This document shows, one piece after another, positions 1 to 62,775 of a stretch of DNA of 62,775 nt (its first letter is position 1; each line of letters starts with the position of its first letter). The DNA is from an uncultured virus (IMG/VR IMGVR_UViG_3300020183_006727) (lineage: Duplodnaviria; Heunggongvirae; Uroviricota; Caudoviricetes), in the IMG/VR virus record IMGVR_UViG_3300020183_006727; one strand, written 5' to 3'. The translations under genes and the position numbers were made by a program. The notes under the pieces are model-generated. The model did not search any database. It was given only the letters and a program-made list of their open reading frames with translations, and had not been told where the DNA came from.

Positions 1-2
1 GC

Positions 3-3000
3 TACGAGAAGGTTACGGATCTTTTCGCCGGTCTAGATTTTTCTTTCAAGTTTCACAACACGACTCCGCAATTTCCTAAGGTTAGTTTGGACACGGTAAA
101 AACTGATGGTGGAAGCACTGAAAAAGTTGTGACAGGCGCCTTCTTGATGAGACATGACTACTGTTACCTTGACCCTCTTTATATTGATTATGATGATACA
201 GATGGGAACACGACACACAGTGTATCTACGTCTCCTAGTATTGTTGCTGACAATACGATATCTGATGCTGCTACAGTTGAGAGGAATTTCGGGGTGGCTC
301 GTCCTGTTTACAGGACTGCGACGACGATCACGTCTTCTTCGGAGTCCTCAACGATTCCTCCAGGTTTTATCATACCAGCCGATGCGGAAAAAAACTACCT
401 TGCTGAACAGCCATACATCATTATTGAAGTAGATGGTGGCAAAGAAAACAGATTTTTTATATGCATAACTCATGAATCTAAAGTGTCTGTATATGAGGTG
501 ACTGAAGATCCTGAATGGGTTAGTGCTCTTACTACAGGCAGTCAGCAGACGACGACAGTTTTGCGCGGCGGCAAAGAGCATTCTCGATTGCTTGCAACCA
601 TGAACAAGAGCGGTGCATCTGTTCTCACAATGGACGCATTCGAAATAAGTGTGCAGCATTATTTTGGTCGCCTGCAAATATCAATCGATGGCAACGAACC
701 CCTAGTGATTGAAAGAAACAGATGGCCCGACCATATACGGGCAATGGCAATGAAACAAATGTTGACAGAGAGTCAACTTCAGGCTTTAGATGCAGAAAAT
801 AAGCCTGCAAGCAACCAGTATTTTTCCCCCATCAAATTGTCTGGGGTAATTAGGGTTCATATGGGAAATTATCGTGGCGCATTTAATTTTAGCCCACTAC
901 AGTATGTCCCTTCTGTAAGTTTAACCACGCAGTTTCCCGTTACTGCTCATGATGTAGCCTATCCACCTAGTGAAACATCGAGTGAACAGTCTTTTCCACC
1001 ACCCTCGGTATTGGACAAGTCTGCCATAAGCATACTGCTGAGATCCAAGGGGTCTCGAGACGCCACAAAAAATGCTGAAGATATTGAGAATGGCACTGCT
1101 GTTGGATTTGCTGGTGAGGAGCCTTCTTATTGGTTTCAGTCGTGTCTAGAACTCAAAGAAGTTATAGGCAGCAATGAGAAAAGTTTTACTTCTGACAAGT
1201 TTTCTACAGATGTCCGCAAGACAATTCCTGGAGATACCCATGGAGTAACATCCTCTCATGCATCTTCATACGCAGGTTTTCAGGTTTCTAGTCCTTCTGT
1301 CATACAGGCTAGCTATAAAGGTTCGGTAAACACGAATAACCCAACTTCAATAAATATTACACCATCAATCACATTGAAGTCTGGATCTTTGGAGTTGTTA
1401 GGCGGGGATAAGTCGTACATCATAGAAAACTGCCTTAGACCACTATGTACAAGTTTTACAGTTTTTATCAAAGAAGATGAGTCAGATAGGTGGACTTCAG
1501 AGCCTATTGATATCACAAATCATGTCATTTCGTTTGAAGATACCTGGACTCGAGAGGAGCGACATAAGATCAATCACCAAGGAAGCATGACGTTGTATCT
1601 CACCAAGGGTGAGGCTCAGGGTAACTTTGAATCAATAAAACCAGTTTCTGTAACTGGTCAGCAGTACCCTGTCAACAGCGGTGTTGGAGGGCAAAATACA
1701 AATGACAGCCAAGCAGACAAGAGTGATTATCTGGCCTCTTTGCAAGATCGGTATTTCTATGTTACCGTTTATGCATGGCGTGATGGAGCGGGGTACTTTG
1801 ACGGATCGATGTACGTTACTCCTGCATCTGGAGCAGTCCAAAAATCAAGACAAGCTCTTTTCACTGGCATATGTAATGATGTAAGTTTTCAGACTGAGCC
1901 AACCAAAATTATTATGACATGCAATTTGCGAGACTACTCCATGGTGCTTGAGCACATGCGGTGGTTGAATGCTCCATACTATGATGCCATGCGAGACTAC
2001 AACGCAGTGCTAGATGTGATATGTCAAGCTGGGTTCAAGCTTGGTGGGGGAAATTCCTCATCTGAAAACGGCAACGACAGTGCAAGCGCTGGTACCAGTG
2101 CTAGTTCTGGAGCATCTCTAACAAATCCTGGAAGGCTAATAAAAGAACTTGCATCCATCAAGCCACAAAGTGACTATCGTGTTGTTCAATTTGGAGATGA
2201 ACAGGTTATATGGAATGACACTGTTCTTCCCGGCAAGTATGCAACCCTCAATTCCCCGATGTTTAAGCCTGCGGTGTCTGACCCTTACATGTCCATCTTG
2301 GTAAGAATCGCAAAAATGATGGGCAAAACTATGTTTTTTGATGCCAACGGCGTATTTCACTTTGATGTACCTGTTGATGAGGCTGAGATGCAGCAGGTTG
2401 ACAGGGCTACTCAACGGGCTCAAGGTTTCCCACAGATAATGCCAGTGGATTACTTCAGTTGGTCTCCCAACGACACAAAATTGACATTTGGATCGGGAGT
2501 GCCTTCAACTATCAATCAAGCATCTGCAGAGGTTCCATCAGACATTCCTGGGGCAAGCGGTGGATCGCCTGATAGTTTTAATGCCCCGATCGTTGGATCA
2601 AATGCCTACAAATGGTGGAATGTTGTAAGTGGTAGCAGTTATTCTTTCAAGCGATTGACCAAGGATGTTGTGAACGAAATACGCTTGATATCATCCACTC
2701 CAGATATGTCTAAGATGATTGCTGGCCACCTCAACAAAAACTCCATAGTTGACCCAGCTAGCCCAAGTTTCATCGGTTATAAGAAGATGTTTTTCCAATC
2801 CCAGAGTGTTTTTGGGTCTAAAGACACCTTGGAAGGCCAGCTGTCAAGATACTCAAAGATGTTCAATGCTCCAGTTGAGATAACATTTACTGTTCCAGGG
2901 AGAACTGGTTTGCGTCCGATGCAGGTTATAGAATTCAATGGGTTCGGTTCCGCTGGGCCAATAAGATTACTAATTGGCGAGGTTAAAAACAATCTTACTG

Positions 3001-3140
3001 CTGCTGACAACAAGTGGGAAACTACTATCACAGGCTTATACTTTATACCTGGCGAGACAGTAAGGCTGAATGAAACTGCCAGGTGGCAGGTTAATAGAGA
3101 CGGTTCTGTAAGTGATGAAACGGGAGATAATGTTGTCTGA
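3..3140 (+). CDS. Putative baseplate hub / distal tail protein (5'-truncated by window edge)
   Basis: The frame is open from base 3 (YEKVTDLFAGLDF...), so the TTG at 87 is probably not the real start. The C-terminus EITFTVPGRTGLRPMQVIEF...LLIGEVKNNL...WETTITG and the internal KTMFFDANGVFHF resemble phage hub (gpD/gp44/gp27-like) signatures. Confidence 0.6.
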   Translation, partial: YEKVTDLFAGLDFSFKFHNTTPQFPKVSLDTVKTDGGSTEKVVTGAFLMRHDYCYLDPLYIDYDDTDGNTTHSVSTSPSIVADNTISDAATVERNFGVARPVYRTATTITSSSESSTIPPGFIIPADAEKNYLAEQPYIIIEVDGGKENRFFICITHESKVSVYEVTEDPEWVSALTTGSQQTTTVLRGGKEHSRLLATMNKSGASVLTMDAFEISVQHYFGRLQISIDGNEPLVIERNRWPDHIRAMAMKQMLTESQLQALDAENKPASNQYFSPIKLSGVIRVHMGNYRGAFNFSPLQYVPSVSLTTQFPVTAHDVAYPPSETSSEQSFPPPSVLDKSAISILLRSKGSRDATKNAEDIENGTAVGFAGEEPSYWFQSCLELKEVIGSNEKSFTSDKFSTDVRKTIPGDTHGVTSSHASSYAGFQVSSPSVIQASYKGSVNTNNPTSINITPSITLKSGSLELLGGDKSYIIENCLRPLCTSFTVFIKEDESDRWTSEPIDITNHVISFEDTWTREERHKINHQGSMTLYLTKGEAQGNFESIKPVSVTGQQYPVNSGVGGQNTNDSQADKSDYLASLQDRYFYVTVYAWRDGAGYFDGSMYVTPASGAVQKSRQALFTGICNDVSFQTEPTKIIMTCNLRDYSMVLEHMRWLNAPYYDAMRDYNAVLDVICQAGFKLGGGNSSSENGNDSASAGTSASSGASLTNPGRLIKELASIKPQSDYRVVQFGDEQVIWNDTVLPGKYATLNSPMFKPAVSDPYMSILVRIAKMMGKTMFFDANGVFHFDVPVDEAEMQQVDRATQRAQGFPQIMPVDYFSWSPNDTKLTFGSGVPSTINQASAEVPSDIPGASGGSPDSFNAPIVGSNAYKWWNVVSGSSYSFKRLTKDVVNEIRLISSTPDMSKMIAGHLNKNSIVDPASPSFIGYKKMFFQSQSVFGSKDTLEGQLSRYSKMFNAPVEITFTVPGRTGLRPMQVIEFNGFGSAGPIRLLIGEVKNNLTAADNKWETTITGLYFIPGETVRLNETARWQVNRDGSVSDETGDNVV

Positions 3141-3190
3141 GCGACACCTTAAAATGTTGTAGGTTATAGTCCCAAAAAATTGAAACAATT

Positions 3191-3197
3191 GAGGAGG
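3191..3197 (+). promoter_or_regulatory. Shine-Dalgarno site for the 68-aa gene
   Basis: GAGGAGG lies 5 nt upstream of the ATG at 3203. Confidence 0.7.
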
Positions 3198-3202
3198 CAA
3201 TC

Positions 3203-3409
3203 ATGAATGAAAAAATCAATGACGCAGGCAGGCATATGATGCAAGCCATACGTGCTGTTGTTCTAGAAGAAATAGGAAAAACTCAAGGGAATGATGTTGT
3301 TAAAAATCTGAATGATGGCATCCTAGGCACGAGTCTAACCCCATTATCTTCTATAAATTCAGCAGGTGAGGCAAGGGTCGGAGTCAGAAACGGCACCGTG
3401 TCGAGGTAA
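3203..3409 (+). CDS. Small hypothetical protein (68 aa)
   Basis: Has a strong SD, fills the gap between two large genes, and stops 2 nt before the next start. Confidence 0.75.
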   Translation: MNEKINDAGRHMMQAIRAVVLEEIGKTQGNDVVKNLNDGILGTSLTPLSSINSAGEARVGVRNGTVSR

Positions 3410-3411
3410 AA

Positions 3412-6400
3412 GTGGCAGGCAGGACTCCATATTACGGCCTAGGATATTTTGACTTCCGCGACAGGTTAGACGCGGCTGTCAGTGTCCGTTTGGAGCAGGA
3501 AAGATTTCTCACCATTGACAGGCAGATCTTTGGTATGTACTCCCTTTTCGGGGATGGAGTGGTTTCAGGAATGTCAGTTACCACAGCCATCAGTTCTCAA
3601 GGCGGTATGAATGTATATGTGTCTCCAGGCGTGGCTTTCGTCCAAGGTAGAGCCGTATACATAGAAAGTCCCGCCCAGTTGTCTGGGCTGCCTTCCGGCG
3701 ACACCGTTTATGTTTTTCTGCGGGTTGTTCCAGGATTTGGTCCAAGCAATGGTTTAATATTTTGGTCTCCGATATACAATCTGCCGAACGCCATAAGGCT
3801 AGCCAAAGTTACATCCGGGGCTAGCGTCATCAATCAGATTGACAATTCTGTCAAGCAGCAAATATCATTTCGGTCTCTCGTGCTTTCTGAGATAGCCAAG
3901 CACAAGCATCGTGGCTCTCCTTCAAGGATCGATCTTCTCAGGGAGGTTAAGAATTTTCTTCCAGGAGCCAGAGTGGGAGACTTGGATGCCGAGCAGATAG
4001 CATCTGGTCAGTTGGCCTATGAGCGCATGCCAAGGATGAAACATTCTGAGTTGCAGAATGCAGGAACTCTCAGTCATGCTGGACTGGAATCCTTGGCGAG
4101 GTCTCTGCAAACAAGAGATAGGGTTTTGCTTGGTGAGGTCACTGCGGTCAATCAACTTCAGCAGAACATTGCTTTCAGAAAATCTCACCCCAACCACGCT
4201 GACCACCATGTCAACACGATCACTTACGTGCCCGGCACAGTCACCGACAGTATTGTGGATTTTGGAGCCACAACTGCAGCCTACTCACCTGGTAGTGGCT
4301 GTATAGCAGGTAAAAAGCAGACAGCAGGAATCTTAAATGCTATCACCTTTGACACCGAAGGTGAATTGAAGTCTCACTACGCCCACCAGAACACACTGGT
4401 GCTAGCCGGAGAAGATTCTGGCATCACGCTCACATCAACTATAAACGAAGAGACTGTTTTGTTCGCGGATAGTTTTGAAAATGGCGCTGATTCTGGAGTT
4501 CCTGGTTTTTCTTTTGCAGTTGAGACAGCAGCTAGTACTATTGGCATTAGTGGCGATGTTTCTGTACAGACTGATGGGGTCAAGTCGGCTAAATTGCGTT
4601 CTGGGGTTAAAAGCAAGGTCATATTCCGTAAGATAATATCAAGCACTAACAACTGGAGCAATTTCAACAAACTGTTCATGTATATTAGGTGTATAGCAGA
4701 TGTCCACCCTGCAGTTTCTTTTTATTTAGTCAATCAGGGCACCACAAGCACCACGACTGCAAAACAAATAGTTCTCATTGCAAACGAGGTCACTACCAAT
4801 CCAGATCCCGACATGGATAATTTTAAGTTGATTGAATACGACCTCACTCCATTTGAGCGTGGAGCAATAACTTCAATGGTGTTTGAGATAGAAGATGGAT
4901 CAGTTGATTTTTCTTTCAACATTGACGACGTGCGAACATCCACCATAGCCACGACCGAAGTATTTTTTCAGCCAACAGGTTTTGCACGTTATAGGTATGT
5001 TACAAATTCGCCATTTATTCTTCATGCGATAGAATGGAATCCTGGCAATATCCCAAACACTTCTGCTATTGAATTGCGATATAGATATGGCAATTCAGCT
5101 GCAGATGTGGATGCTTCCCTTTTTGAGGGGCCACTGCCGCAGAGTGGAGAGTTGTTGAATGTGTCTGCAACCATAGTGGATATCGAGGTGTCTTTGAGGG
5201 CTACGAGTGATCGTTCTGCTGCTCCGGTTCTCAAGGATTTTTCCATATTGATGAAAACCACCGGAGAAGAATCTGGATTTGTATTTTCTCGTAGAGATCA
5301 GTGGAATTTATGCACATTGAGCAACGCGGAAATTGTTGACTTCGCCTCGGGTTCTTCTGGTGTTCGCATAAAGCCGCCGTTGGACATCGGCAAGATTTTT
5401 TATGCATCAAACGACTCGATACAGCAACTAAAGGAAGATTTTGTCTCAGAGTTTGGATACATGGGTGCTGATTTGCCAATATCTCCTGCCCAGTCTTCAA
5501 GACCGTCTAGCGTGTGGTCTGCCAACGGGCTTCCCACCATTGGCTTCGATCAGGTCAGTTCAATATCGAGAACTTCATATAAGGGCTATATAGTGTCTGA
5601 TACATACAATAATAGAGTTCTTCAGATATCTAGAGACGCAAAATTTGTGAGAGGGGTCGGCAACGCAGAGCCCCTTCCCACCGGAGGTCAGTTTGTCCCA
5701 TTGTGTGCCGTTCTCAATCCTTATACCAGAATTTTGCAGATGGTTTTTTCTGATGATGTAACTTTTGAAGGAAACGCGGATAAGACCAAGTTCACGCTCG
5801 TTGTGGGCTCAAACTCTGTTAGTGGCAACGCTCTTGATGAGGTGGTCACTGCTGGCAGGCCACCTAATGTGTTTCAGATAAAATTGTCTGCCGACAAAGT
5901 GCTTCTGGCCACTCAGGGAAGAGATGAAGGTTTGCAAATTTTCTGCAGATTGGAACCGTCTGTAGTTGGAAGAACATCATATACCAATTCTTCTCTGCTT
6001 GCTGCGAATTACACTCTCAATGGTCTCAGGCTGTTTGTGGGTGATTTCACCTACCTAAATTCAGTGTACCATCCTGTATCTGCTGAGGATGTGGGAGATC
6101 ATTGGCTTATTTGTAACAGTACAATTAATTTTGATAGAATACGTGCTGGTCTGCGTCCAGACTCAGACGAATATTTCCTCAATATAGCGGCCCAAGAGAA
6201 TGCTCTCGAATTCAGGGTTTCATATCGATTCCAAGATAACAATTCACAAGATCCTGATGGAAATCCATACGTGGTTTCCTTCCTTAATGATCCAACAAAA
6301 CCTGGTCACATCGCTCCCGTTCTCCAGGGTAATCCGCCTTTTTCTGGCACTGTCGCAGTGGGTCAAGATCGTGCCTACAGTGCTGTAGCGACCATCACCC

Positions 6401-7068
6401 CTGGTGGGGACGGTGAGGCGATGGTTGGAACCACCTATGTTCTCAGATTGCGTATTCGTATTGAGCAGGAGTCTAATGGCAGCCTTATTGAGACTAATTT
6501 TTCTCCTGCCAGTATAGAGTTGAGAGTGACGGTTATTGACGAGGAGATCGATGAAGGAGACACCCAGCAGCCCACTGTTCCTACCGTTGTCAAACTGAGA
6601 AAGTCAGACTGGGCTGGAGTTTTTGCGTTTGGTGGGGCCACAAGTTTTGCTGTTTCTGATTTTACTCTTGGTAGCGCGGTTGTATTCGATGACGGCAGAC
6701 TTCTGCTTTCTGGTGTGGATTTTCAGTCAGGAACAGCACCGCCGATAAACTCTTGGGAGGTTGATGCGTTCGTCGGTCAGGCACTTGCCAAGCACGCGAG
6801 TTATAGGGGTAGGGTGGTTGTGGTGAATGAGTCTGACGGGACTAGGGCATTCCAGTACACATGCCCTGATGGTTTGTATGCCTCTGATGTTTCCGTGACT
6901 TCTGATGGTCTTTTTCTTGTGGCTGAAAGCGCCATAGGTTCAAGTGCTGGTCGCATTGTTAGGGTGGAATCTTCTGGACAGGTTGTAGGAAACCTTTCTA
7001 ATGGAAGTTTTGGGGTTATCCACGATGCTCGAGAAACCGGCCCTGGACTGACGATGATCAGCACATGA
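3412..7068 (+). CDS. Virion structural protein, tail-fibre/baseplate-like, with C-terminal NHL-type propeller repeats
   Basis: GTG start. The N-terminal TPYYGLGYF...FGDGVVSG domain is shared with 33734-39061. Contains the fibre-like motif LDAEQIASGQLAYERMP and NHL-like YIVSDTYNNRVLQIS and YASDVSVTSDGLFLVAE. Confidence 0.6.
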   Translation: MAGRTPYYGLGYFDFRDRLDAAVSVRLEQERFLTIDRQIFGMYSLFGDGVVSGMSVTTAISSQGGMNVYVSPGVAFVQGRAVYIESPAQLSGLPSGDTVYVFLRVVPGFGPSNGLIFWSPIYNLPNAIRLAKVTSGASVINQIDNSVKQQISFRSLVLSEIAKHKHRGSPSRIDLLREVKNFLPGARVGDLDAEQIASGQLAYERMPRMKHSELQNAGTLSHAGLESLARSLQTRDRVLLGEVTAVNQLQQNIAFRKSHPNHADHHVNTITYVPGTVTDSIVDFGATTAAYSPGSGCIAGKKQTAGILNAITFDTEGELKSHYAHQNTLVLAGEDSGITLTSTINEETVLFADSFENGADSGVPGFSFAVETAASTIGISGDVSVQTDGVKSAKLRSGVKSKVIFRKIISSTNNWSNFNKLFMYIRCIADVHPAVSFYLVNQGTTSTTTAKQIVLIANEVTTNPDPDMDNFKLIEYDLTPFERGAITSMVFEIEDGSVDFSFNIDDVRTSTIATTEVFFQPTGFARYRYVTNSPFILHAIEWNPGNIPNTSAIELRYRYGNSAADVDASLFEGPLPQSGELLNVSATIVDIEVSLRATSDRSAAPVLKDFSILMKTTGEESGFVFSRRDQWNLCTLSNAEIVDFASGSSGVRIKPPLDIGKIFYASNDSIQQLKEDFVSEFGYMGADLPISPAQSSRPSSVWSANGLPTIGFDQVSSISRTSYKGYIVSDTYNNRVLQISRDAKFVRGVGNAEPLPTGGQFVPLCAVLNPYTRILQMVFSDDVTFEGNADKTKFTLVVGSNSVSGNALDEVVTAGRPPNVFQIKLSADKVLLATQGRDEGLQIFCRLEPSVVGRTSYTNSSLLAANYTLNGLRLFVGDFTYLNSVYHPVSAEDVGDHWLICNSTINFDRIRAGLRPDSDEYFLNIAAQENALEFRVSYRFQDNNSQDPDGNPYVVSFLNDPTKPGHIAPVLQGNPPFSGTVAVGQDRAYSAVATITPGGDGEAMVGTTYVLRLRIRIEQESNGSLIETNFSPASIELRVTVIDEEIDEGDTQQPTVPTVVKLRKSDWAGVFAFGGATSFAVSDFTLGSAVVFDDGRLLLSGVDFQSGTAPPINSWEVDAFVGQALAKHASYRGRVVVVNESDGTRAFQYTCPDGLYASDVSVTSDGLFLVAESAIGSSAGRIVRVESSGQVVGNLSNGSFGVIHDARETGPGLTMIST

Positions 7069-7069
7069 G

Positions 7070-8134
7070 ATGCGCAAGGTAGAATATTCCTGTTTTATAA
7101 ACAACACTGGGTTTGGGCATGCCGCCCTTGGCTATTTGCATGTGCTCAGGTCTTGCGGTCATCAAGTTAGAGTCAGAAGCATGCATCCTAGCATCAACCA
7201 GTCATGGATGTCGCATGACGACACTCAAGCCCTTCAGAATGATTTTTCTGGAGTCGCCCAAGTCGGCATATGGCATTCCATACCGCCAAGGTGGAACGGT
7301 CTCGCTCATGGCTCGGAGATGACGGTTGGGATATGCACATTTGAATGCGAAAACCCACCTGCAGATTGGATAAAAACTATAAACTCAAAATGTTCTCATG
7401 TTTGGTATCCAAGCAAGTTTTGTAAATCAGTATTTGAAAAAGCCGGGGTAAAAAAACCATCATCTGTTATATATCACATGGTTGGGGATCCATATTTTCA
7501 CGCCTCTCCCAAGGGCTATGATGGTGGCGATTTTGTCATACTGTCTGTGGGTACATGGAAGGCTAGGAAAAATTGGTCTTCGCTAATTCTTGGGTGTTCT
7601 ATGGCCATGTCTACCGGGCATCAAGTTCGTCTGTTTATCAAGACAGATCGACCCCATGCCGCACGTGCGGAGGTGGTCAGGATCGTGCCTGAATCTCTCA
7701 GGAAGCATTTCATGATTGTTGAGGGGGAGTTGACGGAAAGGAGCATGGCAGGGCTGTATTCGTCTTGCCACGCCTTCCTGTGTGCGTCAAGGGGTGAGGG
7801 CTTTTGCCTACCTGTTGCCCAGGCCATGGCGGCGGGGGTACCCATCCTGAGCACACAGTCTGGTGGAATTTCTGACTTTTTTGACGATTCCTGCGGCCTT
7901 GTCATAGAACCATCTGGTTTGGAGCAGGCTTCTATGGATGGATATCCACAATTCTCATCAAAGTATTGGCCAGTGATTACATCGGAGTCTGTGAGGAGGG
8001 CAGTTGTTGAAGCTGTTGAAAAATACTATGACATCGCATCCAAAAAGGCAAAAAATGCAAAAAAAAGGGCCGAGGAAATGTTTTCGATCTCTTCGGTTAG
8101 AAATCAGATGTCGGAGGCTTTGACCAGAAAATGA
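7070..8134 (+). CDS. Glycosyltransferase, GT-B fold (GT4 / Glycos_transf_1-like)
   Basis: Motifs NTGFGHAA, VWYPSKFCKSVF, FVILSVGTWKARKN and LYSSCHAFLCASRGEGFCLPVAQAMAAGVPILST (E-X7-E motif with Q in place of the second E). Confidence 0.9.
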   Translation: MRKVEYSCFINNTGFGHAALGYLHVLRSCGHQVRVRSMHPSINQSWMSHDDTQALQNDFSGVAQVGIWHSIPPRWNGLAHGSEMTVGICTFECENPPADWIKTINSKCSHVWYPSKFCKSVFEKAGVKKPSSVIYHMVGDPYFHASPKGYDGGDFVILSVGTWKARKNWSSLILGCSMAMSTGHQVRLFIKTDRPHAARAEVVRIVPESLRKHFMIVEGELTERSMAGLYSSCHAFLCASRGEGFCLPVAQAMAAGVPILSTQSGGISDFFDDSCGLVIEPSGLEQASMDGYPQFSSKYWPVITSESVRRAVVEAVEKYYDIASKKAKNAKKRAEEMFSISSVRNQMSEALTRK

Positions 8135-11100
8135 AACAGCCTAAACTCCACATCACTGATGTGAAATCTTCCCATGGTGGCAGGGAAGTTCATTTCAATT
8201 TGGATCTTGATGGCGCAATCGGTTGCAAATTCTCCATAGAAGACGCCTCTCGTGGTGGATCTTTGCCAGTCTCAACCGATGGTGGCAAGAAGTGGCATCA
8301 CAGGTCCTCTGCAGAGTCAGGGTCTGTTGTTGGAGCAGTTAGGGTTCGTCCAACTAGTGACGATTTTGCCATATTCTGTCATGTGGAGGACGGTTTTGGA
8401 TCTGAAGCCATATGTGCGGCTCTCGTCAAGAGACCCAAGTCAGGCAAGAGTAAGAATTTTCATGTGCATGCTTCTCCGGAATTTGTGGCGCACGGCGACA
8501 GGTGTAATATTGTTGTTGATGGGCCTCCATCGTCGTCGTTTAGGATAGGCATAGGAGACAAGAAATATGCAGGTCGCACCAACAAGAAGGGTAGATCTGT
8601 ACTAAAGTTTACAGCCAACCAAATTTTCTCACAAGATCAGATGTCGGCACATTCATTGGTTCGTGTTCCGATCAACATATCTGATAATGAGGAAAATTGG
8701 TCTTACGGTGGATCAGATGTGCATTTTGTACCTTCTGTGTTGAGGACGCTTGCCGCTACCAATGATCCAGCAAGGCCTGGTTGTGTGGTTCTTGATCCAA
8801 CATCATCTCCAGACCATGGTCTCAGATTCATATCTCAAGAGGCACCTTGCTCTGATCTGGCACTTGTTGGTCCACTGTATGACCCTTATGGGTCTGAGAC
8901 AGAACAAGAACTTACCCATCTAGACTCACAATACATCAGTGTTGGAGAGGGTTTCAGCAAAAAGTTTGAGTCCATATCTGGTGGGTGTAACCTCATCGAT
9001 CATGTGTCGGTTGCTGCAAAATTCTTCGATCCGAAGTCTCAGTCTAATTCATCTCTTTTCCCTCCCTATGATTCGGATGATAGGGGCTTGAATGCCTTCA
9101 ATCATGGTGCTTGGGTTTCATACTGCAAGCCGTATGTGGAAACACCTTCGCAGGATGGCGATTGCGATGTCTCGGTGAGGCAGGTCATACCTGTTACAAG
9201 GGTTTTTGTGGCAAGCTCCTCTTCTGTCGCCAAAGTGATGCCGTCGGCAATCGGGCGTGGACTGATTGTTAAACCTCCCGCCTTCACGCATTCCGTGCAT
9301 CCAAAGTCGTCTCCATCTGGAGTCGCCGCTATAGTTATAAGACTAGCCGGCGGTCAGGAGATATCTCTCAGCGCAACATGGTCTTCTTCTGCCTTGCAGT
9401 CACTTGCAAACCAGATAAACGAAGACATCGCGTTGAAATCCTCGGGTATTTACGCAGAGATTATTGATGACAGACTAGATGTATATTCTGAGTCAAAATT
9501 CTCTCTTCTAGCCGGACAGGTTCTCAGCAGTTTGGGCGGCAATGCTATAACCGTTCAGCAGTTCAGTGGGGCCTCAGCCACTTTCAGATGCACTACTATA
9601 AAAGATCTCTCTGCGCATGGCGTTAGCGACATTGGCACACTCGTATTCTTGAGTGGCCCCTTCAGGGGTACCGTATTCTCGTACGTCAAGTCTGATATAG
9701 ACTCGGTGAAGCTTCAGGCTTGTCCTGGTATCAACAGGCCAGGCGGCTTGGTCATTTCCGATGACATCCCGTGCGTTCATGTTGCGTTCTTGTCAGGATC
9801 AGAAAGTCAATCAGCCTCTGTGTCGGAAATTTCTTTGAATGTTCGCGAAGACAATCTTGGTCAGCTTGTATCCTGTGTTTATCCTGCCATATCTTCATCT
9901 TGTCGCGTTGTGTGTCAAAGTCAAGTTGATGGCCTTAACCAATTGTTTATGTATTCTGAGCTCCCAACGAGCCAGGAGCAAGCGAGCAATGGATCTTGGA
10001 TGCAGTTGACGTACAGCGGAGATAATAGGCACCCACGCGTGTTTGACGACAGATATGGAAACATGCATATAGTTTGGGAGCGAGATGTCGGAAATGGAAC
10101 CTTTGTTGCGTATGCCACTATAGGTCCAGATTCGCCCATCTTTTCTTCTAAAATGCTTGTCGCCGATTTCTGCAGATCATCCTCTCTAGATACAAGTCCT
10201 GTTGTTGCTCCAGCAAAACGTGTTTCATCTGTGCTGTCGCTCGAGTATTCAGAGGGAATTTTGGAGTTGCCGTTCAACTCTTCAAACTTTTTGCGGGGGG
10301 TTATACCATCTTCTTCCGCATATATAAAAAGAGAGTTCTTGGGAACCTGTCCATTAAGCATTCAGTTTAACGAAGGTAACTCAAGTTCTTTTATGAGCAA
10401 TGTGCGTGAAATGGATGGATCCCAAGCAGACTTTGCTGGAGTCTTCGAGGGAGACTTGGTCGAGACTGTCATCCTCCATATAGACCCATCTGGCAATACT
10501 ACAAATCATATATACAGTGGCAGCATATCTTTCAATGGAGCCATACTATCAATAGCAGGACAGACGGATGAGATGTCTCTAACTGACAGCATATTTAGCC
10601 CTACAGGCATAACATTCCCCAGCAGAGCAGGTGTGGCAAATTTTTCAGGTGGCGAATTCACACTCTCTGCAGATAAAAAGAGTTTTGATTTCTCCTTAAC
10701 TCTTTCTCCTTTTCAAGCTCTTTTCCAATTGAGGTTGATTGTTGCCGCATCCCATACCCCTATATCAATCAGGACGGGGTGGATAAAGGTTGCAGATGCA
10801 GGGGCATCCGTGGCAATGCCAAGGTCAGACTTGGTATGCCTCGATTACAGTCCGCTTCAATCGAAATGCTGTGCAATCATCCCATACCACACTGATGATT
10901 CAGGAAGGCAGTTTGATGGGACACATAAGTCTATAGGCTACATGGTTGATGCAGATGTTGACATACAGCCATCGTTTTCATTTGATGGCTACATACTGTC
11001 TGGCTCTGCAATAGGAATAAGTCCTGTCATATCCGATGTTTTTTCTAATGACGATGGATTGCAAATTAGAACTGATTTCTATGGGATTTCTCCGTTCGCG

Positions 11101-14100
11101 AGGGACGAGCAAGGTAGAACCTTTGATAATGGAACATTGAATAATGACACTGACAAGCTTTCAGGTTTTAAGATTGGTGATTTCATAGCAGTCCATGTGA
11201 TTGCGATACCACCGAATTCTACCCAATTAACAAATTCTATAACATTCACCACCGACATACTCGGTGTTGAAACAGTTCGTAGCACCGTTTTTGCTCGTCA
11301 TGCAGCTCTTTCAAACAGGGTTTTGAGTACGTCCACCACGTTCAATTCTTCAGTACTTGTCACGAACGCAGCAAGAAGTGTTATTTTTACTATTGCTGCG
11401 AATACAAGTTGGCAATACGCACTTGTATATACAAAGATGCCTGGCACAGGCGCATTCTTGAGAAATCATTCTGAAGATGCAGTGGATGATGAATTTAAGA
11501 ATTTCTTGAGAGGCTTCAGTATTCGAAATGATGGTTTATTTAATTTCGATAGCAACATCATGTCCGTGGGTAAGAGCGCAAGAGAATTTTCAGATTTTAT
11601 CCCGCTGCTTTCTAGTTTGCGATTGAACGACATACACGACAACCCTAGTGGGGTTGTTCAGACTTCAGGACTGGGATACCTAGAAAGTGGCGGTTCAAGT
11701 TCCTTCAATCTTCAGTGTTCTGATCTGGTTGGATCGTATTGGAGAACTCCATCTGGATCGACATTTACAAGACCTGCCGCTGATGGTGTCGACGGGGTGG
11801 TTTGTCATTACACTGTTGGCGTGATGCTTGAGACAGTCAGATTCTTTGCAAGGAATACGCAAACCAGGCAAGACTGGTGTAATCAAGTTGAGTCTGCTGG
11901 CGGGTCTTGTTCCAGATATTATGAGGGGCTGGTAAGAACAGTATATACTGGTCGTGCAAAGATTGTTGTATATTGTGTGTCTAGTGAATCTTCATCTGGG
12001 AATGGCGGCGTTCCATATGCGTTTGAAATTCATGAGTCAAGCCACATCATAGATGTTTCCAATCAGTTTAGGTTCACTGTTGGATCCATGCTCATCAAAG
12101 ACCACGAACATGCCATACGAACATCTAGAGCACACCTTGATCCTCTTAGGTTTGAAGGACCAGAGATGGCAGAAGATCTTGTCCCGCTGGCGCACAGAAA
12201 TATGATTTTTTGTATGGTGAATGGAGACCCGCAAATATCTCACGATTGGCGTGTGGATGTTTCTGATGGTCGCAGACAATTTGATTTGTGTTTCGGGTCT
12301 TTTATGTCTTCGATATCTTGGTTCCGCCATCACGACATTGGCTACAGAAATGGTTTGGCAGCAGGCAGATTTGCTGTGAGAATCAGCTCCATAGACATAT
12401 CGGATAATAGGTTGTCTATGGCGAATGGTTCTCAATTGAGTTCTTTTGACATGAGCATGCCAAGCGGATTTGTTCAACAGGCCAATTCTTTTGAACAGGC
12501 TCGCAACATAGACTATTTGAATTCGACTTCAGATCCAGGTGACTGGATCAATATGGCTTTCAATTTTTCTGCAGTTGATGACTGGTTGGCGTCACCAACA
12601 GGTTTTATGTATTCTGGTATTGTGTTTGCAAGGCAGGAAAATCAATCGAGAGCAGTAGTTCTTCAGCCAAACGCGTCTTCTGACTACGAATTCGATCGAA
12701 CGATTTATGAATCTGATGATTACATATATCCATGGATGTACTCTGTACGCAGAGGCAAAGTTGGCCACGGAGGAATTGGGTCTATAAGCCAAAGCGGAGT
12801 GTTTGCTGACTCTACTGAATATTCCATATTTTTGCGGGCCAAGCGGATAGAACCATACAGGGATGACGATTCACTAGTTTGCCCAGTGGGCATGGTCAGT
12901 CCGTTCTTGTTTGTTGGCGGAGATCAGGAAGCGAAAATCGTCAGGGTTACGACAAATGATTTTATGGGGATGTCAGTCAAGTTGACTCCTGGTGTCGGCA
13001 GTCTGCGTCTTTCTGCTCTCCACCCACTATATCAGAAGCGTGCTGCCAATATTAAAGTTCAAGAAGGAGACAACGGTTGTGTGTACGTGGACTCTTCTGG
13101 CAATTTGGCCACCGATTCTTCGGGTGAATTGATAGATTTCTTTAAATCTGAACTAGGAAATGGCTGTCTTGCATTGGTGACCAATTCTGCTGATAGTTAT
13201 TATGATGGTGTTAATACGATACTGATCATGTTGATGATTTCAGATTCAGGCATATTGAAGGGATTTGTTAGGTTGGCGCAGCCTGATGAAGATGGAGAAC
13301 CTAATACTGAGCTTGAGAACGCAGTGGTTGAAGCTTTTCAGTCAGATCTTACATCACTAGGATCTTCGTGGAGAGATATTTCCGTAGGCTCTACTTTTGC
13401 CATATGCGTGGATGGTACTGGTAGCCTTGTATTTTTGGGAGAAGAACCCATTGGCGGGTTTGGTCTTTCTTCGCTACCTTCTGGTAGATTTGTTGCGGTG
13501 AGTTGCGGCAGTAATTATTGTGTAGCTCTCAGGGAAGACGGACAACTTGTCAGTTGGGGCTTCTCATTATCGCTGCCATCAGGGACATTCTTGGCGCTAG
13601 GCTCAGGATTATATCTGCGGTCAGATCACCATGCAGTCAGTTCGGATGTTGATATTGCGGACGCAAAATGTATTGCCATATCTTATCTTGCATCTGAAGA
13701 TTTGAAAGTTATTGATTCTGAAGGTTTGCTAATTCAGGGCGGCGAATCTGAAGGGGATGTTGCAGGTTCGACCGCAATAGTTTGCTTTCAAGGGCCTTTT
13801 CGTGTTTACCTTTCAACTCCTAACTTGTCGAGACGAGTTTTGAAATATCAGAAGAACCCTGATGAAACTGCAGAGATAAATGACCTTATTGTGGATACAT
13901 ACAAAGATCCATTCAGAAGCAACATCGTCATAGAGCATGTATCTGCAGTTGCTTCTGAATATTCTAATGATGAGTTTACGCTTCAGAGCGTCGATGAAAT
14001 GTATGGATTTGCGCTTCCCTCTGTGTGTCAGTTTGGTAGTGCTTTCACAACAGGTGGTCTGTCGGTATCTAGGATTGGGCAAGGAGCGGGTATTCAGCGT

Positions 14101-16107
14101 GACCCAGCAATTGTTGTTGACAAGTTGGCAAAATTACACGTTGCCTATGAAAGTAACGAAACAGGCACATGGCAGATAAATGTATGTTCGATGAGAGACT
14201 GGGATGAAGCTATGAAGGTTTCGCAGACCATATCTAGGCATGATCGTGTGTCGAACGTTCCGTCGATTTCTGCCGATGGTGATGGTCGCCTGCTTGTTGC
14301 TTGGCAGGAAAGGAATGGCAATCATTCAAGAATAGCAGCATCGGTTAGCAGCAGTAAAGATCCAGATGTATCTGACAGTTGCCTGCTAGACAGGGCGATT
14401 GGTTTCATAAGAACTTTTGATGCAGATCCTTACGATCCATATTTACCAACCAGGTTTTTTAGGTGTGGGGTTTTTGCTACAGTTAGACCAACACAGACAT
14501 CAACATTCAAGTTTGTCGTTAATTTCTACCTTGAGGACGGCTCGCAACTTTTATATCAATCAGAATCAACGCAAAATCCTAATGGCTGGCTTTTGAATGG
14601 AAACACATTGAGTTCTGAAGGCCAGGCGCTCGATGCATCTAATGATTACGAAATTCAGTTTGATGCAATACCGCAAGATATAAAAAATCAGGGCGTAATC
14701 AGATGGGAGCTTGAGTTGCAGCCAATGGTTTCTGCAACCTCGCAGGAGTCTGTTGGCATCATAATCCAAAAATCTGGCCCAAATGTGGAGCAACTAGATT
14801 CTTCAGATGCAGAAACATGGCCAAATCTGCGAGAAGTTCTCATCGGGTTGACTCCCACAGTGACAGCTGCAAGCATCAGGCTTGTCGTTGTGCAGGAAAG
14901 CGCCGGCTCTGCTCCCGTGTCGTTCCCAAGCAGGCAACCTTCAGACTACATAAGTCTCATCAACGGGGAGATCACATCTAACCTTTCACTGCCATCTGGC
15001 GTTACTTCTATCGCAGGGTTTACATCTGGTTCTCAATACAGATCTTTTGTAATACATATACCTGCACAGGTCAGTTATAATGGGAACACGATAGATGTGG
15101 AAGAATTTGTTCAGTCGACAATAACATTCTCCGCGCCGATAGTTGCAATAGTAGCCACTCCTTCAGACTTGGCTGCTACCGATGGGGTTATTGGTCTGCT
15201 TGGTACGTCATGGGAGTCTGCTGGATCAAGGGCTATAAGATTTACTGATGGCGAATACATCACTCTCAGCGCAAATCTTCGCACCATAGATTTCAGAGTA
15301 AAAAAGAAATCTGGGTCCATGTACACCCAAATAAGGGTTATAACTGCTGCAGGTCAAGCTCAGTCTATAGAAAAGAACGGTTACATATTCTGTCCGTTTG
15401 CCACGCAGCAAAGATGTTCTGTTCCAGCCTCTTACACAAATAGGACTAATGAAAACAAACTGGTTCATTTCAGGGCAAAAATATTCACTGATGCTGAAAA
15501 GCAAAACCCAATCGCTGTGTATGATTCTTTAAATTATCCTACCTATTGGGACGCAGGCAGAGGATCGTTCCCCGTTGGTGGCGTCGTGTGCTATCCAGGC
15601 AACACCATATCAGCCAGTTTCATACCTAGAGTTTCCCCGTCTTCGAGTGTCCAATCTGCTTTTGCCGACATGTCTTCAGCTTCTTCAACAGTTGGCTCAA
15701 CAAGCGTTTCCGAATTGCAGAGACTTTCTATATTGCCTCACACCAGGTACTATGTATCTGTTGAAGCAGAAATCGGAGGAGTCACTGAACAACTTGATTC
15801 AGGTGATGCTGAGATAATGTGCGATCCGTCTTCGTATCTCTCGAGATCTATCAGTTGGTCGGGGGTTGACGGCAGAATATCATACTTGTCTTCTATCCAT
15901 TCTGACGCAAAAACACCGAGTGTTGCTGGCTCTGATTTTGGTTTATTCTATATATCTTGGCAGGATGGAAGGGCAGGAAGTTCATATAGTGTAGATGACC
16001 CCTCAGGTTTCCGTTCGGAGTGTAGATTCGCGACCTACGATTCGTCTTCTGTAAGGTGGTCTTCTGTTGACGGCGAGGGTGGCTCTAGGCCTTTATATGA
16101 TTCTTGA
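8131..16107 (+). CDS. Giant multidomain virion protein (2658 aa) with BNR/propeller-like repeats, RCC1-like repeats and internal repeated domains
   Basis: ATGA overlap with the GT gene. Propeller-type motifs RHPRVFDDRYGNMHIVWE, DPAIVVDKLAKLHVAYE and PSISADGDGRLLVAWQE. RCC1-like FVAVSCGSNYCVALREDGQLVSWG. Confidence 0.6.
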   Translation: MKQPKLHITDVKSSHGGREVHFNLDLDGAIGCKFSIEDASRGGSLPVSTDGGKKWHHRSSAESGSVVGAVRVRPTSDDFAIFCHVEDGFGSEAICAALVKRPKSGKSKNFHVHASPEFVAHGDRCNIVVDGPPSSSFRIGIGDKKYAGRTNKKGRSVLKFTANQIFSQDQMSAHSLVRVPINISDNEENWSYGGSDVHFVPSVLRTLAATNDPARPGCVVLDPTSSPDHGLRFISQEAPCSDLALVGPLYDPYGSETEQELTHLDSQYISVGEGFSKKFESISGGCNLIDHVSVAAKFFDPKSQSNSSLFPPYDSDDRGLNAFNHGAWVSYCKPYVETPSQDGDCDVSVRQVIPVTRVFVASSSSVAKVMPSAIGRGLIVKPPAFTHSVHPKSSPSGVAAIVIRLAGGQEISLSATWSSSALQSLANQINEDIALKSSGIYAEIIDDRLDVYSESKFSLLAGQVLSSLGGNAITVQQFSGASATFRCTTIKDLSAHGVSDIGTLVFLSGPFRGTVFSYVKSDIDSVKLQACPGINRPGGLVISDDIPCVHVAFLSGSESQSASVSEISLNVREDNLGQLVSCVYPAISSSCRVVCQSQVDGLNQLFMYSELPTSQEQASNGSWMQLTYSGDNRHPRVFDDRYGNMHIVWERDVGNGTFVAYATIGPDSPIFSSKMLVADFCRSSSLDTSPVVAPAKRVSSVLSLEYSEGILELPFNSSNFLRGVIPSSSAYIKREFLGTCPLSIQFNEGNSSSFMSNVREMDGSQADFAGVFEGDLVETVILHIDPSGNTTNHIYSGSISFNGAILSIAGQTDEMSLTDSIFSPTGITFPSRAGVANFSGGEFTLSADKKSFDFSLTLSPFQALFQLRLIVAASHTPISIRTGWIKVADAGASVAMPRSDLVCLDYSPLQSKCCAIIPYHTDDSGRQFDGTHKSIGYMVDADVDIQPSFSFDGYILSGSAIGISPVISDVFSNDDGLQIRTDFYGISPFARDEQGRTFDNGTLNNDTDKLSGFKIGDFIAVHVIAIPPNSTQLTNSITFTTDILGVETVRSTVFARHAALSNRVLSTSTTFNSSVLVTNAARSVIFTIAANTSWQYALVYTKMPGTGAFLRNHSEDAVDDEFKNFLRGFSIRNDGLFNFDSNIMSVGKSAREFSDFIPLLSSLRLNDIHDNPSGVVQTSGLGYLESGGSSSFNLQCSDLVGSYWRTPSGSTFTRPAADGVDGVVCHYTVGVMLETVRFFARNTQTRQDWCNQVESAGGSCSRYYEGLVRTVYTGRAKIVVYCVSSESSSGNGGVPYAFEIHESSHIIDVSNQFRFTVGSMLIKDHEHAIRTSRAHLDPLRFEGPEMAEDLVPLAHRNMIFCMVNGDPQISHDWRVDVSDGRRQFDLCFGSFMSSISWFRHHDIGYRNGLAAGRFAVRISSIDISDNRLSMANGSQLSSFDMSMPSGFVQQANSFEQARNIDYLNSTSDPGDWINMAFNFSAVDDWLASPTGFMYSGIVFARQENQSRAVVLQPNASSDYEFDRTIYESDDYIYPWMYSVRRGKVGHGGIGSISQSGVFADSTEYSIFLRAKRIEPYRDDDSLVCPVGMVSPFLFVGGDQEAKIVRVTTNDFMGMSVKLTPGVGSLRLSALHPLYQKRAANIKVQEGDNGCVYVDSSGNLATDSSGELIDFFKSELGNGCLALVTNSADSYYDGVNTILIMLMISDSGILKGFVRLAQPDEDGEPNTELENAVVEAFQSDLTSLGSSWRDISVGSTFAICVDGTGSLVFLGEEPIGGFGLSSLPSGRFVAVSCGSNYCVALREDGQLVSWGFSLSLPSGTFLALGSGLYLRSDHHAVSSDVDIADAKCIAISYLASEDLKVIDSEGLLIQGGESEGDVAGSTAIVCFQGPFRVYLSTPNLSRRVLKYQKNPDETAEINDLIVDTYKDPFRSNIVIEHVSAVASEYSNDEFTLQSVDEMYGFALPSVCQFGSAFTTGGLSVSRIGQGAGIQRDPAIVVDKLAKLHVAYESNETGTWQINVCSMRDWDEAMKVSQTISRHDRVSNVPSISADGDGRLLVAWQERNGNHSRIAASVSSSKDPDVSDSCLLDRAIGFIRTFDADPYDPYLPTRFFRCGVFATVRPTQTSTFKFVVNFYLEDGSQLLYQSESTQNPNGWLLNGNTLSSEGQALDASNDYEIQFDAIPQDIKNQGVIRWELELQPMVSATSQESVGIIIQKSGPNVEQLDSSDAETWPNLREVLIGLTPTVTAASIRLVVVQESAGSAPVSFPSRQPSDYISLINGEITSNLSLPSGVTSIAGFTSGSQYRSFVIHIPAQVSYNGNTIDVEEFVQSTITFSAPIVAIVATPSDLAATDGVIGLLGTSWESAGSRAIRFTDGEYITLSANLRTIDFRVKKKSGSMYTQIRVITAAGQAQSIEKNGYIFCPFATQQRCSVPASYTNRTNENKLVHFRAKIFTDAEKQNPIAVYDSLNYPTYWDAGRGSFPVGGVVCYPGNTISASFIPRVSPSSSVQSAFADMSSASSTVGSTSVSELQRLSILPHTRYYVSVEAEIGGVTEQLDSGDAEIMCDPSSYLSRSISWSGVDGRISYLSSIHSDAKTPSVAGSDFGLFYISWQDGRAGSSYSVDDPSGFRSECRFATYDSSSVRWSSVDGEGGSRPLYDS

Positions 16108-17345
16108 CAACCATGCCAACGCCAATTAGACCAGAATCTTTTTCTCTTGGATCAGTCTCCGACTGGACGGGGGGCTTGACATCGTTCGTGATGAATGGCT
16201 CCGGTCTTGATTGCGTCATTTCTTCTTCTGCATGTAAGTCTGTTCCAGTGGTGCCTGAATCTCAGTCTTCCTTTAGCCAGTGTAGAATGACAGATGTTCT
16301 CAATTCTTCCTTGGCTCCAAGTTCTGACTCTGAATTTCTTAAGATGCGTGTTTCTAAGGATTATATTTCAAGACTCATAGACACGAGTGGTGAAGACGGT
16401 TTTGTGGCAGAGGTTGAAGATTGTATGATAATGCTCAACATCATAGGAGCTCCTGGCACATATGCAGTGAGGCTTAAGAATGAGAATGATGTCGCATTCT
16501 CTGACTGGATAGCGGTTGGTCAAAAAGCCGCCATAACAAACAACAATCTTGCTTCTGCATTCAGGCCTATTTTTGTCGCCAAGGATGAATTTTTGGTTCC
16601 TTGGGTTCTCAGCCCATCATCTGGTGAAAAGCAGGTTTTTGCAGAAGTACTGACATTTTTTGGGCGAAGTCAACCCATGACTCTCAATGTGTTGGCCAAC
16701 TATCGACCACCTTCATACTCGGTAAGCATCAAAGTAAAGATCCCTGGATCTGAAGATGATGCTGAAACACTAGAAGTAGATCCTCCTAGGTTTAATGGGT
16801 ACCCCGTTATTTCTTCACAAATTCTTTTGATGCCATCTGGCAAGGCAGCTACTCCGGACGACATAGATGCTCTTGAGGTCGGTGAAGAAAAAGAAATAGA
16901 AAAGTTGGTGGTCAGATTCAAGTTTTCTCAGCCTGACCGCGTCAAGAGACTTATACAACTTGGCTCTATAGGGGCTTTGGGTGCCGCATCAGATAATGAC
17001 AGGATTATGGCTCACATGGTAACCCGAGGTGTCAAAAAGTTCTCTTCGATTATGTCTGCTGAAGATGCCGACGCTGGAATTTACAAAGCAGAATTTGAAC
17101 CACTGATATCCGATGGAGTTCTTGCTACTGATGGTATTGCTGCTTTTTATCCGAGTGTTCCAAACGAATGCGTAAATATATCTCTTACTGGATTTGATCT
17201 TGTTTCTGAGGGCATAGATTTTGCTGGTCTTGGAGACAATATAAGGACAGAAGATGAAAGTCCCCTGCCTTCCTACAGAGGATTTTCAGATCCGAAGGAT
17301 AGAAAGAACGCCTTCGGTGATGCTTCTTACTGGAGGAAGGCATGA
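16104..17345 (+). CDS. Hypothetical structural protein (413 aa; start may be ATG 16113)
   Basis: TTGA overlap with the upstream gene. AVRLKNE...FSDWI...VPWVLSPSSGEKQVFAEV resembles an Ig-like module. Confidence 0.6.
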   Translation: MTTMPTPIRPESFSLGSVSDWTGGLTSFVMNGSGLDCVISSSACKSVPVVPESQSSFSQCRMTDVLNSSLAPSSDSEFLKMRVSKDYISRLIDTSGEDGFVAEVEDCMIMLNIIGAPGTYAVRLKNENDVAFSDWIAVGQKAAITNNNLASAFRPIFVAKDEFLVPWVLSPSSGEKQVFAEVLTFFGRSQPMTLNVLANYRPPSYSVSIKVKIPGSEDDAETLEVDPPRFNGYPVISSQILLMPSGKAATPDDIDALEVGEEKEIEKLVVRFKFSQPDRVKRLIQLGSIGALGAASDNDRIMAHMVTRGVKKFSSIMSAEDADAGIYKAEFEPLISDGVLATDGIAAFYPSVPNECVNISLTGFDLVSEGIDFAGLGDNIRTEDESPLPSYRGFSDPKDRKNAFGDASYWRKA

Positions 17346-18802
17346 GTGTGCCTCGCCCCTCCATTTTGACACCTGTTGGCGGCAGTGTCATAAATGGCAC
17401 GAACGTTGCCATATCTTGGCTTTCACCGCCTTTGACGCCTCCTCAAATTGCTTCTTATACATTTGAAATATTAACCACCTCAAATCTTGATACCAAAGAT
17501 GCACAAAATTCAAAATGGATACTTATCGCTTCGGTTCCTGCAAACTCCACTTCATTTTCATGGTTGCCACCAAGTCATTTGAATTCTGATGCAGTGCATG
17601 TGGGGGTGCGATTGGTATCTTCGAGTGGATTCAGGTCTGAAATATCTTTTAACCGTTCAGCAGTATCAATTTATGGATTTGAGCTTGATCAGATTGAAGT
17701 TTTGGAACCTATAACAGACCAAGAATTAAACGGACCATTTTTTATCAAACTCAATCTTGGCAGAATGAAGTCGACACATAAGCATGTGAGATTGTTTGTA
17801 AACTTTTCGAGTCAGAGTCTAGGTATATATCAATTTCCGATATTGGACTCAGTGAGGCTTTTGGACAGATATTCCATAGACCTGAGTAGGATTGGAAATT
17901 GCGATGACGGCACTATATCTCTATATACGAGAGACTCTGCAAATAGAATATCTTCTGCAGTCAATATAGAAAAATTGAAAGTCAGAAACACTGGAACTTT
18001 TGTATTGGACACCATAGGGCCAGATCTTAGCATCGAACTTGCCCAGGGAGCTCTGTACGTCCAATCTACAGATGTTGCTGCTAGGCTTTATGCGTTTGAT
18101 GAAACCACTTCTGTTTCTTCATGTAAGTTTAATGTTTTTAGGTATGATAACGGTCAAGTTGTTTTAGATTATGAAGGAGAGCCAAGGCAACCGTTCTTGG
18201 ACAGTGTGATCACACTATCAGAGGGAGATGGAGTAAAGAATGTCACAGTGACAGCCATAGATGTAGGTTGCAACAAGCCAAGAGAGATCATGAGCACCAT
18301 TAAGACTGTCCAGGTATTGAATGAAGACTCTGATTTTTTTGAACTTTCTACGCAATCGTCTATAGTTTCTGTAGAGCCATATCAGGAAGGATTCAGGCTT
18401 TACAGAGTCACTGATTCAAGAGTATTCTTGGGGTTCGTTTTATCTAAACCAATTGCAATTTCAGAATTTGAAGGTTTGTATTATGTTTCTTTACAACATC
18501 CCCAATCCAAGATGTATATTGCAGCGGTATCACCAGTTGGAGTGACAGATGTCTTCGTCGGCACCACCCCCAACCAGGTTGCGGTTGACTTGGCTGCCAA
18601 CTCTGGTGGTATTTTTGTTTTTGATCAGACTGGTAATGCTTTCAGGATATCGACAGGGGCACTGCACTCGATTGGGAACATGGGTGGCCCTGTTTCTTCT
18701 GTAAGATTTTTGAAATCTGGTAATTTGGCGGTTTCTGTGAGCAACGCCAACAGGTTTGTGATTATAAACAACACATCAGTTGTACAGGTGGTGCAATTAT
18801 GA
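17342..18802 (+). CDS. Structural protein with FN3/Ig-like domains and C-terminal propeller-like region (486 aa)
   Basis: ATGA overlap. FN3-like P..LTP.GG.VI....V.ISW...SYTFEI and Ig-like LDTIGPDLSI...AFDETTSV...LSEGDGVKNVTVTAIDVGCN. Confidence 0.55.
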   Translation: MSVPRPSILTPVGGSVINGTNVAISWLSPPLTPPQIASYTFEILTTSNLDTKDAQNSKWILIASVPANSTSFSWLPPSHLNSDAVHVGVRLVSSSGFRSEISFNRSAVSIYGFELDQIEVLEPITDQELNGPFFIKLNLGRMKSTHKHVRLFVNFSSQSLGIYQFPILDSVRLLDRYSIDLSRIGNCDDGTISLYTRDSANRISSAVNIEKLKVRNTGTFVLDTIGPDLSIELAQGALYVQSTDVAARLYAFDETTSVSSCKFNVFRYDNGQVVLDYEGEPRQPFLDSVITLSEGDGVKNVTVTAIDVGCNKPREIMSTIKTVQVLNEDSDFFELSTQSSIVSVEPYQEGFRLYRVTDSRVFLGFVLSKPIAISEFEGLYYVSLQHPQSKMYIAAVSPVGVTDVFVGTTPNQVAVDLAANSGGIFVFDQTGNAFRISTGALHSIGNMGGPVSSVRFLKSGNLAVSVSNANRFVIINNTSVVQVVQL

Positions 18803-21800
18803 CATCGTTCGTCAGCATTCGTGAAGAAGACTCATATGGGGTCTTGCCAGTAAAATATATGCCAGACGGAAGATCTGTTGCTCATATGCCCATGTGCGGC
18901 TTTGGCATAGAAGAGTGTGAAAGCGATATTGGCAGTTGGGACTTTGGCGCTTCTGGAAGTCTGTATTCGCATGTTTATGAAATGATGGAGAGTGCGAGTT
19001 CAGCTGGCTACGGAAGATTTTTCATGGTTTCGCCTATGGGAACTTATGACGGCAACCCTGCTGCTAACTTGATAGCTGGCTGGGATTCGTCAGTACTCCA
19101 TTTGGGATCAACATATCAGCCGCCAATGGAGGGCGGGTCGAGTGCACTTATAGCAGCTATTAGCGATGGTAAGTCTGCATTCGGCTTACAGGTCATTGTG
19201 GGCTTGCGATGGTCTTTGCCTGTCGTGGCATCATCTTCTTTAAGTTCTTCTTCCTCCTCTTCCTCTTCCTCTTCCAGCAGCAGTTCTTCCAAGTTAGAAG
19301 AAGAGCCCGTAAATAATATACAAGATTTTACTAAAACTGGAAGAGTTCTTGCAAAACTTAAATCTAATGACGGCTCAGTTTCTTTGGCAGAATATAACAA
19401 TAGAAGAAATTTAGGATTACTTAAAATAGAAGAGGGCTTACCTAAAGATTATATACCTCAAATAGATCAATACCTAATAGAAGTTCCAGAATCAAAAAAT
19501 GTAGATTTATATATAGATGAATTAAAATTAACTCAAGCTTTTGATTATGTTACTGAGGACGTTATTGGATATCCTGCTGCCAATTGCACAAATGATCCAT
19601 TATTAGGCAGTCAATGGCATCACGACAAGATGGAATCTTGTGCCGCATGGGATATAGAGCCAGGAGACACTCAGGTTGTTGTGGCCATCATGGACACAGG
19701 AATTGATGTTGGTCATGAAGATTTAGAGGCAAATAGACTTCCTGCTTATAATGCTGTTTTGGGTACAAGAGGAGACGAAGGCGGTATAGCGCAAAATGGA
19801 ATGCCCACCGTAGTTTTAGAGGAGTTCCAGCATGGAACTGGCGTAGCCGGATGTGCGGGTGCAATTGGGGGAAATGGAAAGGGTGTTTCTGGTACTGCAA
19901 AATCTATAAGTACAAGAAGTTTCAAAATTGCAAATGGGTGGGCTGGTGCGGGTTGGGCCAATATATCTTGGGCTTGTATAAAAGCAGCTGATGAAGGTGC
20001 AAGAGTAATAAACATAAGCTACAGCTTTTTGTCTTCTCCTAACCTTCATTCTCCAATAGAAGCTACCGCTTCTTATTGTAGAACACAAAAAAACTGCCAA
20101 ATATTTTTTTCAGCCGGTAATGCACAAACCACCGTCTGCCCCGCATCACCAAACACTATTCCTGCAAGTGTAATAGTTGTTGGATCAACTGACATTAATG
20201 ATAATAGATCTGATTTTTCTAATTTTGGAGACGGCGTTGACATATATGCTCCTGGCTCTTCAATACCTTCAACATGGGCAAGAACTTTACAATTTACCGT
20301 ATATCAAAGTAGCCCTGCGAATATTCAAAGAATAGATGAAATACTGCAATATTTAGATCAAAACCTTCCTTCTTTAATTGGAAAAAAAATCAGGCAAACA
20401 GTTAATGGAGTTGTTAATGAGGCAACAATACAACACTACAGCAGCTGCCGTCAGAACAATGTATGCTACCATACCAATCTACCCCCAAATGGAAATGCTA
20501 TGTTGTTCAAATTTAATGTAGCGGGAAATTCTAGTACATCGTGGAACCATGACCTTGTTACTAATCCTGTTACGATAGAAGATCATCCATCTTTAAATAT
20601 TAATTATCAACAGGCTTACATTCTAGCTAATAACGGGTATGTAAGTACAAATGGTACAAGTTATGCTTCGCCAAATGCTGCTGGTGTTGCAGCTTTAATG
20701 ATATCACTAAAACCAAACATAACATGTCAGCAGATAGAGGATATATTAAAATCCTCCGCCGATATCATCCCGATAACTGGTCCAAATGGTTATTCCGCAA
20801 ATGTTAAAAGAATAAATTCAAAAAAAGCCTTACAGGCAGTGCAAGCTTTGGGTGACTCATCTAGTTCGTCTAGTAGTAGTAGTTCTAGCGGTATTGGTAG
20901 CAGTTCTCCTTCCTCCTCTTCCTCTTCCTTCTCCAGCAGCAGTTCTTCCAGGTCTTCTTCCAGCAGCAGTTCATCTTCTTCTTCTAGCAGCAGTTCCCAG
21001 ACCAATAGGATTTTGCAGCTGAACACATGGGCTGGATCTGAGTTTCCAAATCTCTCTGATCCTCTGACCGTGAAATGGCTCAGGCAAAATCTACAGCCTC
21101 TTGTTGGGGTTGTTGATTGTGTGGCCATTTATGGCGCATTTTCCCCCACCAAATCTCTTACATATAACGAATGTGTTGAATTGTGTAACCATCTGATGAT
21201 AAATTTTGGCATGAGGGTGATTTGGCTAGATCCAGAATTAGCCATTGACAGTGGAGCGAATCTACCTCAGTGGTTTTTGAACTCTGCGCCAATAATAATG
21301 AGATACCAAGAATCTTCTCAGATGCAATCTATAATTAGGTCAGATTCATCGTTGGCAGTTGGAAGAGAGATTCATCTGGCCTCAGACAGTTACTCATCCG
21401 GATGGTCTAGAAAGCACATCATAAACGACGGGGTTCACACCGAAATGTCTCCTGGGGAGACAGTGAATGTCGGAAAGCCGTTGGAGTTTTCTCATAATGT
21501 CACAATCATATCAAAGCTTGCTTGTGATTCTAGAACAGCATCTGGCACCATGTCTTTAAATAATCATTATCTTGCATCCTCTGCGAAAAATAACTCAAAA
21601 ATTAGACCATGCTTTACAGTGTCATGTCTAGAAAGTCCAAATATTACTGCTGATGTCGCTAGGTCGCGCATACCAGCTTGGTGGTTTTCAGGAAATCCAC
21701 AAGCATGTGTTGACCGCGCAGCGAAGTCACTAGTGGCTTCTGAATGGGTTACGGGCCTGTCACAGGCAGACTTAAAGACTGTAAGTCCATACCGCACAGT

Positions 21801-24501
21801 TGGGGCAGAGAAAGCCGCTGACATGTTGTTCGATTTGGCGCTCACGCTGTATCCTCTTGCAGCAGGTTCTGCCGAATGCTTGTTCGAAAACGGGATACAT
21901 TTGTCTTTAGAGCATTTTGGCTCTCCGCTTCCACCAGATTATTGTGACACAGTAGACCAAGAACTGCTTAACATATATCCGTTCTTGTTTATGCATCCTG
22001 CAGATGCCATATATCATTTTTCAGATCCGTTGTCTTCTGCATCTGTGTTCTCCAAGTTCCCGCTTATGACTCCGTTCATGGCAAATGGGATTCAGCAATC
22101 TGCGTTATGGATAAAAGAATTCTTGAACAGATTTGCAATGAGGTCGAACAGAAGATCTATTGCTGAAGGTAATTCTCCATTTGTGCCATGGGTAAACCTT
22201 ATATCTTTTGATCACATATCTCATCCATCTTCTGTCCACGCTGCCTGCGTCGCCGAATTGGGCTCCAAGGCTTCGTGTTCGCCTGGTTCTCCATTTGCAG
22301 GCATTTGGTCCGGGATTGCATCTTCAGGAAGATTTTCGACAGAGCAGATTCCTGGTCTTGCATTTGGAACAATGAGAGCAGAATTCTCTGCATCTGATGT
22401 GGTGGTAGATCAAATTTCAAGAAGTGGATCTGTAGTTGGGTCTTACCTGGCCTCTGATGTGAAATATGATCAAGATGCAAAAATGTATCCTCAAAATAGG
22501 GCATTCAGTTTGTGGTATGACCGAACTATGAGAAATGTGGCGTTAGCAGCACTGCAGAATGCTGCGCTTGATATCATCAAGCATGTTTATCCTAAGTGTA
22601 GATTTGCCATACCAGGAATATCTTGCAGCCATGCAGATTTCATACCAAACCTTGCTTCGGAGTTTGTGGCAGATAGGCAGGGTGTAAAAAGCATCGCTGA
22701 TTCTAGATTGATAAATTCTCCTGTTTTCCCATACATCAATACCGCTCAATTTGGTTCTGAGTTGATACAAAGTCCACTTATCCCCACTGTTGGTGCCTAC
22801 AACTCATACGAGGTCTTTGGCAATAGGCAAATTAAGGATGGCAGCAATAGGATTGATTGGGTAATTGGAGGTTCCGACAGAGAAGTGTTGGTGGGAGTCG
22901 CTTCTTCTAGTATCAGATCTCGTGACCTTGATGCCTTGCGAACCAGTATGCAAGATTTACACGCCTTATACATAAGCCAATGGATTTCAAGATCTGGACT
23001 TTCAAATACCAAGATTTGCTATATGCCGCTCGTTGGATTGCGCCCCAAAGGTGGTTTTGGAGATATGCGTTCTGGCTTCAATTCTTCCAATCGGGCTTTG
23101 CCAGATGGTTTTGAATCCACAAAATATCACATATCTGCCAGCAAGTTCAGTCAAATAATTGACATGCATAAAGGTCAAGTATTTTATGATATCGATCAGG
23201 TACGAAGTAGGGCAGAGTGGGAAGAGCTTGTCAAGTCTCTCGTGACACGACCACTTGTTGCAGAATCACTTGAAGAGTCGACTTCTGGAGAGTTCTTAAA
23301 AATATCTTACACATCCAACAGTAAAAACAATCAGGCCAAATCAGTGAAAATGTCGTTCAATAACGGCAGTGTCTCAATAAGATCTATACATGCTAATGGT
23401 GGCGAAATATTTAGTCGGAGTATAGTCGCAGATAATTTGACAGAATTGTCTAGGCAATTAGCAACTTTAGGCATTGATGTTCAACTTCCACATGCCCTGA
23501 GGACGCAGCCGGTTTCTTCTCTTGGAATTTTAGAGACATCTTTGGGCTTGGGATCATCCTATTCAGCACCTGTAACCAGGGTTGATGCTCCTCAGCCTGC
23601 GTCTGTATTTGAAATGGCTATATACACGACCTCTCCTGACCCGACGCAAGCTTCAAGACTTTCGACTGGCGGTTATATTGGAGATCCTCTGCAGGTAGAG
23701 ATTGGAAAAATAAACCAGGGTTTCGGCTTCTTTCCTAAAAATGCAGCTGATGGTGATGGCATATTCGTAAACAAGGAGCTTTCTAATCAATCCATTCGTG
23801 TGTCAGTGAAATGTCCTGATCTTGTCCATCAGTTTGTTTATGTTGGTCGAGAATTGATGCGCGTGAGTGTGTCAAATAATATCATGTCAATACATGAAAG
23901 ATTCAGGTATTCGGTTCATCTCCAAGGTGAGTCCATTTATTTGCTGAACAGTAATTTATTCCAGCCCATGCGTCAAGATGGTGCATATGCTGTCAGATGC
24001 ATTGCCATCGTTGACAGTATTTTTGATAAAAAGAAGCATAACGCTACTGTTAATTTGACAGGATTGCCCAGCAAGTCTCATGCTGTTCTAGAATTTCCAA
24101 ATAGGCAAGGCTTTATGATTAAAGTTGGTAAGTCTGATGGCTTTACCTTGTCTGCGATAGACATAACCTCTGCAATTTCTCCTGGCGATGTGCTTGTTGA
24201 ATTAAATGAGCAAAAATTCGGCAAGCGTCATATAGTTTCAAGCGCAAGTGCTGACAGGGTCAATTTGACCACGCGTGCCACGCCTAGTTCTAGTCTATTC
24301 TGGGTTCTGCCTTCGTGTTCTAGATTCTCACTATCTGATGTAATTTCAAAAAATATCGGCATCGTAAATCAGGTTTTAGAAGGCTCAGTTTCGTTTGATT
24401 TGTCAAATTTTGAAACTGGATTTTGCGCGTATGTTTGGCTAGCAATTAAGAGGTCTGTTGCAGACGGAAGTACAGTATCATTCAGGATTGATCCAAAATG
24501 A
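18799..24501 (+). CDS. Multidomain virion protein (1900 aa): TIM-barrel-like domain interrupted by an S8 subtilase cassette, second GH-like domain, C-terminal tail-type domain
   Basis: The subtilase triad is intact: IMDTG (D at 19693), QHGTGVAG (H at 19831), oxyanion SAGN, NGTSYASP (S at 20659). A prodomain precedes NDPLLGSQW and poly-Ser linkers flank the cassette. The non-protease parts align by eye with ORF 44449-46782. Confidence 0.85.
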   Translation: MTSFVSIREEDSYGVLPVKYMPDGRSVAHMPMCGFGIEECESDIGSWDFGASGSLYSHVYEMMESASSAGYGRFFMVSPMGTYDGNPAANLIAGWDSSVLHLGSTYQPPMEGGSSALIAAISDGKSAFGLQVIVGLRWSLPVVASSSLSSSSSSSSSSSSSSSSKLEEEPVNNIQDFTKTGRVLAKLKSNDGSVSLAEYNNRRNLGLLKIEEGLPKDYIPQIDQYLIEVPESKNVDLYIDELKLTQAFDYVTEDVIGYPAANCTNDPLLGSQWHHDKMESCAAWDIEPGDTQVVVAIMDTGIDVGHEDLEANRLPAYNAVLGTRGDEGGIAQNGMPTVVLEEFQHGTGVAGCAGAIGGNGKGVSGTAKSISTRSFKIANGWAGAGWANISWACIKAADEGARVINISYSFLSSPNLHSPIEATASYCRTQKNCQIFFSAGNAQTTVCPASPNTIPASVIVVGSTDINDNRSDFSNFGDGVDIYAPGSSIPSTWARTLQFTVYQSSPANIQRIDEILQYLDQNLPSLIGKKIRQTVNGVVNEATIQHYSSCRQNNVCYHTNLPPNGNAMLFKFNVAGNSSTSWNHDLVTNPVTIEDHPSLNINYQQAYILANNGYVSTNGTSYASPNAAGVAALMISLKPNITCQQIEDILKSSADIIPITGPNGYSANVKRINSKKALQAVQALGDSSSSSSSSSSSGIGSSSPSSSSSSFSSSSSSRSSSSSSSSSSSSSSSQTNRILQLNTWAGSEFPNLSDPLTVKWLRQNLQPLVGVVDCVAIYGAFSPTKSLTYNECVELCNHLMINFGMRVIWLDPELAIDSGANLPQWFLNSAPIIMRYQESSQMQSIIRSDSSLAVGREIHLASDSYSSGWSRKHIINDGVHTEMSPGETVNVGKPLEFSHNVTIISKLACDSRTASGTMSLNNHYLASSAKNNSKIRPCFTVSCLESPNITADVARSRIPAWWFSGNPQACVDRAAKSLVASEWVTGLSQADLKTVSPYRTVGAEKAADMLFDLALTLYPLAAGSAECLFENGIHLSLEHFGSPLPPDYCDTVDQELLNIYPFLFMHPADAIYHFSDPLSSASVFSKFPLMTPFMANGIQQSALWIKEFLNRFAMRSNRRSIAEGNSPFVPWVNLISFDHISHPSSVHAACVAELGSKASCSPGSPFAGIWSGIASSGRFSTEQIPGLAFGTMRAEFSASDVVVDQISRSGSVVGSYLASDVKYDQDAKMYPQNRAFSLWYDRTMRNVALAALQNAALDIIKHVYPKCRFAIPGISCSHADFIPNLASEFVADRQGVKSIADSRLINSPVFPYINTAQFGSELIQSPLIPTVGAYNSYEVFGNRQIKDGSNRIDWVIGGSDREVLVGVASSSIRSRDLDALRTSMQDLHALYISQWISRSGLSNTKICYMPLVGLRPKGGFGDMRSGFNSSNRALPDGFESTKYHISASKFSQIIDMHKGQVFYDIDQVRSRAEWEELVKSLVTRPLVAESLEESTSGEFLKISYTSNSKNNQAKSVKMSFNNGSVSIRSIHANGGEIFSRSIVADNLTELSRQLATLGIDVQLPHALRTQPVSSLGILETSLGLGSSYSAPVTRVDAPQPASVFEMAIYTTSPDPTQASRLSTGGYIGDPLQVEIGKINQGFGFFPKNAADGDGIFVNKELSNQSIRVSVKCPDLVHQFVYVGRELMRVSVSNNIMSIHERFRYSVHLQGESIYLLNSNLFQPMRQDGAYAVRCIAIVDSIFDKKKHNATVNLTGLPSKSHAVLEFPNRQGFMIKVGKSDGFTLSAIDITSAISPGDVLVELNEQKFGKRHIVSSASADRVNLTTRATPSSSLFWVLPSCSRFSLSDVISKNIGIVNQVLEGSVSFDLSNFETGFCAYVWLAIKRSVADGSTVSFRIDPK
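19231..19293 (+). repeat. Poly-Ser linker, left flank of S8 cassette
   Basis: Encodes SSSLSSSSSSSSSSSSSSSSK. Bases 19243-19293 match 20902-20952 at 47/51 positions. Confidence 0.9.
19295..20843 (+). repeat. S8 subtilase cassette, copy 1 (dispersed direct repeat of 61224-62775)
   Basis: Begins tagaagaagagcccgtaa in both copies. Has several ~100-190 bp identical or near-identical tracts separated by divergent patches. The prodomain part is AT-rich (27-28% GC in two hand-counted 60-mers at 19381 and 19441, versus 45% at 19141). Confidence 0.95.
20857..20997 (+). repeat. Poly-Ser linker, right flank of S8 cassette
   Basis: 47-codon Ser-rich tract SSSSSSSSSSSGIGSSSPSSSSSSFSSSSSSRSSSSSSSSSSSSSSS. 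Confidence 0.9.
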
Positions 24502-25511
24502 TTCCTCCCACGCAAGAAACATCTTTAGGATTTGCCCTTTCAGCATCCCCAATTGTTGAAGTATTTTCTAGACCTGTTTCAGTTTCGTCTTCGCCAACAA
24601 TTTCTAGCACTGATTTTGGCGCAGCTTTTGTCATGACTCCGGGATGCGTTGTGTCTTGCCTCATGCCTCAGGCTGTTAACGGTTGTTTAACATTCTGTTT
24701 TTGGCTAAGAACTGACACCTTCACCCCTCCCGTAAATGCAGACGGAGTTGCTAGTGAGGTTCAAGCCACACTTTTGTCTTGCTCTGAATCTCCATCTGGA
24801 GACATATCTCCTGCAGGGGGATGGGCATTTTCTAGGGTTCAAAGAACAGACGGGATAAGCGATTACCTATTTTCTCAAGCTGAAGGAGGAACGACAGCAT
24901 CATTCAGATTTTTTGGGAATGATGCTTTTGTCTGGCAATTTGTGGTCTTGCAGTTGGAAACAGGTTTGGGTCAAAATAATATGCATGTTTTCGTAGACGG
25001 TCAGGAACTAGAAAAAGAAACGTCAAGCATACCGGTGCCTTTCGGTAGCACAAGTAATGTCAGAAATCTAAGAATCAACCGTCAATTCGCCAACTTCATC
25101 CCAGGCGTGGTGTCTGTTCCCTCTATGGGTGATTGCATGAGAGACCTTGTTGTGACCACCATGGAGGTGTGGGACATCGGGTTTATGTATGAGTTAGTTT
25201 CTGCTGTTGGGGTTTCAGCTGCGTTCGGGGCTAGAAAAAGCATCCTTCAGGATATGCCTGGGATTCCAGCGTCTTCTGTTGGGGTTGCTGGGGTGACAGA
25301 AACTTCTTATGGCACATTTGCGGTGCGTGAAGATGGGAAGTTATTTGGGATCACGGGTTCGCAGTTCGATGCTGTCCGAAATTTGAAATCTGCCAATTTG
25401 CCCACAGATATTAAGCCTTTCAAGGTTGTTGAAAACTCAGCTTTCAGCAACTCTCCAACTCAAGGCTTGAAGCTTACAGGCTCCGGAGCCAAATTCTTTG
25501 ACGGAGGCTGA
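24498..25511 (+). CDS. LamG / concanavalin A-like lectin domain protein (337 aa)
   Basis: LTFCFWLRT...WQFVVLQ...MHVFVDGQE...LRIN is the typical LamG jelly-roll pattern. ATGA overlap. Confidence 0.7.
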   Translation: MIPPTQETSLGFALSASPIVEVFSRPVSVSSSPTISSTDFGAAFVMTPGCVVSCLMPQAVNGCLTFCFWLRTDTFTPPVNADGVASEVQATLLSCSESPSGDISPAGGWAFSRVQRTDGISDYLFSQAEGGTTASFRFFGNDAFVWQFVVLQLETGLGQNNMHVFVDGQELEKETSSIPVPFGSTSNVRNLRINRQFANFIPGVVSVPSMGDCMRDLVVTTMEVWDIGFMYELVSAVGVSAAFGARKSILQDMPGIPASSVGVAGVTETSYGTFAVREDGKLFGITGSQFDAVRNLKSANLPTDIKPFKVVENSAFSNSPTQGLKLTGSGAKFFDGG

Positions 25512-25553
25512 TTCTCCGCATGTTTGTAAAAGGCTGTATCGGGCTGAAACCAT

Positions 25554-28500
25554 ATGGCTGAACTAGAAAATGTCCGCATAGACGGTAACCCAATATTGGC
25601 AGGACCATCCGATGTGCTGCCAAAAGGGTTCGTCATTTCATGGGGTGCCAATGGTGGCTATCAGGGATATCAAATAAAGATAGGATCTTCAAATGCAGCC
25701 TGGGGCTCTGACGGTTTTAGTGGGAATATAGCGAGCGTGGCTCAGCCAACTCTGCCCTCTGCGGAGCATGCTTTCAATTTTGCAGGTGGTCTCGTGCGTG
25801 CTCAAGTGTTTTATGGTCAGATAAAACTTTTGCCTACTGGGTCTTGGTTGAAATTCACCATACGGATCAAGACGGTTCCTCAGATTGTTGATGCATTTTA
25901 CTCTGAAAATTCTTTGGGTATAAATACGATACTTTCTATCGAGGTAAATTCTTCTCCACCTAATGCGGAATACAGAATAGAGTGGTATGGGAATGGCACA
26001 AGAATTTTTGCTATAGACAATAGCCCAAACCTACCATCTTCGTATCTCAGATTTGGTGATGAGTGGTTCGCTAGAATTATTCCATTTGACTCTTTAGAAT
26101 CTGGAGCTCCAATGGTGTTGCCAACACTGACAGTGGAGGCTGTTTCTTCTTTTTCTTCTGATGTCACCATTCATCCGGCCAATCCCACTCCAGACGATAT
26201 TCTCTATGCATCTTACGATGCTTCAGCTTTTGCAGATGTAAACGAGAACGCCGTATCTTATATACATAGATGGTTTGTGAACGGAGGTATAGTTCTGCCG
26301 TCTCTTGGCGAAGCAGACACAGATGGAGGCAGATGGGCGCGGCTTAGGGTTGTCCCTGGAGACGAGGTTTATGTTCAGGTTCAGTCTTTTGTTGCTGGCG
26401 CTCAAGGGCAAAGTTCGATATCTGACTCGGTTTCGATAGGCGCCTCATCGAGATCTTTCAGCCCAGTTCTTGTTGATGGTCGATCATCAGACAGTACATC
26501 CACCAGTTTGTCGCCAACAATAACTTGGCGATATCCTGATGCAGATGATTTAAACATGCAGATAAAAATAGGAAGTCTGCCTGGTGACGGCTCCTATTTG
26601 AACTATGCGGTGCCCGCTTCATCAGGCATCGCAACTGTTCCTGAGGGTGTTTTGCTGCCTGGTTTGACCTACTATGTAACCCTGTCAATTGACGAATCTG
26701 AATCAATTTCAGATGTGATTCGCTTTTCTACCCCAGGAAATCCCTGGCTTTCCAGTGCGTCTAATTCAGATGGCTGGAGGTTGCAGTTCGGCATGTCCTG
26801 CGTTAAGAATTCAGATTCTGGCCCAACGGTCTTGTATCCGTATTCTCTAGATGCTGCAGATGACAGATTGGTAATTTCCTTGGATATATCTCCTTCGACT
26901 TTGCGCTTGAGGAGCGGTAGTAATATTGTATACACTGGCGTTTTTGATATGACCGTAGAAAAGCAAGTTGGATTGTCGTGCGTCGGAAGCAATGTTGCTG
27001 TGCATGTTAATTCAGTGCAGGTTTTCAGCAGTTCCATATCCGGTCAAGAGATTTTTTCTGCCTCCAAGTATGTTCAGATTTCTCCGCGATCTAGAGATTC
27101 CACCTCATATGACCTGACGATTTCAAGCGTGAGTTTCGCCAAAAGTTTTTCTCCGGCACAGGCGATAGGCGCATATCCTCTAGGATCTCTGCCCTGCAGT
27201 TTTGTGTCACATATAAGTCAGTCCAGTGGTGGATTTTCTGTAATTGGCTCTGATGGCCCTGCTTCAAGTGACACTGTATATTTTGTTTCTCCATCTGTTT
27301 CTCCGAGAGTTTATGACTGCAGTGTGATTGGTCAATCAGGATCGGGAATATCCTTGATATCTGGGGATTCATACGGTCAGCATGTCATGGTTGCTCATCC
27401 TTTTGGAGCCACAGTGATTTCTGGATCTGCGGTGGATGAATGGAACCTGTCCTGCGATTTTCATAATAAGTCATCTTTGGAAGCGTCAGGATTCTCTTCT
27501 GTGTCTTCGCACGGGACTGATCCATTTGTGTATCAGGGCGATTACTTAGACATAGACACCACCTTCTCCAAGGTGGGGGTGCCGGCGACTAAAGCATCTT
27601 CTGGTTTGTTGAATGTGGCAAAAATAGAGACTAGACTTGGCATAGCAGTTTATGAATTTACATTATCCTCTGGCGTGCTTTATGCCGCACTTGCTGATAG
27701 CGAGTTGGACGACATTTTTAAGCAATCTTTTTATATATCTTTTATTGATTCAGATGTTGCATCAGTAATACAGAAACTGAATCAGGTAAATATCAGTGCA
27801 AACACCGATGTCATACCTTTTTCCCTGTATTACAACACCTCTGTAACATCTGGGTATGAGGGCGTTGATGCGTCTCTGATATCTGATTTTAATTCTACTG
27901 AGTCGTCGCCCTTGCTGCTTCAGGTGCAGTCCGATGCGATTTTTGCTGGAGTTGCCCCAATGGAGTCTGCTTCAGGCAGGAAGGCATATATAGAAACCAT
28001 GCGGGGCAGTACCATCTGGTCGCAATATGCACTTGATGAAAGCGGATATACCATGGAGTTGTCTTTTGCGTATGATAAAATAGAAGAGAGCCTGGCTTCT
28101 GACTCTGTCGATGAGGGTGGAATAGGTCTATCTTGGTTTGACGGCAATACTAAGCACAACATAAATATAGAAACCGAAAAAGTTCTTCTTGACGGCAACC
28201 AAGTCGCGCTTTCTGAAGCCGGTCAGCAGATAGATGTGTTGATCTCTAAAAACTCCAAGGGCACATCCGCATTTATGAAACTTGGCGGCTCTGTCGAGTG
28301 GAATGGGCCCTTTGAGGCTTCTGGAAGCATCAGCGACATGGTTTCGGGTACATGTTTTGACCCCAAAATAGCCTGCTCTTCTGATGGTGCAAGCATGGTT
28401 GCAGTGTGGTGGTCTGATGACGGAAGTAATCAGCCTGTATCGTGGATGTCTTGGTGGTCTCAAGATCTTGGGTGGTCTTTGCCAACTAGGATGTACGGAG

Positions 28501-31500
28501 ACATGTCGTCGTCCAGACCAGATATAGTTTGGAGCGACTCTTTGGACGCTTATCAGGTGTGCCTGACATCCCTTGATGGATCGTCTGCAGCCATCATGCA
28601 TTCTGCTATATCTATTTCTGGAAAGTCGCCGAAGATTCAGCCATACAGTCGTGTTGCTCTTACAAGGTCAGCCACTTGCAGTGGCCAGGTGTCCATAGAC
28701 GGTGTTGACTCAGTTCATGTTGTGTGGAATGACAATGTTTCAGGGCATGACGAGTTGTACCACGCATATCTTCCAGAGTTCGGCGGGTGGTCTTCTGGCG
28801 GCAGCGATGGGTATAAGGTGACATCAACTCTTGGAGGGGCCAAGAATCACAAAATTGTCTATTCAAGTAACAATCTGTTCGTTGTGTTTGAGAGCCTTGA
28901 CGGGGTTGGCGGCTCCAAGATAGCCATGGCTCGCTATTTGGTCAGCAATTCTCGATGGGAAAGCAGCGGTGCAGGGTTAGTAGACACACAACTGTCTTCA
29001 GCCATGGACTCATTTGCTTCTTCTAGACCATCGATTGCATCATCGCAAGACGGTAACTGCCATGTGTGCTGGGACGACTTTATTAGAACAGGCACTGTAG
29101 TAACTTCTAGCAGAGCCATACTGTACAGATCTTTCAATCCAACACTGGTAACTTTAAGCAACATTGCTATAGTTGCATTTGATTACGCGAGAGATTGCAC
29201 CCATGCATCTGTTTCTTGCCCAACAGATCCTGCTCAGGTTGCTTTGGCATACTTGAAAAGATCAAACCCTGTTCCAGGAGTGTCAGGTGTGCGTTATGAA
29301 CAGTTGGGCAATGTTCCAACTATTCATCTGATTCTGCGCGGAGCCACTAGTGTAAGTGCTAGTGGCTGGCCTAATATTAATCTTCATAAGCCAGTGGTGG
29401 CTTCAACGGCACGCATAGTAAGCTCCGTTAGCTTGGCCTCATCAACATTTAAGAATCTCCATTTTGTCTACGGATTCAGCTCCATATCCGCACAGGATAG
29501 GTCTCAAAGAGAATTCTTGAACAACGACACGGCTGCATACGGTCGCGTATCGTTTGAATCATTTTCTCCTCCACTTCTTTTAAACTCATACCTAGAGTTG
29601 GGATCTGCGTCTGAATCCACAGACGATGTTCGCCTGGTCAGAGTCAATGAACCATATATCAGGTTCGGAGACATGAGCTCATTCAGATCTGCAAAATTGG
29701 TTCTATACAAATTGCGTGTATTTGTTGGCGGTGGATATGCGCCTAGACAAATTACTTTCATTGGATCTGCTGCTCGACCTTTGCCGGCTAAATATCCATC
29801 AGATGTTGATATAGGTGCATCTGGTGATGCGTTTATAGTTTCTGATGGTCATGTGTTCCATTACGACTGGCAATCAGAATCGTTATTTGACATGAGCTCT
29901 GAAACTGCAATGGCAATTACTCATTTGCCAGCGCCTGCTGCAGAGGCACAATATTGTTACTTTGACAGCGACGGCAACATGCTTGTGCTCACACAAGCTG
30001 GTGATGTTTATGTCTCATATGATCTTTTCCGATTTGTACAATTCGATTTCGGCGCTCCTGTGGTCAAGGTTGTAAAATCTGACGGCCTTTACATAGTAAA
30101 GTCGTCTAAACTTTTCTATATCAAAAACTGGAATAGGTATGTATCTCAGATACCGTCTTCTCAGCCATCTTCAGCAATAACAGTTGCAGAAGATGACATG
30201 GAAGAGATTTGCGATTTCAACGGTGGCGATGTTGCACACTCAAATATTCTCGGCGTTTGCCTGATCGGTCAATTTGGAGTCAGGCGTATTGTTGAAGGCC
30301 TGCCAATAGATGTTGGATCATCTGGATCTTTTGGATCTCAGCGAGTAGTTTCACTTGTAGACGGTTATGATGGAAATGTGTATTGTGCCACCGGATCTAG
30401 AGTTTTCCGTCTCGATGGCTCAAGATGGACTCCGCTATTGGTTGCTTCATCTTCAGGGTCTCGTACTAATCTTGGACAAATATTCAGCATAAGTAAGTTG
30501 GCTGATAAACTGATGGTTGCCTGTGAATATGGAGTTTTTGAGTCAAGACCATCAGGCAGTTATATGGTGGGATCCATGATAGCCAATTCTTTACTATATC
30601 TTGTGCCTCCATCAGGGTCGGTTGATACAACATCGTATGAGTTCAGTATGCCAGCTGGCGAGGGTATAGATTCTGACTCTGTGCTTCAGGCGTCTATTAA
30701 TGGTCGCCTAGTCAATGTCGGTTTTGGAGTGTCTAAGGAAGATGCTGGGCGTCGCGTTGTTAGATTTGCGTGTCCTCTTCTCGCTGAAGATAATGTATCT
30801 TTAGTGGTGAGAGATGATCTCCAGCTTATCAGAAAGCTAAATCCAAACCGTGCAGAGGTCGCGTCTGGCTTCTCTTCAACGAGAAGATTGAATCATGTGA
30901 TTGACGGAGGTTTGGAGTTTTTTGCAGTTGCAGATGCAGGCGAAAGATCTGTTGTCAAACTGTCTTCTTCTTCTGGTTTACCATCGGACGAGGTTGTCTT
31001 GGACACCGAGCCTCCGCAAGGCAAATTAAATTTTGTGAGTCAAATTAGCGTCAATAGCGTCAGGTTGTCTGTAGATCCTATCCGTGGCGAAGATGGCCCA
31101 CTGCCATATGACGCAACGAGCGGAGTGTCCACCTATGAAGTGAGTAATTTTTCTAATTTCACCACTGACGGAGTAACTCCAGTTGAGCCGCAGCCGTTTA
31201 CAACGCAGTTCGAACATAATCTACTCAATTTAAGTTCTCTGAGTGGACTTATTTGGAATGAGACAAACGGTAAGATAAGTGGATTCGTATCTTTCCGACC
31301 AGTCGGTGCTCTTTCAGCAAAAGATTTTATCTTCACCAGTCTGCCTGCGGCTTGCAGGTTCAAGACCGGCGACAATTTTTCGGACATACAAACTATGATT
31401 GGAACTGATCCTGTCAATTCTAGAATTGCAGGTGTCATTGTATTCCGCAATGAGCTTCATGTTGCTGTTGTTAAAGATGAAGTCATGGTGGCCATTTACA

Positions 31501-33737
31501 AGTCTTCGGATGGAGCTCAATTTTCTCTAGTGTCATCCCTTGACGCCGAAGGGTTTGCAGGCTTCTTCCTGAGTGACTATGACAATTCACTATATATGCT
31601 TACAGACTTTCCAGCAAGAATATATCAGTACACAGGTTCAGGCACCCCATCAGCTAGAGTTAACTTTGTGGCCGAGACAGGATCTGGCATATCAGGCTTT
31701 GACAGGTTTGTGGTGGTGGCTACTGGACAGGACAAGCGTATATATCGAGCAGACTTGGGGTCCGTTCCCATAGTTGTTGAGAGCCTACATTACGATTCAG
31801 ATGCTTTGACAACAGTTGCCAGCCTTGGTGCCAATATTTATGTCGGGACTGCCTCTGATGGGCGCATCATGCGGTCAGTTGACGAAGACGAGCCATTCTT
31901 GGCATCTTTCAGATCCACTGCTGCTCCAATACTGGCAGTCAATAAGATTGTTCTTGCAGGGCGAGACAATATTTTTGCATCCGTAGGTCGACAAATATAC
32001 AGATATGCCAACGGCTGGGTTGTCGTGGGGCAGTCCAACGCGAACATAGTTGGTATCGGTCAGTCTACTGACAATCAGGTGGTTTTTTGGACAGAGTCTT
32101 CTCTCTACGCTGTCAATGTTTCTGGGGCCGTACGTCGTGTCTACCTCAGGCTTACTGACAAGGCTGGCAACTCTACAGCCTTGGCTTCTGAGCCAGATGA
32201 AAACGGAGACGGAATTAATGACAATCTGGTATTTGATATCAGTTCTAATTTGCTGAGGTCTTCCGCTTTGTCTGGTCAAATAATCGAGTTCGAAGCAGAC
32301 GGAACACAAACGGTCCTTATTGGAAATGGTGACGCTCCATTCTTCTCTGCAGATCGAGTTCGTCGTGAATCTGCGACCATAGAAACTAACATACTAAACG
32401 CAAGCGATGGACATGTGGCTTGGGGGAAAATGTCTTGGGTTTCTGAGACCCCACAATATTCTGAAATATGGATATATTTCAAGGTTGGCAGAACTAGAGA
32501 CCAGTGTGCTTCTGCCGAGTACAGCACGCCAATTTCGTCGGTGGTTCAGGAGTTTGACATGAGCGGCCAAGTAGGTCAGTTCATACAGATAAAAATCGTT
32601 CTCATGTCCACCAGTTCTGCCAGCAACCCCATCATGCAGCAGATATCAATAGAATCGCTTACAAGTTCAACTAGTCAATTCATAACAACCACTTTTGTAT
32701 TGCCTTCGCCTGTAAAACGCGGAATTTTGAGCATGGACAAACTCATTCCTGTATCTGCCATGATCGTGCCATGCTTGGACACTCTTGATCGTGTGTCCAT
32801 AGCCGACTTCCAAGAACTTCCTGAAAATAGACTTTTCTCAGTTGATGGTTCCCAGTATGGCACCAAGTTGCGTGTGGGGTTCAAGTTCTTAACTCCCGCC
32901 GCAGGCACAGACGGTGCTCCATCAGAAAATTATGGAGATATTTATCGCAATGCCGTGCTTTGGAATATTGATAACTCAGGCTCATCAACAGATGATGTTG
33001 TTGACTTTACCGTGTACTTCTACGACGACGAGGAAAGAACATCTCTACGAGCATCTGCAAATACAGTAGGGTCTCCTCAATATTTCTTATTCGATGGGCT
33101 TCCATTTCCTAATGCAAACGGTGCCACCATACTAGCTGGCCGTGTTGGGTCATTCGCCATGCTCCCATACGCATTCTCTCTTGTGTCAGGTGTGACATAT
33201 TATGTCGATGTTTCCGCAACGCGAAATGGTGTGGAAGAAGGTCTCCCTGAATTGAGTAGACCGTTCATTAAAGAAGCATCTGTATCCATGTATAACATAA
33301 TTGTTTTTGAGTTTTTGCCTGGTGCAGGACTTTCCGACACATATGACTTTAGAATACGCATGTACGAAGATGAAGCACTCACCCAGATGGCTAGTTCCTA
33401 CTTCTCGTTGGCAAACAGTTCTGGCTGGACTGCTGGGGATGATGATGAACCATGGTCACCGACAACGCCGCCATTCTTCGGAGATCAAGATCCAACAAGA
33501 GTAACCTTCACCCCTCCGCCTGGTGATCTTGAGGTTAATAAGCGTTATTTCATCACTATAGAATCTTTCAACGGATCTAATTTCAGTCTCAATTTTGTTG
33601 GATTGTCATTTATAAAGATCATAGAAACAGGCTTTGATTGTGGAGATCAGGTGAATGTTCCAATCCTAAAAGGATTTAGTATGATGTTCGAATTGGAAGA
33701 CGGATCTTTGGTTAAATTTAATTCCTTGACGCGATGA
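25554..33737 (+). CDS. Giant multidomain virion protein (2727 aa) with Ig/FN3-like, LamG-like and several beta-propeller regions
   Basis: Ig-like YRIEWYGNG and YIHRWFVNG; SPTITWRY...LLPGLTYYV; propeller motifs DSVHVVWNDN and GNCHVCWDD; Ig module DTEPPQG...YDATSGV...VYLRLTDKAGN. Confidence 0.6.
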   Translation: MAELENVRIDGNPILAGPSDVLPKGFVISWGANGGYQGYQIKIGSSNAAWGSDGFSGNIASVAQPTLPSAEHAFNFAGGLVRAQVFYGQIKLLPTGSWLKFTIRIKTVPQIVDAFYSENSLGINTILSIEVNSSPPNAEYRIEWYGNGTRIFAIDNSPNLPSSYLRFGDEWFARIIPFDSLESGAPMVLPTLTVEAVSSFSSDVTIHPANPTPDDILYASYDASAFADVNENAVSYIHRWFVNGGIVLPSLGEADTDGGRWARLRVVPGDEVYVQVQSFVAGAQGQSSISDSVSIGASSRSFSPVLVDGRSSDSTSTSLSPTITWRYPDADDLNMQIKIGSLPGDGSYLNYAVPASSGIATVPEGVLLPGLTYYVTLSIDESESISDVIRFSTPGNPWLSSASNSDGWRLQFGMSCVKNSDSGPTVLYPYSLDAADDRLVISLDISPSTLRLRSGSNIVYTGVFDMTVEKQVGLSCVGSNVAVHVNSVQVFSSSISGQEIFSASKYVQISPRSRDSTSYDLTISSVSFAKSFSPAQAIGAYPLGSLPCSFVSHISQSSGGFSVIGSDGPASSDTVYFVSPSVSPRVYDCSVIGQSGSGISLISGDSYGQHVMVAHPFGATVISGSAVDEWNLSCDFHNKSSLEASGFSSVSSHGTDPFVYQGDYLDIDTTFSKVGVPATKASSGLLNVAKIETRLGIAVYEFTLSSGVLYAALADSELDDIFKQSFYISFIDSDVASVIQKLNQVNISANTDVIPFSLYYNTSVTSGYEGVDASLISDFNSTESSPLLLQVQSDAIFAGVAPMESASGRKAYIETMRGSTIWSQYALDESGYTMELSFAYDKIEESLASDSVDEGGIGLSWFDGNTKHNINIETEKVLLDGNQVALSEAGQQIDVLISKNSKGTSAFMKLGGSVEWNGPFEASGSISDMVSGTCFDPKIACSSDGASMVAVWWSDDGSNQPVSWMSWWSQDLGWSLPTRMYGDMSSSRPDIVWSDSLDAYQVCLTSLDGSSAAIMHSAISISGKSPKIQPYSRVALTRSATCSGQVSIDGVDSVHVVWNDNVSGHDELYHAYLPEFGGWSSGGSDGYKVTSTLGGAKNHKIVYSSNNLFVVFESLDGVGGSKIAMARYLVSNSRWESSGAGLVDTQLSSAMDSFASSRPSIASSQDGNCHVCWDDFIRTGTVVTSSRAILYRSFNPTLVTLSNIAIVAFDYARDCTHASVSCPTDPAQVALAYLKRSNPVPGVSGVRYEQLGNVPTIHLILRGATSVSASGWPNINLHKPVVASTARIVSSVSLASSTFKNLHFVYGFSSISAQDRSQREFLNNDTAAYGRVSFESFSPPLLLNSYLELGSASESTDDVRLVRVNEPYIRFGDMSSFRSAKLVLYKLRVFVGGGYAPRQITFIGSAARPLPAKYPSDVDIGASGDAFIVSDGHVFHYDWQSESLFDMSSETAMAITHLPAPAAEAQYCYFDSDGNMLVLTQAGDVYVSYDLFRFVQFDFGAPVVKVVKSDGLYIVKSSKLFYIKNWNRYVSQIPSSQPSSAITVAEDDMEEICDFNGGDVAHSNILGVCLIGQFGVRRIVEGLPIDVGSSGSFGSQRVVSLVDGYDGNVYCATGSRVFRLDGSRWTPLLVASSSGSRTNLGQIFSISKLADKLMVACEYGVFESRPSGSYMVGSMIANSLLYLVPPSGSVDTTSYEFSMPAGEGIDSDSVLQASINGRLVNVGFGVSKEDAGRRVVRFACPLLAEDNVSLVVRDDLQLIRKLNPNRAEVASGFSSTRRLNHVIDGGLEFFAVADAGERSVVKLSSSSGLPSDEVVLDTEPPQGKLNFVSQISVNSVRLSVDPIRGEDGPLPYDATSGVSTYEVSNFSNFTTDGVTPVEPQPFTTQFEHNLLNLSSLSGLIWNETNGKISGFVSFRPVGALSAKDFIFTSLPAACRFKTGDNFSDIQTMIGTDPVNSRIAGVIVFRNELHVAVVKDEVMVAIYKSSDGAQFSLVSSLDAEGFAGFFLSDYDNSLYMLTDFPARIYQYTGSGTPSARVNFVAETGSGISGFDRFVVVATGQDKRIYRADLGSVPIVVESLHYDSDALTTVASLGANIYVGTASDGRIMRSVDEDEPFLASFRSTAAPILAVNKIVLAGRDNIFASVGRQIYRYANGWVVVGQSNANIVGIGQSTDNQVVFWTESSLYAVNVSGAVRRVYLRLTDKAGNSTALASEPDENGDGINDNLVFDISSNLLRSSALSGQIIEFEADGTQTVLIGNGDAPFFSADRVRRESATIETNILNASDGHVAWGKMSWVSETPQYSEIWIYFKVGRTRDQCASAEYSTPISSVVQEFDMSGQVGQFIQIKIVLMSTSSASNPIMQQISIESLTSSTSQFITTTFVLPSPVKRGILSMDKLIPVSAMIVPCLDTLDRVSIADFQELPENRLFSVDGSQYGTKLRVGFKFLTPAAGTDGAPSENYGDIYRNAVLWNIDNSGSSTDDVVDFTVYFYDDEERTSLRASANTVGSPQYFLFDGLPFPNANGATILAGRVGSFAMLPYAFSLVSGVTYYVDVSATRNGVEEGLPELSRPFIKEASVSMYNIIVFEFLPGAGLSDTYDFRIRMYEDEALTQMASSYFSLANSSGWTAGDDDEPWSPTTPPFFGDQDPTRVTFTPPPGDLEVNKRYFITIESFNGSNFSLNFVGLSFIKIIETGFDCGDQVNVPILKGFSMMFELEDGSLVKFNSLTR

Positions 33738-36700
33738 CAAGACCAACCCCATCATTACAACTCCCATACTTCGAGAGAGGAGACAGGTATTCTGCGGTCG
33801 TTGACAAGAGCAGGATGATGATGTTGGATGAGCAATTGCACGCATTTTATTCTGCGATTGGCGATGGCGTGGCATATGGATTGGATGCAAGTTTAAGCGG
33901 CGGATCTGTTTTTATATCTAGTGGCGCAGCTTTCATAAATGGAGTGTTTACGCAACTTGCGATTGAGCGCTCCTGTCCGTATCCGAATATAGGCGAGGGA
34001 ATATTTTTGAAAAGACAAGCCAACATGATTTCTCGGTTTGGTAATTTTTCTTCTAGCAGAAAAGTTGTTGTCAATGATGTATCTCCTCCGTATCCACCCA
34101 CTTTTAATGCATACATATCTGACGATTCTGCATTCGTTTCTTTTGACTGGAGTGGCGCTTCTGTAACAACACTATATGCGTATCTGATCATTGATGATAT
34201 TTATGTTGCACAGATATCAAGATCTGAATATGTTTTCCAGCATCCAATTATGGAGGGTTCTTCCATATCTGTTAAGATGCAGGCTTTCGGATATGGCGAT
34301 ATACCTGGATTATTTTCAGATGAACTCACAGTCAGCAGACCCTTTGCGGATGTGATCCCTCCAACTCCAACTGGTGTTGCTGCTGTGGAAAACAACGCAT
34401 CTATTTCTGTTGTTTTTGACAAGTCTACGTCTGGCTTGATTAGTGAGAAGATTGTTTCTTGGAGACGGGTGGATGTTTTTGGCAATGAAGTTGGTGATGA
34501 GTTTTCTGTTGAAGTGTCCGTATCTAAATCACATTGCATCATAAGAGATTTGGTTAATGGTTCTAGATACAGGGTTTCCGTGTCTAACAGGTCGATTTAC
34601 GGCAAGACATCTACCCCAGTAAACAAATATCTTGTTCCGACTTCTGGTGCGCAAGTTGGAGATGTTGATGATATGGATGCCGTCATTTTGAGAAATCCAC
34701 TTGGTAGTTTTTATCTTTCAGTATCTGCCATATCTCTTGATGGATATGACCCCATGAATAATCTCTATTTAAGAATACACAAGAACGGCAACTTGGGGTT
34801 TATTTGGACGTCTAAAGACATCAAGATGCCAGATAACGGCAAGATAGAACTTTCAACTGTGCAGGTTATTCAGGGTTCTTCTTTTGTGACTAAGCCTTTT
34901 GAGGATAAATCATCATACACCATTGTTCTGTTTAGAAAAGTCGGTCAGTCTCAGACTAGGGGGCGATTTACAAGGGTGATTTCTGGAGACTCTACGCCTC
35001 CGCTGCCCGTTGCTGACATATCTGGATTTTCTTCTATTGCTGGCAATGTTCGATTCAACTGGTCTCATTCCGATCCTTCTGATGTTTCTTATTATGAGCT
35101 TTCTGTTATATCATACCCAATATTGTCAAGGACAGAAAACATAACCGAGCCTCCATCTGATTCAATTTATATAGCAAGGCGCTATTCTAGCAACATGTGT
35201 GATTTCAATTTCAATATATCTGGAGTTACTCTCAAAATAGAAGGAATTGATGATGATAACTTTACACCTGTAGAAGGTTTTTCTGAAGTGTCTTTAGATT
35301 TGACCGGAAAGAACATAGCAGATGTTATTGCATTTATAAACTATGCCAACATCAGGATGAAATCTAAGGCAACAGGTATAATTTACAGCATGTTTCAGCT
35401 TATAGAAGCAAGGTCTGCCTTTTCTCTTGGGTCAAACCCATCTCAGACCTACGACTTGATCAATATATCTTCTTCATCTCTTTCAGCACAAAAATTGTTA
35501 GCAATAGATAACGCAAGACTGCAAGCTACATCACCTATTTTATTCAGAACTGGTGTTGTCAATCCTAACATTATCGATGACTATACAGGGGGCTTCTTTG
35601 CTTCTGGTGGCATAATTTTACAGGTTAAAGATTCTTCAGATTCACCAACAACATACACATACACAACTGGTGTGCAAACTGCACAGATTTCTCAAAAAAC
35701 AAAGCTGAGAACATACTTGCTTCCATCAGGTATGACAAAGCCAAAAACCAAATATGTGATATCTATTGTTGCTGTTGATGAGTATAGCAATAAATCTGTT
35801 GCATCTTCATTTAGCCTTTTCAGTCCTTTTAGTGAGGACATATCTGCTCCTGGGGAATTGGACGGTATATTCGCTGCAGTGGTGCAAGATGGCATCATGG
35901 TCACATGGAATGGCAAATCACGACTTCCTGCAAATAAATTTTTGGTATATAGAAGTCAAATTAATTCATCTGGTTCTTTTGGCCCATATGGGCTGATTGC
36001 AGAAGTTGATCCAAGCGCTTATGAATATTTAGATCTCATGGTTTTGGATGGGAATTCGTATTCCTATAGAATAGGATACGAGAATTTCTGGGGCGCTAGG
36101 AGCATGCATCCAGAGGCATATGAGTTAGAGGGAAAAGTTGGAGTTCTCACCACCTTTGTAAGCAGGTCAGAAAACCCAGGGCCAACTGGTCTTTCTGCAG
36201 CATTTGTTAATGACGACTTTGTGCTGTCTTGGAATGCATACACTAAACCAGTAGATGGATTTGAGTTGTATGTTTCTGATCCATCTACGGGCAGATTCTC
36301 TAGAGTTGGTTCTGCAGACAATAAATCAACTACACACACTCTCAGAGATTTTAAAAAGACCGCTGGAGAATACAGATTCGCAATCAGGTCTGTTGTGTCT
36401 GAATGCTCGGTTGTTACAGCTCAAATTACTAATCCACCAGATGTCAGCATGCTATTGTTCTCAAGGTCTCAAGACGGGTCGCTGAAAGACGAGCGTAGGC
36501 TGCTGTCTGGCATGATTGACCCTATTCTTGAGAACACCGAGGAATTAATTGCCGAGCACAGACATTTCAGGTTAGATGAGAACAACGACTTTAGAATAGA
36601 CTTGAGTGATCTATATGTAATAGACCAGTATGTGTCTGAAGACAGGATAGTATATACTCCTTCATTGCCTATTGAGGTTGGTATTGACCCATCTCAAGGT

Positions 36701-39061
36701 GTTGTCTTTGTAAATAACTCAGTAACCTCTGTTGGTTATCAAATATTCGGGGATGGGTCTATAGAGTTTGTTCAAGAACTTCCAGAAAATTCTGTAGTTA
36801 AATCTGTAGTTTTTGGAACATCTGAAGTCGAAGGAATTTTGGACGGAGAGCAGATTGGTATACTTTCTGCAGGTCAATTCACCTCTGGGGTTGTCAGTAG
36901 GGGCGTCATGCCGTCTGTTAGCCATGATGAGACATTCATGGACATGCTGCCAATGACATGCATAATGCAATCAGCAGATAATTTCAGATGGTTTGCTACC
37001 GTAAACGAAAGAAACAAGATCAGATTCTATTCTGAATCAGACTTAATATACTCGGAAGTGGCTATTGAGTTGGCCGATGCAGAGGTTGACACCGCTCTTG
37101 GTTCCGTCCCTAGCTCATTCCCAATATCTAGAGGTAGTGCACGTGCATTTATCCATGACATGGAGTTTTTTGGGGATATCGGCTTTATAGCATCAAGCAT
37201 TGGTAGTTGGATGTATGCAAATACTTCCGACATTAGTTCAATTCTTGAAATATCTTCATCTTTGCCACCTGATGACGTCGGGTCTCCGTTTAGGATTAGA
37301 GTATTTGGAGACATCGTGTTCATAATTGCCTTCAGGGGCATAGACATGGCCAGAATACAGACTGATGGGGTTTTGACTCCGCTTGCTACAGGATTGGGAA
37401 TTCAGGGAGGGGTTAAATGCTTCCGAGACATTATAAAGATTGATGACTCAAACTTCATTGCAGTCGCTGCAAACGCCATATGGAAGATACACATACAGCC
37501 AAATTCTCAGATATATTTTCGACAACTGCCCCCCATATCGTCAGGGGCGACTTTGATATGGTCATGTTTTTCATGGGGCGGTCTTCCTTACATCTATTCA
37601 GAAGATGGGCTTTTTGTTGGAGATTCAAGTGGTTCAGAGTTTTCTTTGCTCGAAACTGTACCAGGAAAGCTAAAAATAATAGATACTTATATCGAAGACG
37701 ATTTTGTATTGTTAATTGCAACTAACTCTATATGGAGGCTTGATGGCTCTTCTGCATCGAAGGTGTTTCAGTCAGATGTGAGGCTTGGTCGGTGTGCAGT
37801 GCACGCAGATAGGCTCTTTGTTTGCTCTGACGACGGATTGCTCAGGACTAGCTCAGACACCAATTTGTCAGAATCCAGCAACTATGTCTTGCGCAAAATG
37901 TCCATGCCAAAATTCCCCGATGGTCGTTTCTTTTTGCCTCTAACCGTGAAGTCTCATTCTGGTCGTCTTTGGGTTGGCGGTGAGGGCGGTGCCATTTCTG
38001 CAGTAAACTTCAACAGGTGGGCAAACTATTGCGATTTGTATTCTGAAATTAGTGTTTTTGATGTCAAGGAGTCACCAACAGTTTATATTGACGGGAAGCC
38101 TAGGCATGTTGGTGTATATTTTCAGTTTGCTACAGACGTATCAAGTTTATTTCCTAGACTTGCTGCTGATCAGGAATATGAATCTCAAATTGAAGTTGGT
38201 CTTCCTGAGTGCATATTTTTAGAGGATCCTCCTGAGGAATTTTCTGAAGTAGAGGTTGCTAGGAGTTACCATGCATGGAGACACCCGAAGGGTCGATGGG
38301 CTCATTTGGATTATGCCGCCCCCATCGCACTCAAAATCAACGGTAAGCAAATTAATGATGGTAGCCGAGCAAAGAGGCCATATGATGATGTTGCTTTCAT
38401 ATCTAGTTTGACCACAAGCTTCGGCGAGGAGGTGTCCGCCCAAGATTCATTTGATTCAGCCTTCCGAGAAATGCAGGATCATGCTAAATTTATGTTAATA
38501 AACTCAGAAAATGCAGATGGGGAGCCGGAATCTTATGGTGTTCATAAATTTTCTAGAAGTAATATGCGTATTTTGCTCAGCAAGATTGAGAGAGCCAACC
38601 GATTTGTCTATGACAGACAGGCCTTGGCTTTCTTGGGTGTGGACGGTAATTACAGACTCCCCGACCCTCTGATCAAGGTTGATTTGATTGCGAACGCCTT
38701 TGAGCCGCCACATGGTGTCAGATCCTCTCTCCTGTCATCCTTGGGGATCGTGTCATACCCATTTGCAGAGACCCTGATTGGCGACGTGGGCGTTTATGAC
38801 GCCGAAGACATCGGCTACCGTCTGCCACCTGTTGTGCCCAAAGACCCAACAGAAGGCTCTCTTGAGCCAAATTACGAGCTTTTGACTGAAGATGCTGCAG
38901 CGCTTTCCGTCCCGATTGAGGATCTAGCATTCACTGGAGAGTTCACCTACTTCGGAATTATCCCTGGTGTGCTGAGGTTCTTTGGAAGAAGAAGGCCGGG
39001 CGGCATAGTTCACGAGGGGCCACCGACCTATCATTTAGAACGCTGTGATTTTTGTAATTAA
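33734..39061 (+). CDS. FN3-repeat tail-fibre/baseplate-like protein (1775 aa), paralog of 3412-7068
   Basis: N-terminal TPSLQLPYF...IGDGVAYG. FN3 motifs PPTPTGVAA...IRDLVNGSRYRVSV, DSTPPLPVADI...FNWSHS and YLDLMVLDGNSYSYRIG. Fibre motif LSAGQFTSGVVSRGVMP. ATGA overlap. Confidence 0.65.
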   Translation: MTRPTPSLQLPYFERGDRYSAVVDKSRMMMLDEQLHAFYSAIGDGVAYGLDASLSGGSVFISSGAAFINGVFTQLAIERSCPYPNIGEGIFLKRQANMISRFGNFSSSRKVVVNDVSPPYPPTFNAYISDDSAFVSFDWSGASVTTLYAYLIIDDIYVAQISRSEYVFQHPIMEGSSISVKMQAFGYGDIPGLFSDELTVSRPFADVIPPTPTGVAAVENNASISVVFDKSTSGLISEKIVSWRRVDVFGNEVGDEFSVEVSVSKSHCIIRDLVNGSRYRVSVSNRSIYGKTSTPVNKYLVPTSGAQVGDVDDMDAVILRNPLGSFYLSVSAISLDGYDPMNNLYLRIHKNGNLGFIWTSKDIKMPDNGKIELSTVQVIQGSSFVTKPFEDKSSYTIVLFRKVGQSQTRGRFTRVISGDSTPPLPVADISGFSSIAGNVRFNWSHSDPSDVSYYELSVISYPILSRTENITEPPSDSIYIARRYSSNMCDFNFNISGVTLKIEGIDDDNFTPVEGFSEVSLDLTGKNIADVIAFINYANIRMKSKATGIIYSMFQLIEARSAFSLGSNPSQTYDLINISSSSLSAQKLLAIDNARLQATSPILFRTGVVNPNIIDDYTGGFFASGGIILQVKDSSDSPTTYTYTTGVQTAQISQKTKLRTYLLPSGMTKPKTKYVISIVAVDEYSNKSVASSFSLFSPFSEDISAPGELDGIFAAVVQDGIMVTWNGKSRLPANKFLVYRSQINSSGSFGPYGLIAEVDPSAYEYLDLMVLDGNSYSYRIGYENFWGARSMHPEAYELEGKVGVLTTFVSRSENPGPTGLSAAFVNDDFVLSWNAYTKPVDGFELYVSDPSTGRFSRVGSADNKSTTHTLRDFKKTAGEYRFAIRSVVSECSVVTAQITNPPDVSMLLFSRSQDGSLKDERRLLSGMIDPILENTEELIAEHRHFRLDENNDFRIDLSDLYVIDQYVSEDRIVYTPSLPIEVGIDPSQGVVFVNNSVTSVGYQIFGDGSIEFVQELPENSVVKSVVFGTSEVEGILDGEQIGILSAGQFTSGVVSRGVMPSVSHDETFMDMLPMTCIMQSADNFRWFATVNERNKIRFYSESDLIYSEVAIELADAEVDTALGSVPSSFPISRGSARAFIHDMEFFGDIGFIASSIGSWMYANTSDISSILEISSSLPPDDVGSPFRIRVFGDIVFIIAFRGIDMARIQTDGVLTPLATGLGIQGGVKCFRDIIKIDDSNFIAVAANAIWKIHIQPNSQIYFRQLPPISSGATLIWSCFSWGGLPYIYSEDGLFVGDSSGSEFSLLETVPGKLKIIDTYIEDDFVLLIATNSIWRLDGSSASKVFQSDVRLGRCAVHADRLFVCSDDGLLRTSSDTNLSESSNYVLRKMSMPKFPDGRFFLPLTVKSHSGRLWVGGEGGAISAVNFNRWANYCDLYSEISVFDVKESPTVYIDGKPRHVGVYFQFATDVSSLFPRLAADQEYESQIEVGLPECIFLEDPPEEFSEVEVARSYHAWRHPKGRWAHLDYAAPIALKINGKQINDGSRAKRPYDDVAFISSLTTSFGEEVSAQDSFDSAFREMQDHAKFMLINSENADGEPESYGVHKFSRSNMRILLSKIERANRFVYDRQALAFLGVDGNYRLPDPLIKVDLIANAFEPPHGVRSSLLSSLGIVSYPFAETLIGDVGVYDAEDIGYRLPPVVPKDPTEGSLEPNYELLTEDAAALSVPIEDLAFTGEFTYFGIIPGVLRFFGRRRPGGIVHEGPPTYHLERCDFCN

Positions 39062-39121
39062 TTGACGCTGATAGGTAGCAGGGTGATTCTGCAGAAATAA
39101 AAGTTTGTCAGGAACTTTGCC

Positions 39122-39940
39122 ATGGCATCAGATGATACAAGATATGACTCGGATTCTGATTTTCAGAAAATTCTGAATTTAGTCAGGTCTGAAAACTTGC
39201 TTGAGATGTCTCTCGACAGGAAAAGACCCAACTGTTTTAGGTCAGATGTTGATACTTCTATTTTCAATTTTTGTAATCAATCATTTTTTGTAGACGCAAA
39301 CACTGAATATGACTATACGCAATATTTGCCTGAAGATTCCAATTTGGCGTTGCAGCCGTCGGAGAATAAGATAAAAAAATTGTTCAATGCTGTAGTCCCT
39401 GTTTTGGTCTACCTAGGCACGGCAGCCAGCAAGCGGACTCCTGGTTACAATGCCGTGCCCTCGGAAGACTACGGAGACATCAGTCCGTCTCAGCATATGA
39501 AGTCAGCTACCTCTGCAGCAACCAGGGAATCTACCTTCACGCAAAACTCTTACTTTTCTTTTTGGTTTTCGCTTCATCCTATGGTGAGGCAACAAATTTT
39601 AGATGTTATATCCTCTCTTTCTAATACATTGGGCGTTGACCCTATATGTTCGAGGCAATCTGATGTCTCCTTGTGTAGAAGCAATAAGGCTAAAGTTCTT
39701 TTGAGAGTTGTGTCAGCACTTCGTGTAAGCGACCAATATTCGGGAATACCTCAATTATTGCAGTCTGTAAGGCTAGACATCAACACGGCTAGGCCGATTG
39801 GCATGATCAAGTCTGATTTGGGTCTTGGCAATGTTTACAAATGTATTCAGCGTGCTAGAATTAGAAAGAAACTTCAGCAGGATGGCGGAGGTTCTTGCGG
39901 TGGTGAAGGTTGTCGCCCATGCGTTGATAGAAACTTATAA
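39122..39940 (+). CDS. Hypothetical protein (272 aa)
   Basis: ATG start, fills the gap in the cluster, Gly/Cys-rich C-terminus, no recognisable family. Confidence 0.7.
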   Translation: MASDDTRYDSDSDFQKILNLVRSENLLEMSLDRKRPNCFRSDVDTSIFNFCNQSFFVDANTEYDYTQYLPEDSNLALQPSENKIKKLFNAVVPVLVYLGTAASKRTPGYNAVPSEDYGDISPSQHMKSATSAATRESTFTQNSYFSFWFSLHPMVRQQILDVISSLSNTLGVDPICSRQSDVSLCRSNKAKVLLRVVSALRVSDQYSGIPQLLQSVRLDINTARPIGMIKSDLGLGNVYKCIQRARIRKKLQQDGGGSCGGEGCRPCVDRNL

Positions 39941-39942
39941 AT

Positions 39943-41445
39943 ATGTCAGATCTTAAGTTCCAATTTGAGCCCGGACAAGCTTACTCTTGGGGCCAAAGAG
40001 ACAAAGTTTCATTTTCAGGTTCTTCACGCCTCCTCTTGTCTGCCATTAGACCTTCTTGGCTTACGGACATGCGTTTGCATCTTGCTGACAAGAGCATGCC
40101 AACCAGGCTAGTTTTACCCACAGGTATCAACATCACTTTGTTATTTGATAGGGATGTTAATGCGGAATGGGTCTGTGCCAATAGAAGTGGTCGTTGCGTA
40201 TCACAATCATGTGATTTGGGCGCTTTTGAATCATCTGGCACCGGCTTCCTGCATGCTTATGGAGTCGACATACAACTCTCCGTGCTCCCAATGGCGAATC
40301 TAGACGGCGGTGCCGAAAATTACGTGAATCCTTCTATGCCATTCATGTTTGAAGATGGTCATGTTTCATCCGCAAGTGACTTGCTGCTTTCTTTTGAGCG
40401 CAAAATATCCAATCATTATTTTTATGACAGCGGAAGCAACAGTGCGATTGGCATTAACGGCGTTCAGAACAGCGTTATGTATTTGAAGCCTTTTGAGTCC
40501 TACAGGTTGCATTCGGATGGAGTTTTAGACATTTCTCAATTTGCAATTTGTTCAGATCATCGAATGCAGGCTAGCTCGATAATTTTTAGACCAACCGGAG
40601 AATCTATAGATGTGCCATATTGGATTTCTAGAAGTGGCGAAAAACTTTGGTACGGAATGATTGGCAATCCTCAAAGCGGCGGTCGCGTTTACATCTCTTC
40701 TCGAATGCCATTGTGGACGCCCTGGTCTGCATATATTGGCAATCCAGTCAGCACTGTCAGCATGATCAGAAAGTTACCTGTTGGAAATTTCTGTTTGATA
40801 AATCTAGCTGCGATGCATGCCCCATGTTGTTCGTCGTGTTCTGTTGTCGGCAATTCAATAAACACATTCCGACATCCTTCGTGTTTGTGGTCCGGAGGGG
40901 CAAGGCTTACTGACGGCACATGGATTAAAAATGCATATTCCGATGATTTTGTCTATTTGAGTGAAAAATTGATAGGCAGCGAATTTTTGGATTCTTCTTT
41001 AGCCGTTGTAGAACCCGGAATACTGAGCGGAGAATTTAAGTTCTCATCAAGTTCTTTCATGTATTTAGCTCGCTGGCTTGAGAGGTTTGCTGGAAGTGGC
41101 AAGCAGGCATTCGCCTGCGCCTTCCCGTATGGACTTAGCGATGGCGACATTCCATCAATAGATTTATATATGAAATCTGCTATGGCTAATACGATTCCTC
41201 CAATCAAGTGGGCTTGCTATGTAAACTCAAAAACAACCAATGTCTGTCTGTCTGCTCTGCGTGACTATGTATCAATTTCGCATAGAGATATATACATAAT
41301 TGCTCTAGACGATGAAACTGTATCAAGAGCGCAGTCATACGGAATAAGCATGATAGTTCCATATTCAGTTAGTGCTCTCGTGCATCCTATGTCTGGAAGG
41401 GATGTCGTGGTTTTTGATATGATGCCATTAGAGGATTTGCAATAA
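39943..41445 (+). CDS. Hypothetical protein (500 aa), possibly with a degenerate TIM-barrel-like C-terminal domain
   Basis: Tightly coupled to both neighbours. GKQAFACAFPYG weakly resembles the G.RRF...P.G motif of neighbouring genes. Confidence 0.65.
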   Translation: MSDLKFQFEPGQAYSWGQRDKVSFSGSSRLLLSAIRPSWLTDMRLHLADKSMPTRLVLPTGINITLLFDRDVNAEWVCANRSGRCVSQSCDLGAFESSGTGFLHAYGVDIQLSVLPMANLDGGAENYVNPSMPFMFEDGHVSSASDLLLSFERKISNHYFYDSGSNSAIGINGVQNSVMYLKPFESYRLHSDGVLDISQFAICSDHRMQASSIIFRPTGESIDVPYWISRSGEKLWYGMIGNPQSGGRVYISSRMPLWTPWSAYIGNPVSTVSMIRKLPVGNFCLINLAAMHAPCCSSCSVVGNSINTFRHPSCLWSGGARLTDGTWIKNAYSDDFVYLSEKLIGSEFLDSSLAVVEPGILSGEFKFSSSSFMYLARWLERFAGSGKQAFACAFPYGLSDGDIPSIDLYMKSAMANTIPPIKWACYVNSKTTNVCLSALRDYVSISHRDIYIIALDDETVSRAQSYGISMIVPYSVSALVHPMSGRDVVVFDMMPLEDLQ

Positions 41446-41446
41446 A

Positions 41447-44400
41447 ATGTATTATACTGGTACTAACCTCATAGTCAGTCTCGAAGTTGATAAAGCAAAT
41501 ATATTTTCTAGAGGAAATGTTTGTGAGATTTTTACATTCAGAGATGGTGGTGTAGGTAGGCGTGTCGGTTCTTTGGCAATGGTGTCTTCAGTTTTTGGCG
41601 ACACCGTGAATTTGACATTCAGTAATTTACCAATAGGTATAAATGACTACATAGAAAAAGGAGATGTTCTACGACTGTTTTTAAATAAAGATGTTTTTTC
41701 AGATATTCTTGGACATTTTATGGATTTTAACGACGGTTCTCCGCGTTTTGGCAAGTCTATAGATGAGCCAAATTATGATGAAAAAAGACATGATTTACTT
41801 AATTACGGGTCTGATGGATTCACCCCATTTGACCGACAGCCAATTAACTTGCTGTGTATGCGTGACTCTAATTTCAGTCCATTGTCAATGGACTACACTG
41901 GCTTGGTGTATGCAGGAAGAACAGATGCACCTAGGGGTCACAGAAACGGCATGGGGTCCAAGATCGCCGTGCTTATCACCAGGCAGCATCTGCTCATGTC
42001 CGATCACTATCCGCCGACCACAGACACAATGTATGCATGCGCTGACGATGCGCGTTTCACCATAACCAAGAGAAACAATATAGAGCAGGGCTCTACGGGT
42101 TTTACATACAATACTCTTGGTAACGGCGTCATGATATTGAATAGGTATCCTGAGTGGTTCATGATGCAGAATGATGGGAATACGGTAAAACAAAAATACC
42201 CAGATATCCCAATGTCTGCTTGGTCTTTATTTAACGATGCAGTGGTTCAGGTATTTAAAAATCCTGTGCCCAGTGCAATAAAACCAATAAAGCTTGGCTT
42301 TACTAATAACCCAAAAATACATTTTTCTGAAGATCAAGCCTTAGCTTTTGTGAACAATTCTTGGCTTACTGTTTCTGCCATGAGATTCGTGAACGTTGTT
42401 AATCAAACAACTCAGGCCAAGGTTGTCAATTCTCCTTGGGCAACTATGCCATCAGGGGTGAGACTTACAGATATGCAACACTGCATTTCGGCTGGCGATT
42501 CTGGAAGTCTGCTTCTTCATAAACACAGTCAAGGCACGATTTTTATGGGTGCAGTTTTTTCTGGTTTCACTGCATATGGCTTAATAATAAATTCTGATGG
42601 CAGTTCATATTGTGTGCCTCCTGCCTTCGACGGGGATGACAGATGTAGTTTTGACGACAGGTCAACAACTTCATTTGTAAATACTGGTGTTTCTCTCTTT
42701 ACTCCTGACATGAAAATAGTTTTAGATATAATATTGAGTGATCTATCTTGGCAAAACACTAATTCTAAAAAACTATCAAATTTGGATAAGAATATATCAG
42801 ACGAAGATATCATTCATACGAGTGCTTTTTTTATAGATTTAGATGCATCTTTTTCTTATCTTTTGCCTTCGTCTTCATCTTCAAGCAGTTCTAGTTCTTC
42901 AAGCAGTTCTAGTTCTTCAAGCAGTTCTAGTTCTTCAAGCAGTTCTATCCTTCCCTGCAACCCTCCTTCTGCTATATCTGGATGTCCCGACTATTTCGAT
43001 AGGGAAGCATATGTTGTTTCAAATGATCAATCCACAATAGATTCCGAGTTTGGCATATTGACTGAAACATCTATTTTTGGAGGTGGACACGGAGACTCTC
43101 TGCCTGTAAATTTCGAGGGGGCCGGAGCAGTCGTAGTAGGACAGGCATTGCCGACTTTGGGTCAGATACGGTTTATAGATGGCTCTAGGGTTGGCAAGGG
43201 CGACAAGGTTGAGGGCGCAGTTTTAGCAAAGAGGTGGAAAGATTTAGGAGAGGTTACCCACAGGGTCATAGAAGACAGCCTTGAAGGCAATAACGCTGGG
43301 TTTACCCTGAAGATGGCAGAAGCAATGCGAATAAACATGATGCATAATGCCGCAGCAATTAAGTTAGAAACAGATGTCGACCCAACTAGCGGTACAGAAA
43401 AAACATCACTTCATGATGCAGCAGACATGTCTTGGATGGATACTAAAATATCTACTGTTGGTCATACTGCCGTGAGATGGTCGTATGGTCTTTCTAAGTC
43501 GCCATCTTATGTTCTTTCTGCAGTCTATTTGACAAACCATAATTTGATCGCCTTCGCTACTGATGTGGGCGTTTTGTTCGTTGATTCATCTTCTAGTTAC
43601 ATGACATCTGCGCCCCCAGGCTGGGTGGACAATGGATTCGCTTTCAAGTTAGCCATTTATGGAAATAAAATCGTTTCCTATGGCCCAAGCGAAATACTTG
43701 AATATGATCAATTTGAGATGTCAAGTAGATCCGTACCTCTCGAAGGTGTTTCTGGGCTGATTGTCACTGGTGGTAAAAACGGCCAAACATATATTGTTGC
43801 AACATCAACTATACTGTACTCAAAGTCAAATGTTTCAATACCATTTGTTCGTCGTGGTGGGTTGGATTTCAATAACGACAATCAGTTTGACAAGATAACT
43901 CATGTTTTTGACGGTCCACCAAATGTGATTTCTTTAGGCTCCAACTTTGCTTGGTCTCCAGACGGTTTGAGATTTACAAAATCGTCATCTTCACTTATTA
44001 CCCCTCCGTCTGTGCTTGTAAAGTTCAAAGGATTTTTGGTTTATGGAGGAAAAAGTGGTGTGGCGTATGGCATGAACCTAGTCGCTTCTGCCTCTAGTTC
44101 AGATGATCGTCTTTTGGAAATACCAGAATCTTCTGATGGAGTTTCCATGACTGGTGTGGCTTGCAATTCTATATTAGTGTTTAGGTCAGTTGATCAAGAT
44201 GGATCTTTAAGAGACGATTATATGATATGCGGATTTGCTAATGGTTATACATGCGTTGTAAAATATAAGGTTGATACAATTAACCTTTCGGGTGGAGGAC
44301 TAGAAGCAGAAATACCCCAGGCAACTGGAATGGATTGCATACATCATCTAGTAGAAGTTGGTGGCAGGGTCGCTGTTGTTGGATTTAACACGTGGAAGTA

Positions 44401-44452
44401 TGTAGACGAAATCAGGGTAAATAGGATTGTTTCTGGAGTTCCACTATCATGA
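41447..44452 (+). CDS. Trypsin-like (clan PA) serine protease domain fused via poly-Ser to a structural/propeller domain (1001 aa)
   Basis: AVLITRQHLLMSDHY (H at 42005), FNDAVVQVF (D at 42236) and ISAGDSGSLL (S at 42500) occur in H-D-S order. A 26-Ser linker follows at 42869-42946, then propeller-like repeats. Confidence 0.7.
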   Translation: MYYTGTNLIVSLEVDKANIFSRGNVCEIFTFRDGGVGRRVGSLAMVSSVFGDTVNLTFSNLPIGINDYIEKGDVLRLFLNKDVFSDILGHFMDFNDGSPRFGKSIDEPNYDEKRHDLLNYGSDGFTPFDRQPINLLCMRDSNFSPLSMDYTGLVYAGRTDAPRGHRNGMGSKIAVLITRQHLLMSDHYPPTTDTMYACADDARFTITKRNNIEQGSTGFTYNTLGNGVMILNRYPEWFMMQNDGNTVKQKYPDIPMSAWSLFNDAVVQVFKNPVPSAIKPIKLGFTNNPKIHFSEDQALAFVNNSWLTVSAMRFVNVVNQTTQAKVVNSPWATMPSGVRLTDMQHCISAGDSGSLLLHKHSQGTIFMGAVFSGFTAYGLIINSDGSSYCVPPAFDGDDRCSFDDRSTTSFVNTGVSLFTPDMKIVLDIILSDLSWQNTNSKKLSNLDKNISDEDIIHTSAFFIDLDASFSYLLPSSSSSSSSSSSSSSSSSSSSSSSSSSILPCNPPSAISGCPDYFDREAYVVSNDQSTIDSEFGILTETSIFGGGHGDSLPVNFEGAGAVVVGQALPTLGQIRFIDGSRVGKGDKVEGAVLAKRWKDLGEVTHRVIEDSLEGNNAGFTLKMAEAMRINMMHNAAAIKLETDVDPTSGTEKTSLHDAADMSWMDTKISTVGHTAVRWSYGLSKSPSYVLSAVYLTNHNLIAFATDVGVLFVDSSSSYMTSAPPGWVDNGFAFKLAIYGNKIVSYGPSEILEYDQFEMSSRSVPLEGVSGLIVTGGKNGQTYIVATSTILYSKSNVSIPFVRRGGLDFNNDNQFDKITHVFDGPPNVISLGSNFAWSPDGLRFTKSSSSLITPPSVLVKFKGFLVYGGKSGVAYGMNLVASASSSDDRLLEIPESSDGVSMTGVACNSILVFRSVDQDGSLRDDYMICGFANGYTCVVKYKVDTINLSGGGLEAEIPQATGMDCIHHLVEVGGRVAVVGFNTWKYVDEIRVNRIVSGVPLS
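42878..42946 (+). repeat. Perfect 18-bp tandem repeat (tcttcaagcagttctagt x ~3.8) encoding poly-Ser
   Basis: Read directly from the sequence. Confidence 0.95.
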
Positions 44453-46782
44453 CACAGATTGTAACTACTTATGCACACTATGCAATAGATAGGAGATTTA
44501 TTGTAGATTTTTCCGGACTGAATATGTCCGAAGATTTTTTGGTTTCGTCTTTAGAAAATGCTTATGAATGGGGAATAAGAAGATTTGTGATATCTCCGTG
44601 TGGTTATGCAGTTGGAGTTGCTTCCGATCCATACTATGAAGCGCAAAATGAGATTTGTACATCTTGGCTCAATTTGGCGCATTCATTCATTCAGTCGTGC
44701 AGTCACCCCGTGACTGTTGGGGTACGTTATGATTTAGGCTATCATGCGGTCGCCCAAACTGGTTTACTCAGTGATAGTTTTATGAACTATGAGTTGCCCA
44801 AGCTTGTCAGCAATGGTATTACTGCCATAGTGTCGGACAACATACCAAAGCCATTTGACCCATATGACCCGTATGATAGTTGTACCAGTCATCTTTTGAA
44901 GCAAATACTTGAACAACACAAGTTATTTTATTTGTGGAGAGATAATTCTGGTAATCCGTATGTTTCTCCCAACGGAGCATGCGATTTGCCAGAGTGGTAT
45001 GATCTCCCAAGGGCGGTTTCTGACGGTATTTTACCAGTAAGTGGATGGGCAAGTGCGAATGTGAGGTCCTCAGTTGAATCAGTTTTGAAGATAGAATCAG
45101 AAGACTTGGTAGATCGGGTGGTGCGTTCTTGCTCAAATTGGGGATATGTGCCCTGTTGGAGGCCTTCTATTACGTCTCTTTTGTTGAACTGGAAACACAT
45201 AATAGATGCTTATCTCGACGAAGAGCGTAGCGTTAAGGACTTGGGCGCAAGAGCTAAGAAAATTGTTGTTCCATCGTTAGCCGGTCGCAGGTCTCATGTC
45301 GGTGTTGGTTCTTGCCAGTCATTTTTTAGCAGTATCGCCAAATCTATCCCGAGCATAGTTGCTCCCGCAAACATAGATTGTTCTAGTAGTGGCAATGGCG
45401 CAGGTGGTGTTTGTCATTTGCCTTCGTATTACGCAGCAAGGCAGGAGTACTATGAAGATCCGCTTATGCCATTTGTACATGCCGGGTTGTCGTCTTCCAA
45501 GATTTCTTCGCCATCTGCATATGGCTCTTATGGTGCGGACAAAGCAGCTGATGTTGCCATAGGTATTCTTGCAGAAGAGTGGAGTGACCATCCTCAACGC
45601 GATTACATTGGGGAGTTTGCTTCTGTGTTAGTTTTTTCAGATTGGGGGCGTGGTGGCTCTTCACAAATTGCAGATGCGTATCACGAAGAGTGTCGTCTCA
45701 CCGAGCATGTTCAAGATGCTTTGTCTTTGCCACCATCTGGCAAATCAATACAGAGTCCTAGAGAGAGTTTGTTCAATCATCATGGAGTTGAATCTTGCAG
45801 ATCTTGGATGTCAAGATTCATATATAGATTTGAGACTATTCGCCAGCGGTGGGCTGTTTTCTTGGGTGTCAGCGTCCAGTCGCCATGGTGCGTTGTTTTC
45901 AAGTCAAGACTGCCCATAGACGTTAACAGTGCAGTATCTCAGCCAGAGGCTGTTGATGGTATTACATACTATGGCAACTGGGAAAGTCATTTTTTTGATA
46001 GCAGGTGGGGGCAAGAAATTATTGCTAGTATATTTGGCTCAGATAAGACTTTAGCAGAATGTGCCGAATTTTCTAGAATGTACTCAGTAAAATCTTATTT
46101 GCCGAGTGGTCAGCTAAATAAGACATTCATAGCCAACAATGTTTTTCAAAACCGATCTGCATTTGATTTTGTTGGCAACAGGGCGTTTGCAAAGTGGTAC
46201 ATGGACGTGTCTAGAGCCGCCGCTGCTTTTGCTCTAGACGAGTCTGTAGGAAAAATGTTGGTACATCATTTTGTTGGATGTTCTGTTTCTTCTCCAGGAT
46301 TGACGCCGCAATCTTCTCAAAATATATGCGATCACAAAGACGGATATCCGCTATTTAGCATGATTCAGCATGAACCTTTTGGTTCTAAATCGTTGACTGC
46401 ATCTCCACGAATAGGCATTCCGCATGTGGGCATATTCGGACAGGGGCATAATGATGTTCCTCTACTGCCAAACGGAACGCGCGTGTTGACTAAGTGCTCA
46501 TCTAATGGAGACCAACTTCTAGACTGGTACCTCTCTTCTCCTGTTGGTGACTGCGCATGGCGTTTTGGCGGTGACAGAGAGGAGTTTGGTTTTGGCATGG
46601 ATGACTCTGGCGTTCCTGGGGGTGATGATGGAGAGGAGGCTAACCCTCAGGCCATTCAGGGATTTACGGGCGGGGCTGCTCATCCTCCAGACCAGGCACT
46701 GTGGTGGGGCGTTTATACTGGCAATTTCAACCCAACTGTTTACCTGCAAACTTTCAAGCCTGATGATGAGGAAGATTCCTGA
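44449..46782 (+). CDS. Two-domain glycoside-hydrolase-like (TIM-barrel-like) protein, protease-free paralog of 18799-24501 (777 aa)
   Basis: ENAYEWGIRRFVISPCG versus ESASSAGYGRFFMVSPMG; YGADKAAD versus VGAEKAAD; NRAFAKWY versus NRAFSLWY. The fold assignment is an inference. Confidence 0.55.
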   Translation: MTQIVTTYAHYAIDRRFIVDFSGLNMSEDFLVSSLENAYEWGIRRFVISPCGYAVGVASDPYYEAQNEICTSWLNLAHSFIQSCSHPVTVGVRYDLGYHAVAQTGLLSDSFMNYELPKLVSNGITAIVSDNIPKPFDPYDPYDSCTSHLLKQILEQHKLFYLWRDNSGNPYVSPNGACDLPEWYDLPRAVSDGILPVSGWASANVRSSVESVLKIESEDLVDRVVRSCSNWGYVPCWRPSITSLLLNWKHIIDAYLDEERSVKDLGARAKKIVVPSLAGRRSHVGVGSCQSFFSSIAKSIPSIVAPANIDCSSSGNGAGGVCHLPSYYAARQEYYEDPLMPFVHAGLSSSKISSPSAYGSYGADKAADVAIGILAEEWSDHPQRDYIGEFASVLVFSDWGRGGSSQIADAYHEECRLTEHVQDALSLPPSGKSIQSPRESLFNHHGVESCRSWMSRFIYRFETIRQRWAVFLGVSVQSPWCVVFKSRLPIDVNSAVSQPEAVDGITYYGNWESHFFDSRWGQEIIASIFGSDKTLAECAEFSRMYSVKSYLPSGQLNKTFIANNVFQNRSAFDFVGNRAFAKWYMDVSRAAAAFALDESVGKMLVHHFVGCSVSSPGLTPQSSQNICDHKDGYPLFSMIQHEPFGSKSLTASPRIGIPHVGIFGQGHNDVPLLPNGTRVLTKCSSNGDQLLDWYLSSPVGDCAWRFGGDREEFGFGMDDSGVPGGDDGEEANPQAIQGFTGGAAHPPDQALWWGVYTGNFNPTVYLQTFKPDDEEDS

Positions 46783-48497
46783 TGAGGGTTTTAATACCAT
46801 CAAACAGGCTTGGGTTCAGGTGTGGTTCACCGCAACATGCAGATTCTATAGAATGCTTATGCAATACATCAGCTGTACCGTATGGTGTTGTTGGCTATGC
46901 ATCTGTTCAATCGCTAGCTTCTGTTGGGTGCATCGTCACGCCGTGCATTGACGGATTTGCTGGTTCTTATAGAAATGGAAACGGCTTGCCAAGTTTACAC
47001 GACAAGTTGTCTAGCAGCCAATTTCTCGATTGTGAAGGGGAAAATCTATTTCTGCAGCCAAACTCCGACTATATGGAGTTGCTGACCAGAAGAAGGTTTA
47101 ATGCTCAAGAAGTGATCAATGGCATGACTTCTGAGTCTGGTGGCCACCTGCGTAGAGCATATGAAATAGTTCGTGGCTTCAGGAGAATCGAAGGAGTGTC
47201 CAACACTTCTTTGACATCCGATGAAATGTATTTTTCTATTATTGAGTCTTTGATTATGGACGTCAGAAGAAATTGCGATTTAGCTTTGGCTGCCACACGG
47301 AAAAAGACTAGTGTGATACCTTTGGCATGTGCGGATTTTATAAGTTCGGATTCAACAATGACATTTGGCGCGATCAGAGACGCCGCCTTTAGGGTTGGCA
47401 ACAGCAATTTCAGGTCAGAATTGCAAAGAAACCTTGCCATCGCTTGTGGCATATCTGGATTCGGCCTGAAGATGCCATTTATGGAAAGCTTAACCTCTTC
47501 CAAAGGCCAGTATTTGTATAACGTAAACTCGCGAGGCAACTTCTTTGTTCACATGAGTTCTGGTATGCCACACGGCTGGGTAAATTTGATAAACTCAACC
47601 AAGCTCCCTCAAGGCGCCACGTTTAGGGCAGTTGGGGCAAAAGATGCAAAGCCAAATTTTCAATATCAAATATTAGCTGATTCTTGCAAGTTGGCAGCTA
47701 GGGAGTCTGGTCTTTCTTTGGCACGTTTCGCAAAAACCATAGGTCAGCAAGATTCTATCATACTTTGCGTGTCTTCAGTCTTATCGAATGCCCTGATGGG
47801 CAGTTCGTGGTATGGTATATTACCGATACCAGAATATTTTATAGATGAATACATAAGACCACTATTGCGTGGAATTCACGACGGTGGTGGTAAGGTGGTG
47901 TACTTTGTGATCGGTGACAATATGGAAGAAATCTTATCTGTAGCCACTTCAAGCTCCCATGCTGACAGATTTATAGCACGAAGATCTCTTGAGTATCAAT
48001 TTTTTGGAAGAAGGATGATTTCTGGTCCAATTGACGAAAAAAGAGATGAAATCGGTCACGAAAATGCACTTGGTTTTTCATGGGATCATATAGTTGCAGA
48101 TCCAGAGCATGGTAACTGCATGCATGATTTGTTTTGGACAGACTTGGACCTATCTCGCATGATGGACTGGAAAGGTACAATATCTTCTTGTGCAGACAAT
48201 CAGGCCGCATGGTCCTCTTTGAGGTTTATGCATCCTGAATTGCCCGCAAGAAATCCAGTGCACGGGATGTCCATAGTATCTGGTCGGTATAATAGCAAGA
48301 ACGCAAATTCTGTTGCTTCTGGTGCACTCCTCAACACAAGGCAAATTGTTGCCATATTGAGATGGGAAATGGTAGAATGGACTCGTTGTCTGACCCGTCA
48401 TCTCAGGGCGCTCGCTGACACAAGCGCTAGATATGTTGCTTCAGAATCTCCTAGTTGGTCTGTTGACGCAGCAGGGGCGGTTGATATAGTGCGATGA
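46782..48497 (+). CDS. Hypothetical protein (571 aa)
   Basis: TGATG overlap upstream and ATGA overlap downstream; no confident family. Confidence 0.7.
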   Translation: MRVLIPSNRLGFRCGSPQHADSIECLCNTSAVPYGVVGYASVQSLASVGCIVTPCIDGFAGSYRNGNGLPSLHDKLSSSQFLDCEGENLFLQPNSDYMELLTRRRFNAQEVINGMTSESGGHLRRAYEIVRGFRRIEGVSNTSLTSDEMYFSIIESLIMDVRRNCDLALAATRKKTSVIPLACADFISSDSTMTFGAIRDAAFRVGNSNFRSELQRNLAIACGISGFGLKMPFMESLTSSKGQYLYNVNSRGNFFVHMSSGMPHGWVNLINSTKLPQGATFRAVGAKDAKPNFQYQILADSCKLAARESGLSLARFAKTIGQQDSIILCVSSVLSNALMGSSWYGILPIPEYFIDEYIRPLLRGIHDGGGKVVYFVIGDNMEEILSVATSSSHADRFIARRSLEYQFFGRRMISGPIDEKRDEIGHENALGFSWDHIVADPEHGNCMHDLFWTDLDLSRMMDWKGTISSCADNQAAWSSLRFMHPELPARNPVHGMSIVSGRYNSKNANSVASGALLNTRQIVAILRWEMVEWTRCLTRHLRALADTSARYVASESPSWSVDAAGAVDIVR

Positions 48498-51400
48498 AGT
48501 CTGACTACGATCAGTTCGACCTACTCAACAGACTCGTACAGGACGGGTATGTTAAGATCACCAGGGGTTCCTTGGGGGCAACCTCGTCGTCCTACGCACC
48601 TATTGCCTATCTAGAGGGTCTATCTTCGGATCCATTAAAGGCGCAGCCATTGTCTGGAAACCTGTCTTCTGGAGTTGCCCCCGATGTAAAAACAATTGGG
48701 TTGGACTCTTCAAATACGGGGGTTGGTCTATCGGTTGAGACTGGCTCTGCTGTAATTGCTGGGGCTTTTGATGCTGGCGCTAGTGTTGTACTCATTGATT
48801 CAGGTGGCTTCACAAGAACTGATTTTGATTTCATAGCAAGATCCGTGATGGGCGTAAGTTGTGTGCTTTCAAAGCAGGTAGTCACAACTTTTGAAGAAGC
48901 AAAAAACGCCGTACTTTTGGCTGCATCTGCAACCATGGGATGCCAGGTTGATGTGCTAGTCAAGCACGACCATAATCATTTTGTGAAGTCTGATCGAGGG
49001 AACCTTGGAGAAGCACTGTTTATTTTGTACCAAGTTTTGGGTTCTGATTATGGGATCAACCCAATATCTGTATATGACAATCTTTTTTCTGACAATTCAT
49101 TTGATTATGACACCGATCTTTTACGCATATTTAAGAGTGATGGTGATTGGGGTGTCGGGGCAACTGCAACCCATTTCAATATTGGCAGACCATTCCTAGC
49201 GGCGGCCCACAGGCTCAACTTGCAAGAATCACTGTTCGCCGCAGCAGGATGCAGGTTGAACTGCGATTTCGATCCTTGGCCTGCAGTCGATTTCATGTCC
49301 CTTGATGATTTCAATGGTTTCAACATGTGGGAAAATGGGTGGGACGAGAGCGAGACATCATCGGGAGGCTACCTTTGGCTGAGAGGATGGCCATATCAAA
49401 AGCCATCTGGGATAAGCACCATCAGCAGGAGGGTGAGGCCGTTTGTAGTCATGGACAGGTGGGGCAGTCCACACCCCACAGCACCGTTTGATTATGATTT
49501 TGACAATCTCACGCTCATTTACAAGAGATTGAAATTGGAAGACGTAAATCATATTGTTCAAGATGTTAGCGAAGTATTCACTTGTCAAAAAGATGCACAA
49601 ATAAATAGCATATGTGTTGATGCTTCTGCTGGTAATTATTCATTTAAGGTTACTGATCCAGCTTTTGCCGGAGATGGCAACCGCCCTCAAAATTATGCAG
49701 TAAACAGGTGGCTCATCAACAGTCACAGCAGCACGCCACTTAGTTCTCAGCTCCCATGGTCTAGTGGAATCACACATGGTGTTGCTAACGATGCTGTCAG
49801 AAAAGCCATCGACGGTAGCAACATGAACGACAGCATAATGCCTGGGCTTTTGTGTGACAGGGGTTATTTCGGGTTTGATACATCCAACAACCAGCCCAAG
49901 CCAATACCATCTGGCCAGAGGGGATATTATCCCGTTGATATCCCTTTTTGTCACTGGTGGAAAGGAGACTCTCGTTCTCGCGTTGAGCCATCTAACCCTG
50001 ATTCTTGGAGATATCCAGTATGGTTTCAGCCAGATCTGGAGGAGTATACATACACTGATAATGCTGGAGTGAGCAGAACCGTTCGTCTGCCATCGCTTTT
50101 TCACGATAATCTGATCAAGTTCTATTGCGGGACTCTCGATGCCAGTGGACAACCGACCGCAAACGGTGGTGGATTCATACAGTATATGATCAGGAAGCTT
50201 TGCTCGTATGCGAAGCAGTCACCGAACGTTCCGAATGTGAATGCGATTGGTCAAGGGCTATTTGCAAATGTTGATGCTTTTGGCAATGGCTCAAACCCAT
50301 ACAGGCTGCCATTTGACCTATCTAGGGATGGCAACCTTCTTGACTACATCGTTTATGATTTCATAGTTGAGTTCGGAGGAGACAAGACTGGCACGCTTTG
50401 GGATTGGATACAGTTGGTGCGCGGCTATGGACTGATGGATGAATGGTTGACCAGGCAGTCCAGCAAGCCAAAATGGAGCAACCTATCTTGGAACGGCTTT
50501 ACTGGTGTGAGATCTATACTAGAAGCAGGGAATGGCAGATACGGGTCTGGTTTGACTGGCTCTGGGAGCATATCTGAAGGGCTCCGGTCTCTGGCTGAGA
50601 CTCGATGGGACGGCTCGGTAGAGCATCCCATGCTGAGTCGTCTCCAGCTTGTGGTTTCAATACTAGAAAATGAAGTTTTTGCGCTCATGACCAAAGCCAT
50701 AGAGGTGACTCTGAAGGCAGAAGGGTGCATGCGTCCAGAAAGTAGCCTTCCATATTATGGCTACCAGTGTGTTTCAAGATTGGATGCAGACACCACTTTT
50801 AAGGTTGGCCAGTTCCCTGAGAAATATGGAGAAAACTACACATCGATATCTGTAGGTCATTCGCCAATCATATTCTACACCTTGAAAGACGGGTCTTTGA
50901 GATGGGTTACCACGCAAGGTAATTTTGCAGGATATGATCTGCTGCCACCTCCTGAACTTGCTTCTCTCAAATACAAGCAGATAGCAGTTGGATATGGTGT
51001 TGTTGCCGGTTTGACAACAGATGGAAATGTTGTGGCATGGGGTGGACCTGCTCAAGAGCATTGTGATGTTACTGCTTCAAAAGCTGCCGACGCCTTCACA
51101 GAACAGTTGAATTCACTTGGTCGTAAGGTCAGGAAAATTGCTGCAGGTGGATCTCATTTCTTGGCGCTGTTGGACAACGGATCTGTAGTTGCCTGGGGAG
51201 ACAATTCATCTGCTCAGTTGAGCGATCCCAACACAGTTTGGACCAGGGTGGGAAGTATACCGAGACCCATCGTAGGAGATGCGACGCTCATAACAAATTA
51301 TATTCCATACATTGACTTCGAGTACAAGCAAGACGCGTCCTCATATCTGGGGTATTTCCCCTGCATCACAGATGATCAGGACAGTTGCGTTCTTGATGCT

Positions 51401-54400
51401 TCTGGCGACCCTGTGCTGCAGGGCAATTCTTGCCAAACCAGCCCTCAAAACAGGCGGTATAGGCTTTTCAGGTTCAATGCTTTGGGGTGCCCGTTCCGTG
51501 GCGGCGATCTTCCCAACAGTAATTTTGACACTCCAGCTCCATCGTATCCTGCTTCGGGTTCAACTTCTTGGGCAGGCCTAAATTGGGCAGTACATACTGG
51601 TGCTCCCAACGACTACCAGTTTGCCAGGTCAACTGTTTCTTCTGGTGTCAATGCCAGCCTCAATGGATCTTGGATTAGGTCTACAGCAAATATACTCACA
51701 GGCGGCAGTCAGGGCTATACAGATACCTCAGGAAGTTTGATATCCAATTCAATATTTGGAACATCTGGCCAGTCGTATGTTGACATCGCTGCTGGCAGGT
51801 TTCACAATCTTCTTCTCACGGACGATGGGAATATAGAAACATGGGGCGGCAATTTTTTCTATGCTGTTACGGGTAGCGGGCTTCAGACCAATGGATATGT
51901 TAGGATGGGGTCGGGAAGGTCCAATGACACTTCTGAATCCTCAACCATGGTTGAGGCCTCAACCAGCAAGTGGATAGAAAATGGCAGGGAATATCCATAT
52001 CCAAACGCACCCGCTGGCGATAATACAGCTCCAACTGTAAAGACCCTAAAAACCACTGCAAATTCAGTTTCTGCAATATCATGCGGATATTACAATAACT
52101 ATGCAATCAAACCAGATGGTTCTATATTTGCATGGGACAGGAACGAATGGGGAGAATCTCTGCCGACTGGCAATATCCCAGCAGGTCCATTCAAGCAGGT
52201 GGCTGGCGGTTACCACCATGCAGTTGCCCTGCGCAGAGACGGAACTGTTGCCTGTTGGGGAGAAAATAACGACGGTGAATGCAACGTGCCAACGCAGTTT
52301 CAGAATGCCACGACCTCTAACTGTGTTTGGGTTGGCGCAGGTCAAAGATTCACCGTTGCGCTCAAAGCAGATGGCACACTATATGCCTGGGGAGACCTGT
52401 CGAAATTGGTTTCGTCTGGCACCCAAGGTATGCGGATCTCCCTTGCGGAGAGAATATATCTTCCAGGAACTCCGCTAATTTCTGCCCATCCTGGCTCTGA
52501 TGGCACCATGTCAAATCAACTTAGTTGGCAGGGCAAGTATTCTCTTTTTGAATGCTCCGGAGACATTCCCACTGAGATTATCTATAGCGGCCATGGTCAG
52601 TACTGGCTCTACACGTCGTTCGTTGATGTTCCTAATATGCAGAGTGGTCTGATTAATTCTCTTTATCATGGTTCTAATCTATATAAAGTGGGAACAATAG
52701 ATGACAGGGGTTCTTGGCCGCTTGTTTTGATGGGAGGTTCTGGTAATTACGGTGGCTTCTTGAAGCTGAAAACGGATGGAACATTGTCAAGTGGAGTAGA
52801 TCCACTTGACAGGTCTGGGCCTGAGGCGGAATTCAACCAAAATCAGTTGCCAGGGTCTAGGCTGACATGGGTGGGTAACGGCGCCAGGCAGAATGTTCCA
52901 ACCGCAAACGGATTCAGTTCATTTACCAAGGCACCAGCTCTCGTAGGTTCTGGTAATTTTGTATCTCCTCCAACTCCAGCACGTAGTGCCATGGAGCCAT
53001 TCGCTGATCTCAAGTATGGCATCTACGTGATCAAGCAGTGCGCCTACAGCCATCCATCGCAAACTTGTCTTGCATGGGTCGAGTGGCCTGGCGGCCATGG
53101 CCGTCCAGATGTTTCTCCAGTTGGATTCATATGGAATGAGGCGGACAGGCAACTTCCAGACGACGAGAGTTGGTCCAGTCGGTGGTATGGAGGAGGCGTG
53201 CGCAGCAGGGAGCTCGTGCACGGCTGGATGTGGTGGGAAAAGTTGGTTCATGCCATGCTGGTGGCTCAGGGTAACCCTCTATTCACATTCTGGTATGGAA
53301 GCGCAGAAAGAATATTCACAGGCAAATATGCAGCCCTTCCCGAGGGCATAGACGACACGGTGTTCAACAACACCACAGTAAACGCGGTTTTGGGCGACAT
53401 AGAGCGCGCTGTTGGCTCACGTCGTCGTTGGAGCCTTGCCTTCCGTCATGAGTATCAGTTCAGTTTTGCTGAAACAGATTCTTCCGACACGGCTGCGTCT
53501 CTTGTGGGTGGAACCATACCACCTCTCACTCCTGCGCAGATGAAGCCATGCATCACGTGTGTCAAGGTGGAAGAGGCAGATGACGGCTCATCTCCTGCGT
53601 ATTTGCTCTTCAGACTTTCTGTTCCCACGCCGACCGAAGTCCCCGATATAAGTCCTAATGAGCAGTATCCTCCGAATAACAGGATACTGAATCTGAAGAA
53701 ATTCGTTGTTTCGGTCATGTCTGGATCGGATGAGATTGCCAGATTGCGTCCGAATCCGAAGCGTCCTTGTGGCATGTGGTTTAGTATGCCATATGAGGAG
53801 GGGATGACTCCGCCCACGTTCGAGATGGTGGAAGACACTGGGTTGGTCAGTCGACGAGATGGCTTGACCACCCACAGGCTCGAAGGAACCAAGATCGCAG
53901 GGTATGCAAATGAATCTGCGACGACACCTAGTGTTAAAGATACCTCTTGGTATAGAGACTCTAGGTTCAGCCTTCATACCCAGTGGAGTGGACTCAACTG
54001 CGTTTTGCTCTATGATCAAAATGTCAGGAACATGCTGGGTGCTGTCACAAACGGTTCTGACTGCGAGGTTTGTCTGCTGAGCAACTGCTCTGCTCCAAAT
54101 CTTTCTCCCGCATCCCTGTCATTCTATAAGCGTAAGCACCTCACTGGGCCCTCGACATTTGAGCGGCTTTCTTTGCCATCCTGTGGTGCAGCCACTATTG
54201 CCAAGTTGACTGGCGCTCGTGCTGCTTTCAAAGCTAATTTCGATATAGATGCTCAGGTCAGGGCTGCAGCACAATGGAATCCTGATTTTGCAATTGTATT
54301 TTTGCGGAGTTCGGACGAGCCGATGTGGTTCCCCAAGCCCGCCTCGACACCATCTCCAGATTGGGATTGGAGCAGGGACGATGCTGTTTTTGATCAGTGG

Positions 54401-57400
54401 AAGTTGTTCGCAAACGATGGAACTGTGGCGACAGCGGTTGGAATGGCTATGAATCCCATGTCTGAGTATGTGACGGCGTCGGTCAAATACGGTATTCGCT
54501 TGGTTGCGTACTTCAAAATGTTCTCTTCTGTTGAGTTAGATGTTCAGGCCAACAATACAAATTCTAGTTTGAATAGGTTTGGTCTTTCCGCGCCTGCTGG
54601 TGGATGGAGGATATCAGAGGTTTTCCACAAGGCTACTGATATATTTGGCAATCTGATCACTGTAAGTGAGCATGGCAATTCTGGCATGACTCTCTTGTCC
54701 ATCATCTCTCCGTCGACAAGATTTTTGATGGCTGATTGGTGCAAAGAAGTTGCAAGACAGGGCATGGCAAAGGATGGTTCTGGAAACCCAATTCTTGGCT
54801 CTGACGGATATCCGCTTGGTGTTCGCGGTATGTATTGGGATAGCATGCCGATAGACCCATTCAGGGGAGACTTCTCTGAAGATACCGTGAGTTGGGCAAC
54901 GTATGAGGGTCTTTTTAACAACAGCAGACCCCCAGGCCAAATACCCAAGCCAGATCCATCGATTTTCCCATTTCCCCTCACTAACGCAAAAGTTTCAGCC
55001 AACCCAACTCTTGCCCCCCTACGAAATTGGCTCAGCAGTCAAAACACAACAAATATAACTGATCTTCTCTCTCTTGACAATCCTGCTGTTGGCTGGGCAG
55101 AATCAAGCCAGGCCAGCCCTGTTACTTTTAAATCTGAAGTCCGAAGATACTTGGAATGGTTGAGGAATAAGGAAAAAGACTTCATGAAGTTCATCGCGGA
55201 CACGATGAAGGCTTATGGGCATCCAGATTTTGCAATCATTCCATCTGGCATACATTCTGGTCATTCCTCATCAATTTTTGCCAATCAGCATGACTCTGCA
55301 TATTACTCTGCTGGCTTCAAGTCTGAACTTGGTGTGGAACAGATATTTGACTTGCGGATGCCAATCAACAATACCAACCAAGCAACTCCTCCTGACATGT
55401 GGTTGGCACAAATTGCAGACATGCTGATGTCAAGGAGCAGGGATGGCAAGCCCTCCCTGATGTGGCAGCCGCTGTCTCTGTGGAGCCCCTCAGAGGCAGA
55501 TGCGCTCCAACCTCCAACGGGCACACAACAGAGTTTGGTGACATGCACAAGCAATTTGGACACCGCCTATCAGCAAGCGAACGGCAGATCTACATTCTTG
55601 AGCGGGAAGGGGATTGTCCGCGACCATGCAATCAGGGGTTTCCTGGAGAACAAACTGCTCATAACATGGGCATGCGGTAACATTTTTGATGCAATGTATT
55701 TCTCTGGCGCTGGATATTCAGGAGAAAATCCTGATTCCTTAACGGGGGTGGAAAACAACGACACTTCAGTGCCTTCGGATAATGCCTCTGTATACGTCAG
55801 AAGGCTGGCATCCATGGTTTCAAGTCTTAAGGACGGTGGCTTGCCCAGAGCCAAGAGAAGTAGGGTACCCTGGGTGGCAGTGGTTCACAGCCCAGAGGCT
55901 GCTTTTGGAGCTTCCATACAGGGAAATATTGCAAATGTCAAGTGGCAGCAATACTATTGGCCACTCATGGGTGCAATTCATACATGTGTGGAGAATGGCG
56001 TGCCTGTTTCTGTGGTGCAGGATGACTCTCTAGACCTTTATGATGAATTGGGGATTGGAGTTTTGGTTATACCTTTTGCCCGTTCTGCAGTTCCAGCAGC
56101 AACTGCTAAAATATTGAATAGGTTCAATGGCGGTGTCATATGGATGCAGGAGGAGTTCCTCGACAGTCCTGATCCTAGAGCTGGAACTGGGTACACGCCG
56201 CCGCTAGCAACCCTCAAGAATGAGTTTCATGACACCTCTCTCATGGCTGGCTCGTCCATAACCAAAGCGAAGAATGCCAGAAATCTTCTCTGGAATCTAA
56301 TAACCATCCGTGGGGGTGAGCCGCCCATCTCGGTGACAATTGTGCCAACTTCGTCTAGCCCAACTCCTGATCCTCTCGCTGTTCCATGTCACGGATTTGA
56401 GGTGTGTGTTGGAGACGGTAGTGCGCAACACGTGATAATCACATCAGCTACAGATTTTGGCTGGACGGACATGACGAAGCACATGAACCCGCTCCAGTAT
56501 TCAACACGCAGGCATCTTTTAGAAAACATTCCTTCAGGTGCAAGACCAATACTCAGCATGTGCAGTACATCAGCGTTTGTCACAGCTGACAGCTTCTACA
56601 AGACCACCTATACAGGATCTGATCAGCTCATTCCGCTCGAGCACATGCCCTTGCTGGGTAAGTTGAATTTCTATGCAGGTACTCCAAGAACATGGGATAG
56701 ATACGTCAGATTCGATTTCAAGTTCTCATCAACACAGTTGCCCGTGCGTGCAAGACAGTTCCTACTCAACAAGGAGCGTGGAAAATTCGATCCAATAGAC
56801 ATGGTAATAGAGGGTGGCTATTCAGAAATGAACGATATGATTGGGGAACGCACCGTCGAAGGTGTGTCAATCATCCCATGTTCATATGATCTTGGGTCGG
56901 TAATAGACGTGCAGTTGCGCAATAGGATCAAAGATGACGATGTCACTGAATTTATAGTCAATGCAGGGCAGGGGTCTTATGGTAATCCGTGCTCCAATCC
57001 AGGGCTTTCTTGCAACTTCATAGGTAGGTTGAGGTGCCTGTTTGACGGGCTGGCGACTGCAGCAACAGAAGATGACAAGATCATCGTGAGAATGTACTGT
57101 GATGGACCCGAGAATGACCCCGATGTATCCAAGATAGTTCTTGCAAAGCAGATTTTTGAAGATCTGCGCGAAAGTGTTGTTGCGAACCCATCGACTTGGC
57201 AGCGTGTGATCGATGAGCCAAACAGCTTAACAGGTTTTTCTTCGTATTGCCCATTCGGATTTGTGGTTGCGAGGGACAGGGTGGGCAACCCCTCCAGCCC
57301 TACAGACATCACCAGAATTATCACCGGTGTTGAGTTTCGAGGGAATTATGGCATTTCAATCCTTGCAGGTATGCTTCCATCCATTTCTGGGATGGTGCCA

Positions 57401-60400
57401 TCATGTCAGGCGCAACCCTTAGCTACGCCAGAAGTATTCTGTTCTGACAGTGAGGCAGTGTACACCCTCACCCCAGCAGACCAGTTGATGAGGGATCACA
57501 TTCTCGCCAAGCGTTCTTGGGCTAACTCTCTTGGTGCAAAGCCCATGCTGTTTGTGCGGGAAGATTCATCACCATCATCTCCATTCAGGAACATAGACGA
57601 TTTCGGCATGCCAATTCCCTCAGGAATTATCAGATATGTGAATGATCTCAAGTTTAATCTTGCCGCTGACACTGCGATTGGTTTTGCATCTGAAATAACA
57701 CATGTCATCATAGACCTGAAGAGTATTTTCCGTTCTGATGATGTTGTTTCTGAAGAATTCAATCGCCATTCTAGATGGGTTTCAAATCCAGTTGATATGC
57801 TTGACTCGGGGGATGCTCTCGGTAGCAGGGACACAATACTGCGAGAGGTGGCGGCAATCAACGGATTGTTACTAGAGACCATTGCTAAGCTCAAGGCTCT
57901 CCACCCGTCTGTAAGGTTTGGAATTTATGGGCTTGGCAATTTCAGAAACAATGGAAATGTCAGGGCTGCCTATTTTGAGTTATCAAGATTTTTCTCGGGA
58001 GACACCAATAGCCCCATCAGGAGTAGTTCGTCTTGGGCAAGGCAGGGTGTTGCAACGCGCATATCTGAAGTTTATGGACCTCTGCTGGACGCTGTTGATT
58101 TCGTTGCTGTTGAATGCATGCCTGCAGCCACAGGCTCAGCGAACAAGCAACAAATCTCTGCCAAGGTGGGTGTGGCAACAGACGCCATACTGCATCACTA
58201 CAACCAATCAAAGAAGACCCCCAAGCCTATATATGTCATCAACTTTGGCGTATTTCTTTCTCCCTCAGATCCGTCTTTCGACAACCATAACTGCAAGATT
58301 TCAAGATCTCAATTCAATTTCATATGCATACAGCCGTTCATGAGGCACAAAATTGATGGATTCATATTTGATGCCATCGAAAGAGATCTGAAGAGATCTG
58401 ATTTCTCAGGTTGTCCATCTGTTGGTGGCGCCATTTTCTCAAAGCCATGCTGGGAGCTTGGAACGGTGACATGTTCATCGATTGCCAAGGCCGAATATGC
58501 AGCTTCTTACAACATTCAGTCGATGGTTGTAGAGCTTGCAAACAGAACTGCAGATCCAGCGCGGATTGTGCGCCCAATCTGGGCTGGTACCTGGCGTGGC
58601 CCAGTGTCTGCAAGTTTGGATGCTGTTGATATAAACCAAAGCGATCAGGATTTAACAGCGTACACATATGTCAAGCCTATGGTTCCCCTGTACGGGCCAA
58701 CCATTACAGGTACATTCACGGATGGTGGTCAGAGTGCTCCTGCAACATTCATAAATACAGCCAGGTTCAACGCGGTTGTATCGTTGCTCCAAAGACTTCC
58801 ATCTGGCATGCGATCTCTGCGTATGCATTATTTCTATGAAGCCGGCGTCAACAAACGAATGTTCTATGACAACCTTGGCAATCCAGATCAATTTTCCACC
58901 ACTGGTGGGGTGATCGTTCCGTCCATATGGGCATCCAACGGAGTCATTACTGTAAAGAATGCCTGGACAATAGTCATAAACGCTCTCAAGAGTGGTGGTG
59001 CTCCACTCGATCATTTGGTTTTTGATTACGAAATGGGTGGCATATTTACCAGCTGGAATCTTAATGCGGACAAGGTTAATTCATATGCCAATAGGCCAGA
59101 ATTCTCCAAATCTTGGTTTGGCGTTGCCTCCTGGAAATACTGGTTCACCGATGGCGGTCGTTTTGATCTCAATTCTCAATTGGCGGAATTGATAAGTAAT
59201 TTGGGTAACCCGCATCCGCAGAACACCCCTGCATATCACTATTGGAATCGCGGTGTGTCTGCTATTGATGCAGCAAACCTCTACGAAGCATTCATGCCCA
59301 TAGGCAAGAATCAATATCCAGGTTTGAGCATGTCGAACTATCATGCATATTCGATTGCACCATGGGATCACGCCTATGATTCTGACGGGCACCATGATAT
59401 GCAGCAGGGTCTCGCTGGTAATGCCTCTGCTCCTTATCTGTATGGTCAATGGGATGACACATCGATATACTCTGTGGCAACTGATGACCCCACAAGACTG
59501 GTTCGCCTGGACCAGTCAAATGCCGCCACAACTCCCTTTGGACGGACACCTTGGAACTCTCTCTTATTGGCTCTGCAGACCTTGCGTGCTGTCAACAGAA
59601 ACTGCGGTGGGTCGCCGACAAGGCCATGGATAGCTCCAAGGTCGTGGGCTGGCGACGCCAGTGGAGTGGTCGGTTTTGTGGATTCTCCCATGTGGGACGA
59701 GTTGCTGCGTCATGCGTGCCTGACTGGGGTTGACCACATACATTCTTGGGAGCCTGACGGTCTTGCAGCAAATTTGAGAACAGACACCTTCTCCAGGATG
59801 GAAAAGATACTGAAGGAGGCTAATGAGCGTCTTGGCGGTTTCTCTCCGCATGTGGCTGCCAATCAGCGTTTGTCTTTCAATTCTGATTTCATAGTCAGCG
59901 GTGCTCAGGCAGTTGCTGGAGAATATTATGGAAAATGGGTGTGGCGCATCACCAGATCATCGCCTAATATATCTCTTTTTGGACCAAAGGGAGTCTTCAT
60001 AGACATGGATGCAGACGGAGGGGCGTGGTTGGTCACCGCCACCTCTAACCTTCCATCAATAACCACCCAAAACACATATGATCTGAATGACGCTAACAGG
60101 TATTATTGGTGGATATCTATGGGTGCTGGAGGAAGTACGCCAATAATAGGTGGCATGTCACAAACATGGGTGGCCCTGTGGCAGGGGGAGCACCGCCGAG
60201 GTTATGATTCTGGAGGAAACGAACACGATCCTTTGCCAAGGGCGTTTGAATGGAGCCCTGACCCTCAGAATTTTCAAACCAAAAGCCCTTGGCACAATGC
60301 GCTTTATGAGATGGTGATTGACGCATACATGTGGGGTGGCAGAAGCTTCTTATTGTGGATGCCATTTGGAGGTTACAGCTGGGGCGAAGAACCCGACACC

Positions 60401-62775
60401 GCTGCTACGGAAGGAGCCTCCTTTGTTTCTTACATAGAGTGGAAGAGGCGCTATCTGCGCACAACTCCTGATTTTACCCAGTCTCCAGGCTATGAGTGCA
60501 GGGAGTGCACTGCCGTGTGGAAGGGTGCATCTCATGCCATCAGGGCCTTGGTTCATGGTGTGATAATCCCTTCTTTGAGAACGCCCATTATATCTCCGTG
60601 CAATGTTATCCTCTATTTGACATCCAATCGAGGGTATCCATCTTACAGAAAACGCACCACAGCCATATGGGATTCTGAGTCAGGAACCTCCACACAAAAA
60701 GACAGCGCTTTTAAGGTGATGCTTGATGAGATGATTGCAGAAATCATTTTTATGGCAGGAGATGTTGCAAGCCCCACGAATGGTCGATTGAGCGTGTGTC
60801 TTGATGCTGCATCGCAAAGCGCAACTCCATCTGACATATCACTATTCAGATCTGCAGAAACCAATAATGATTACCAAACATACAGAACAGATTTCTTGGA
60901 GTTGTCTGATTGGTATGTCGCCACAAAACTGAAAGAGGCTGGTATTGAAGTTTTCTATGAGACGCGTGACTGGACCAGAAGGAAGAAGGCTTTCGGAGTT
61001 GATGATACCGTAACCTCCACCACAGGACTGCCGATTGATTGGGCAAATGTCCCGTTCTTCTCTGATGAATATTATCTTTGGTCTTTTGGTAATGAGTTCC
61101 CGTGGGTCCCATATGATGCACCAGAAAAGATATTGAGAGCATATAATATATCTTATCCGCTCTTAGATATGGGGGAAAAAGACCCATTCACAACAAATCA
61201 GTTTAGATCTTTACTTACTTTTATAGAAGAAGAGCCCGTAATTAAAAATTCACAAGATTTTACTAAAACTGGAAGAGTTCTTGCAAAACTTAAATCTAAT
61301 GACGGCTCAGTTTCTTTGGCAGAATATAACAATAGAAGAAATTTAGGATTACTCAAAATAGAAGAGGGCTCAGTTAGAGATTATATATCTCAAATAGATC
61401 AATACCTAATAGAGGTTCCAGAATCAAAAAATGTAGATTTATATATAAATGAATTAAAATTAACTGAAGCTTTTGATTGGGTTACTGAGGACGTTATTGG
61501 ATATCCTGCTGCCAATTGCACAAATGATCCATTCTTAATCAATCAATGGCATCACGACAAGATGGAATCTTGTGCCGCATGGGATATAGAGCCAGGAGAC
61601 ACTCAGGTTGTTGTGGCCATCATTGATACAGGAATTGATGTTGGTCATGAAGATTTAGAGGCAAATAGACTTCCTGCTTATAATGCTGTTTCGGGTACAA
61701 GAGGAGACGAAGGCGGTATAGCGCAAAATGGAATGCCCACCGTAGTTTTCTGCGGAGAGGGTGGCATGCATGGACCTCAAGTAACCGGATGTGCGGGTGC
61801 AATTGGGGGAAATGGAAAGGGTGTTTCTGGTACTGCAAAATCTATAAGTACAAGAAGTTTCAAAACTTCAAATTCGTTTTTCGCTGGTGGGTTGTTGTCG
61901 GATGTACTTTGGGCTTGTATAAAAGCAGCTGATGACGGTGCAAGAGTAATAGTAGTAAGCTACGGCTATATGGGTAGTCCTCAGTTTTATGCTGCAATAG
62001 AAACTACCGCTTCTTATTGTAGAACAAAAAACTGCCAAATATTTTTTGCAGCCGGTAATGTACCATCACTCAATTTATCTTCACCAACTCCTGCAAGTGT
62101 AATAGTTGTTGGGGCTACAGATTCCTCAGATAATAGATGGTATGGTTCTAGTTTTGGAGACGGCGTTGACATATGGGCTCCTGGCTCTTCAATATTGACA
62201 ACAACAGGAAGATTGTTAAGATTTGGCACTACAGATGCAACTAGCCCTGCGAATATTCAAAGAATAGATGAAATACTGCAATATTTAGATCAAAACCTTC
62301 CTTCTTTAATTGGAAAAAAAATCAGGCAAACAGTTAATGGAGTTGTTAATCAGGCAACAATACAACACTACAACAGCTGCAGTCTTTGGGGTCAATGCGG
62401 AGATCTCACTTCAAGTGGACGTTCTTTGTTCTTATTTAATGTAAAGGAAAGTTCTAGTGCATTCTGGAGCTGGGACCTTGTTACTAATCCTGTTACGATA
62501 GAAGATCATCCATCTTTAAATATTGATTATCAACAGGCTTTCCTTGTAGCTCCTAATGCAATAACACCGTATGTATCTGTAAGTGGTACAAGTTATGCTT
62601 CGCCAAATGCTGCTGGTGTTGCAGCTTTAATGATATCACTAAAACCAGACATAACATGTCAGCAGATAGAGGATATATTAAAATCCTCCGCCGATATCAT
62701 CCCGATAACTGGTCCAAATGGTTATTCCGCAAATGTTAAAAGAATAAATTCAAAAAAAGCCTTACAGGCAGTGCA
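48494..62775 (+). CDS. Giant polyvalent protein, at least 4760 aa, 3'-truncated by window edge: multiple GH-like TIM barrels, RCC1-like propeller, GATase-like domain and S8 subtilase
   Basis: ATG at 48494 overlaps the upstream TGA (MKSDYDQFDLLNRL...). Every segment I translated in this frame is open, and the terminal S8 codons are in the same frame. The supplied track has no ORF in this frame, as expected if no stop is reached. S8 triad: IIDTG (61625), MHGPQVTG (61769), SGTSYASP (62591). Confidence 0.9.
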   Translation, partial: MKSDYDQFDLLNRLVQDGYVKITRGSLGATSSSYAPIAYLEGLSSDPLKAQPLSGNLSSGVAPDVKTIGLDSSNTGVGLSVETGSAVIAGAFDAGASVVLIDSGGFTRTDFDFIARSVMGVSCVLSKQVVTTFEEAKNAVLLAASATMGCQVDVLVKHDHNHFVKSDRGNLGEALFILYQVLGSDYGINPISVYDNLFSDNSFDYDTDLLRIFKSDGDWGVGATATHFNIGRPFLAAAHRLNLQESLFAAAGCRLNCDFDPWPAVDFMSLDDFNGFNMWENGWDESETSSGGYLWLRGWPYQKPSGISTISRRVRPFVVMDRWGSPHPTAPFDYDFDNLTLIYKRLKLEDVNHIVQDVSEVFTCQKDAQINSICVDASAGNYSFKVTDPAFAGDGNRPQNYAVNRWLINSHSSTPLSSQLPWSSGITHGVANDAVRKAIDGSNMNDSIMPGLLCDRGYFGFDTSNNQPKPIPSGQRGYYPVDIPFCHWWKGDSRSRVEPSNPDSWRYPVWFQPDLEEYTYTDNAGVSRTVRLPSLFHDNLIKFYCGTLDASGQPTANGGGFIQYMIRKLCSYAKQSPNVPNVNAIGQGLFANVDAFGNGSNPYRLPFDLSRDGNLLDYIVYDFIVEFGGDKTGTLWDWIQLVRGYGLMDEWLTRQSSKPKWSNLSWNGFTGVRSILEAGNGRYGSGLTGSGSISEGLRSLAETRWDGSVEHPMLSRLQLVVSILENEVFALMTKAIEVTLKAEGCMRPESSLPYYGYQCVSRLDADTTFKVGQFPEKYGENYTSISVGHSPIIFYTLKDGSLRWVTTQGNFAGYDLLPPPELASLKYKQIAVGYGVVAGLTTDGNVVAWGGPAQEHCDVTASKAADAFTEQLNSLGRKVRKIAAGGSHFLALLDNGSVVAWGDNSSAQLSDPNTVWTRVGSIPRPIVGDATLITNYIPYIDFEYKQDASSYLGYFPCITDDQDSCVLDASGDPVLQGNSCQTSPQNRRYRLFRFNALGCPFRGGDLPNSNFDTPAPSYPASGSTSWAGLNWAVHTGAPNDYQFARSTVSSGVNASLNGSWIRSTANILTGGSQGYTDTSGSLISNSIFGTSGQSYVDIAAGRFHNLLLTDDGNIETWGGNFFYAVTGSGLQTNGYVRMGSGRSNDTSESSTMVEASTSKWIENGREYPYPNAPAGDNTAPTVKTLKTTANSVSAISCGYYNNYAIKPDGSIFAWDRNEWGESLPTGNIPAGPFKQVAGGYHHAVALRRDGTVACWGENNDGECNVPTQFQNATTSNCVWVGAGQRFTVALKADGTLYAWGDLSKLVSSGTQGMRISLAERIYLPGTPLISAHPGSDGTMSNQLSWQGKYSLFECSGDIPTEIIYSGHGQYWLYTSFVDVPNMQSGLINSLYHGSNLYKVGTIDDRGSWPLVLMGGSGNYGGFLKLKTDGTLSSGVDPLDRSGPEAEFNQNQLPGSRLTWVGNGARQNVPTANGFSSFTKAPALVGSGNFVSPPTPARSAMEPFADLKYGIYVIKQCAYSHPSQTCLAWVEWPGGHGRPDVSPVGFIWNEADRQLPDDESWSSRWYGGGVRSRELVHGWMWWEKLVHAMLVAQGNPLFTFWYGSAERIFTGKYAALPEGIDDTVFNNTTVNAVLGDIERAVGSRRRWSLAFRHEYQFSFAETDSSDTAASLVGGTIPPLTPAQMKPCITCVKVEEADDGSSPAYLLFRLSVPTPTEVPDISPNEQYPPNNRILNLKKFVVSVMSGSDEIARLRPNPKRPCGMWFSMPYEEGMTPPTFEMVEDTGLVSRRDGLTTHRLEGTKIAGYANESATTPSVKDTSWYRDSRFSLHTQWSGLNCVLLYDQNVRNMLGAVTNGSDCEVCLLSNCSAPNLSPASLSFYKRKHLTGPSTFERLSLPSCGAATIAKLTGARAAFKANFDIDAQVRAAAQWNPDFAIVFLRSSDEPMWFPKPASTPSPDWDWSRDDAVFDQWKLFANDGTVATAVGMAMNPMSEYVTASVKYGIRLVAYFKMFSSVELDVQANNTNSSLNRFGLSAPAGGWRISEVFHKATDIFGNLITVSEHGNSGMTLLSIISPSTRFLMADWCKEVARQGMAKDGSGNPILGSDGYPLGVRGMYWDSMPIDPFRGDFSEDTVSWATYEGLFNNSRPPGQIPKPDPSIFPFPLTNAKVSANPTLAPLRNWLSSQNTTNITDLLSLDNPAVGWAESSQASPVTFKSEVRRYLEWLRNKEKDFMKFIADTMKAYGHPDFAIIPSGIHSGHSSSIFANQHDSAYYSAGFKSELGVEQIFDLRMPINNTNQATPPDMWLAQIADMLMSRSRDGKPSLMWQPLSLWSPSEADALQPPTGTQQSLVTCTSNLDTAYQQANGRSTFLSGKGIVRDHAIRGFLENKLLITWACGNIFDAMYFSGAGYSGENPDSLTGVENNDTSVPSDNASVYVRRLASMVSSLKDGGLPRAKRSRVPWVAVVHSPEAAFGASIQGNIANVKWQQYYWPLMGAIHTCVENGVPVSVVQDDSLDLYDELGIGVLVIPFARSAVPAATAKILNRFNGGVIWMQEEFLDSPDPRAGTGYTPPLATLKNEFHDTSLMAGSSITKAKNARNLLWNLITIRGGEPPISVTIVPTSSSPTPDPLAVPCHGFEVCVGDGSAQHVIITSATDFGWTDMTKHMNPLQYSTRRHLLENIPSGARPILSMCSTSAFVTADSFYKTTYTGSDQLIPLEHMPLLGKLNFYAGTPRTWDRYVRFDFKFSSTQLPVRARQFLLNKERGKFDPIDMVIEGGYSEMNDMIGERTVEGVSIIPCSYDLGSVIDVQLRNRIKDDDVTEFIVNAGQGSYGNPCSNPGLSCNFIGRLRCLFDGLATAATEDDKIIVRMYCDGPENDPDVSKIVLAKQIFEDLRESVVANPSTWQRVIDEPNSLTGFSSYCPFGFVVARDRVGNPSSPTDITRIITGVEFRGNYGISILAGMLPSISGMVPSCQAQPLATPEVFCSDSEAVYTLTPADQLMRDHILAKRSWANSLGAKPMLFVREDSSPSSPFRNIDDFGMPIPSGIIRYVNDLKFNLAADTAIGFASEITHVIIDLKSIFRSDDVVSEEFNRHSRWVSNPVDMLDSGDALGSRDTILREVAAINGLLLETIAKLKALHPSVRFGIYGLGNFRNNGNVRAAYFELSRFFSGDTNSPIRSSSSWARQGVATRISEVYGPLLDAVDFVAVECMPAATGSANKQQISAKVGVATDAILHHYNQSKKTPKPIYVINFGVFLSPSDPSFDNHNCKISRSQFNFICIQPFMRHKIDGFIFDAIERDLKRSDFSGCPSVGGAIFSKPCWELGTVTCSSIAKAEYAASYNIQSMVVELANRTADPARIVRPIWAGTWRGPVSASLDAVDINQSDQDLTAYTYVKPMVPLYGPTITGTFTDGGQSAPATFINTARFNAVVSLLQRLPSGMRSLRMHYFYEAGVNKRMFYDNLGNPDQFSTTGGVIVPSIWASNGVITVKNAWTIVINALKSGGAPLDHLVFDYEMGGIFTSWNLNADKVNSYANRPEFSKSWFGVASWKYWFTDGGRFDLNSQLAELISNLGNPHPQNTPAYHYWNRGVSAIDAANLYEAFMPIGKNQYPGLSMSNYHAYSIAPWDHAYDSDGHHDMQQGLAGNASAPYLYGQWDDTSIYSVATDDPTRLVRLDQSNAATTPFGRTPWNSLLLALQTLRAVNRNCGGSPTRPWIAPRSWAGDASGVVGFVDSPMWDELLRHACLTGVDHIHSWEPDGLAANLRTDTFSRMEKILKEANERLGGFSPHVAANQRLSFNSDFIVSGAQAVAGEYYGKWVWRITRSSPNISLFGPKGVFIDMDADGGAWLVTATSNLPSITTQNTYDLNDANRYYWWISMGAGGSTPIIGGMSQTWVALWQGEHRRGYDSGGNEHDPLPRAFEWSPDPQNFQTKSPWHNALYEMVIDAYMWGGRSFLLWMPFGGYSWGEEPDTAATEGASFVSYIEWKRRYLRTTPDFTQSPGYECRECTAVWKGASHAIRALVHGVIIPSLRTPIISPCNVILYLTSNRGYPSYRKRTTAIWDSESGTSTQKDSAFKVMLDEMIAEIIFMAGDVASPTNGRLSVCLDAASQSATPSDISLFRSAETNNDYQTYRTDFLELSDWYVATKLKEAGIEVFYETRDWTRRKKAFGVDDTVTSTTGLPIDWANVPFFSDEYYLWSFGNEFPWVPYDAPEKILRAYNISYPLLDMGEKDPFTTNQFRSLLTFIEEEPVIKNSQDFTKTGRVLAKLKSNDGSVSLAEYNNRRNLGLLKIEEGSVRDYISQIDQYLIEVPESKNVDLYINELKLTEAFDWVTEDVIGYPAANCTNDPFLINQWHHDKMESCAAWDIEPGDTQVVVAIIDTGIDVGHEDLEANRLPAYNAVSGTRGDEGGIAQNGMPTVVFCGEGGMHGPQVTGCAGAIGGNGKGVSGTAKSISTRSFKTSNSFFAGGLLSDVLWACIKAADDGARVIVVSYGYMGSPQFYAAIETTASYCRTKNCQIFFAAGNVPSLNLSSPTPASVIVVGATDSSDNRWYGSSFGDGVDIWAPGSSILTTTGRLLRFGTTDATSPANIQRIDEILQYLDQNLPSLIGKKIRQTVNGVVNQATIQHYNSCSLWGQCGDLTSSGRSLFLFNVKESSSAFWSWDLVTNPVTIEDHPSLNIDYQQAFLVAPNAITPYVSVSGTSYASPNAAGVAALMISLKPDITCQQIEDILKSSADIIPITGPNGYSANVKRINSKKALQAV
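61224..62775 (+). repeat. S8 subtilase cassette, copy 2 (dispersed direct repeat of 19295-20843)
   Basis: Same framework DNA as copy 1 (the last ~190 bp differ at one base) with replaced loop segments. In frame within the giant ORF. Confidence 0.95.

Follow-up and report, generated by a model that had tools for sequence, protein, structure and literature searches.

The locus analysed here raises the question of how a subtilisin-like (S8) protease came to lie inside a large phage protein, between two tracts of serine codons. It is found in a 62,775-nucleotide stretch of DNA from an uncultured virus (Caudoviricetes), the whole of which is referred to below as the window; all features described are on its plus strand. 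The recipient ORF (18799..24501) encodes a protein of 1900 aa (P0001, with orthologs P0002, P0003, and P0004) and is one of several translationally coupled large ORFs in a row, all in the same orientation. Its N-terminal flank (aa 1-144, 18799..19230, ending in ...GLQVIVGLRWSLPVVA), modeled as helix, strand, helix, helix, strand, is followed by an upstream poly-Ser linker (SSSLSSSSSSSSSSSSSSSSK, 19231..19293), the first three codons of which, TCA TCT TCT, are common to L002, an allele that lacks the protease. The S8 cassette itself (aa 166-686, 19294..20856) comprises a pre-catalytic region and then a catalytic domain, and ends in ...ALQAVQALGD. It is separated by a downstream linker (S11, GIG, SSSPSSSSSSFSSSSSSR, and S15; 20857..20997) from the C-terminal part of the recipient protein (QTNRILQLNTW..., 20998..24501). 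The module is thereby flanked by Ser tracts of 20, 11, and 33 residues, the long and nearly pure Ser runs by which polyserine linkers are recognized. Apart from these, the window has a single poly-Ser tract (42869..42946, aa 475-500 of ORF 41447), which carries a small indel in comparison to the related genome G002.

The two linkers hold a direct repeat. The 51-nt unit at 19243..19293, directly 5' of the cassette and ending in AAG (Lys), is identical at 47 of 51 nt to the unit at 20902..20952, which ends in AGG (Arg); both the sequences quoted in the initial annotation and the spacing given there (1659 nt from start to start, which in the frame of ORF 18799-24501 makes 553 codons) proved correct. 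The match was compared to shuffled Ser-codon tracts, scoring the best 51-nt window between the upstream (19231-19293) and the downstream (20857-20997) tract. Codon shuffles inside the tracts gave a mean of 33.3 and a maximum of 41, and random Ser codons sampled with the codon usage of these tracts had a mean of 36.7 and a maximum of 46; a value of 47 was reached by none of 2000 replicates in either case. The similarity is above chance, and a fortuitous low-complexity match is ruled out as its source. The window, L002, 36 kb of G002, L010, and L011, searched on both strands, contain no other match of at least 36/51 to either unit. The value of 47/51 applies to the window allele, as the downstream unit is 6 nt shorter and carries further differences in L001 and L012, two genomes at least 99.7% identical to the window. 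A repeated coding motif on both sides of a variable module is also the arrangement by which phage module exchange is recognized.

The S8 block is indeed a discrete cassette bounded by poly-Ser tracts, and its 5' end is as AT-rich as initially annotated, with a GC content of 0.29-0.30 at 19300-19599 compared to 0.475-0.495 at 18900-19299. Over the entire cassette GC and GC3 are 0.379 and 0.238 (0.386 and 0.234 in a second copy described below), against 0.486/0.451 and 0.428/0.372 in the two flanks and a GC3 of 0.37-0.47 in the surrounding genes; the lowest-GC 1548-nt stretches of the window are the two cassette copies. The cassette looks compositionally foreign. Peptidase_S8 (PF00082) scores 104.1 bits with the whole ORF, 122.1 with copy 1 alone, and 97.0 with copy 2, the cut-off being 21.8. 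Alignment of copy 1 to thermitase (1thm) places Asp299 (19693-19695), His345 (19831-19833), the oxyanion Asn441 (20119-20121), and Ser621 (20659-20661), which together span 19693..20661, in DTG, HGT, GN, and GTS motifs with their order kept, and copy 2 has all four of these motif strings. Taking these motifs to have the catalytic roles known from subtilisins, the protease looks intact. No Inhibitor_I9 or other prodomain family was detected in the cassette by Pfam at E <= 1; from residue ∼50 on it aligns to the stretch of 70-75 residues found ahead of the S8 domain in free-standing relatives, one of which has a sub-threshold match to the Fervidolysin prodomain (E 0.0056). The S8 fold is itself interrupted by a 117-aa insertion (P0001 aa 495-611, 20281..20631), which is absent from thermitase, is missing in all ten free-standing relatives scanned, and contains one of the cassette's fast-evolving patches.

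The closest database relatives of the cassette are two fragments of 64-69% identity, the next proteins being at most 42% identical; in a phage collection 3 of 50,697 records matched it, at 30-36% identity. No donor was found by scans of IMG/VR with copy 1, with P0005, and with a three-sequence alignment, all of which returned only the window's own lineage, and GTDB genomes held only generic S8 relatives, 32-55% identical over parts of the sequence. G002 has no copy of the cassette anywhere in its 164 kb, and the sole S8 match of a Pfam scan there is a small, unrelated ORF. The small S8-like ORF of the phage itself (G003 52334-52927) was rejected as the donor, having no similarity to the cassette (best E 0.12). 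An intein was also rejected, as PF00082 is the only family in the insert at E <= 1, with no Hint or homing-endonuclease family, and so was a transposon or IS with a target-site duplication, as the insert encodes only the S8 ORF; for a target-site duplication the repeat is moreover long (51 nt) and inexact, and the empty sites lack it.

The insert is carried by the window and by L001, its left junction is also present in L008 and its right junction in L012, so that four assemblies contain at least one of the joins. Four other alleles of 84-92% identity (L002, L009, L010, and L011) and the distant ortholog P0003 (35%) are empty. The empty allele predicted in the initial annotation is thus present, and with five homologs empty the S8 is not carried at this position by all of them. 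The empty alleles hold Ser-rich linkers of 21, 35, 35, and 35 aa, respectively, and ∼75 aa in P0003, located between ...LRWSLP and LN.W.GS..PNL, exactly at the insert site, the length of which varies from 21 to 589 aa across alleles. The blastn breakpoints between filled and empty alleles fall at window positions 19224/19225 and 20953/20977; the C-terminal part becomes homologous to the empty alleles again within the final codons of the downstream linker, AGC AGC AGT TCC CAG ACC, which are common to L002. No alternative module was seen at the linker site, which holds the S8 or nothing in the nine alleles examined. None of the four empty DNAs contains the 51-nt unit (<36/51), and they therefore look ancestral rather than like excision scars. 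As the recipient family is tiny, with three matches in 5.8 billion proteins, the polarity of the insertion is set by one outgroup, P0003. When the N-terminal alignment was used for profile searches, nothing but P0002 and a fragment of the window protein came up, Ser words having probably swamped the result, and an IMG/VR scan with the ortholog alignment yielded the same two records and nothing more.

The linker is a hot spot of variation. In L009-L011 it contains a 36-nt tandem duplication. Over 17.6 kb, the window and L001 differ at 16 positions, 12 of which lie within 20871-20961 and include 3- and 6-nt indels; L012 has a third allele of the downstream linker, so that three alleles occur in three near-identical genomes. 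All of these contigs are short-read assemblies across low-complexity repeats. Over 51 kb, the only large differences between the window and G002 are the S8 insert and the end of synteny, which lies 11 nt before a poly-Ser block of G002, in a comparison in which Ser tracts account for 405 of ∼50,300 nt. It had been suggested that recombination between the repeats would remove the protease in frame. Such excision found no support: the four empty DNAs are without the unit, and Logan contigs from four lake runs (18800-21400) contain no joint of 19241 to 20953, although these contigs break at the repeats and do not show that the empty allele is absent. A loose-end sequence seen 3' of a Ser tract in the lake runs is absent from the window.

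A second copy of the cassette occupies aa 4244-4760 of the giant ORF 48494-62773+ (61223..62773) and is identical to copy 1 at 77% of amino acids and 87% of nucleotides. It starts at the same 5' boundary, (I/L)EEEPV, and runs off the end of the window at ...ALQAV. No poly-Ser lies upstream; the copy is joined directly to unrelated sequence, ...FRSLLTF being followed at once by IEEEPV. Poly-Ser is therefore not required on both sides, and at least one integration took place without Ser homology on its 5' side. Between the end of G002 synteny and copy 2 lies a 387-aa module (60062..61222) found in the window lineage only; in G002 this position is taken by a poly-Ser block and another C-terminus, and alternative C-terminal modules are seen among relatives at the poly-Ser block of the giant ORF. 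The dS between the two cassette copies is 0.088, lower than that between the recipient gene and the nearest empty lineage (0.16-0.25). These observations bear on the suggestion that Ser tracts act as landing pads for recombination: the G002 breakpoint 11 nt from poly-Ser speaks for it and copy 2, with no upstream poly-Ser, against it. As a generalization it would be drawn from two events.

The downstream linker seems to be part of the cassette. P0005, a cassette relative of 67% identity, ends in ...AVQALDG-S9-IGP-S7-F-S5-R-S5..., which parallels QALGD-S11-GIG-...F-S6-R in the window. As this architecture is kept, the linker would belong to the cassette, and judging from the one fragment P0005 the tail, including the repeat unit, appears to travel with it; the sequence 3' of copy 2 lies off the window, which leaves P0005 as the only test of this point.

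The flanks of the linker had been described as halves of one domain that is contiguous in paralog 44449. The argument from the paralog failed: hhalign aligns only P0002 339-781 with residues 263-663 of the paralog, the N-terminal parts of which have no similarity to the recipient (probability 0.4%), and hmmsearch also spoke against it. For the single domain itself, two AlphaFold2 models of low confidence (pLDDT 37.4 and 48.6) contain alternating strands and helices on both sides of the linker, and all 50 structural matches listed for each model are (beta/alpha)8 barrels spanning the linker (model ranges ∼53-315), with Z at most 8.3 and 7.0, a range that the tool calls common. Foldseek against the PDB returned nothing at E <= 0.001, no Pfam family matched either flank at E <= 1, a sequence-profile search of the PDB gave only low-complexity noise, and the ESM Atlas had no usable match. 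Complex prediction of the split halves scored 0.38, compared to 0.00 for the best of three controls; the runs agree in at least 15% of contacts, with a partner pLDDT of at least 34. Of 157 solved complexes, 116 reached the mark for such predictions, as did 2 of 215 mismatches; with a score of 0.60 or less it was reached by only 18 of the 157 solved complexes together with both passing mismatches. The models and the complex score thus hint that the flanks may belong to one barrel-like domain.

Taken together, it is fairly probable that a foreign subtilase cassette was recently acquired and inserted in frame into a pre-existing, hypervariable poly-Ser linker. The recipient would have been a conserved ∼1350-aa protein of a huge freshwater phage in which the linker was already present; this linker probably forms part of a loop in a domain resembling a (beta/alpha) barrel. 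The incoming unit would have consisted of the pre-catalytic region, the catalytic domain with its own 117-aa insertion, and the C-terminal poly-Ser tail, and probably entered through Ser-codon homology or template switching. The upstream 51-nt unit may be a copy of the cassette's own tail, derived either from a donor segment bounded by two tails or from template switching or gene conversion at integration, and the 3' junction, given the last codons common to L002, may have formed by recombination within Ser codons. As a result, an intact protease would hang by two flexible serine tethers from a recipient domain that could still fold, and a large phage protein, probably one that interacts with the host, would gain a predicted proteolytic activity. 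The two cassette copies may now be diverging under diversifying selection.

Some of the same observations can be read differently. The cassette could have been joined illegitimately into a disordered, tolerant linker, with the 51-nt repeat arising later by gene conversion or slippage between adjacent Ser tracts; poly-Ser would then be permissive because selection tolerates insertions there, and not a recombination substrate. The Ser-free 5' join of copy 2 fits this explanation, as do the rapid change of the tracts by indels, the mixing of alleles among near-identical genomes, and the lack of the unit in the empty alleles, by which no pre-existing homology of such length is documented. Still, we regard it as rather unlikely: toward its 3' end the insert passes gradually into linker codons common to empty alleles, the other large rearrangement relative to G002 adjoins a poly-Ser block even though such tracts make up so little of the compared sequence, and the F and R interruptions of the unit are kept in P0005, which makes the downstream copy older than the insertion.

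Loss rather than gain would require the S8 to be ancestral at the site and to have been removed from the relatives by recombination between the flanking repeats. These repeats are direct and in frame, 553 codons apart, Ser tracts are unstable, and the linkers of L009-L011 contain TCT TCC TCC AGC AGC AGC TCC, which loosely resembles part of the unit. Yet not one of the four empty DNAs reaches 36/51 to it, the 35% identical outgroup P0003 is empty as well, the recipient gene has a GC3 far from the 0.24 of the cassette, the dS of the cassette copies is below that between lineages, and G002 has only the unrelated small S8 ORF; ancestral presence is accordingly very improbable. Even more remote is an assembly artefact, in which a cassette from elsewhere or from another strain was threaded through look-alike Ser repeats. 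Logan unitigs of the four lake runs do break at 19242-19284 and 20902-20942, contigs L008 and L012 (IMG/VR or JGI) end inside the cassette, and period-3 repeats would keep a false join in frame. The joins nevertheless recur at 99.9-100% identity in separate records (both in L001, the left in L008, the right in L012), 13% of nucleotides are different between copies 1 and 2, which makes copy 1 a distinct locus, and the unique junction ...TCC AAG TTA GAA... must occur in reads.

Acquisition of the cassette into a Ser linker, the account we prefer, could be extended to the view that Ser-codon linker DNA provides portable homology for a recombinase-free plug-in of enzyme cassettes in huge phages, a speculation we hold to be doubtful. 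Cassettes with their own poly-Ser tail would copy themselves between genes of one genome and enter in frame into linker-bearing loops, the host protein gaining a tethered catalytic module and keeping its own fold; here, a protease would be nested in a glycosidase-like barrel, carrying a nested insertion itself, and positive selection would diversify its copies. Should in-frame exchange indeed be promoted by Ser-tract DNA, this would account for the way in which huge phages build and refit their giant proteins, and would suggest a simple rule for the design of enzymes tethered in loops; otherwise, the locus is still a clean case of a linker that serves as an insertion site because selection permits it. 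Domain insertion is among the main routes by which new multidomain proteins arise, yet it is rare for a natural pair of filled and empty alleles to survive in close relatives with junction repeats that can still be read. The locus described here is such a pair, and also provides a second copy of the guest, a foreign compositional signature, and signs of diversifying selection.

The in-frame interruption of a conserved protein that is contiguous in relatives is reminiscent of inteins. Unlike inteins, the insert is flanked by flexible linkers and not by splice junctions, and nothing suggests re-ligation; since the relatives keep only a short linker, the states before and after domain insertion can be compared directly. 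PA-domain subtilases are subtilases with inserted or appended domains. As in these and in the phage family PHROG 3677 ('protease'), an S8 core with intact Asp, His, and Ser accommodates an internal insertion and forms part of a far larger protein; unlike in them, the S8 here is a guest in the linker of another domain and has a 117-aa guest of its own. Our literature searches listed no paper that links polyserine to domain shuffling. Polyserine linkers are described from modular carbohydrate-active enzymes of Saccharophagus degradans, Cellvibrio japonicus, and Teredinibacter, where they are flexible spacers between serial modules of bacterial enzymes (PMC2386152, citing Howard et al. 2004). As in those enzymes, which are large, multidomain, and secreted or extracellular, long Ser runs separate modules in the present protein, namely a protease from a probable glycosidase-like barrel. 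Compared to what that text describes, the linker here is probably internal to a single domain of a phage protein, ranges in length from 21 to 589 aa between orthologs, and has received a documented insertion whose DNA repeats are still visible. Module swapping at conserved motifs has been reported for T-even gp38 and the distal tail fibre (PMC3157838, citing Tetart et al. 1996 and 1998), and collagen-like repeats separate the domains of Streptococcus thermophilus phage antireceptors (PMC5601072, citing Duplessis and Moineau 2001). Our locus resembles these adhesins in that short repeated coding motifs flank a variable module of a large phage protein, exchange takes place in these motifs or close to them, and the product is an in-frame chimera. 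As portrayed there, these systems swap alternative binding segments of one kind, whereas in the window a whole foreign enzyme has been added, the motif is homopolymeric Ser, and the linker site varies only by presence or absence. The locus is a variant of known module shuffling.

The 1900-aa product of ORF 18799-24501 (+) was found to carry a Peptidase_S8 domain between two 51-nt units of Ser codons, at 19243-19293 and 20902-20952, and the likeness of these units claimed in the initial annotation was borne out: they match at 47 of 51 nucleotides with a spacing of 1659. None of 2000 codon shuffles within both tracts reached 47 (maximum 41), nor did any of 2000 random Ser-codon tracts of equal usage (maximum 46). 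No other place with at least 36/51 matches to the unit was found in the window, in loci L002, L010 and L011 or in 36 kb of the related 164-kb virus record G002; the window holds a single further poly-Ser tract (42869-42946). The 5' part of the insert is indeed AT-rich, with a GC of 0.29-0.30 at its 5' end vs ~0.48 in the flank.

The empty allele that had been predicted was found in four DNA loci and in proteins P0002 and P0003. The C-terminal 1166 aa of the recipient, used as a query, returned three proteins: P0002 (1346 aa, 90% identity), which reads ...GLRWSLPVAVL-[35 Ser-rich residues]-QTNRVLQLN... at the insert site; the distant outgroup P0003 (1350 aa, 35% identity), with a ~75-aa linker of SSGQSSSD repeats at the same site; and P0004, which is without its N-terminus. 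Empty-allele DNA was obtained from L002 (86% nucleotide identity, 21-aa linker) and from L009 and L010 (91-92%) and L011 (90%), each with a 35-aa linker; homology with the window ends at 19224/19225 and restarts at 20953/20977. The window and viral contig L001 show the filled allele across both junctions, while L008 shows its left junction and L012 its right one. Homologs are thus not uniform in carrying the S8 at this position, since empty ones exist.

A second copy of the cassette was seen in residues 4244-4760 of the giant ORF 48494-62773 (+), at 77% amino acid and 87% nucleotide identity. In both copies homology begins at one point, (L/I)EEEPV; the sequence upstream of the second codes for ordinary protein, is normal in GC and lacks a Ser tract, and the window ends ahead of the 3' flank of this copy.

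Insertion is the direction favoured by five observations. One is that P0003, the outgroup, has no insert. The cassette (19294-20856) has a GC of 0.379 and a GC3 of 0.238, vs 0.486/0.451 and 0.428/0.372 in the flanks, and no 1548-nt stretch elsewhere in the window is as low in GC as the two cassette copies. The 51-nt unit was not found in any empty allele, which also points to insertion, since unit-by-unit excision would leave one unit behind. In 164 kb of G002 no cassette copy was found, its sole S8-family match being an unrelated small ORF. Synonymous divergence is 0.088 between the cassette copies vs 0.16-0.25 in the recipient gene between the window and the nearest empty lineage.

As to the origin of the repeat, a representative-library search with the cassette returned a 327-aa fragment, P0005 (69% identity, 67% when aligned again), a 160-aa fragment (64%), and then proteins of at most 42% identity. 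P0005 carries the cassette's internal 117-aa insertion, and its end, ...AVQALDG-S9-IGP-S7-F-S5-R-S5-V-S5-R..., matches QALGD-S11-GIG-S3PS6-F-S6-R-S15 of the window in architecture; from this likeness the downstream linker (20857-20997), including its F...R-punctuated 51-nt unit, is taken to be part of the cassette, and the upstream unit is probably a copy of the downstream one. The upstream linker (19231-19293) starts with TCA TCT TCT, the recipient's own codons as in L002, and the whole linker's end, AGC AGC AGT TCC CAG ACC, is likewise the same in L002. The 3' crossover would thus lie inside Ser codons, and the 5' junction could have arisen either from a donor segment spanning one tail to the next or from template switching or conversion onto the tail.

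The IMG/VR viral contig L001 differs from the window at 16 positions over 17.6 kb (99.9% identity), and 12 of these fall within 20871-20961, including 3- and 6-nt indels. L012 contains a third linker allele, and a 3-nt deletion form of the tract was seen in 4/4 lake runs. The linkers of L009 (1988-2149), L010 and L011 (3403-3564 in both) contain a perfect or near-perfect 36-nt tandem duplication (…CCT AAC TCT TCT AAC TCT TCC TCC AGC AGC AGC TCC…), independent evidence of slippage in the recipient linker. At window position 20993, contigs with the Ser-tract end from lake runs X1, X2, X4 and X5 run on into non-window sequence, another Ser-linker junction.

Aligned to thermitase, the cassette retains the Asp, His, Asn and Ser motifs. 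Free-standing relatives have a pre-catalytic part to which the ~75 residues just ahead of the cassette's catalytic domain can be aligned; no prodomain family was detected in the cassette. The 117-aa insertion (20281-20631) interrupts the S8 fold at a point that corresponds to thermitase residues 214 to 216, with the APG motif on one side and the GTS motif on the other; it is shared by the second copy and P0005 and absent from thermitase, and the S8 domain is uninterrupted in 10/10 free-standing relatives scanned. The insertion within the cassette within the recipient linker is a case of nested guests. The two copies (19294-20841 vs 61223-62773) form a mosaic, in which several 60-180-nt blocks are 100% nucleotide-identical and divergent patches (aa 361-436 and 545-592 of the recipient protein) show a pN of 0.2-0.35 and a pS of 0-0.1, with an overall dN/dS of 1.58 (rough Fisher p 0.02). 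Such a pattern suggests that specificity is under diversifying selection, that the copies convert one another, or that both processes act. One contig in each of runs X1, X2, X4 and X5 skips or replaces 98 nt inside the fast-evolving S8 patch (20452-20551). A small free-standing S8-like ORF (275 aa; G003:C1:52334-52927, L020, and G002:C1:89716-90333, L017) is conserved in related phage records, ~5 kb from a weak capsid-family match; at BLAST level it is unrelated to the cassette.

Over the ~51 kb across which G002 is 84-86% identical to the window, only two large differences were observed, the S8 insert and the giant-ORF C-terminus. In G002 (g2syn 49575-50300), window synteny stops 11 nt ahead of a ~240-nt (~80-aa) poly-Ser block, past which the ORF has another C-terminus of 170 aa and then stops; at that position the window (60062-62773) has a 387-aa module and the S8 cassette, running past the window end. 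Ser tracts total 405 of ~50,300 nt in G002. The proposal that poly-Ser tracts act as landing pads is supported insofar as both differences lie at such tracts, and Ser linkers may mark exchange points, in two cases noticed post hoc.

The view that the flanks are halves of one domain stood only in part. The argument from paralog ORF 44449, said to hold the domain contiguously, fails: only a later region is homologous (P0002 339-781 vs 263-663, probability 97.5%), the N-terminal parts showing no likeness (probability 0.4%). Pfam, PDB-sequence and Atlas searches with the recipient flanks found nothing. AlphaFold2 models of natural empty alleles, built from 4-sequence alignments, had low pLDDT (520 aa: pLDDT 37.4, pTM 0.37; 340 aa: 48.6, 0.56). 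Both show helix/strand alternation on either side of the linker, and all 50 structural neighbours listed for each are (beta/alpha)8-barrel enzymes whose aligned ranges (~53-315) span it, with Z of at most 8.3 and 7.0, a range common for the method; Foldseek gave no match at E <= 0.001. Folded as two separate chains, the flanks scored 0.38 (best of 3 controls, 0.00), with the runs agreeing in at least 15% of contacts and a partner pLDDT of at least 34. The two-chain mark is reached by 116/157 solved complexes and 2/215 mismatches, and at <=0.60 by only 18 of those 157 and by both passing mismatches; the test weakly favours one domain. Overall, we consider it fairly likely that the linker splits a single domain.

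In the window, large to giant ORFs follow one another, every one on the + strand, with stop and start codons mostly overlapping. Overlaps of 4 nt (ATGA or TTGA type) at eight consecutive junctions (8131/8134, 16104/16107, 17342/17345, 18799/18802, 24498/24501, 33734/33737, 44449/44452 and 48494/48497) suggest that the entire giant-gene block is translationally coupled. RCC1-like repeats (PF13540, PF25390) occur in the giant ORFs at 8131-16107 (2658 aa) and 48494-62773 (>4760 aa), and an fn3 domain in ORF 33734, which has a 75-aa N-terminus in common with ORF 3412 (36% identity). Among the giant ORFs lies a GT4-type glycosyltransferase ORF (PF13692, PF00534; 7070-8134); that it could glycosylate the Ser linkers and so protect them from proteases is pure speculation. 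The stretch is present in twenty public runs, every one a lake or freshwater metagenome. Related records are 22-39% complete by CheckV at 100-164 kb, and we therefore infer a source genome of several hundred kb, a huge phage; a capsid-family match elsewhere in the record was below the cut-off.

Parts of this arrangement are of a kind already known. Polyserine linkers are known to space the modules of carbohydrate-active enzymes (PMC2386152), and phage adhesins to exchange modules at conserved or repetitive motifs (PMC3157838; PMC5601072); a literature search, judged by its listings, found nothing connecting polyserine DNA with domain shuffling. At this locus a complete foreign enzyme cassette, Ser tail included, appears to have entered a Ser linker that probably lies inside a domain, and relatives preserve the empty alleles.

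Follow-up and report, generated by a model that had tools for sequence, protein, structure and literature searches.

A very large tailed freshwater phage carries, inside two giant ORFs, a pair of S8 protease cassettes that share a nearly identical framework and differ in clustered short patches. With confidence only slightly better than even, we consider that these cassettes are best explained overall as paralogous, accessory S8 modules which form a recombination mosaic and whose patches are kept apart by selection. The window, i.e. the whole stretch of 62,775 nucleotides that was analysed, is part of a genome tiled over more than 233 kb and estimated at 420-460 kb. Upstream, record G003 encodes a major head protein (E=2.8e-66), a portal, a large terminase, a head-tail adaptor, and a minor tail protein. 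Both giant ORFs follow head, neck, and tail genes, and we infer that their products are parts of the virion.

Results

The two cassettes and their predicted fold

Blastn aligns positions 19295-20843 with 61224-62775 at 86.95% identity (1,579 columns, 149 mismatches, 32 gap openings), and each cassette lies in-frame inside its own giant ORF (Table 1). In giant ORF A, cassette A sits between two poly-Ser linkers, with an N-terminal domain ahead of the first and a C-terminal part of ~1,160 aa behind the second. Giant ORF B combines RCC1 repeats with cassette B and reaches ~5,497 aa in full, its remaining 738 residues being found in contig L006, where the A/B homology also extends beyond 62775 and takes in part of the poly-Ser linker, as far as position 20996 in A.

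Pfam detects Peptidase_S8 in giant ORF A with E=1.1e-29, and phmmer matches the cassette to thermitase with E=5e-24. The AlphaFold2 model of cassette A (pLDDT 85, pTM 0.80) superimposes on thermitase (1thm) with a Z of 42.2 and an rmsd of 1.6 Å over 272 of 279 residues (model range 96-514). Each of these thermitase-like modules probably has its own prodomain in front, modeled as strand-helix-strand-strand-helix-strand over residues 11-91 and without a Pfam match even at E<=5. The core is interrupted by an insert of ~118 aa, which has a counterpart in none of 114 family homologues and gave neither a Pfam match nor a usable Atlas hit. As had been stated beforehand, the catalytic Asp (DTG), His, and Ser (GTS) and the oxyanion Asn are retained in both copies (alignment). 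In copy B, a Pro replaces the Thr of HGT; because this Thr is 97% conserved in the family, the copy B protease may be impaired.

Table 1. Positions of the ORFs, cassettes, catalytic codons, and variable patches (window coordinates unless residues are given).
Feature	Copy A	Copy B	Strand	Basis or remark
Giant ORF A, 1,900 aa	18799..24501		+	ORF list, Pfam
Poly-Ser linker 5' of cassette A	19240..19293		+	translation
S8 cassette A, 515 aa	19297..20841		+	Peptidase_S8, thermitase-like
3' linker of cassette A, QALGD and poly-Ser	20842..20996		+	homologous to linker after cassette B (blastn, L006)
Giant ORF B, first 4,760 aa in window		48494..62773	+	Pfam RCC1_2 and Peptidase_S8
S8 cassette B, 516 aa, paralogue of cassette A		61226..62773	+	blastn, protein alignment
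Putative prodomain	residues 1-97			
Thermitase-like catalytic core	residues 98-328 and 446-515			
Unique insert, ~118 aa	residues 329-445			no counterpart in family homologues
Three small patches, prodomain/N-terminal region		61241..61543	+	IKNS / -NNI, SVR / LPK, FLIN / LLGS
Catalytic Asp codon (DTG motif)	19693-19695	61625..61627	+	
Catalytic-His patch	19816-19848	61748..61786	+	B FCGEGGMHGPQVT, A L--EEFQHGTGVA; holds Thr-to-Pro change of B
Catalytic His codon	19831-19833	61769..61771	+	aligns with thermitase His71
Patch	19927-19968	61865..61909	+	B TSNSFFAGGLLSDVL, A IANG-WAGAGWANIS; aligns with thermitase 104-116
Patch	20011-20064	61952..62005	+	B VVSYGYMGSPQFYAAIET, A NISYSFLSSPNLHSPIEA; aligns with thermitase 131-146, including Ser133-Leu134-Gly135
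Oxyanion-hole Asn codon	20119-20121	62057..62059	+	
Patch right after oxyanion Asn	20122-20160	62060..62089	+	B V-PSLNLSSPT--, A AQTTVCPASPNTI
Two patches	20185-20223	62114..62152	+	ATDSS / STDIN and WYGSS / SDFSN
Patch at insert entry	20266-20310	62195..62242	+	B LTTTGRLLRFGTTDAT, A PSTWARTLQF-TVYQS
Two large patches within the insert	20440-20550	62372..62473	+	
Patch just upstream of GTS motif	20617-20637	62540..62569	+	B FLVAPNAITP, A YILANNG---
Catalytic Ser codon (GTS motif)	20659-20661	62591..62593	+	
Terminal 127 nt of the window	20717-20843	62649..62775	+	identical to copy A

Both copies are genuine

An assembly chimera is ruled out for both copies by independent assemblies and by contigs of four sequencing runs. 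Copy A is backed by two IMG/VR contigs (99.9% and 100% identity) and copy B by a 103-kb metagenome contig that includes both flanks (99.96%); furthermore, in all four runs, Logan contigs pass from the flank unique to B into the cassette and show 0 differences. The end of the window is a repeat-induced contig break that bears the signature of an assembly at k=127, since exactly 127 nt lie between the last A/B difference (62648 in B, 20716 in A) and the end of the window. Contig L002 ends at 20715, and contig L006 starts at ~20718 as judged from alignment ranges.

A conserved framework with clustered variable patches

The comparison of two full cassette sequences, both of one genome, gives 118 differing residues among 523 aligned columns. 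These differences are clustered: adjacent differing pairs number 64, whereas 10,000 shuffles gave 26.4 on average and never more than 43. Defining a patch as at least three differing residues separated by at most three identical ones yields 15 patches, or ~13 after merging neighbours, compared with the around eleven of the preliminary description; the clustering described there is upheld, and the six patch pairs that it quoted reappear letter for letter in the protein alignment. The framework (382 codons, 23 nucleotide differences) is 98.0% identical, whereas the patches (126 aligned codons, 154 nucleotide differences) are 59.3% identical and contain 14 gap codons, versus 1 in the framework. 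Perfect identity extends over at most 125 nt, followed by runs of 109, 102, 81, and 81 nt, while near-identical blocks are up to 204 nt long. Exactly three synonymous differences (19420, 19480, and 19693) occur in the first ~520 nt, as had been approximately reported, together with 18 non-synonymous ones that had been left unmentioned.

Among individual patches, the one following the oxyanion Asn is shorter in B by three codons, and in those at 62114..62152, codons for conserved Thr and Asp clearly differ at silent positions. In the insert patches, the AlphaFold2 model has low confidence, and residues 386-396 and 412-414 have a pLDDT below 50. Family entropy is 1.96 for patch columns versus 1.72 (Mann-Whitney p=0.07), and the patches are not simply the most variable columns of the family.

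Over the whole cassette, pN is 0.126 and pS 0.083, which gives an omega (dN/dS) of 1.57 with a modest Fisher p of 0.027; only this whole-cassette value is free of bias, as the patch/framework split was drawn from residue differences and inflates any patch-only omega.

Origin of the mosaic

Silent sites also separate patches from framework. At codons for the same residue, silent differences amount to 6/37 in patches versus 5/368 in the framework (Fisher p=1.3e-4), 3-4 of the six patch differences adjoining indels where the alignment is uncertain. In addition, 29 nucleotide changes that the residue change does not require are found in 25 of the 103 replaced codons, and pS is 0.283 in patches versus 0.016 in the framework. 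Point mutation acting on a recent duplicate is rejected on these grounds, as the patches have diverged far more than the framework at silent sites, and also because of the indels. A dedicated diversifier is not supported either, and the pattern is not that of a diversity-generating retroelement (DGR): indels are present, a scan of 16 large ORFs of the window found no reverse transcriptase, and mismatches show no adenine bias (57/177 at adenines for copy A, 34/177 for copy B). Given the high silent divergence of the patches, the indels, and this lack of adenine bias, the pattern is best explained as recombination or gene conversion between old gene copies, one of the sources put forward previously.

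Recombination is also supported by the B locus of another sample, which holds a cassette resembling A. There, a single 2.8-kb contig (L007) flanks its cassette with B-locus sequence at either end, yet the cassette matches A at 203 sites and B at only 17; a further 11 sites are novel, and 6 differ from both. This contig is not a k-mer chimera, as the ~18 nt shared by A and B contexts at its 5' junction are too short. More versions occur in lake metagenomes, namely P0070 (67-71% identity) and P0072 (63%), the latter with a fourth version of the His loop. Three of the four runs contain a third upstream flank as well as a third version of the His loop, decoded as FNGDMSQHGTAVV, and run X1 has a P0070-type loose end. 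The pre-GTS patch takes a third, longer form (ASTAINNG) in L007 and P0070. The antibody-like hypervariable reading is not supported by this handful of discrete versions (A, B, L007, P0070, P0072, and the further His-loop version), which is not open-ended diversity.

The cassette is an accessory module

The S8 cassette is an accessory plug-in module, since in G004, the closest related phage found, neither the giant orthologue of ORF B nor that of ORF A contains it, and the one of ORF A has a single uninterrupted poly-Ser linker at the cassette site. The ORF A orthologue, of 1,342 aa, matches only residues 1-164 and 713-1900 of ORF A (blastp limits 1-142 and 734-1900), and the whole 164-kb G004 record has no match to the cassette. 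The modular nature of the cassette had been overlooked in the preliminary description.

Discussion

From the giant genes of G004 that lack the module, we infer that the poly-Ser linkers are where recombination has inserted or removed it, and this lineage has it at both loci. Exchange between these loci, by homologous recombination or gene conversion, would keep or make the framework alike, and exchange with related cassettes of co-occurring phages is probably also involved. Such exchange may have either homogenised the framework or imported the patches, whose divergence would be much older and which remain different. The latter is most likely due to selection for two substrate specificities, because six or seven patches fall on cleft segments, both copies retain the catalytic residues, and dN is higher than dS across the cassette as a whole. 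The two proteases would differ in specificity and would act in trans on envelope proteins of the host; a variable host surface protein is conceivable as their target.

The patches had been equated with the loops of the S4-S2' cleft. This is supported for six or seven of them, but three lie in the prodomain/N-terminal region and two of the largest in the ~118-aa insert. For this comparison, we assumed the numbering offset between thermitase and subtilisin Carlsberg and took the segment directly after the oxyanion Asn to be the rim of S1. Trp220 of cassette A aligns with Trp112 of thermitase. The predicted match of these six or seven patches to segments of thermitase and subtilisin that build the subsites S4, S2, S1, and S1'/S2' is supported by the thermitase alignment, by the fold match (see above), and by subsite roles taken in part from general background on subtilisins and in part from PMC5821440. 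According to that paper, Tyr104 and the loop Ser98-Gly102 of subtilisin Carlsberg serve S4 and S2, Leu126 is a residue of the S1 pocket, and Ala152 and Gly154 have subsite roles as well (PMC5821440).

Two subtilase cassettes sharing one framework

A Peptidase_S8 domain is encoded in two ORFs of the window, referred to below as ORF A and ORF B, and the DNA of the second module (61224-62775) aligns to that of the first (19295-20843) with 86.95% identity over 1,579 columns and 32 gap openings in blastn. The window holds no further long repeat, apart from the serine-codon linkers that flank these modules (cassettes A and B, Table). At the protein level, 118 of the 523 aligned columns differ, and the differences are strongly clustered: adjacent differing pairs number 64, whereas 10,000 shuffles gave 26.4 on average and never more than 43. 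We divided the alignment into patches, defined as segments with at least three differing residues separated by no more than three identical ones, and the remaining framework. The framework shows 23 nucleotide differences over 382 codons (98.0% identity), whereas the 15 patches hold 154 differences over 126 aligned codons (59.3% identity) and, in addition, 14 gap codons; the longest runs of identical DNA between the copies reach 125, 109 and 102 nt. This organization, an identical framework interrupted by diverged patches, had been noticed in a preliminary description made by eye and is borne out here: every patch pair quoted there was recovered in the protein alignment, and the three synonymous differences counted in the first 500 bp are correct, the same segment holding 18 replacement differences besides.

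Table. Positions of the features discussed in the text. Nucleotide positions are those of the window unless a record is named; residues are numbered in copy A. G002 (100 kb) and G003 (130 kb) are records of the same phage, and L006 is a locus on a 103-kb metagenome contig.
Feature	Position	Content or correspondence	Basis
ORF A	18799-24501	1,900 aa	Pfam
ORF B	48494-62773	4,760 aa, open at window end	Pfam
Cassette A	19297-20841	S8 module in ORF A	
Cassette B	61226-62773	S8 module in ORF B	
Patch	residues 174-184	around thermitase His71	alignment to thermitase
Patch	residues 211-224	thermitase 104-116; Trp220 of A = Trp112	alignment to thermitase
Patch	residues 239-256	thermitase 131-146; Ser-Tyr-Ser = Ser133-Leu134-Gly135	alignment to thermitase
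Patch	residues 276-288	directly past oxyanion Asn	alignment to thermitase
Patch	residues 441-447	immediately ahead of Ser motif	alignment to thermitase
Insert	residues 329-445	118 residues	
Codon after His-Gly, copy B	61775-61777	Pro	
Cassette islands	61422-61459; 61613-61650	about 37 nt each	Logan contigs
Terminal stretch of window	62649-62775		
Poly-Ser linkers	19240-19293; 20857-21000		
Poly-Ser linkers, ORF B continuation	L006:7549-9762		
Module before cassette B	60068-61225	386 aa	
Domain after first long linker, ORF B	L006:8260-8900	about 213 aa	
RCC1-type repeats	8131-16107	giant ORF	RCC1_2, E=2.6e-5
RCC1-type repeats	48494-62773	giant ORF	RCC1_2, E=4.2e-38
GT4-type glycosyltransferase gene	7070-8134		
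Stand-alone S8 gene	G003:C1:41792-42592 (= G002:C1:52334-52927)	266-275 aa	phrog_3677, E=2.3e-19; PF00082, E=2e-10
Large ORF with protease match	G003:C1:48402-54062	1,886 aa	phrog_18299, E=3e-14

Both copies belong to one genome

Cassettes A and B share one identical tract of about 141 nt, at which three independent assemblies come apart: between the last A/B difference and the end of the window lie exactly 127 nt, the IMG/VR contig L002 ends at the equivalent of window position 20715, and the contig behind L006 starts at about 20718. Such breaks might be taken as a sign of a chimeric copy, or of a strain variant that the assembler merged into the contig. However, copy A recurs in two IMG/VR contigs of other assemblies (99.9% and 100% identity) and copy B in the 103-kb metagenome contig with both of its unique flanks (99.96% identity), while copy B found no match in IMG/VR, a search in which the window's own record may not have been included. 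Furthermore, in four of four public sequencing runs an 18-kb or 13.7-kb Logan contig connects the unique B flank to the B-type patch 1 without a single difference, and most of the cassette is covered by B-type Logan contigs that likewise show 0 differences. The window by itself carries all of A and, 42 kb away, 1,552 nt of B, and the 103-kb contig by coordinate arithmetic runs from the end of copy A (about 20718) through the whole of copy B. A chimeric copy, raised as a possible weakness when the pair was first described, is contradicted by these independent contigs and by all four runs, and we hold an assembly artefact to be extremely improbable. Because the other assemblies break at the same identical tract, the end of the window is a repeat-induced break and not biology, and, since this tract interrupted three independent assemblies, modules of this kind are probably under-reported in metagenomic phage genomes.

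Giant ORFs and their genomic surroundings

The window consists of a single block of tightly packed co-directional ORFs, many of them giant. Its first 20.7 kb overlap the 130-kb record G003, in which the upstream genes encode a major head protein (E=2.8e-66), a portal, a large terminase, a head-tail adaptor and a minor tail protein, along with PhoH, a ribonucleotide reductase and a sigma factor. Judging from gene order alone, the giant ORFs are probably tail, baseplate or fibre-like parts, because they are placed after the head, neck and tail genes. On the other side, the L006 contig adds 738 residues to ORF B, which brings it to about 5,497 aa in all, and the homology between A and B extends there into the linker, up to A coordinate 20996. 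Tiled together, G003, the window and the L006 contig cover more than 233 kb, and the CheckV completeness of the 100-kb and 130-kb records (22% and 29%, respectively) implies a genome of roughly 450 kb. The stretch was found in 20 lake or freshwater runs.

Several features of this neighbourhood deserve mention in their own right (Table). The domains of the giant proteins are joined by extremely long poly-Ser linkers, one run of which counts about 230 residues, nearly all Ser. RCC1-type beta-propeller repeats occur in two giant ORFs, a GT4-type glycosyltransferase gene sits amid the giant presumed structural genes, and a second glycosyltransferase gene lies near the head genes in G003. About 21.7 kb before the start of the window, in the company of head and neck genes, lies a small stand-alone S8 gene that is no copy of the cassette. 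The large ORF located between the portal gene and the gene for the major head protein matches a head-maturation protease at its N terminus, making it an unusually large fusion.

A putative pro-subtilase plugged into poly-Ser linkers

Both cassettes match PF00082 with scores (104.1 bits in ORF A and 87 bits in ORF B) above the cut-off of 21.8, and the DTG, H(G), GN and GTS motifs are present in both copies when aligned to thermitase, His179 being equivalent to His71. The AlphaFold2 model, built for copy A only from 119 sequences (pLDDT 85, pTM 0.80), superimposes on thermitase (1thm) with a Z score of 42.2 and an rmsd of 1.6 Å for 272 of 279 residues, with 35% identity across the structural alignment and a Foldseek E of 1.3e-21. 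Copy B has a Pro directly after His-Gly, at a position where Thr (HGT motif) is found in copy A and in 97% of 114 homologues. The insert that precedes the Ser motif has no counterpart in the 114 homologues, no Pfam match and no usable ESM Atlas hit.

Structural alignments with thermitase-type folds start at residue 96. Before this point, residues 11-91 are modelled as strand-helix-strand-strand-helix-strand with pLDDT of 93-97, an order that is typical of subtilisin propeptides, and the Foldseek alignments to pro-forms (among them fervidolysin 1r6v and pro-subtilisin 3whi) span 520-561 columns, about 100 more than those to mature enzymes. According to the model, the residues N-terminal to the catalytic core are likely a prodomain, a region for which no Pfam profile match was obtained even at E<=5.

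A related phage, represented by the 164-kb record G004, encodes proteins about 80-86% identical to those of the window phage, and both giant genes have an orthologue in it. The counterpart of ORF A is 1,342 aa long and aligns with residues 1-164 and 713-1900 of the latter (1-142 and 734-1900 by blastp); a single poly-Ser linker stands in place of the linker, cassette and second linker of ORF A. In the counterpart of ORF B, a poly-Ser linker leads directly from the match to residue 3858 to the match to residue 5339 of the full protein, and no cassette match was found in the whole 164-kb record. Since both orthologous giant genes of G004 lack the cassette and have a poly-Ser linker at its site, the cassette is an accessory module that was gained or lost at poly-Ser linkers, in ORF B jointly with neighbouring modules. 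The repeats of serine codons would be an obvious recombination substrate for its insertion or deletion. Two more modules of ORF B, one preceding the cassette and one following the first long linker, are missing from the G004 orthologue, and neither has a Pfam match. The presence or absence of modules within poly-Ser linkers may be a way by which giant phage proteins acquire and shed domains.

Origin of the mosaic

How did two copies come to be near-identical in one part and so different in another? One proposal is that the module was duplicated recently and that very strong positive selection then acted on point mutations in the loops, without recombination. It could account for a framework pS of just 0.016, for an omega above 1 and for the prevalence of replacement changes (72, 62 and 43 differences at the three codon positions). 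Nevertheless, silent and surplus changes concentrate in the patches: among codons for the same residue, 5 of 368 differ in the framework and 6 of 37 in the patches (p=1.3e-4), and 25 of the 103 replaced codons hold nucleotide changes in excess of what the residue change requires, 29 in all. Moreover, 14 of the 15 gap codons fall within patches, transversions (105) outnumber transitions (72), and the ratio of patch dN to framework dS would need to be about 42. We thus judge this scenario very unlikely. The silent differences, the surplus changes and the gap codons together argue that the patches are older than the framework around them.

A targeted mutator, either a diversity-generating retroelement (DGR) or a similar templated system, would also produce variation in short tracts within a phage host-interaction gene region, as known DGR targets do. 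However, the 177 mismatches fall on adenine in 57 cases in copy A and in 34 cases in copy B, that is without adenine specificity, codon indels are present (15 gap codons), and both copies are long coding modules, unlike a template and variable-repeat pair. Furthermore, no reverse transcriptase was detected by Pfam in the window ORFs scanned (16, each 272 aa or longer), nor by PHROGs, the only collection used there, in 80 of the 112 ORFs of G003. On the grounds of mutation spectrum, indels and the lack of a reverse transcriptase in the ORFs scanned, this candidate was rejected, and it strikes us as barely credible.

With point mutation plus selection and a DGR both ruled against, homologous recombination would be the remaining explanation of the mosaic, as judged from a comparison set of three cassette DNA sequences (A, B and L007, a 2.8-kb contig). 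Two routes can be envisaged: either the framework of two old paralogues would have been homogenised by recombination while the patches were held apart, or diverged patches would have been imported into a young duplicate. L007 shows what we take to be an example of cassette exchange between loci. Indeed, it has the flanks of the B locus on both sides, and within its cassette 203 sites are A-type, 17 B-type, 11 novel and 6 unlike both; its 5' junction is not a k-mer chimera, because the A and B contexts have only about 18 nt in common there. Taken together, the case fits paralogue mosaicism by recombination, presumably with selected islands of divergence on the protease cleft.

Selection and possible function

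Over the whole cassette, pN is 0.126 and pS 0.083, which gives an omega of 1.57 (Fisher p=0.027); the value for patches only is higher, although biased by the patch definition. The diversifying selection proposed in the preliminary description is in line with this ratio, which is not well below 1. Alignment to thermitase places patches around the catalytic His, past the oxyanion Asn and ahead of the Ser motif (Table); of the others, three small ones belong to the prodomain or N-terminal region and two large ones to the insert. To relate these positions to subsites, we assume the numbering offset between subtilisin Carlsberg and thermitase as well as the subsite roles of residues 156, 166, 217 and 218. 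Within the family, the variability of patch columns exceeds that of framework columns only a little (entropy 1.96 vs 1.72, p=0.07), and the patches are thus not simply the floppy loops of the family. In subtilisin Carlsberg, Tyr104 has been attributed to S4, loop 98-102 to S2, and Leu126, Ala152 and Gly154 to S1 (PMC5821440).

One may ask whether the S8 modules instead serve their own giant proteins, by cis autoprocessing at the prodomain junction or by maturing and trimming poly-Ser-linked domains, the loop differences being neutral, relaxed or tuned to internal sites and not to host proteins. Each cassette seems from the model to carry a prodomain, so its activation should cut the giant protein, and copy B has the unusual HGP motif. 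Yet G004 makes both orthologous giant proteins free of the module, which would be dispensable for maturation; A and B have the same presumed prodomain tail and junction (VIGYPAANCTNDP) but different cleft loops; and an omega above 1 speaks against simple relaxation. We consider a role confined to the giant proteins themselves unlikely, and loop differences unrelated to host proteins equally so. Because the phage without the module still makes its giant proteins, and because the cleft loops differ behind an identical prodomain tail, we favour trans-acting, virion-borne proteases of two specificities over a part in giant-protein maturation. If this reading is right, one enzyme scaffold would exist in two versions, with the cleft re-tooled and the rest kept alike by recombination. 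It would amount to a natural experiment in the engineering of protease specificity and hint that some huge phages use proteases, besides glycan depolymerases, on host surface layers.

Other versions of the cassette

The database protein P0070, a 327-aa fragment, is 67-71% identical to the cassette, and at the 77 A/B-differing positions that it covers it agrees with B at 31, with A at 15 and with neither at 31; as an outgroup it leaves two accounts indistinguishable, a faster evolution of the patches and a mosaic ancestry, and the 91 positions at which A equals B and the outgroup differs are inflated by about 58 trailing linker columns. Besides P0070, searches among longer proteins returned only ordinary S8 relatives of at most about 32% identity, with one short local match at 40%, and those among near-length proteins only ordinary relatives of at most 40%; proteins of 30-87 aa gave no hit, a size range too short for this to carry weight. 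A further database protein, P0072, has a fourth version of the His loop. In three of four runs, Logan contigs display one more upstream flank, the third, together with yet another His-loop version, and run X1 contains a loose end of the P0070 type. The 30-nt consensus of the third flank had 0 matches in viral contigs, in G002 and G003 with at most two mismatches, and in 15 loci searched besides. The cassette islands listed in the Table recur without mismatch, in as many as four of four runs, in contigs whose sequence departs from the cassette to either side, which suggests still more divergent cassette relatives in the same waters.

These versions bear on the strong reading of the preliminary description, namely a population-level library in which short-tract recombination in the shared framework would bring in B-type patches one by one from other cassette versions of co-infecting relatives, for combinatorial switching of specificity. 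Several versions do co-occur in the same lake runs and have exact framework words of at least 31 nt in common, P0070 has mixed states, L007 is in its last patch neither A-type nor B-type but P0070-type, and the summed depth of cassette contigs is 2-8x that of the flank in three of four runs, a ratio that is not a copy number. On the other hand, only about six versions were seen, most patches move together as A-type or B-type sets (the A-type sites of L007 form one block), the third His-loop version has framework differences of its own that are missing from B, and the mixed states of P0070 are explained equally well by shared ancestry. No silent donor copy was found in the 62.8-kb window or in the 100-kb and 130-kb records, about half of the estimated genome in all; these two records hold one cassette each and one unrelated small S8 gene. 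Both cassettes are in-frame parts of long ORFs, unlike promoterless silent donors. At the B locus one alternative allele was seen (L007), the Logan contigs being too short to phase patches. We therefore regard piecemeal import from a library as unlikely.

What stands of the original interpretation is the recombination mosaic with several patches aligned to cleft segments, and what is not supported is an antibody-like, open-ended hypervariability, in place of which we find a small family of discrete cassette versions; the further copies that had been anticipated do exist as other versions in lake metagenomes, and silent donors were absent from the DNA searched. A broader proposal, to which we assign a low probability, is that the huge phages of these lakes share a pool of interchangeable pro-subtilase cassettes, whose loops or whole units would be swapped by way of framework handles and would retarget virion-borne proteases to host envelope proteins. 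Swaps between loci and between co-infecting phages would then be the protease counterpart of tail-fibre mosaicism or of pilS-type variation, with poly-Ser linkers as the sites where the cassettes plug into giant tail proteins.

Comparison with known systems

The cassette shares with the S8 enzymes thermitase and subtilisin (1thm, 1dbi) the fold and the order of Asp, His, Ser and oxyanion Asn. Unlike thermitase, it is phage-encoded, lies between poly-Ser linkers inside proteins of 1,900 and about 5,497 aa, has a 118-aa insert and occurs as two mosaic copies. Fervidolysin-type subtilases and the database proteins P0071, P0121, P0125 and P0154 resemble it in using the prodomain and S8 unit as a repeated building block, and the Foldseek alignment to fervidolysin 1r6v reaches the N-terminal region of the cassette; however, identity to these multi-domain giants is just 34-37%, and the putative prodomain of the cassette has no Pfam match. 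The four database proteins are about 3,000 aa long, with three fervidolysin-type prodomain and S8 units each.

Among phage proteins, BFVD returned S8-fold matches in the Synechococcus phages S-SCSM1 ('baseplate wedge subunit') and S-CAM1 ('proximal tail fiber') and in Agrobacterium phage Atu_ph07 ('extracellular serine proteinase'). As here, the subtilase fold is found in large proteins that depositors annotate as tail or baseplate, but the match to the cassette is structural only (8-15% identity, Foldseek E of 1e-4 to 5e-15). In a limited search of the open-access literature, we met with no account of phage proteins that carry subtilase modules as paired mosaics. While S8 domains in tail-annotated phage proteins and giants with several S8 units are known, the paired mosaic copies would be what is new.

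With the DGR of Bordetella phage BPP-1, which diversifies Mtd, the cassettes have in common a localised variation in a host-interaction gene region; they depart from it by their indels, by the lack of an adenine-specific pattern and by the lack of a reverse transcriptase in the ORFs scanned. Cassette-based antigenic variation, as in Neisseria pilE/pilS and Borrelia vlsE, combines a conserved framework with variable mini-cassettes and proceeds by whole or partial exchange between loci, as in L007. A conserved framework flanking variable mini-cassettes is present in the A/B pair too. Unlike in those systems, no silent donor array was found, the copies are in-frame and of the expressed type, and programmed high-frequency switching is not in evidence.

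Concerted evolution by gene conversion with islands of divergence is well known from opsin genes, the MHC and the hypervariable regions of Neisseria opa. Such paralogues combine near-identical silent sites with sharply bounded segments of old divergence at positions that determine specificity, as cassettes A and B appear to do. The present pair differs from these examples in that it belongs to a phage, concerns the cleft of a protease and consists of modules within two giant genes 42 kb apart.
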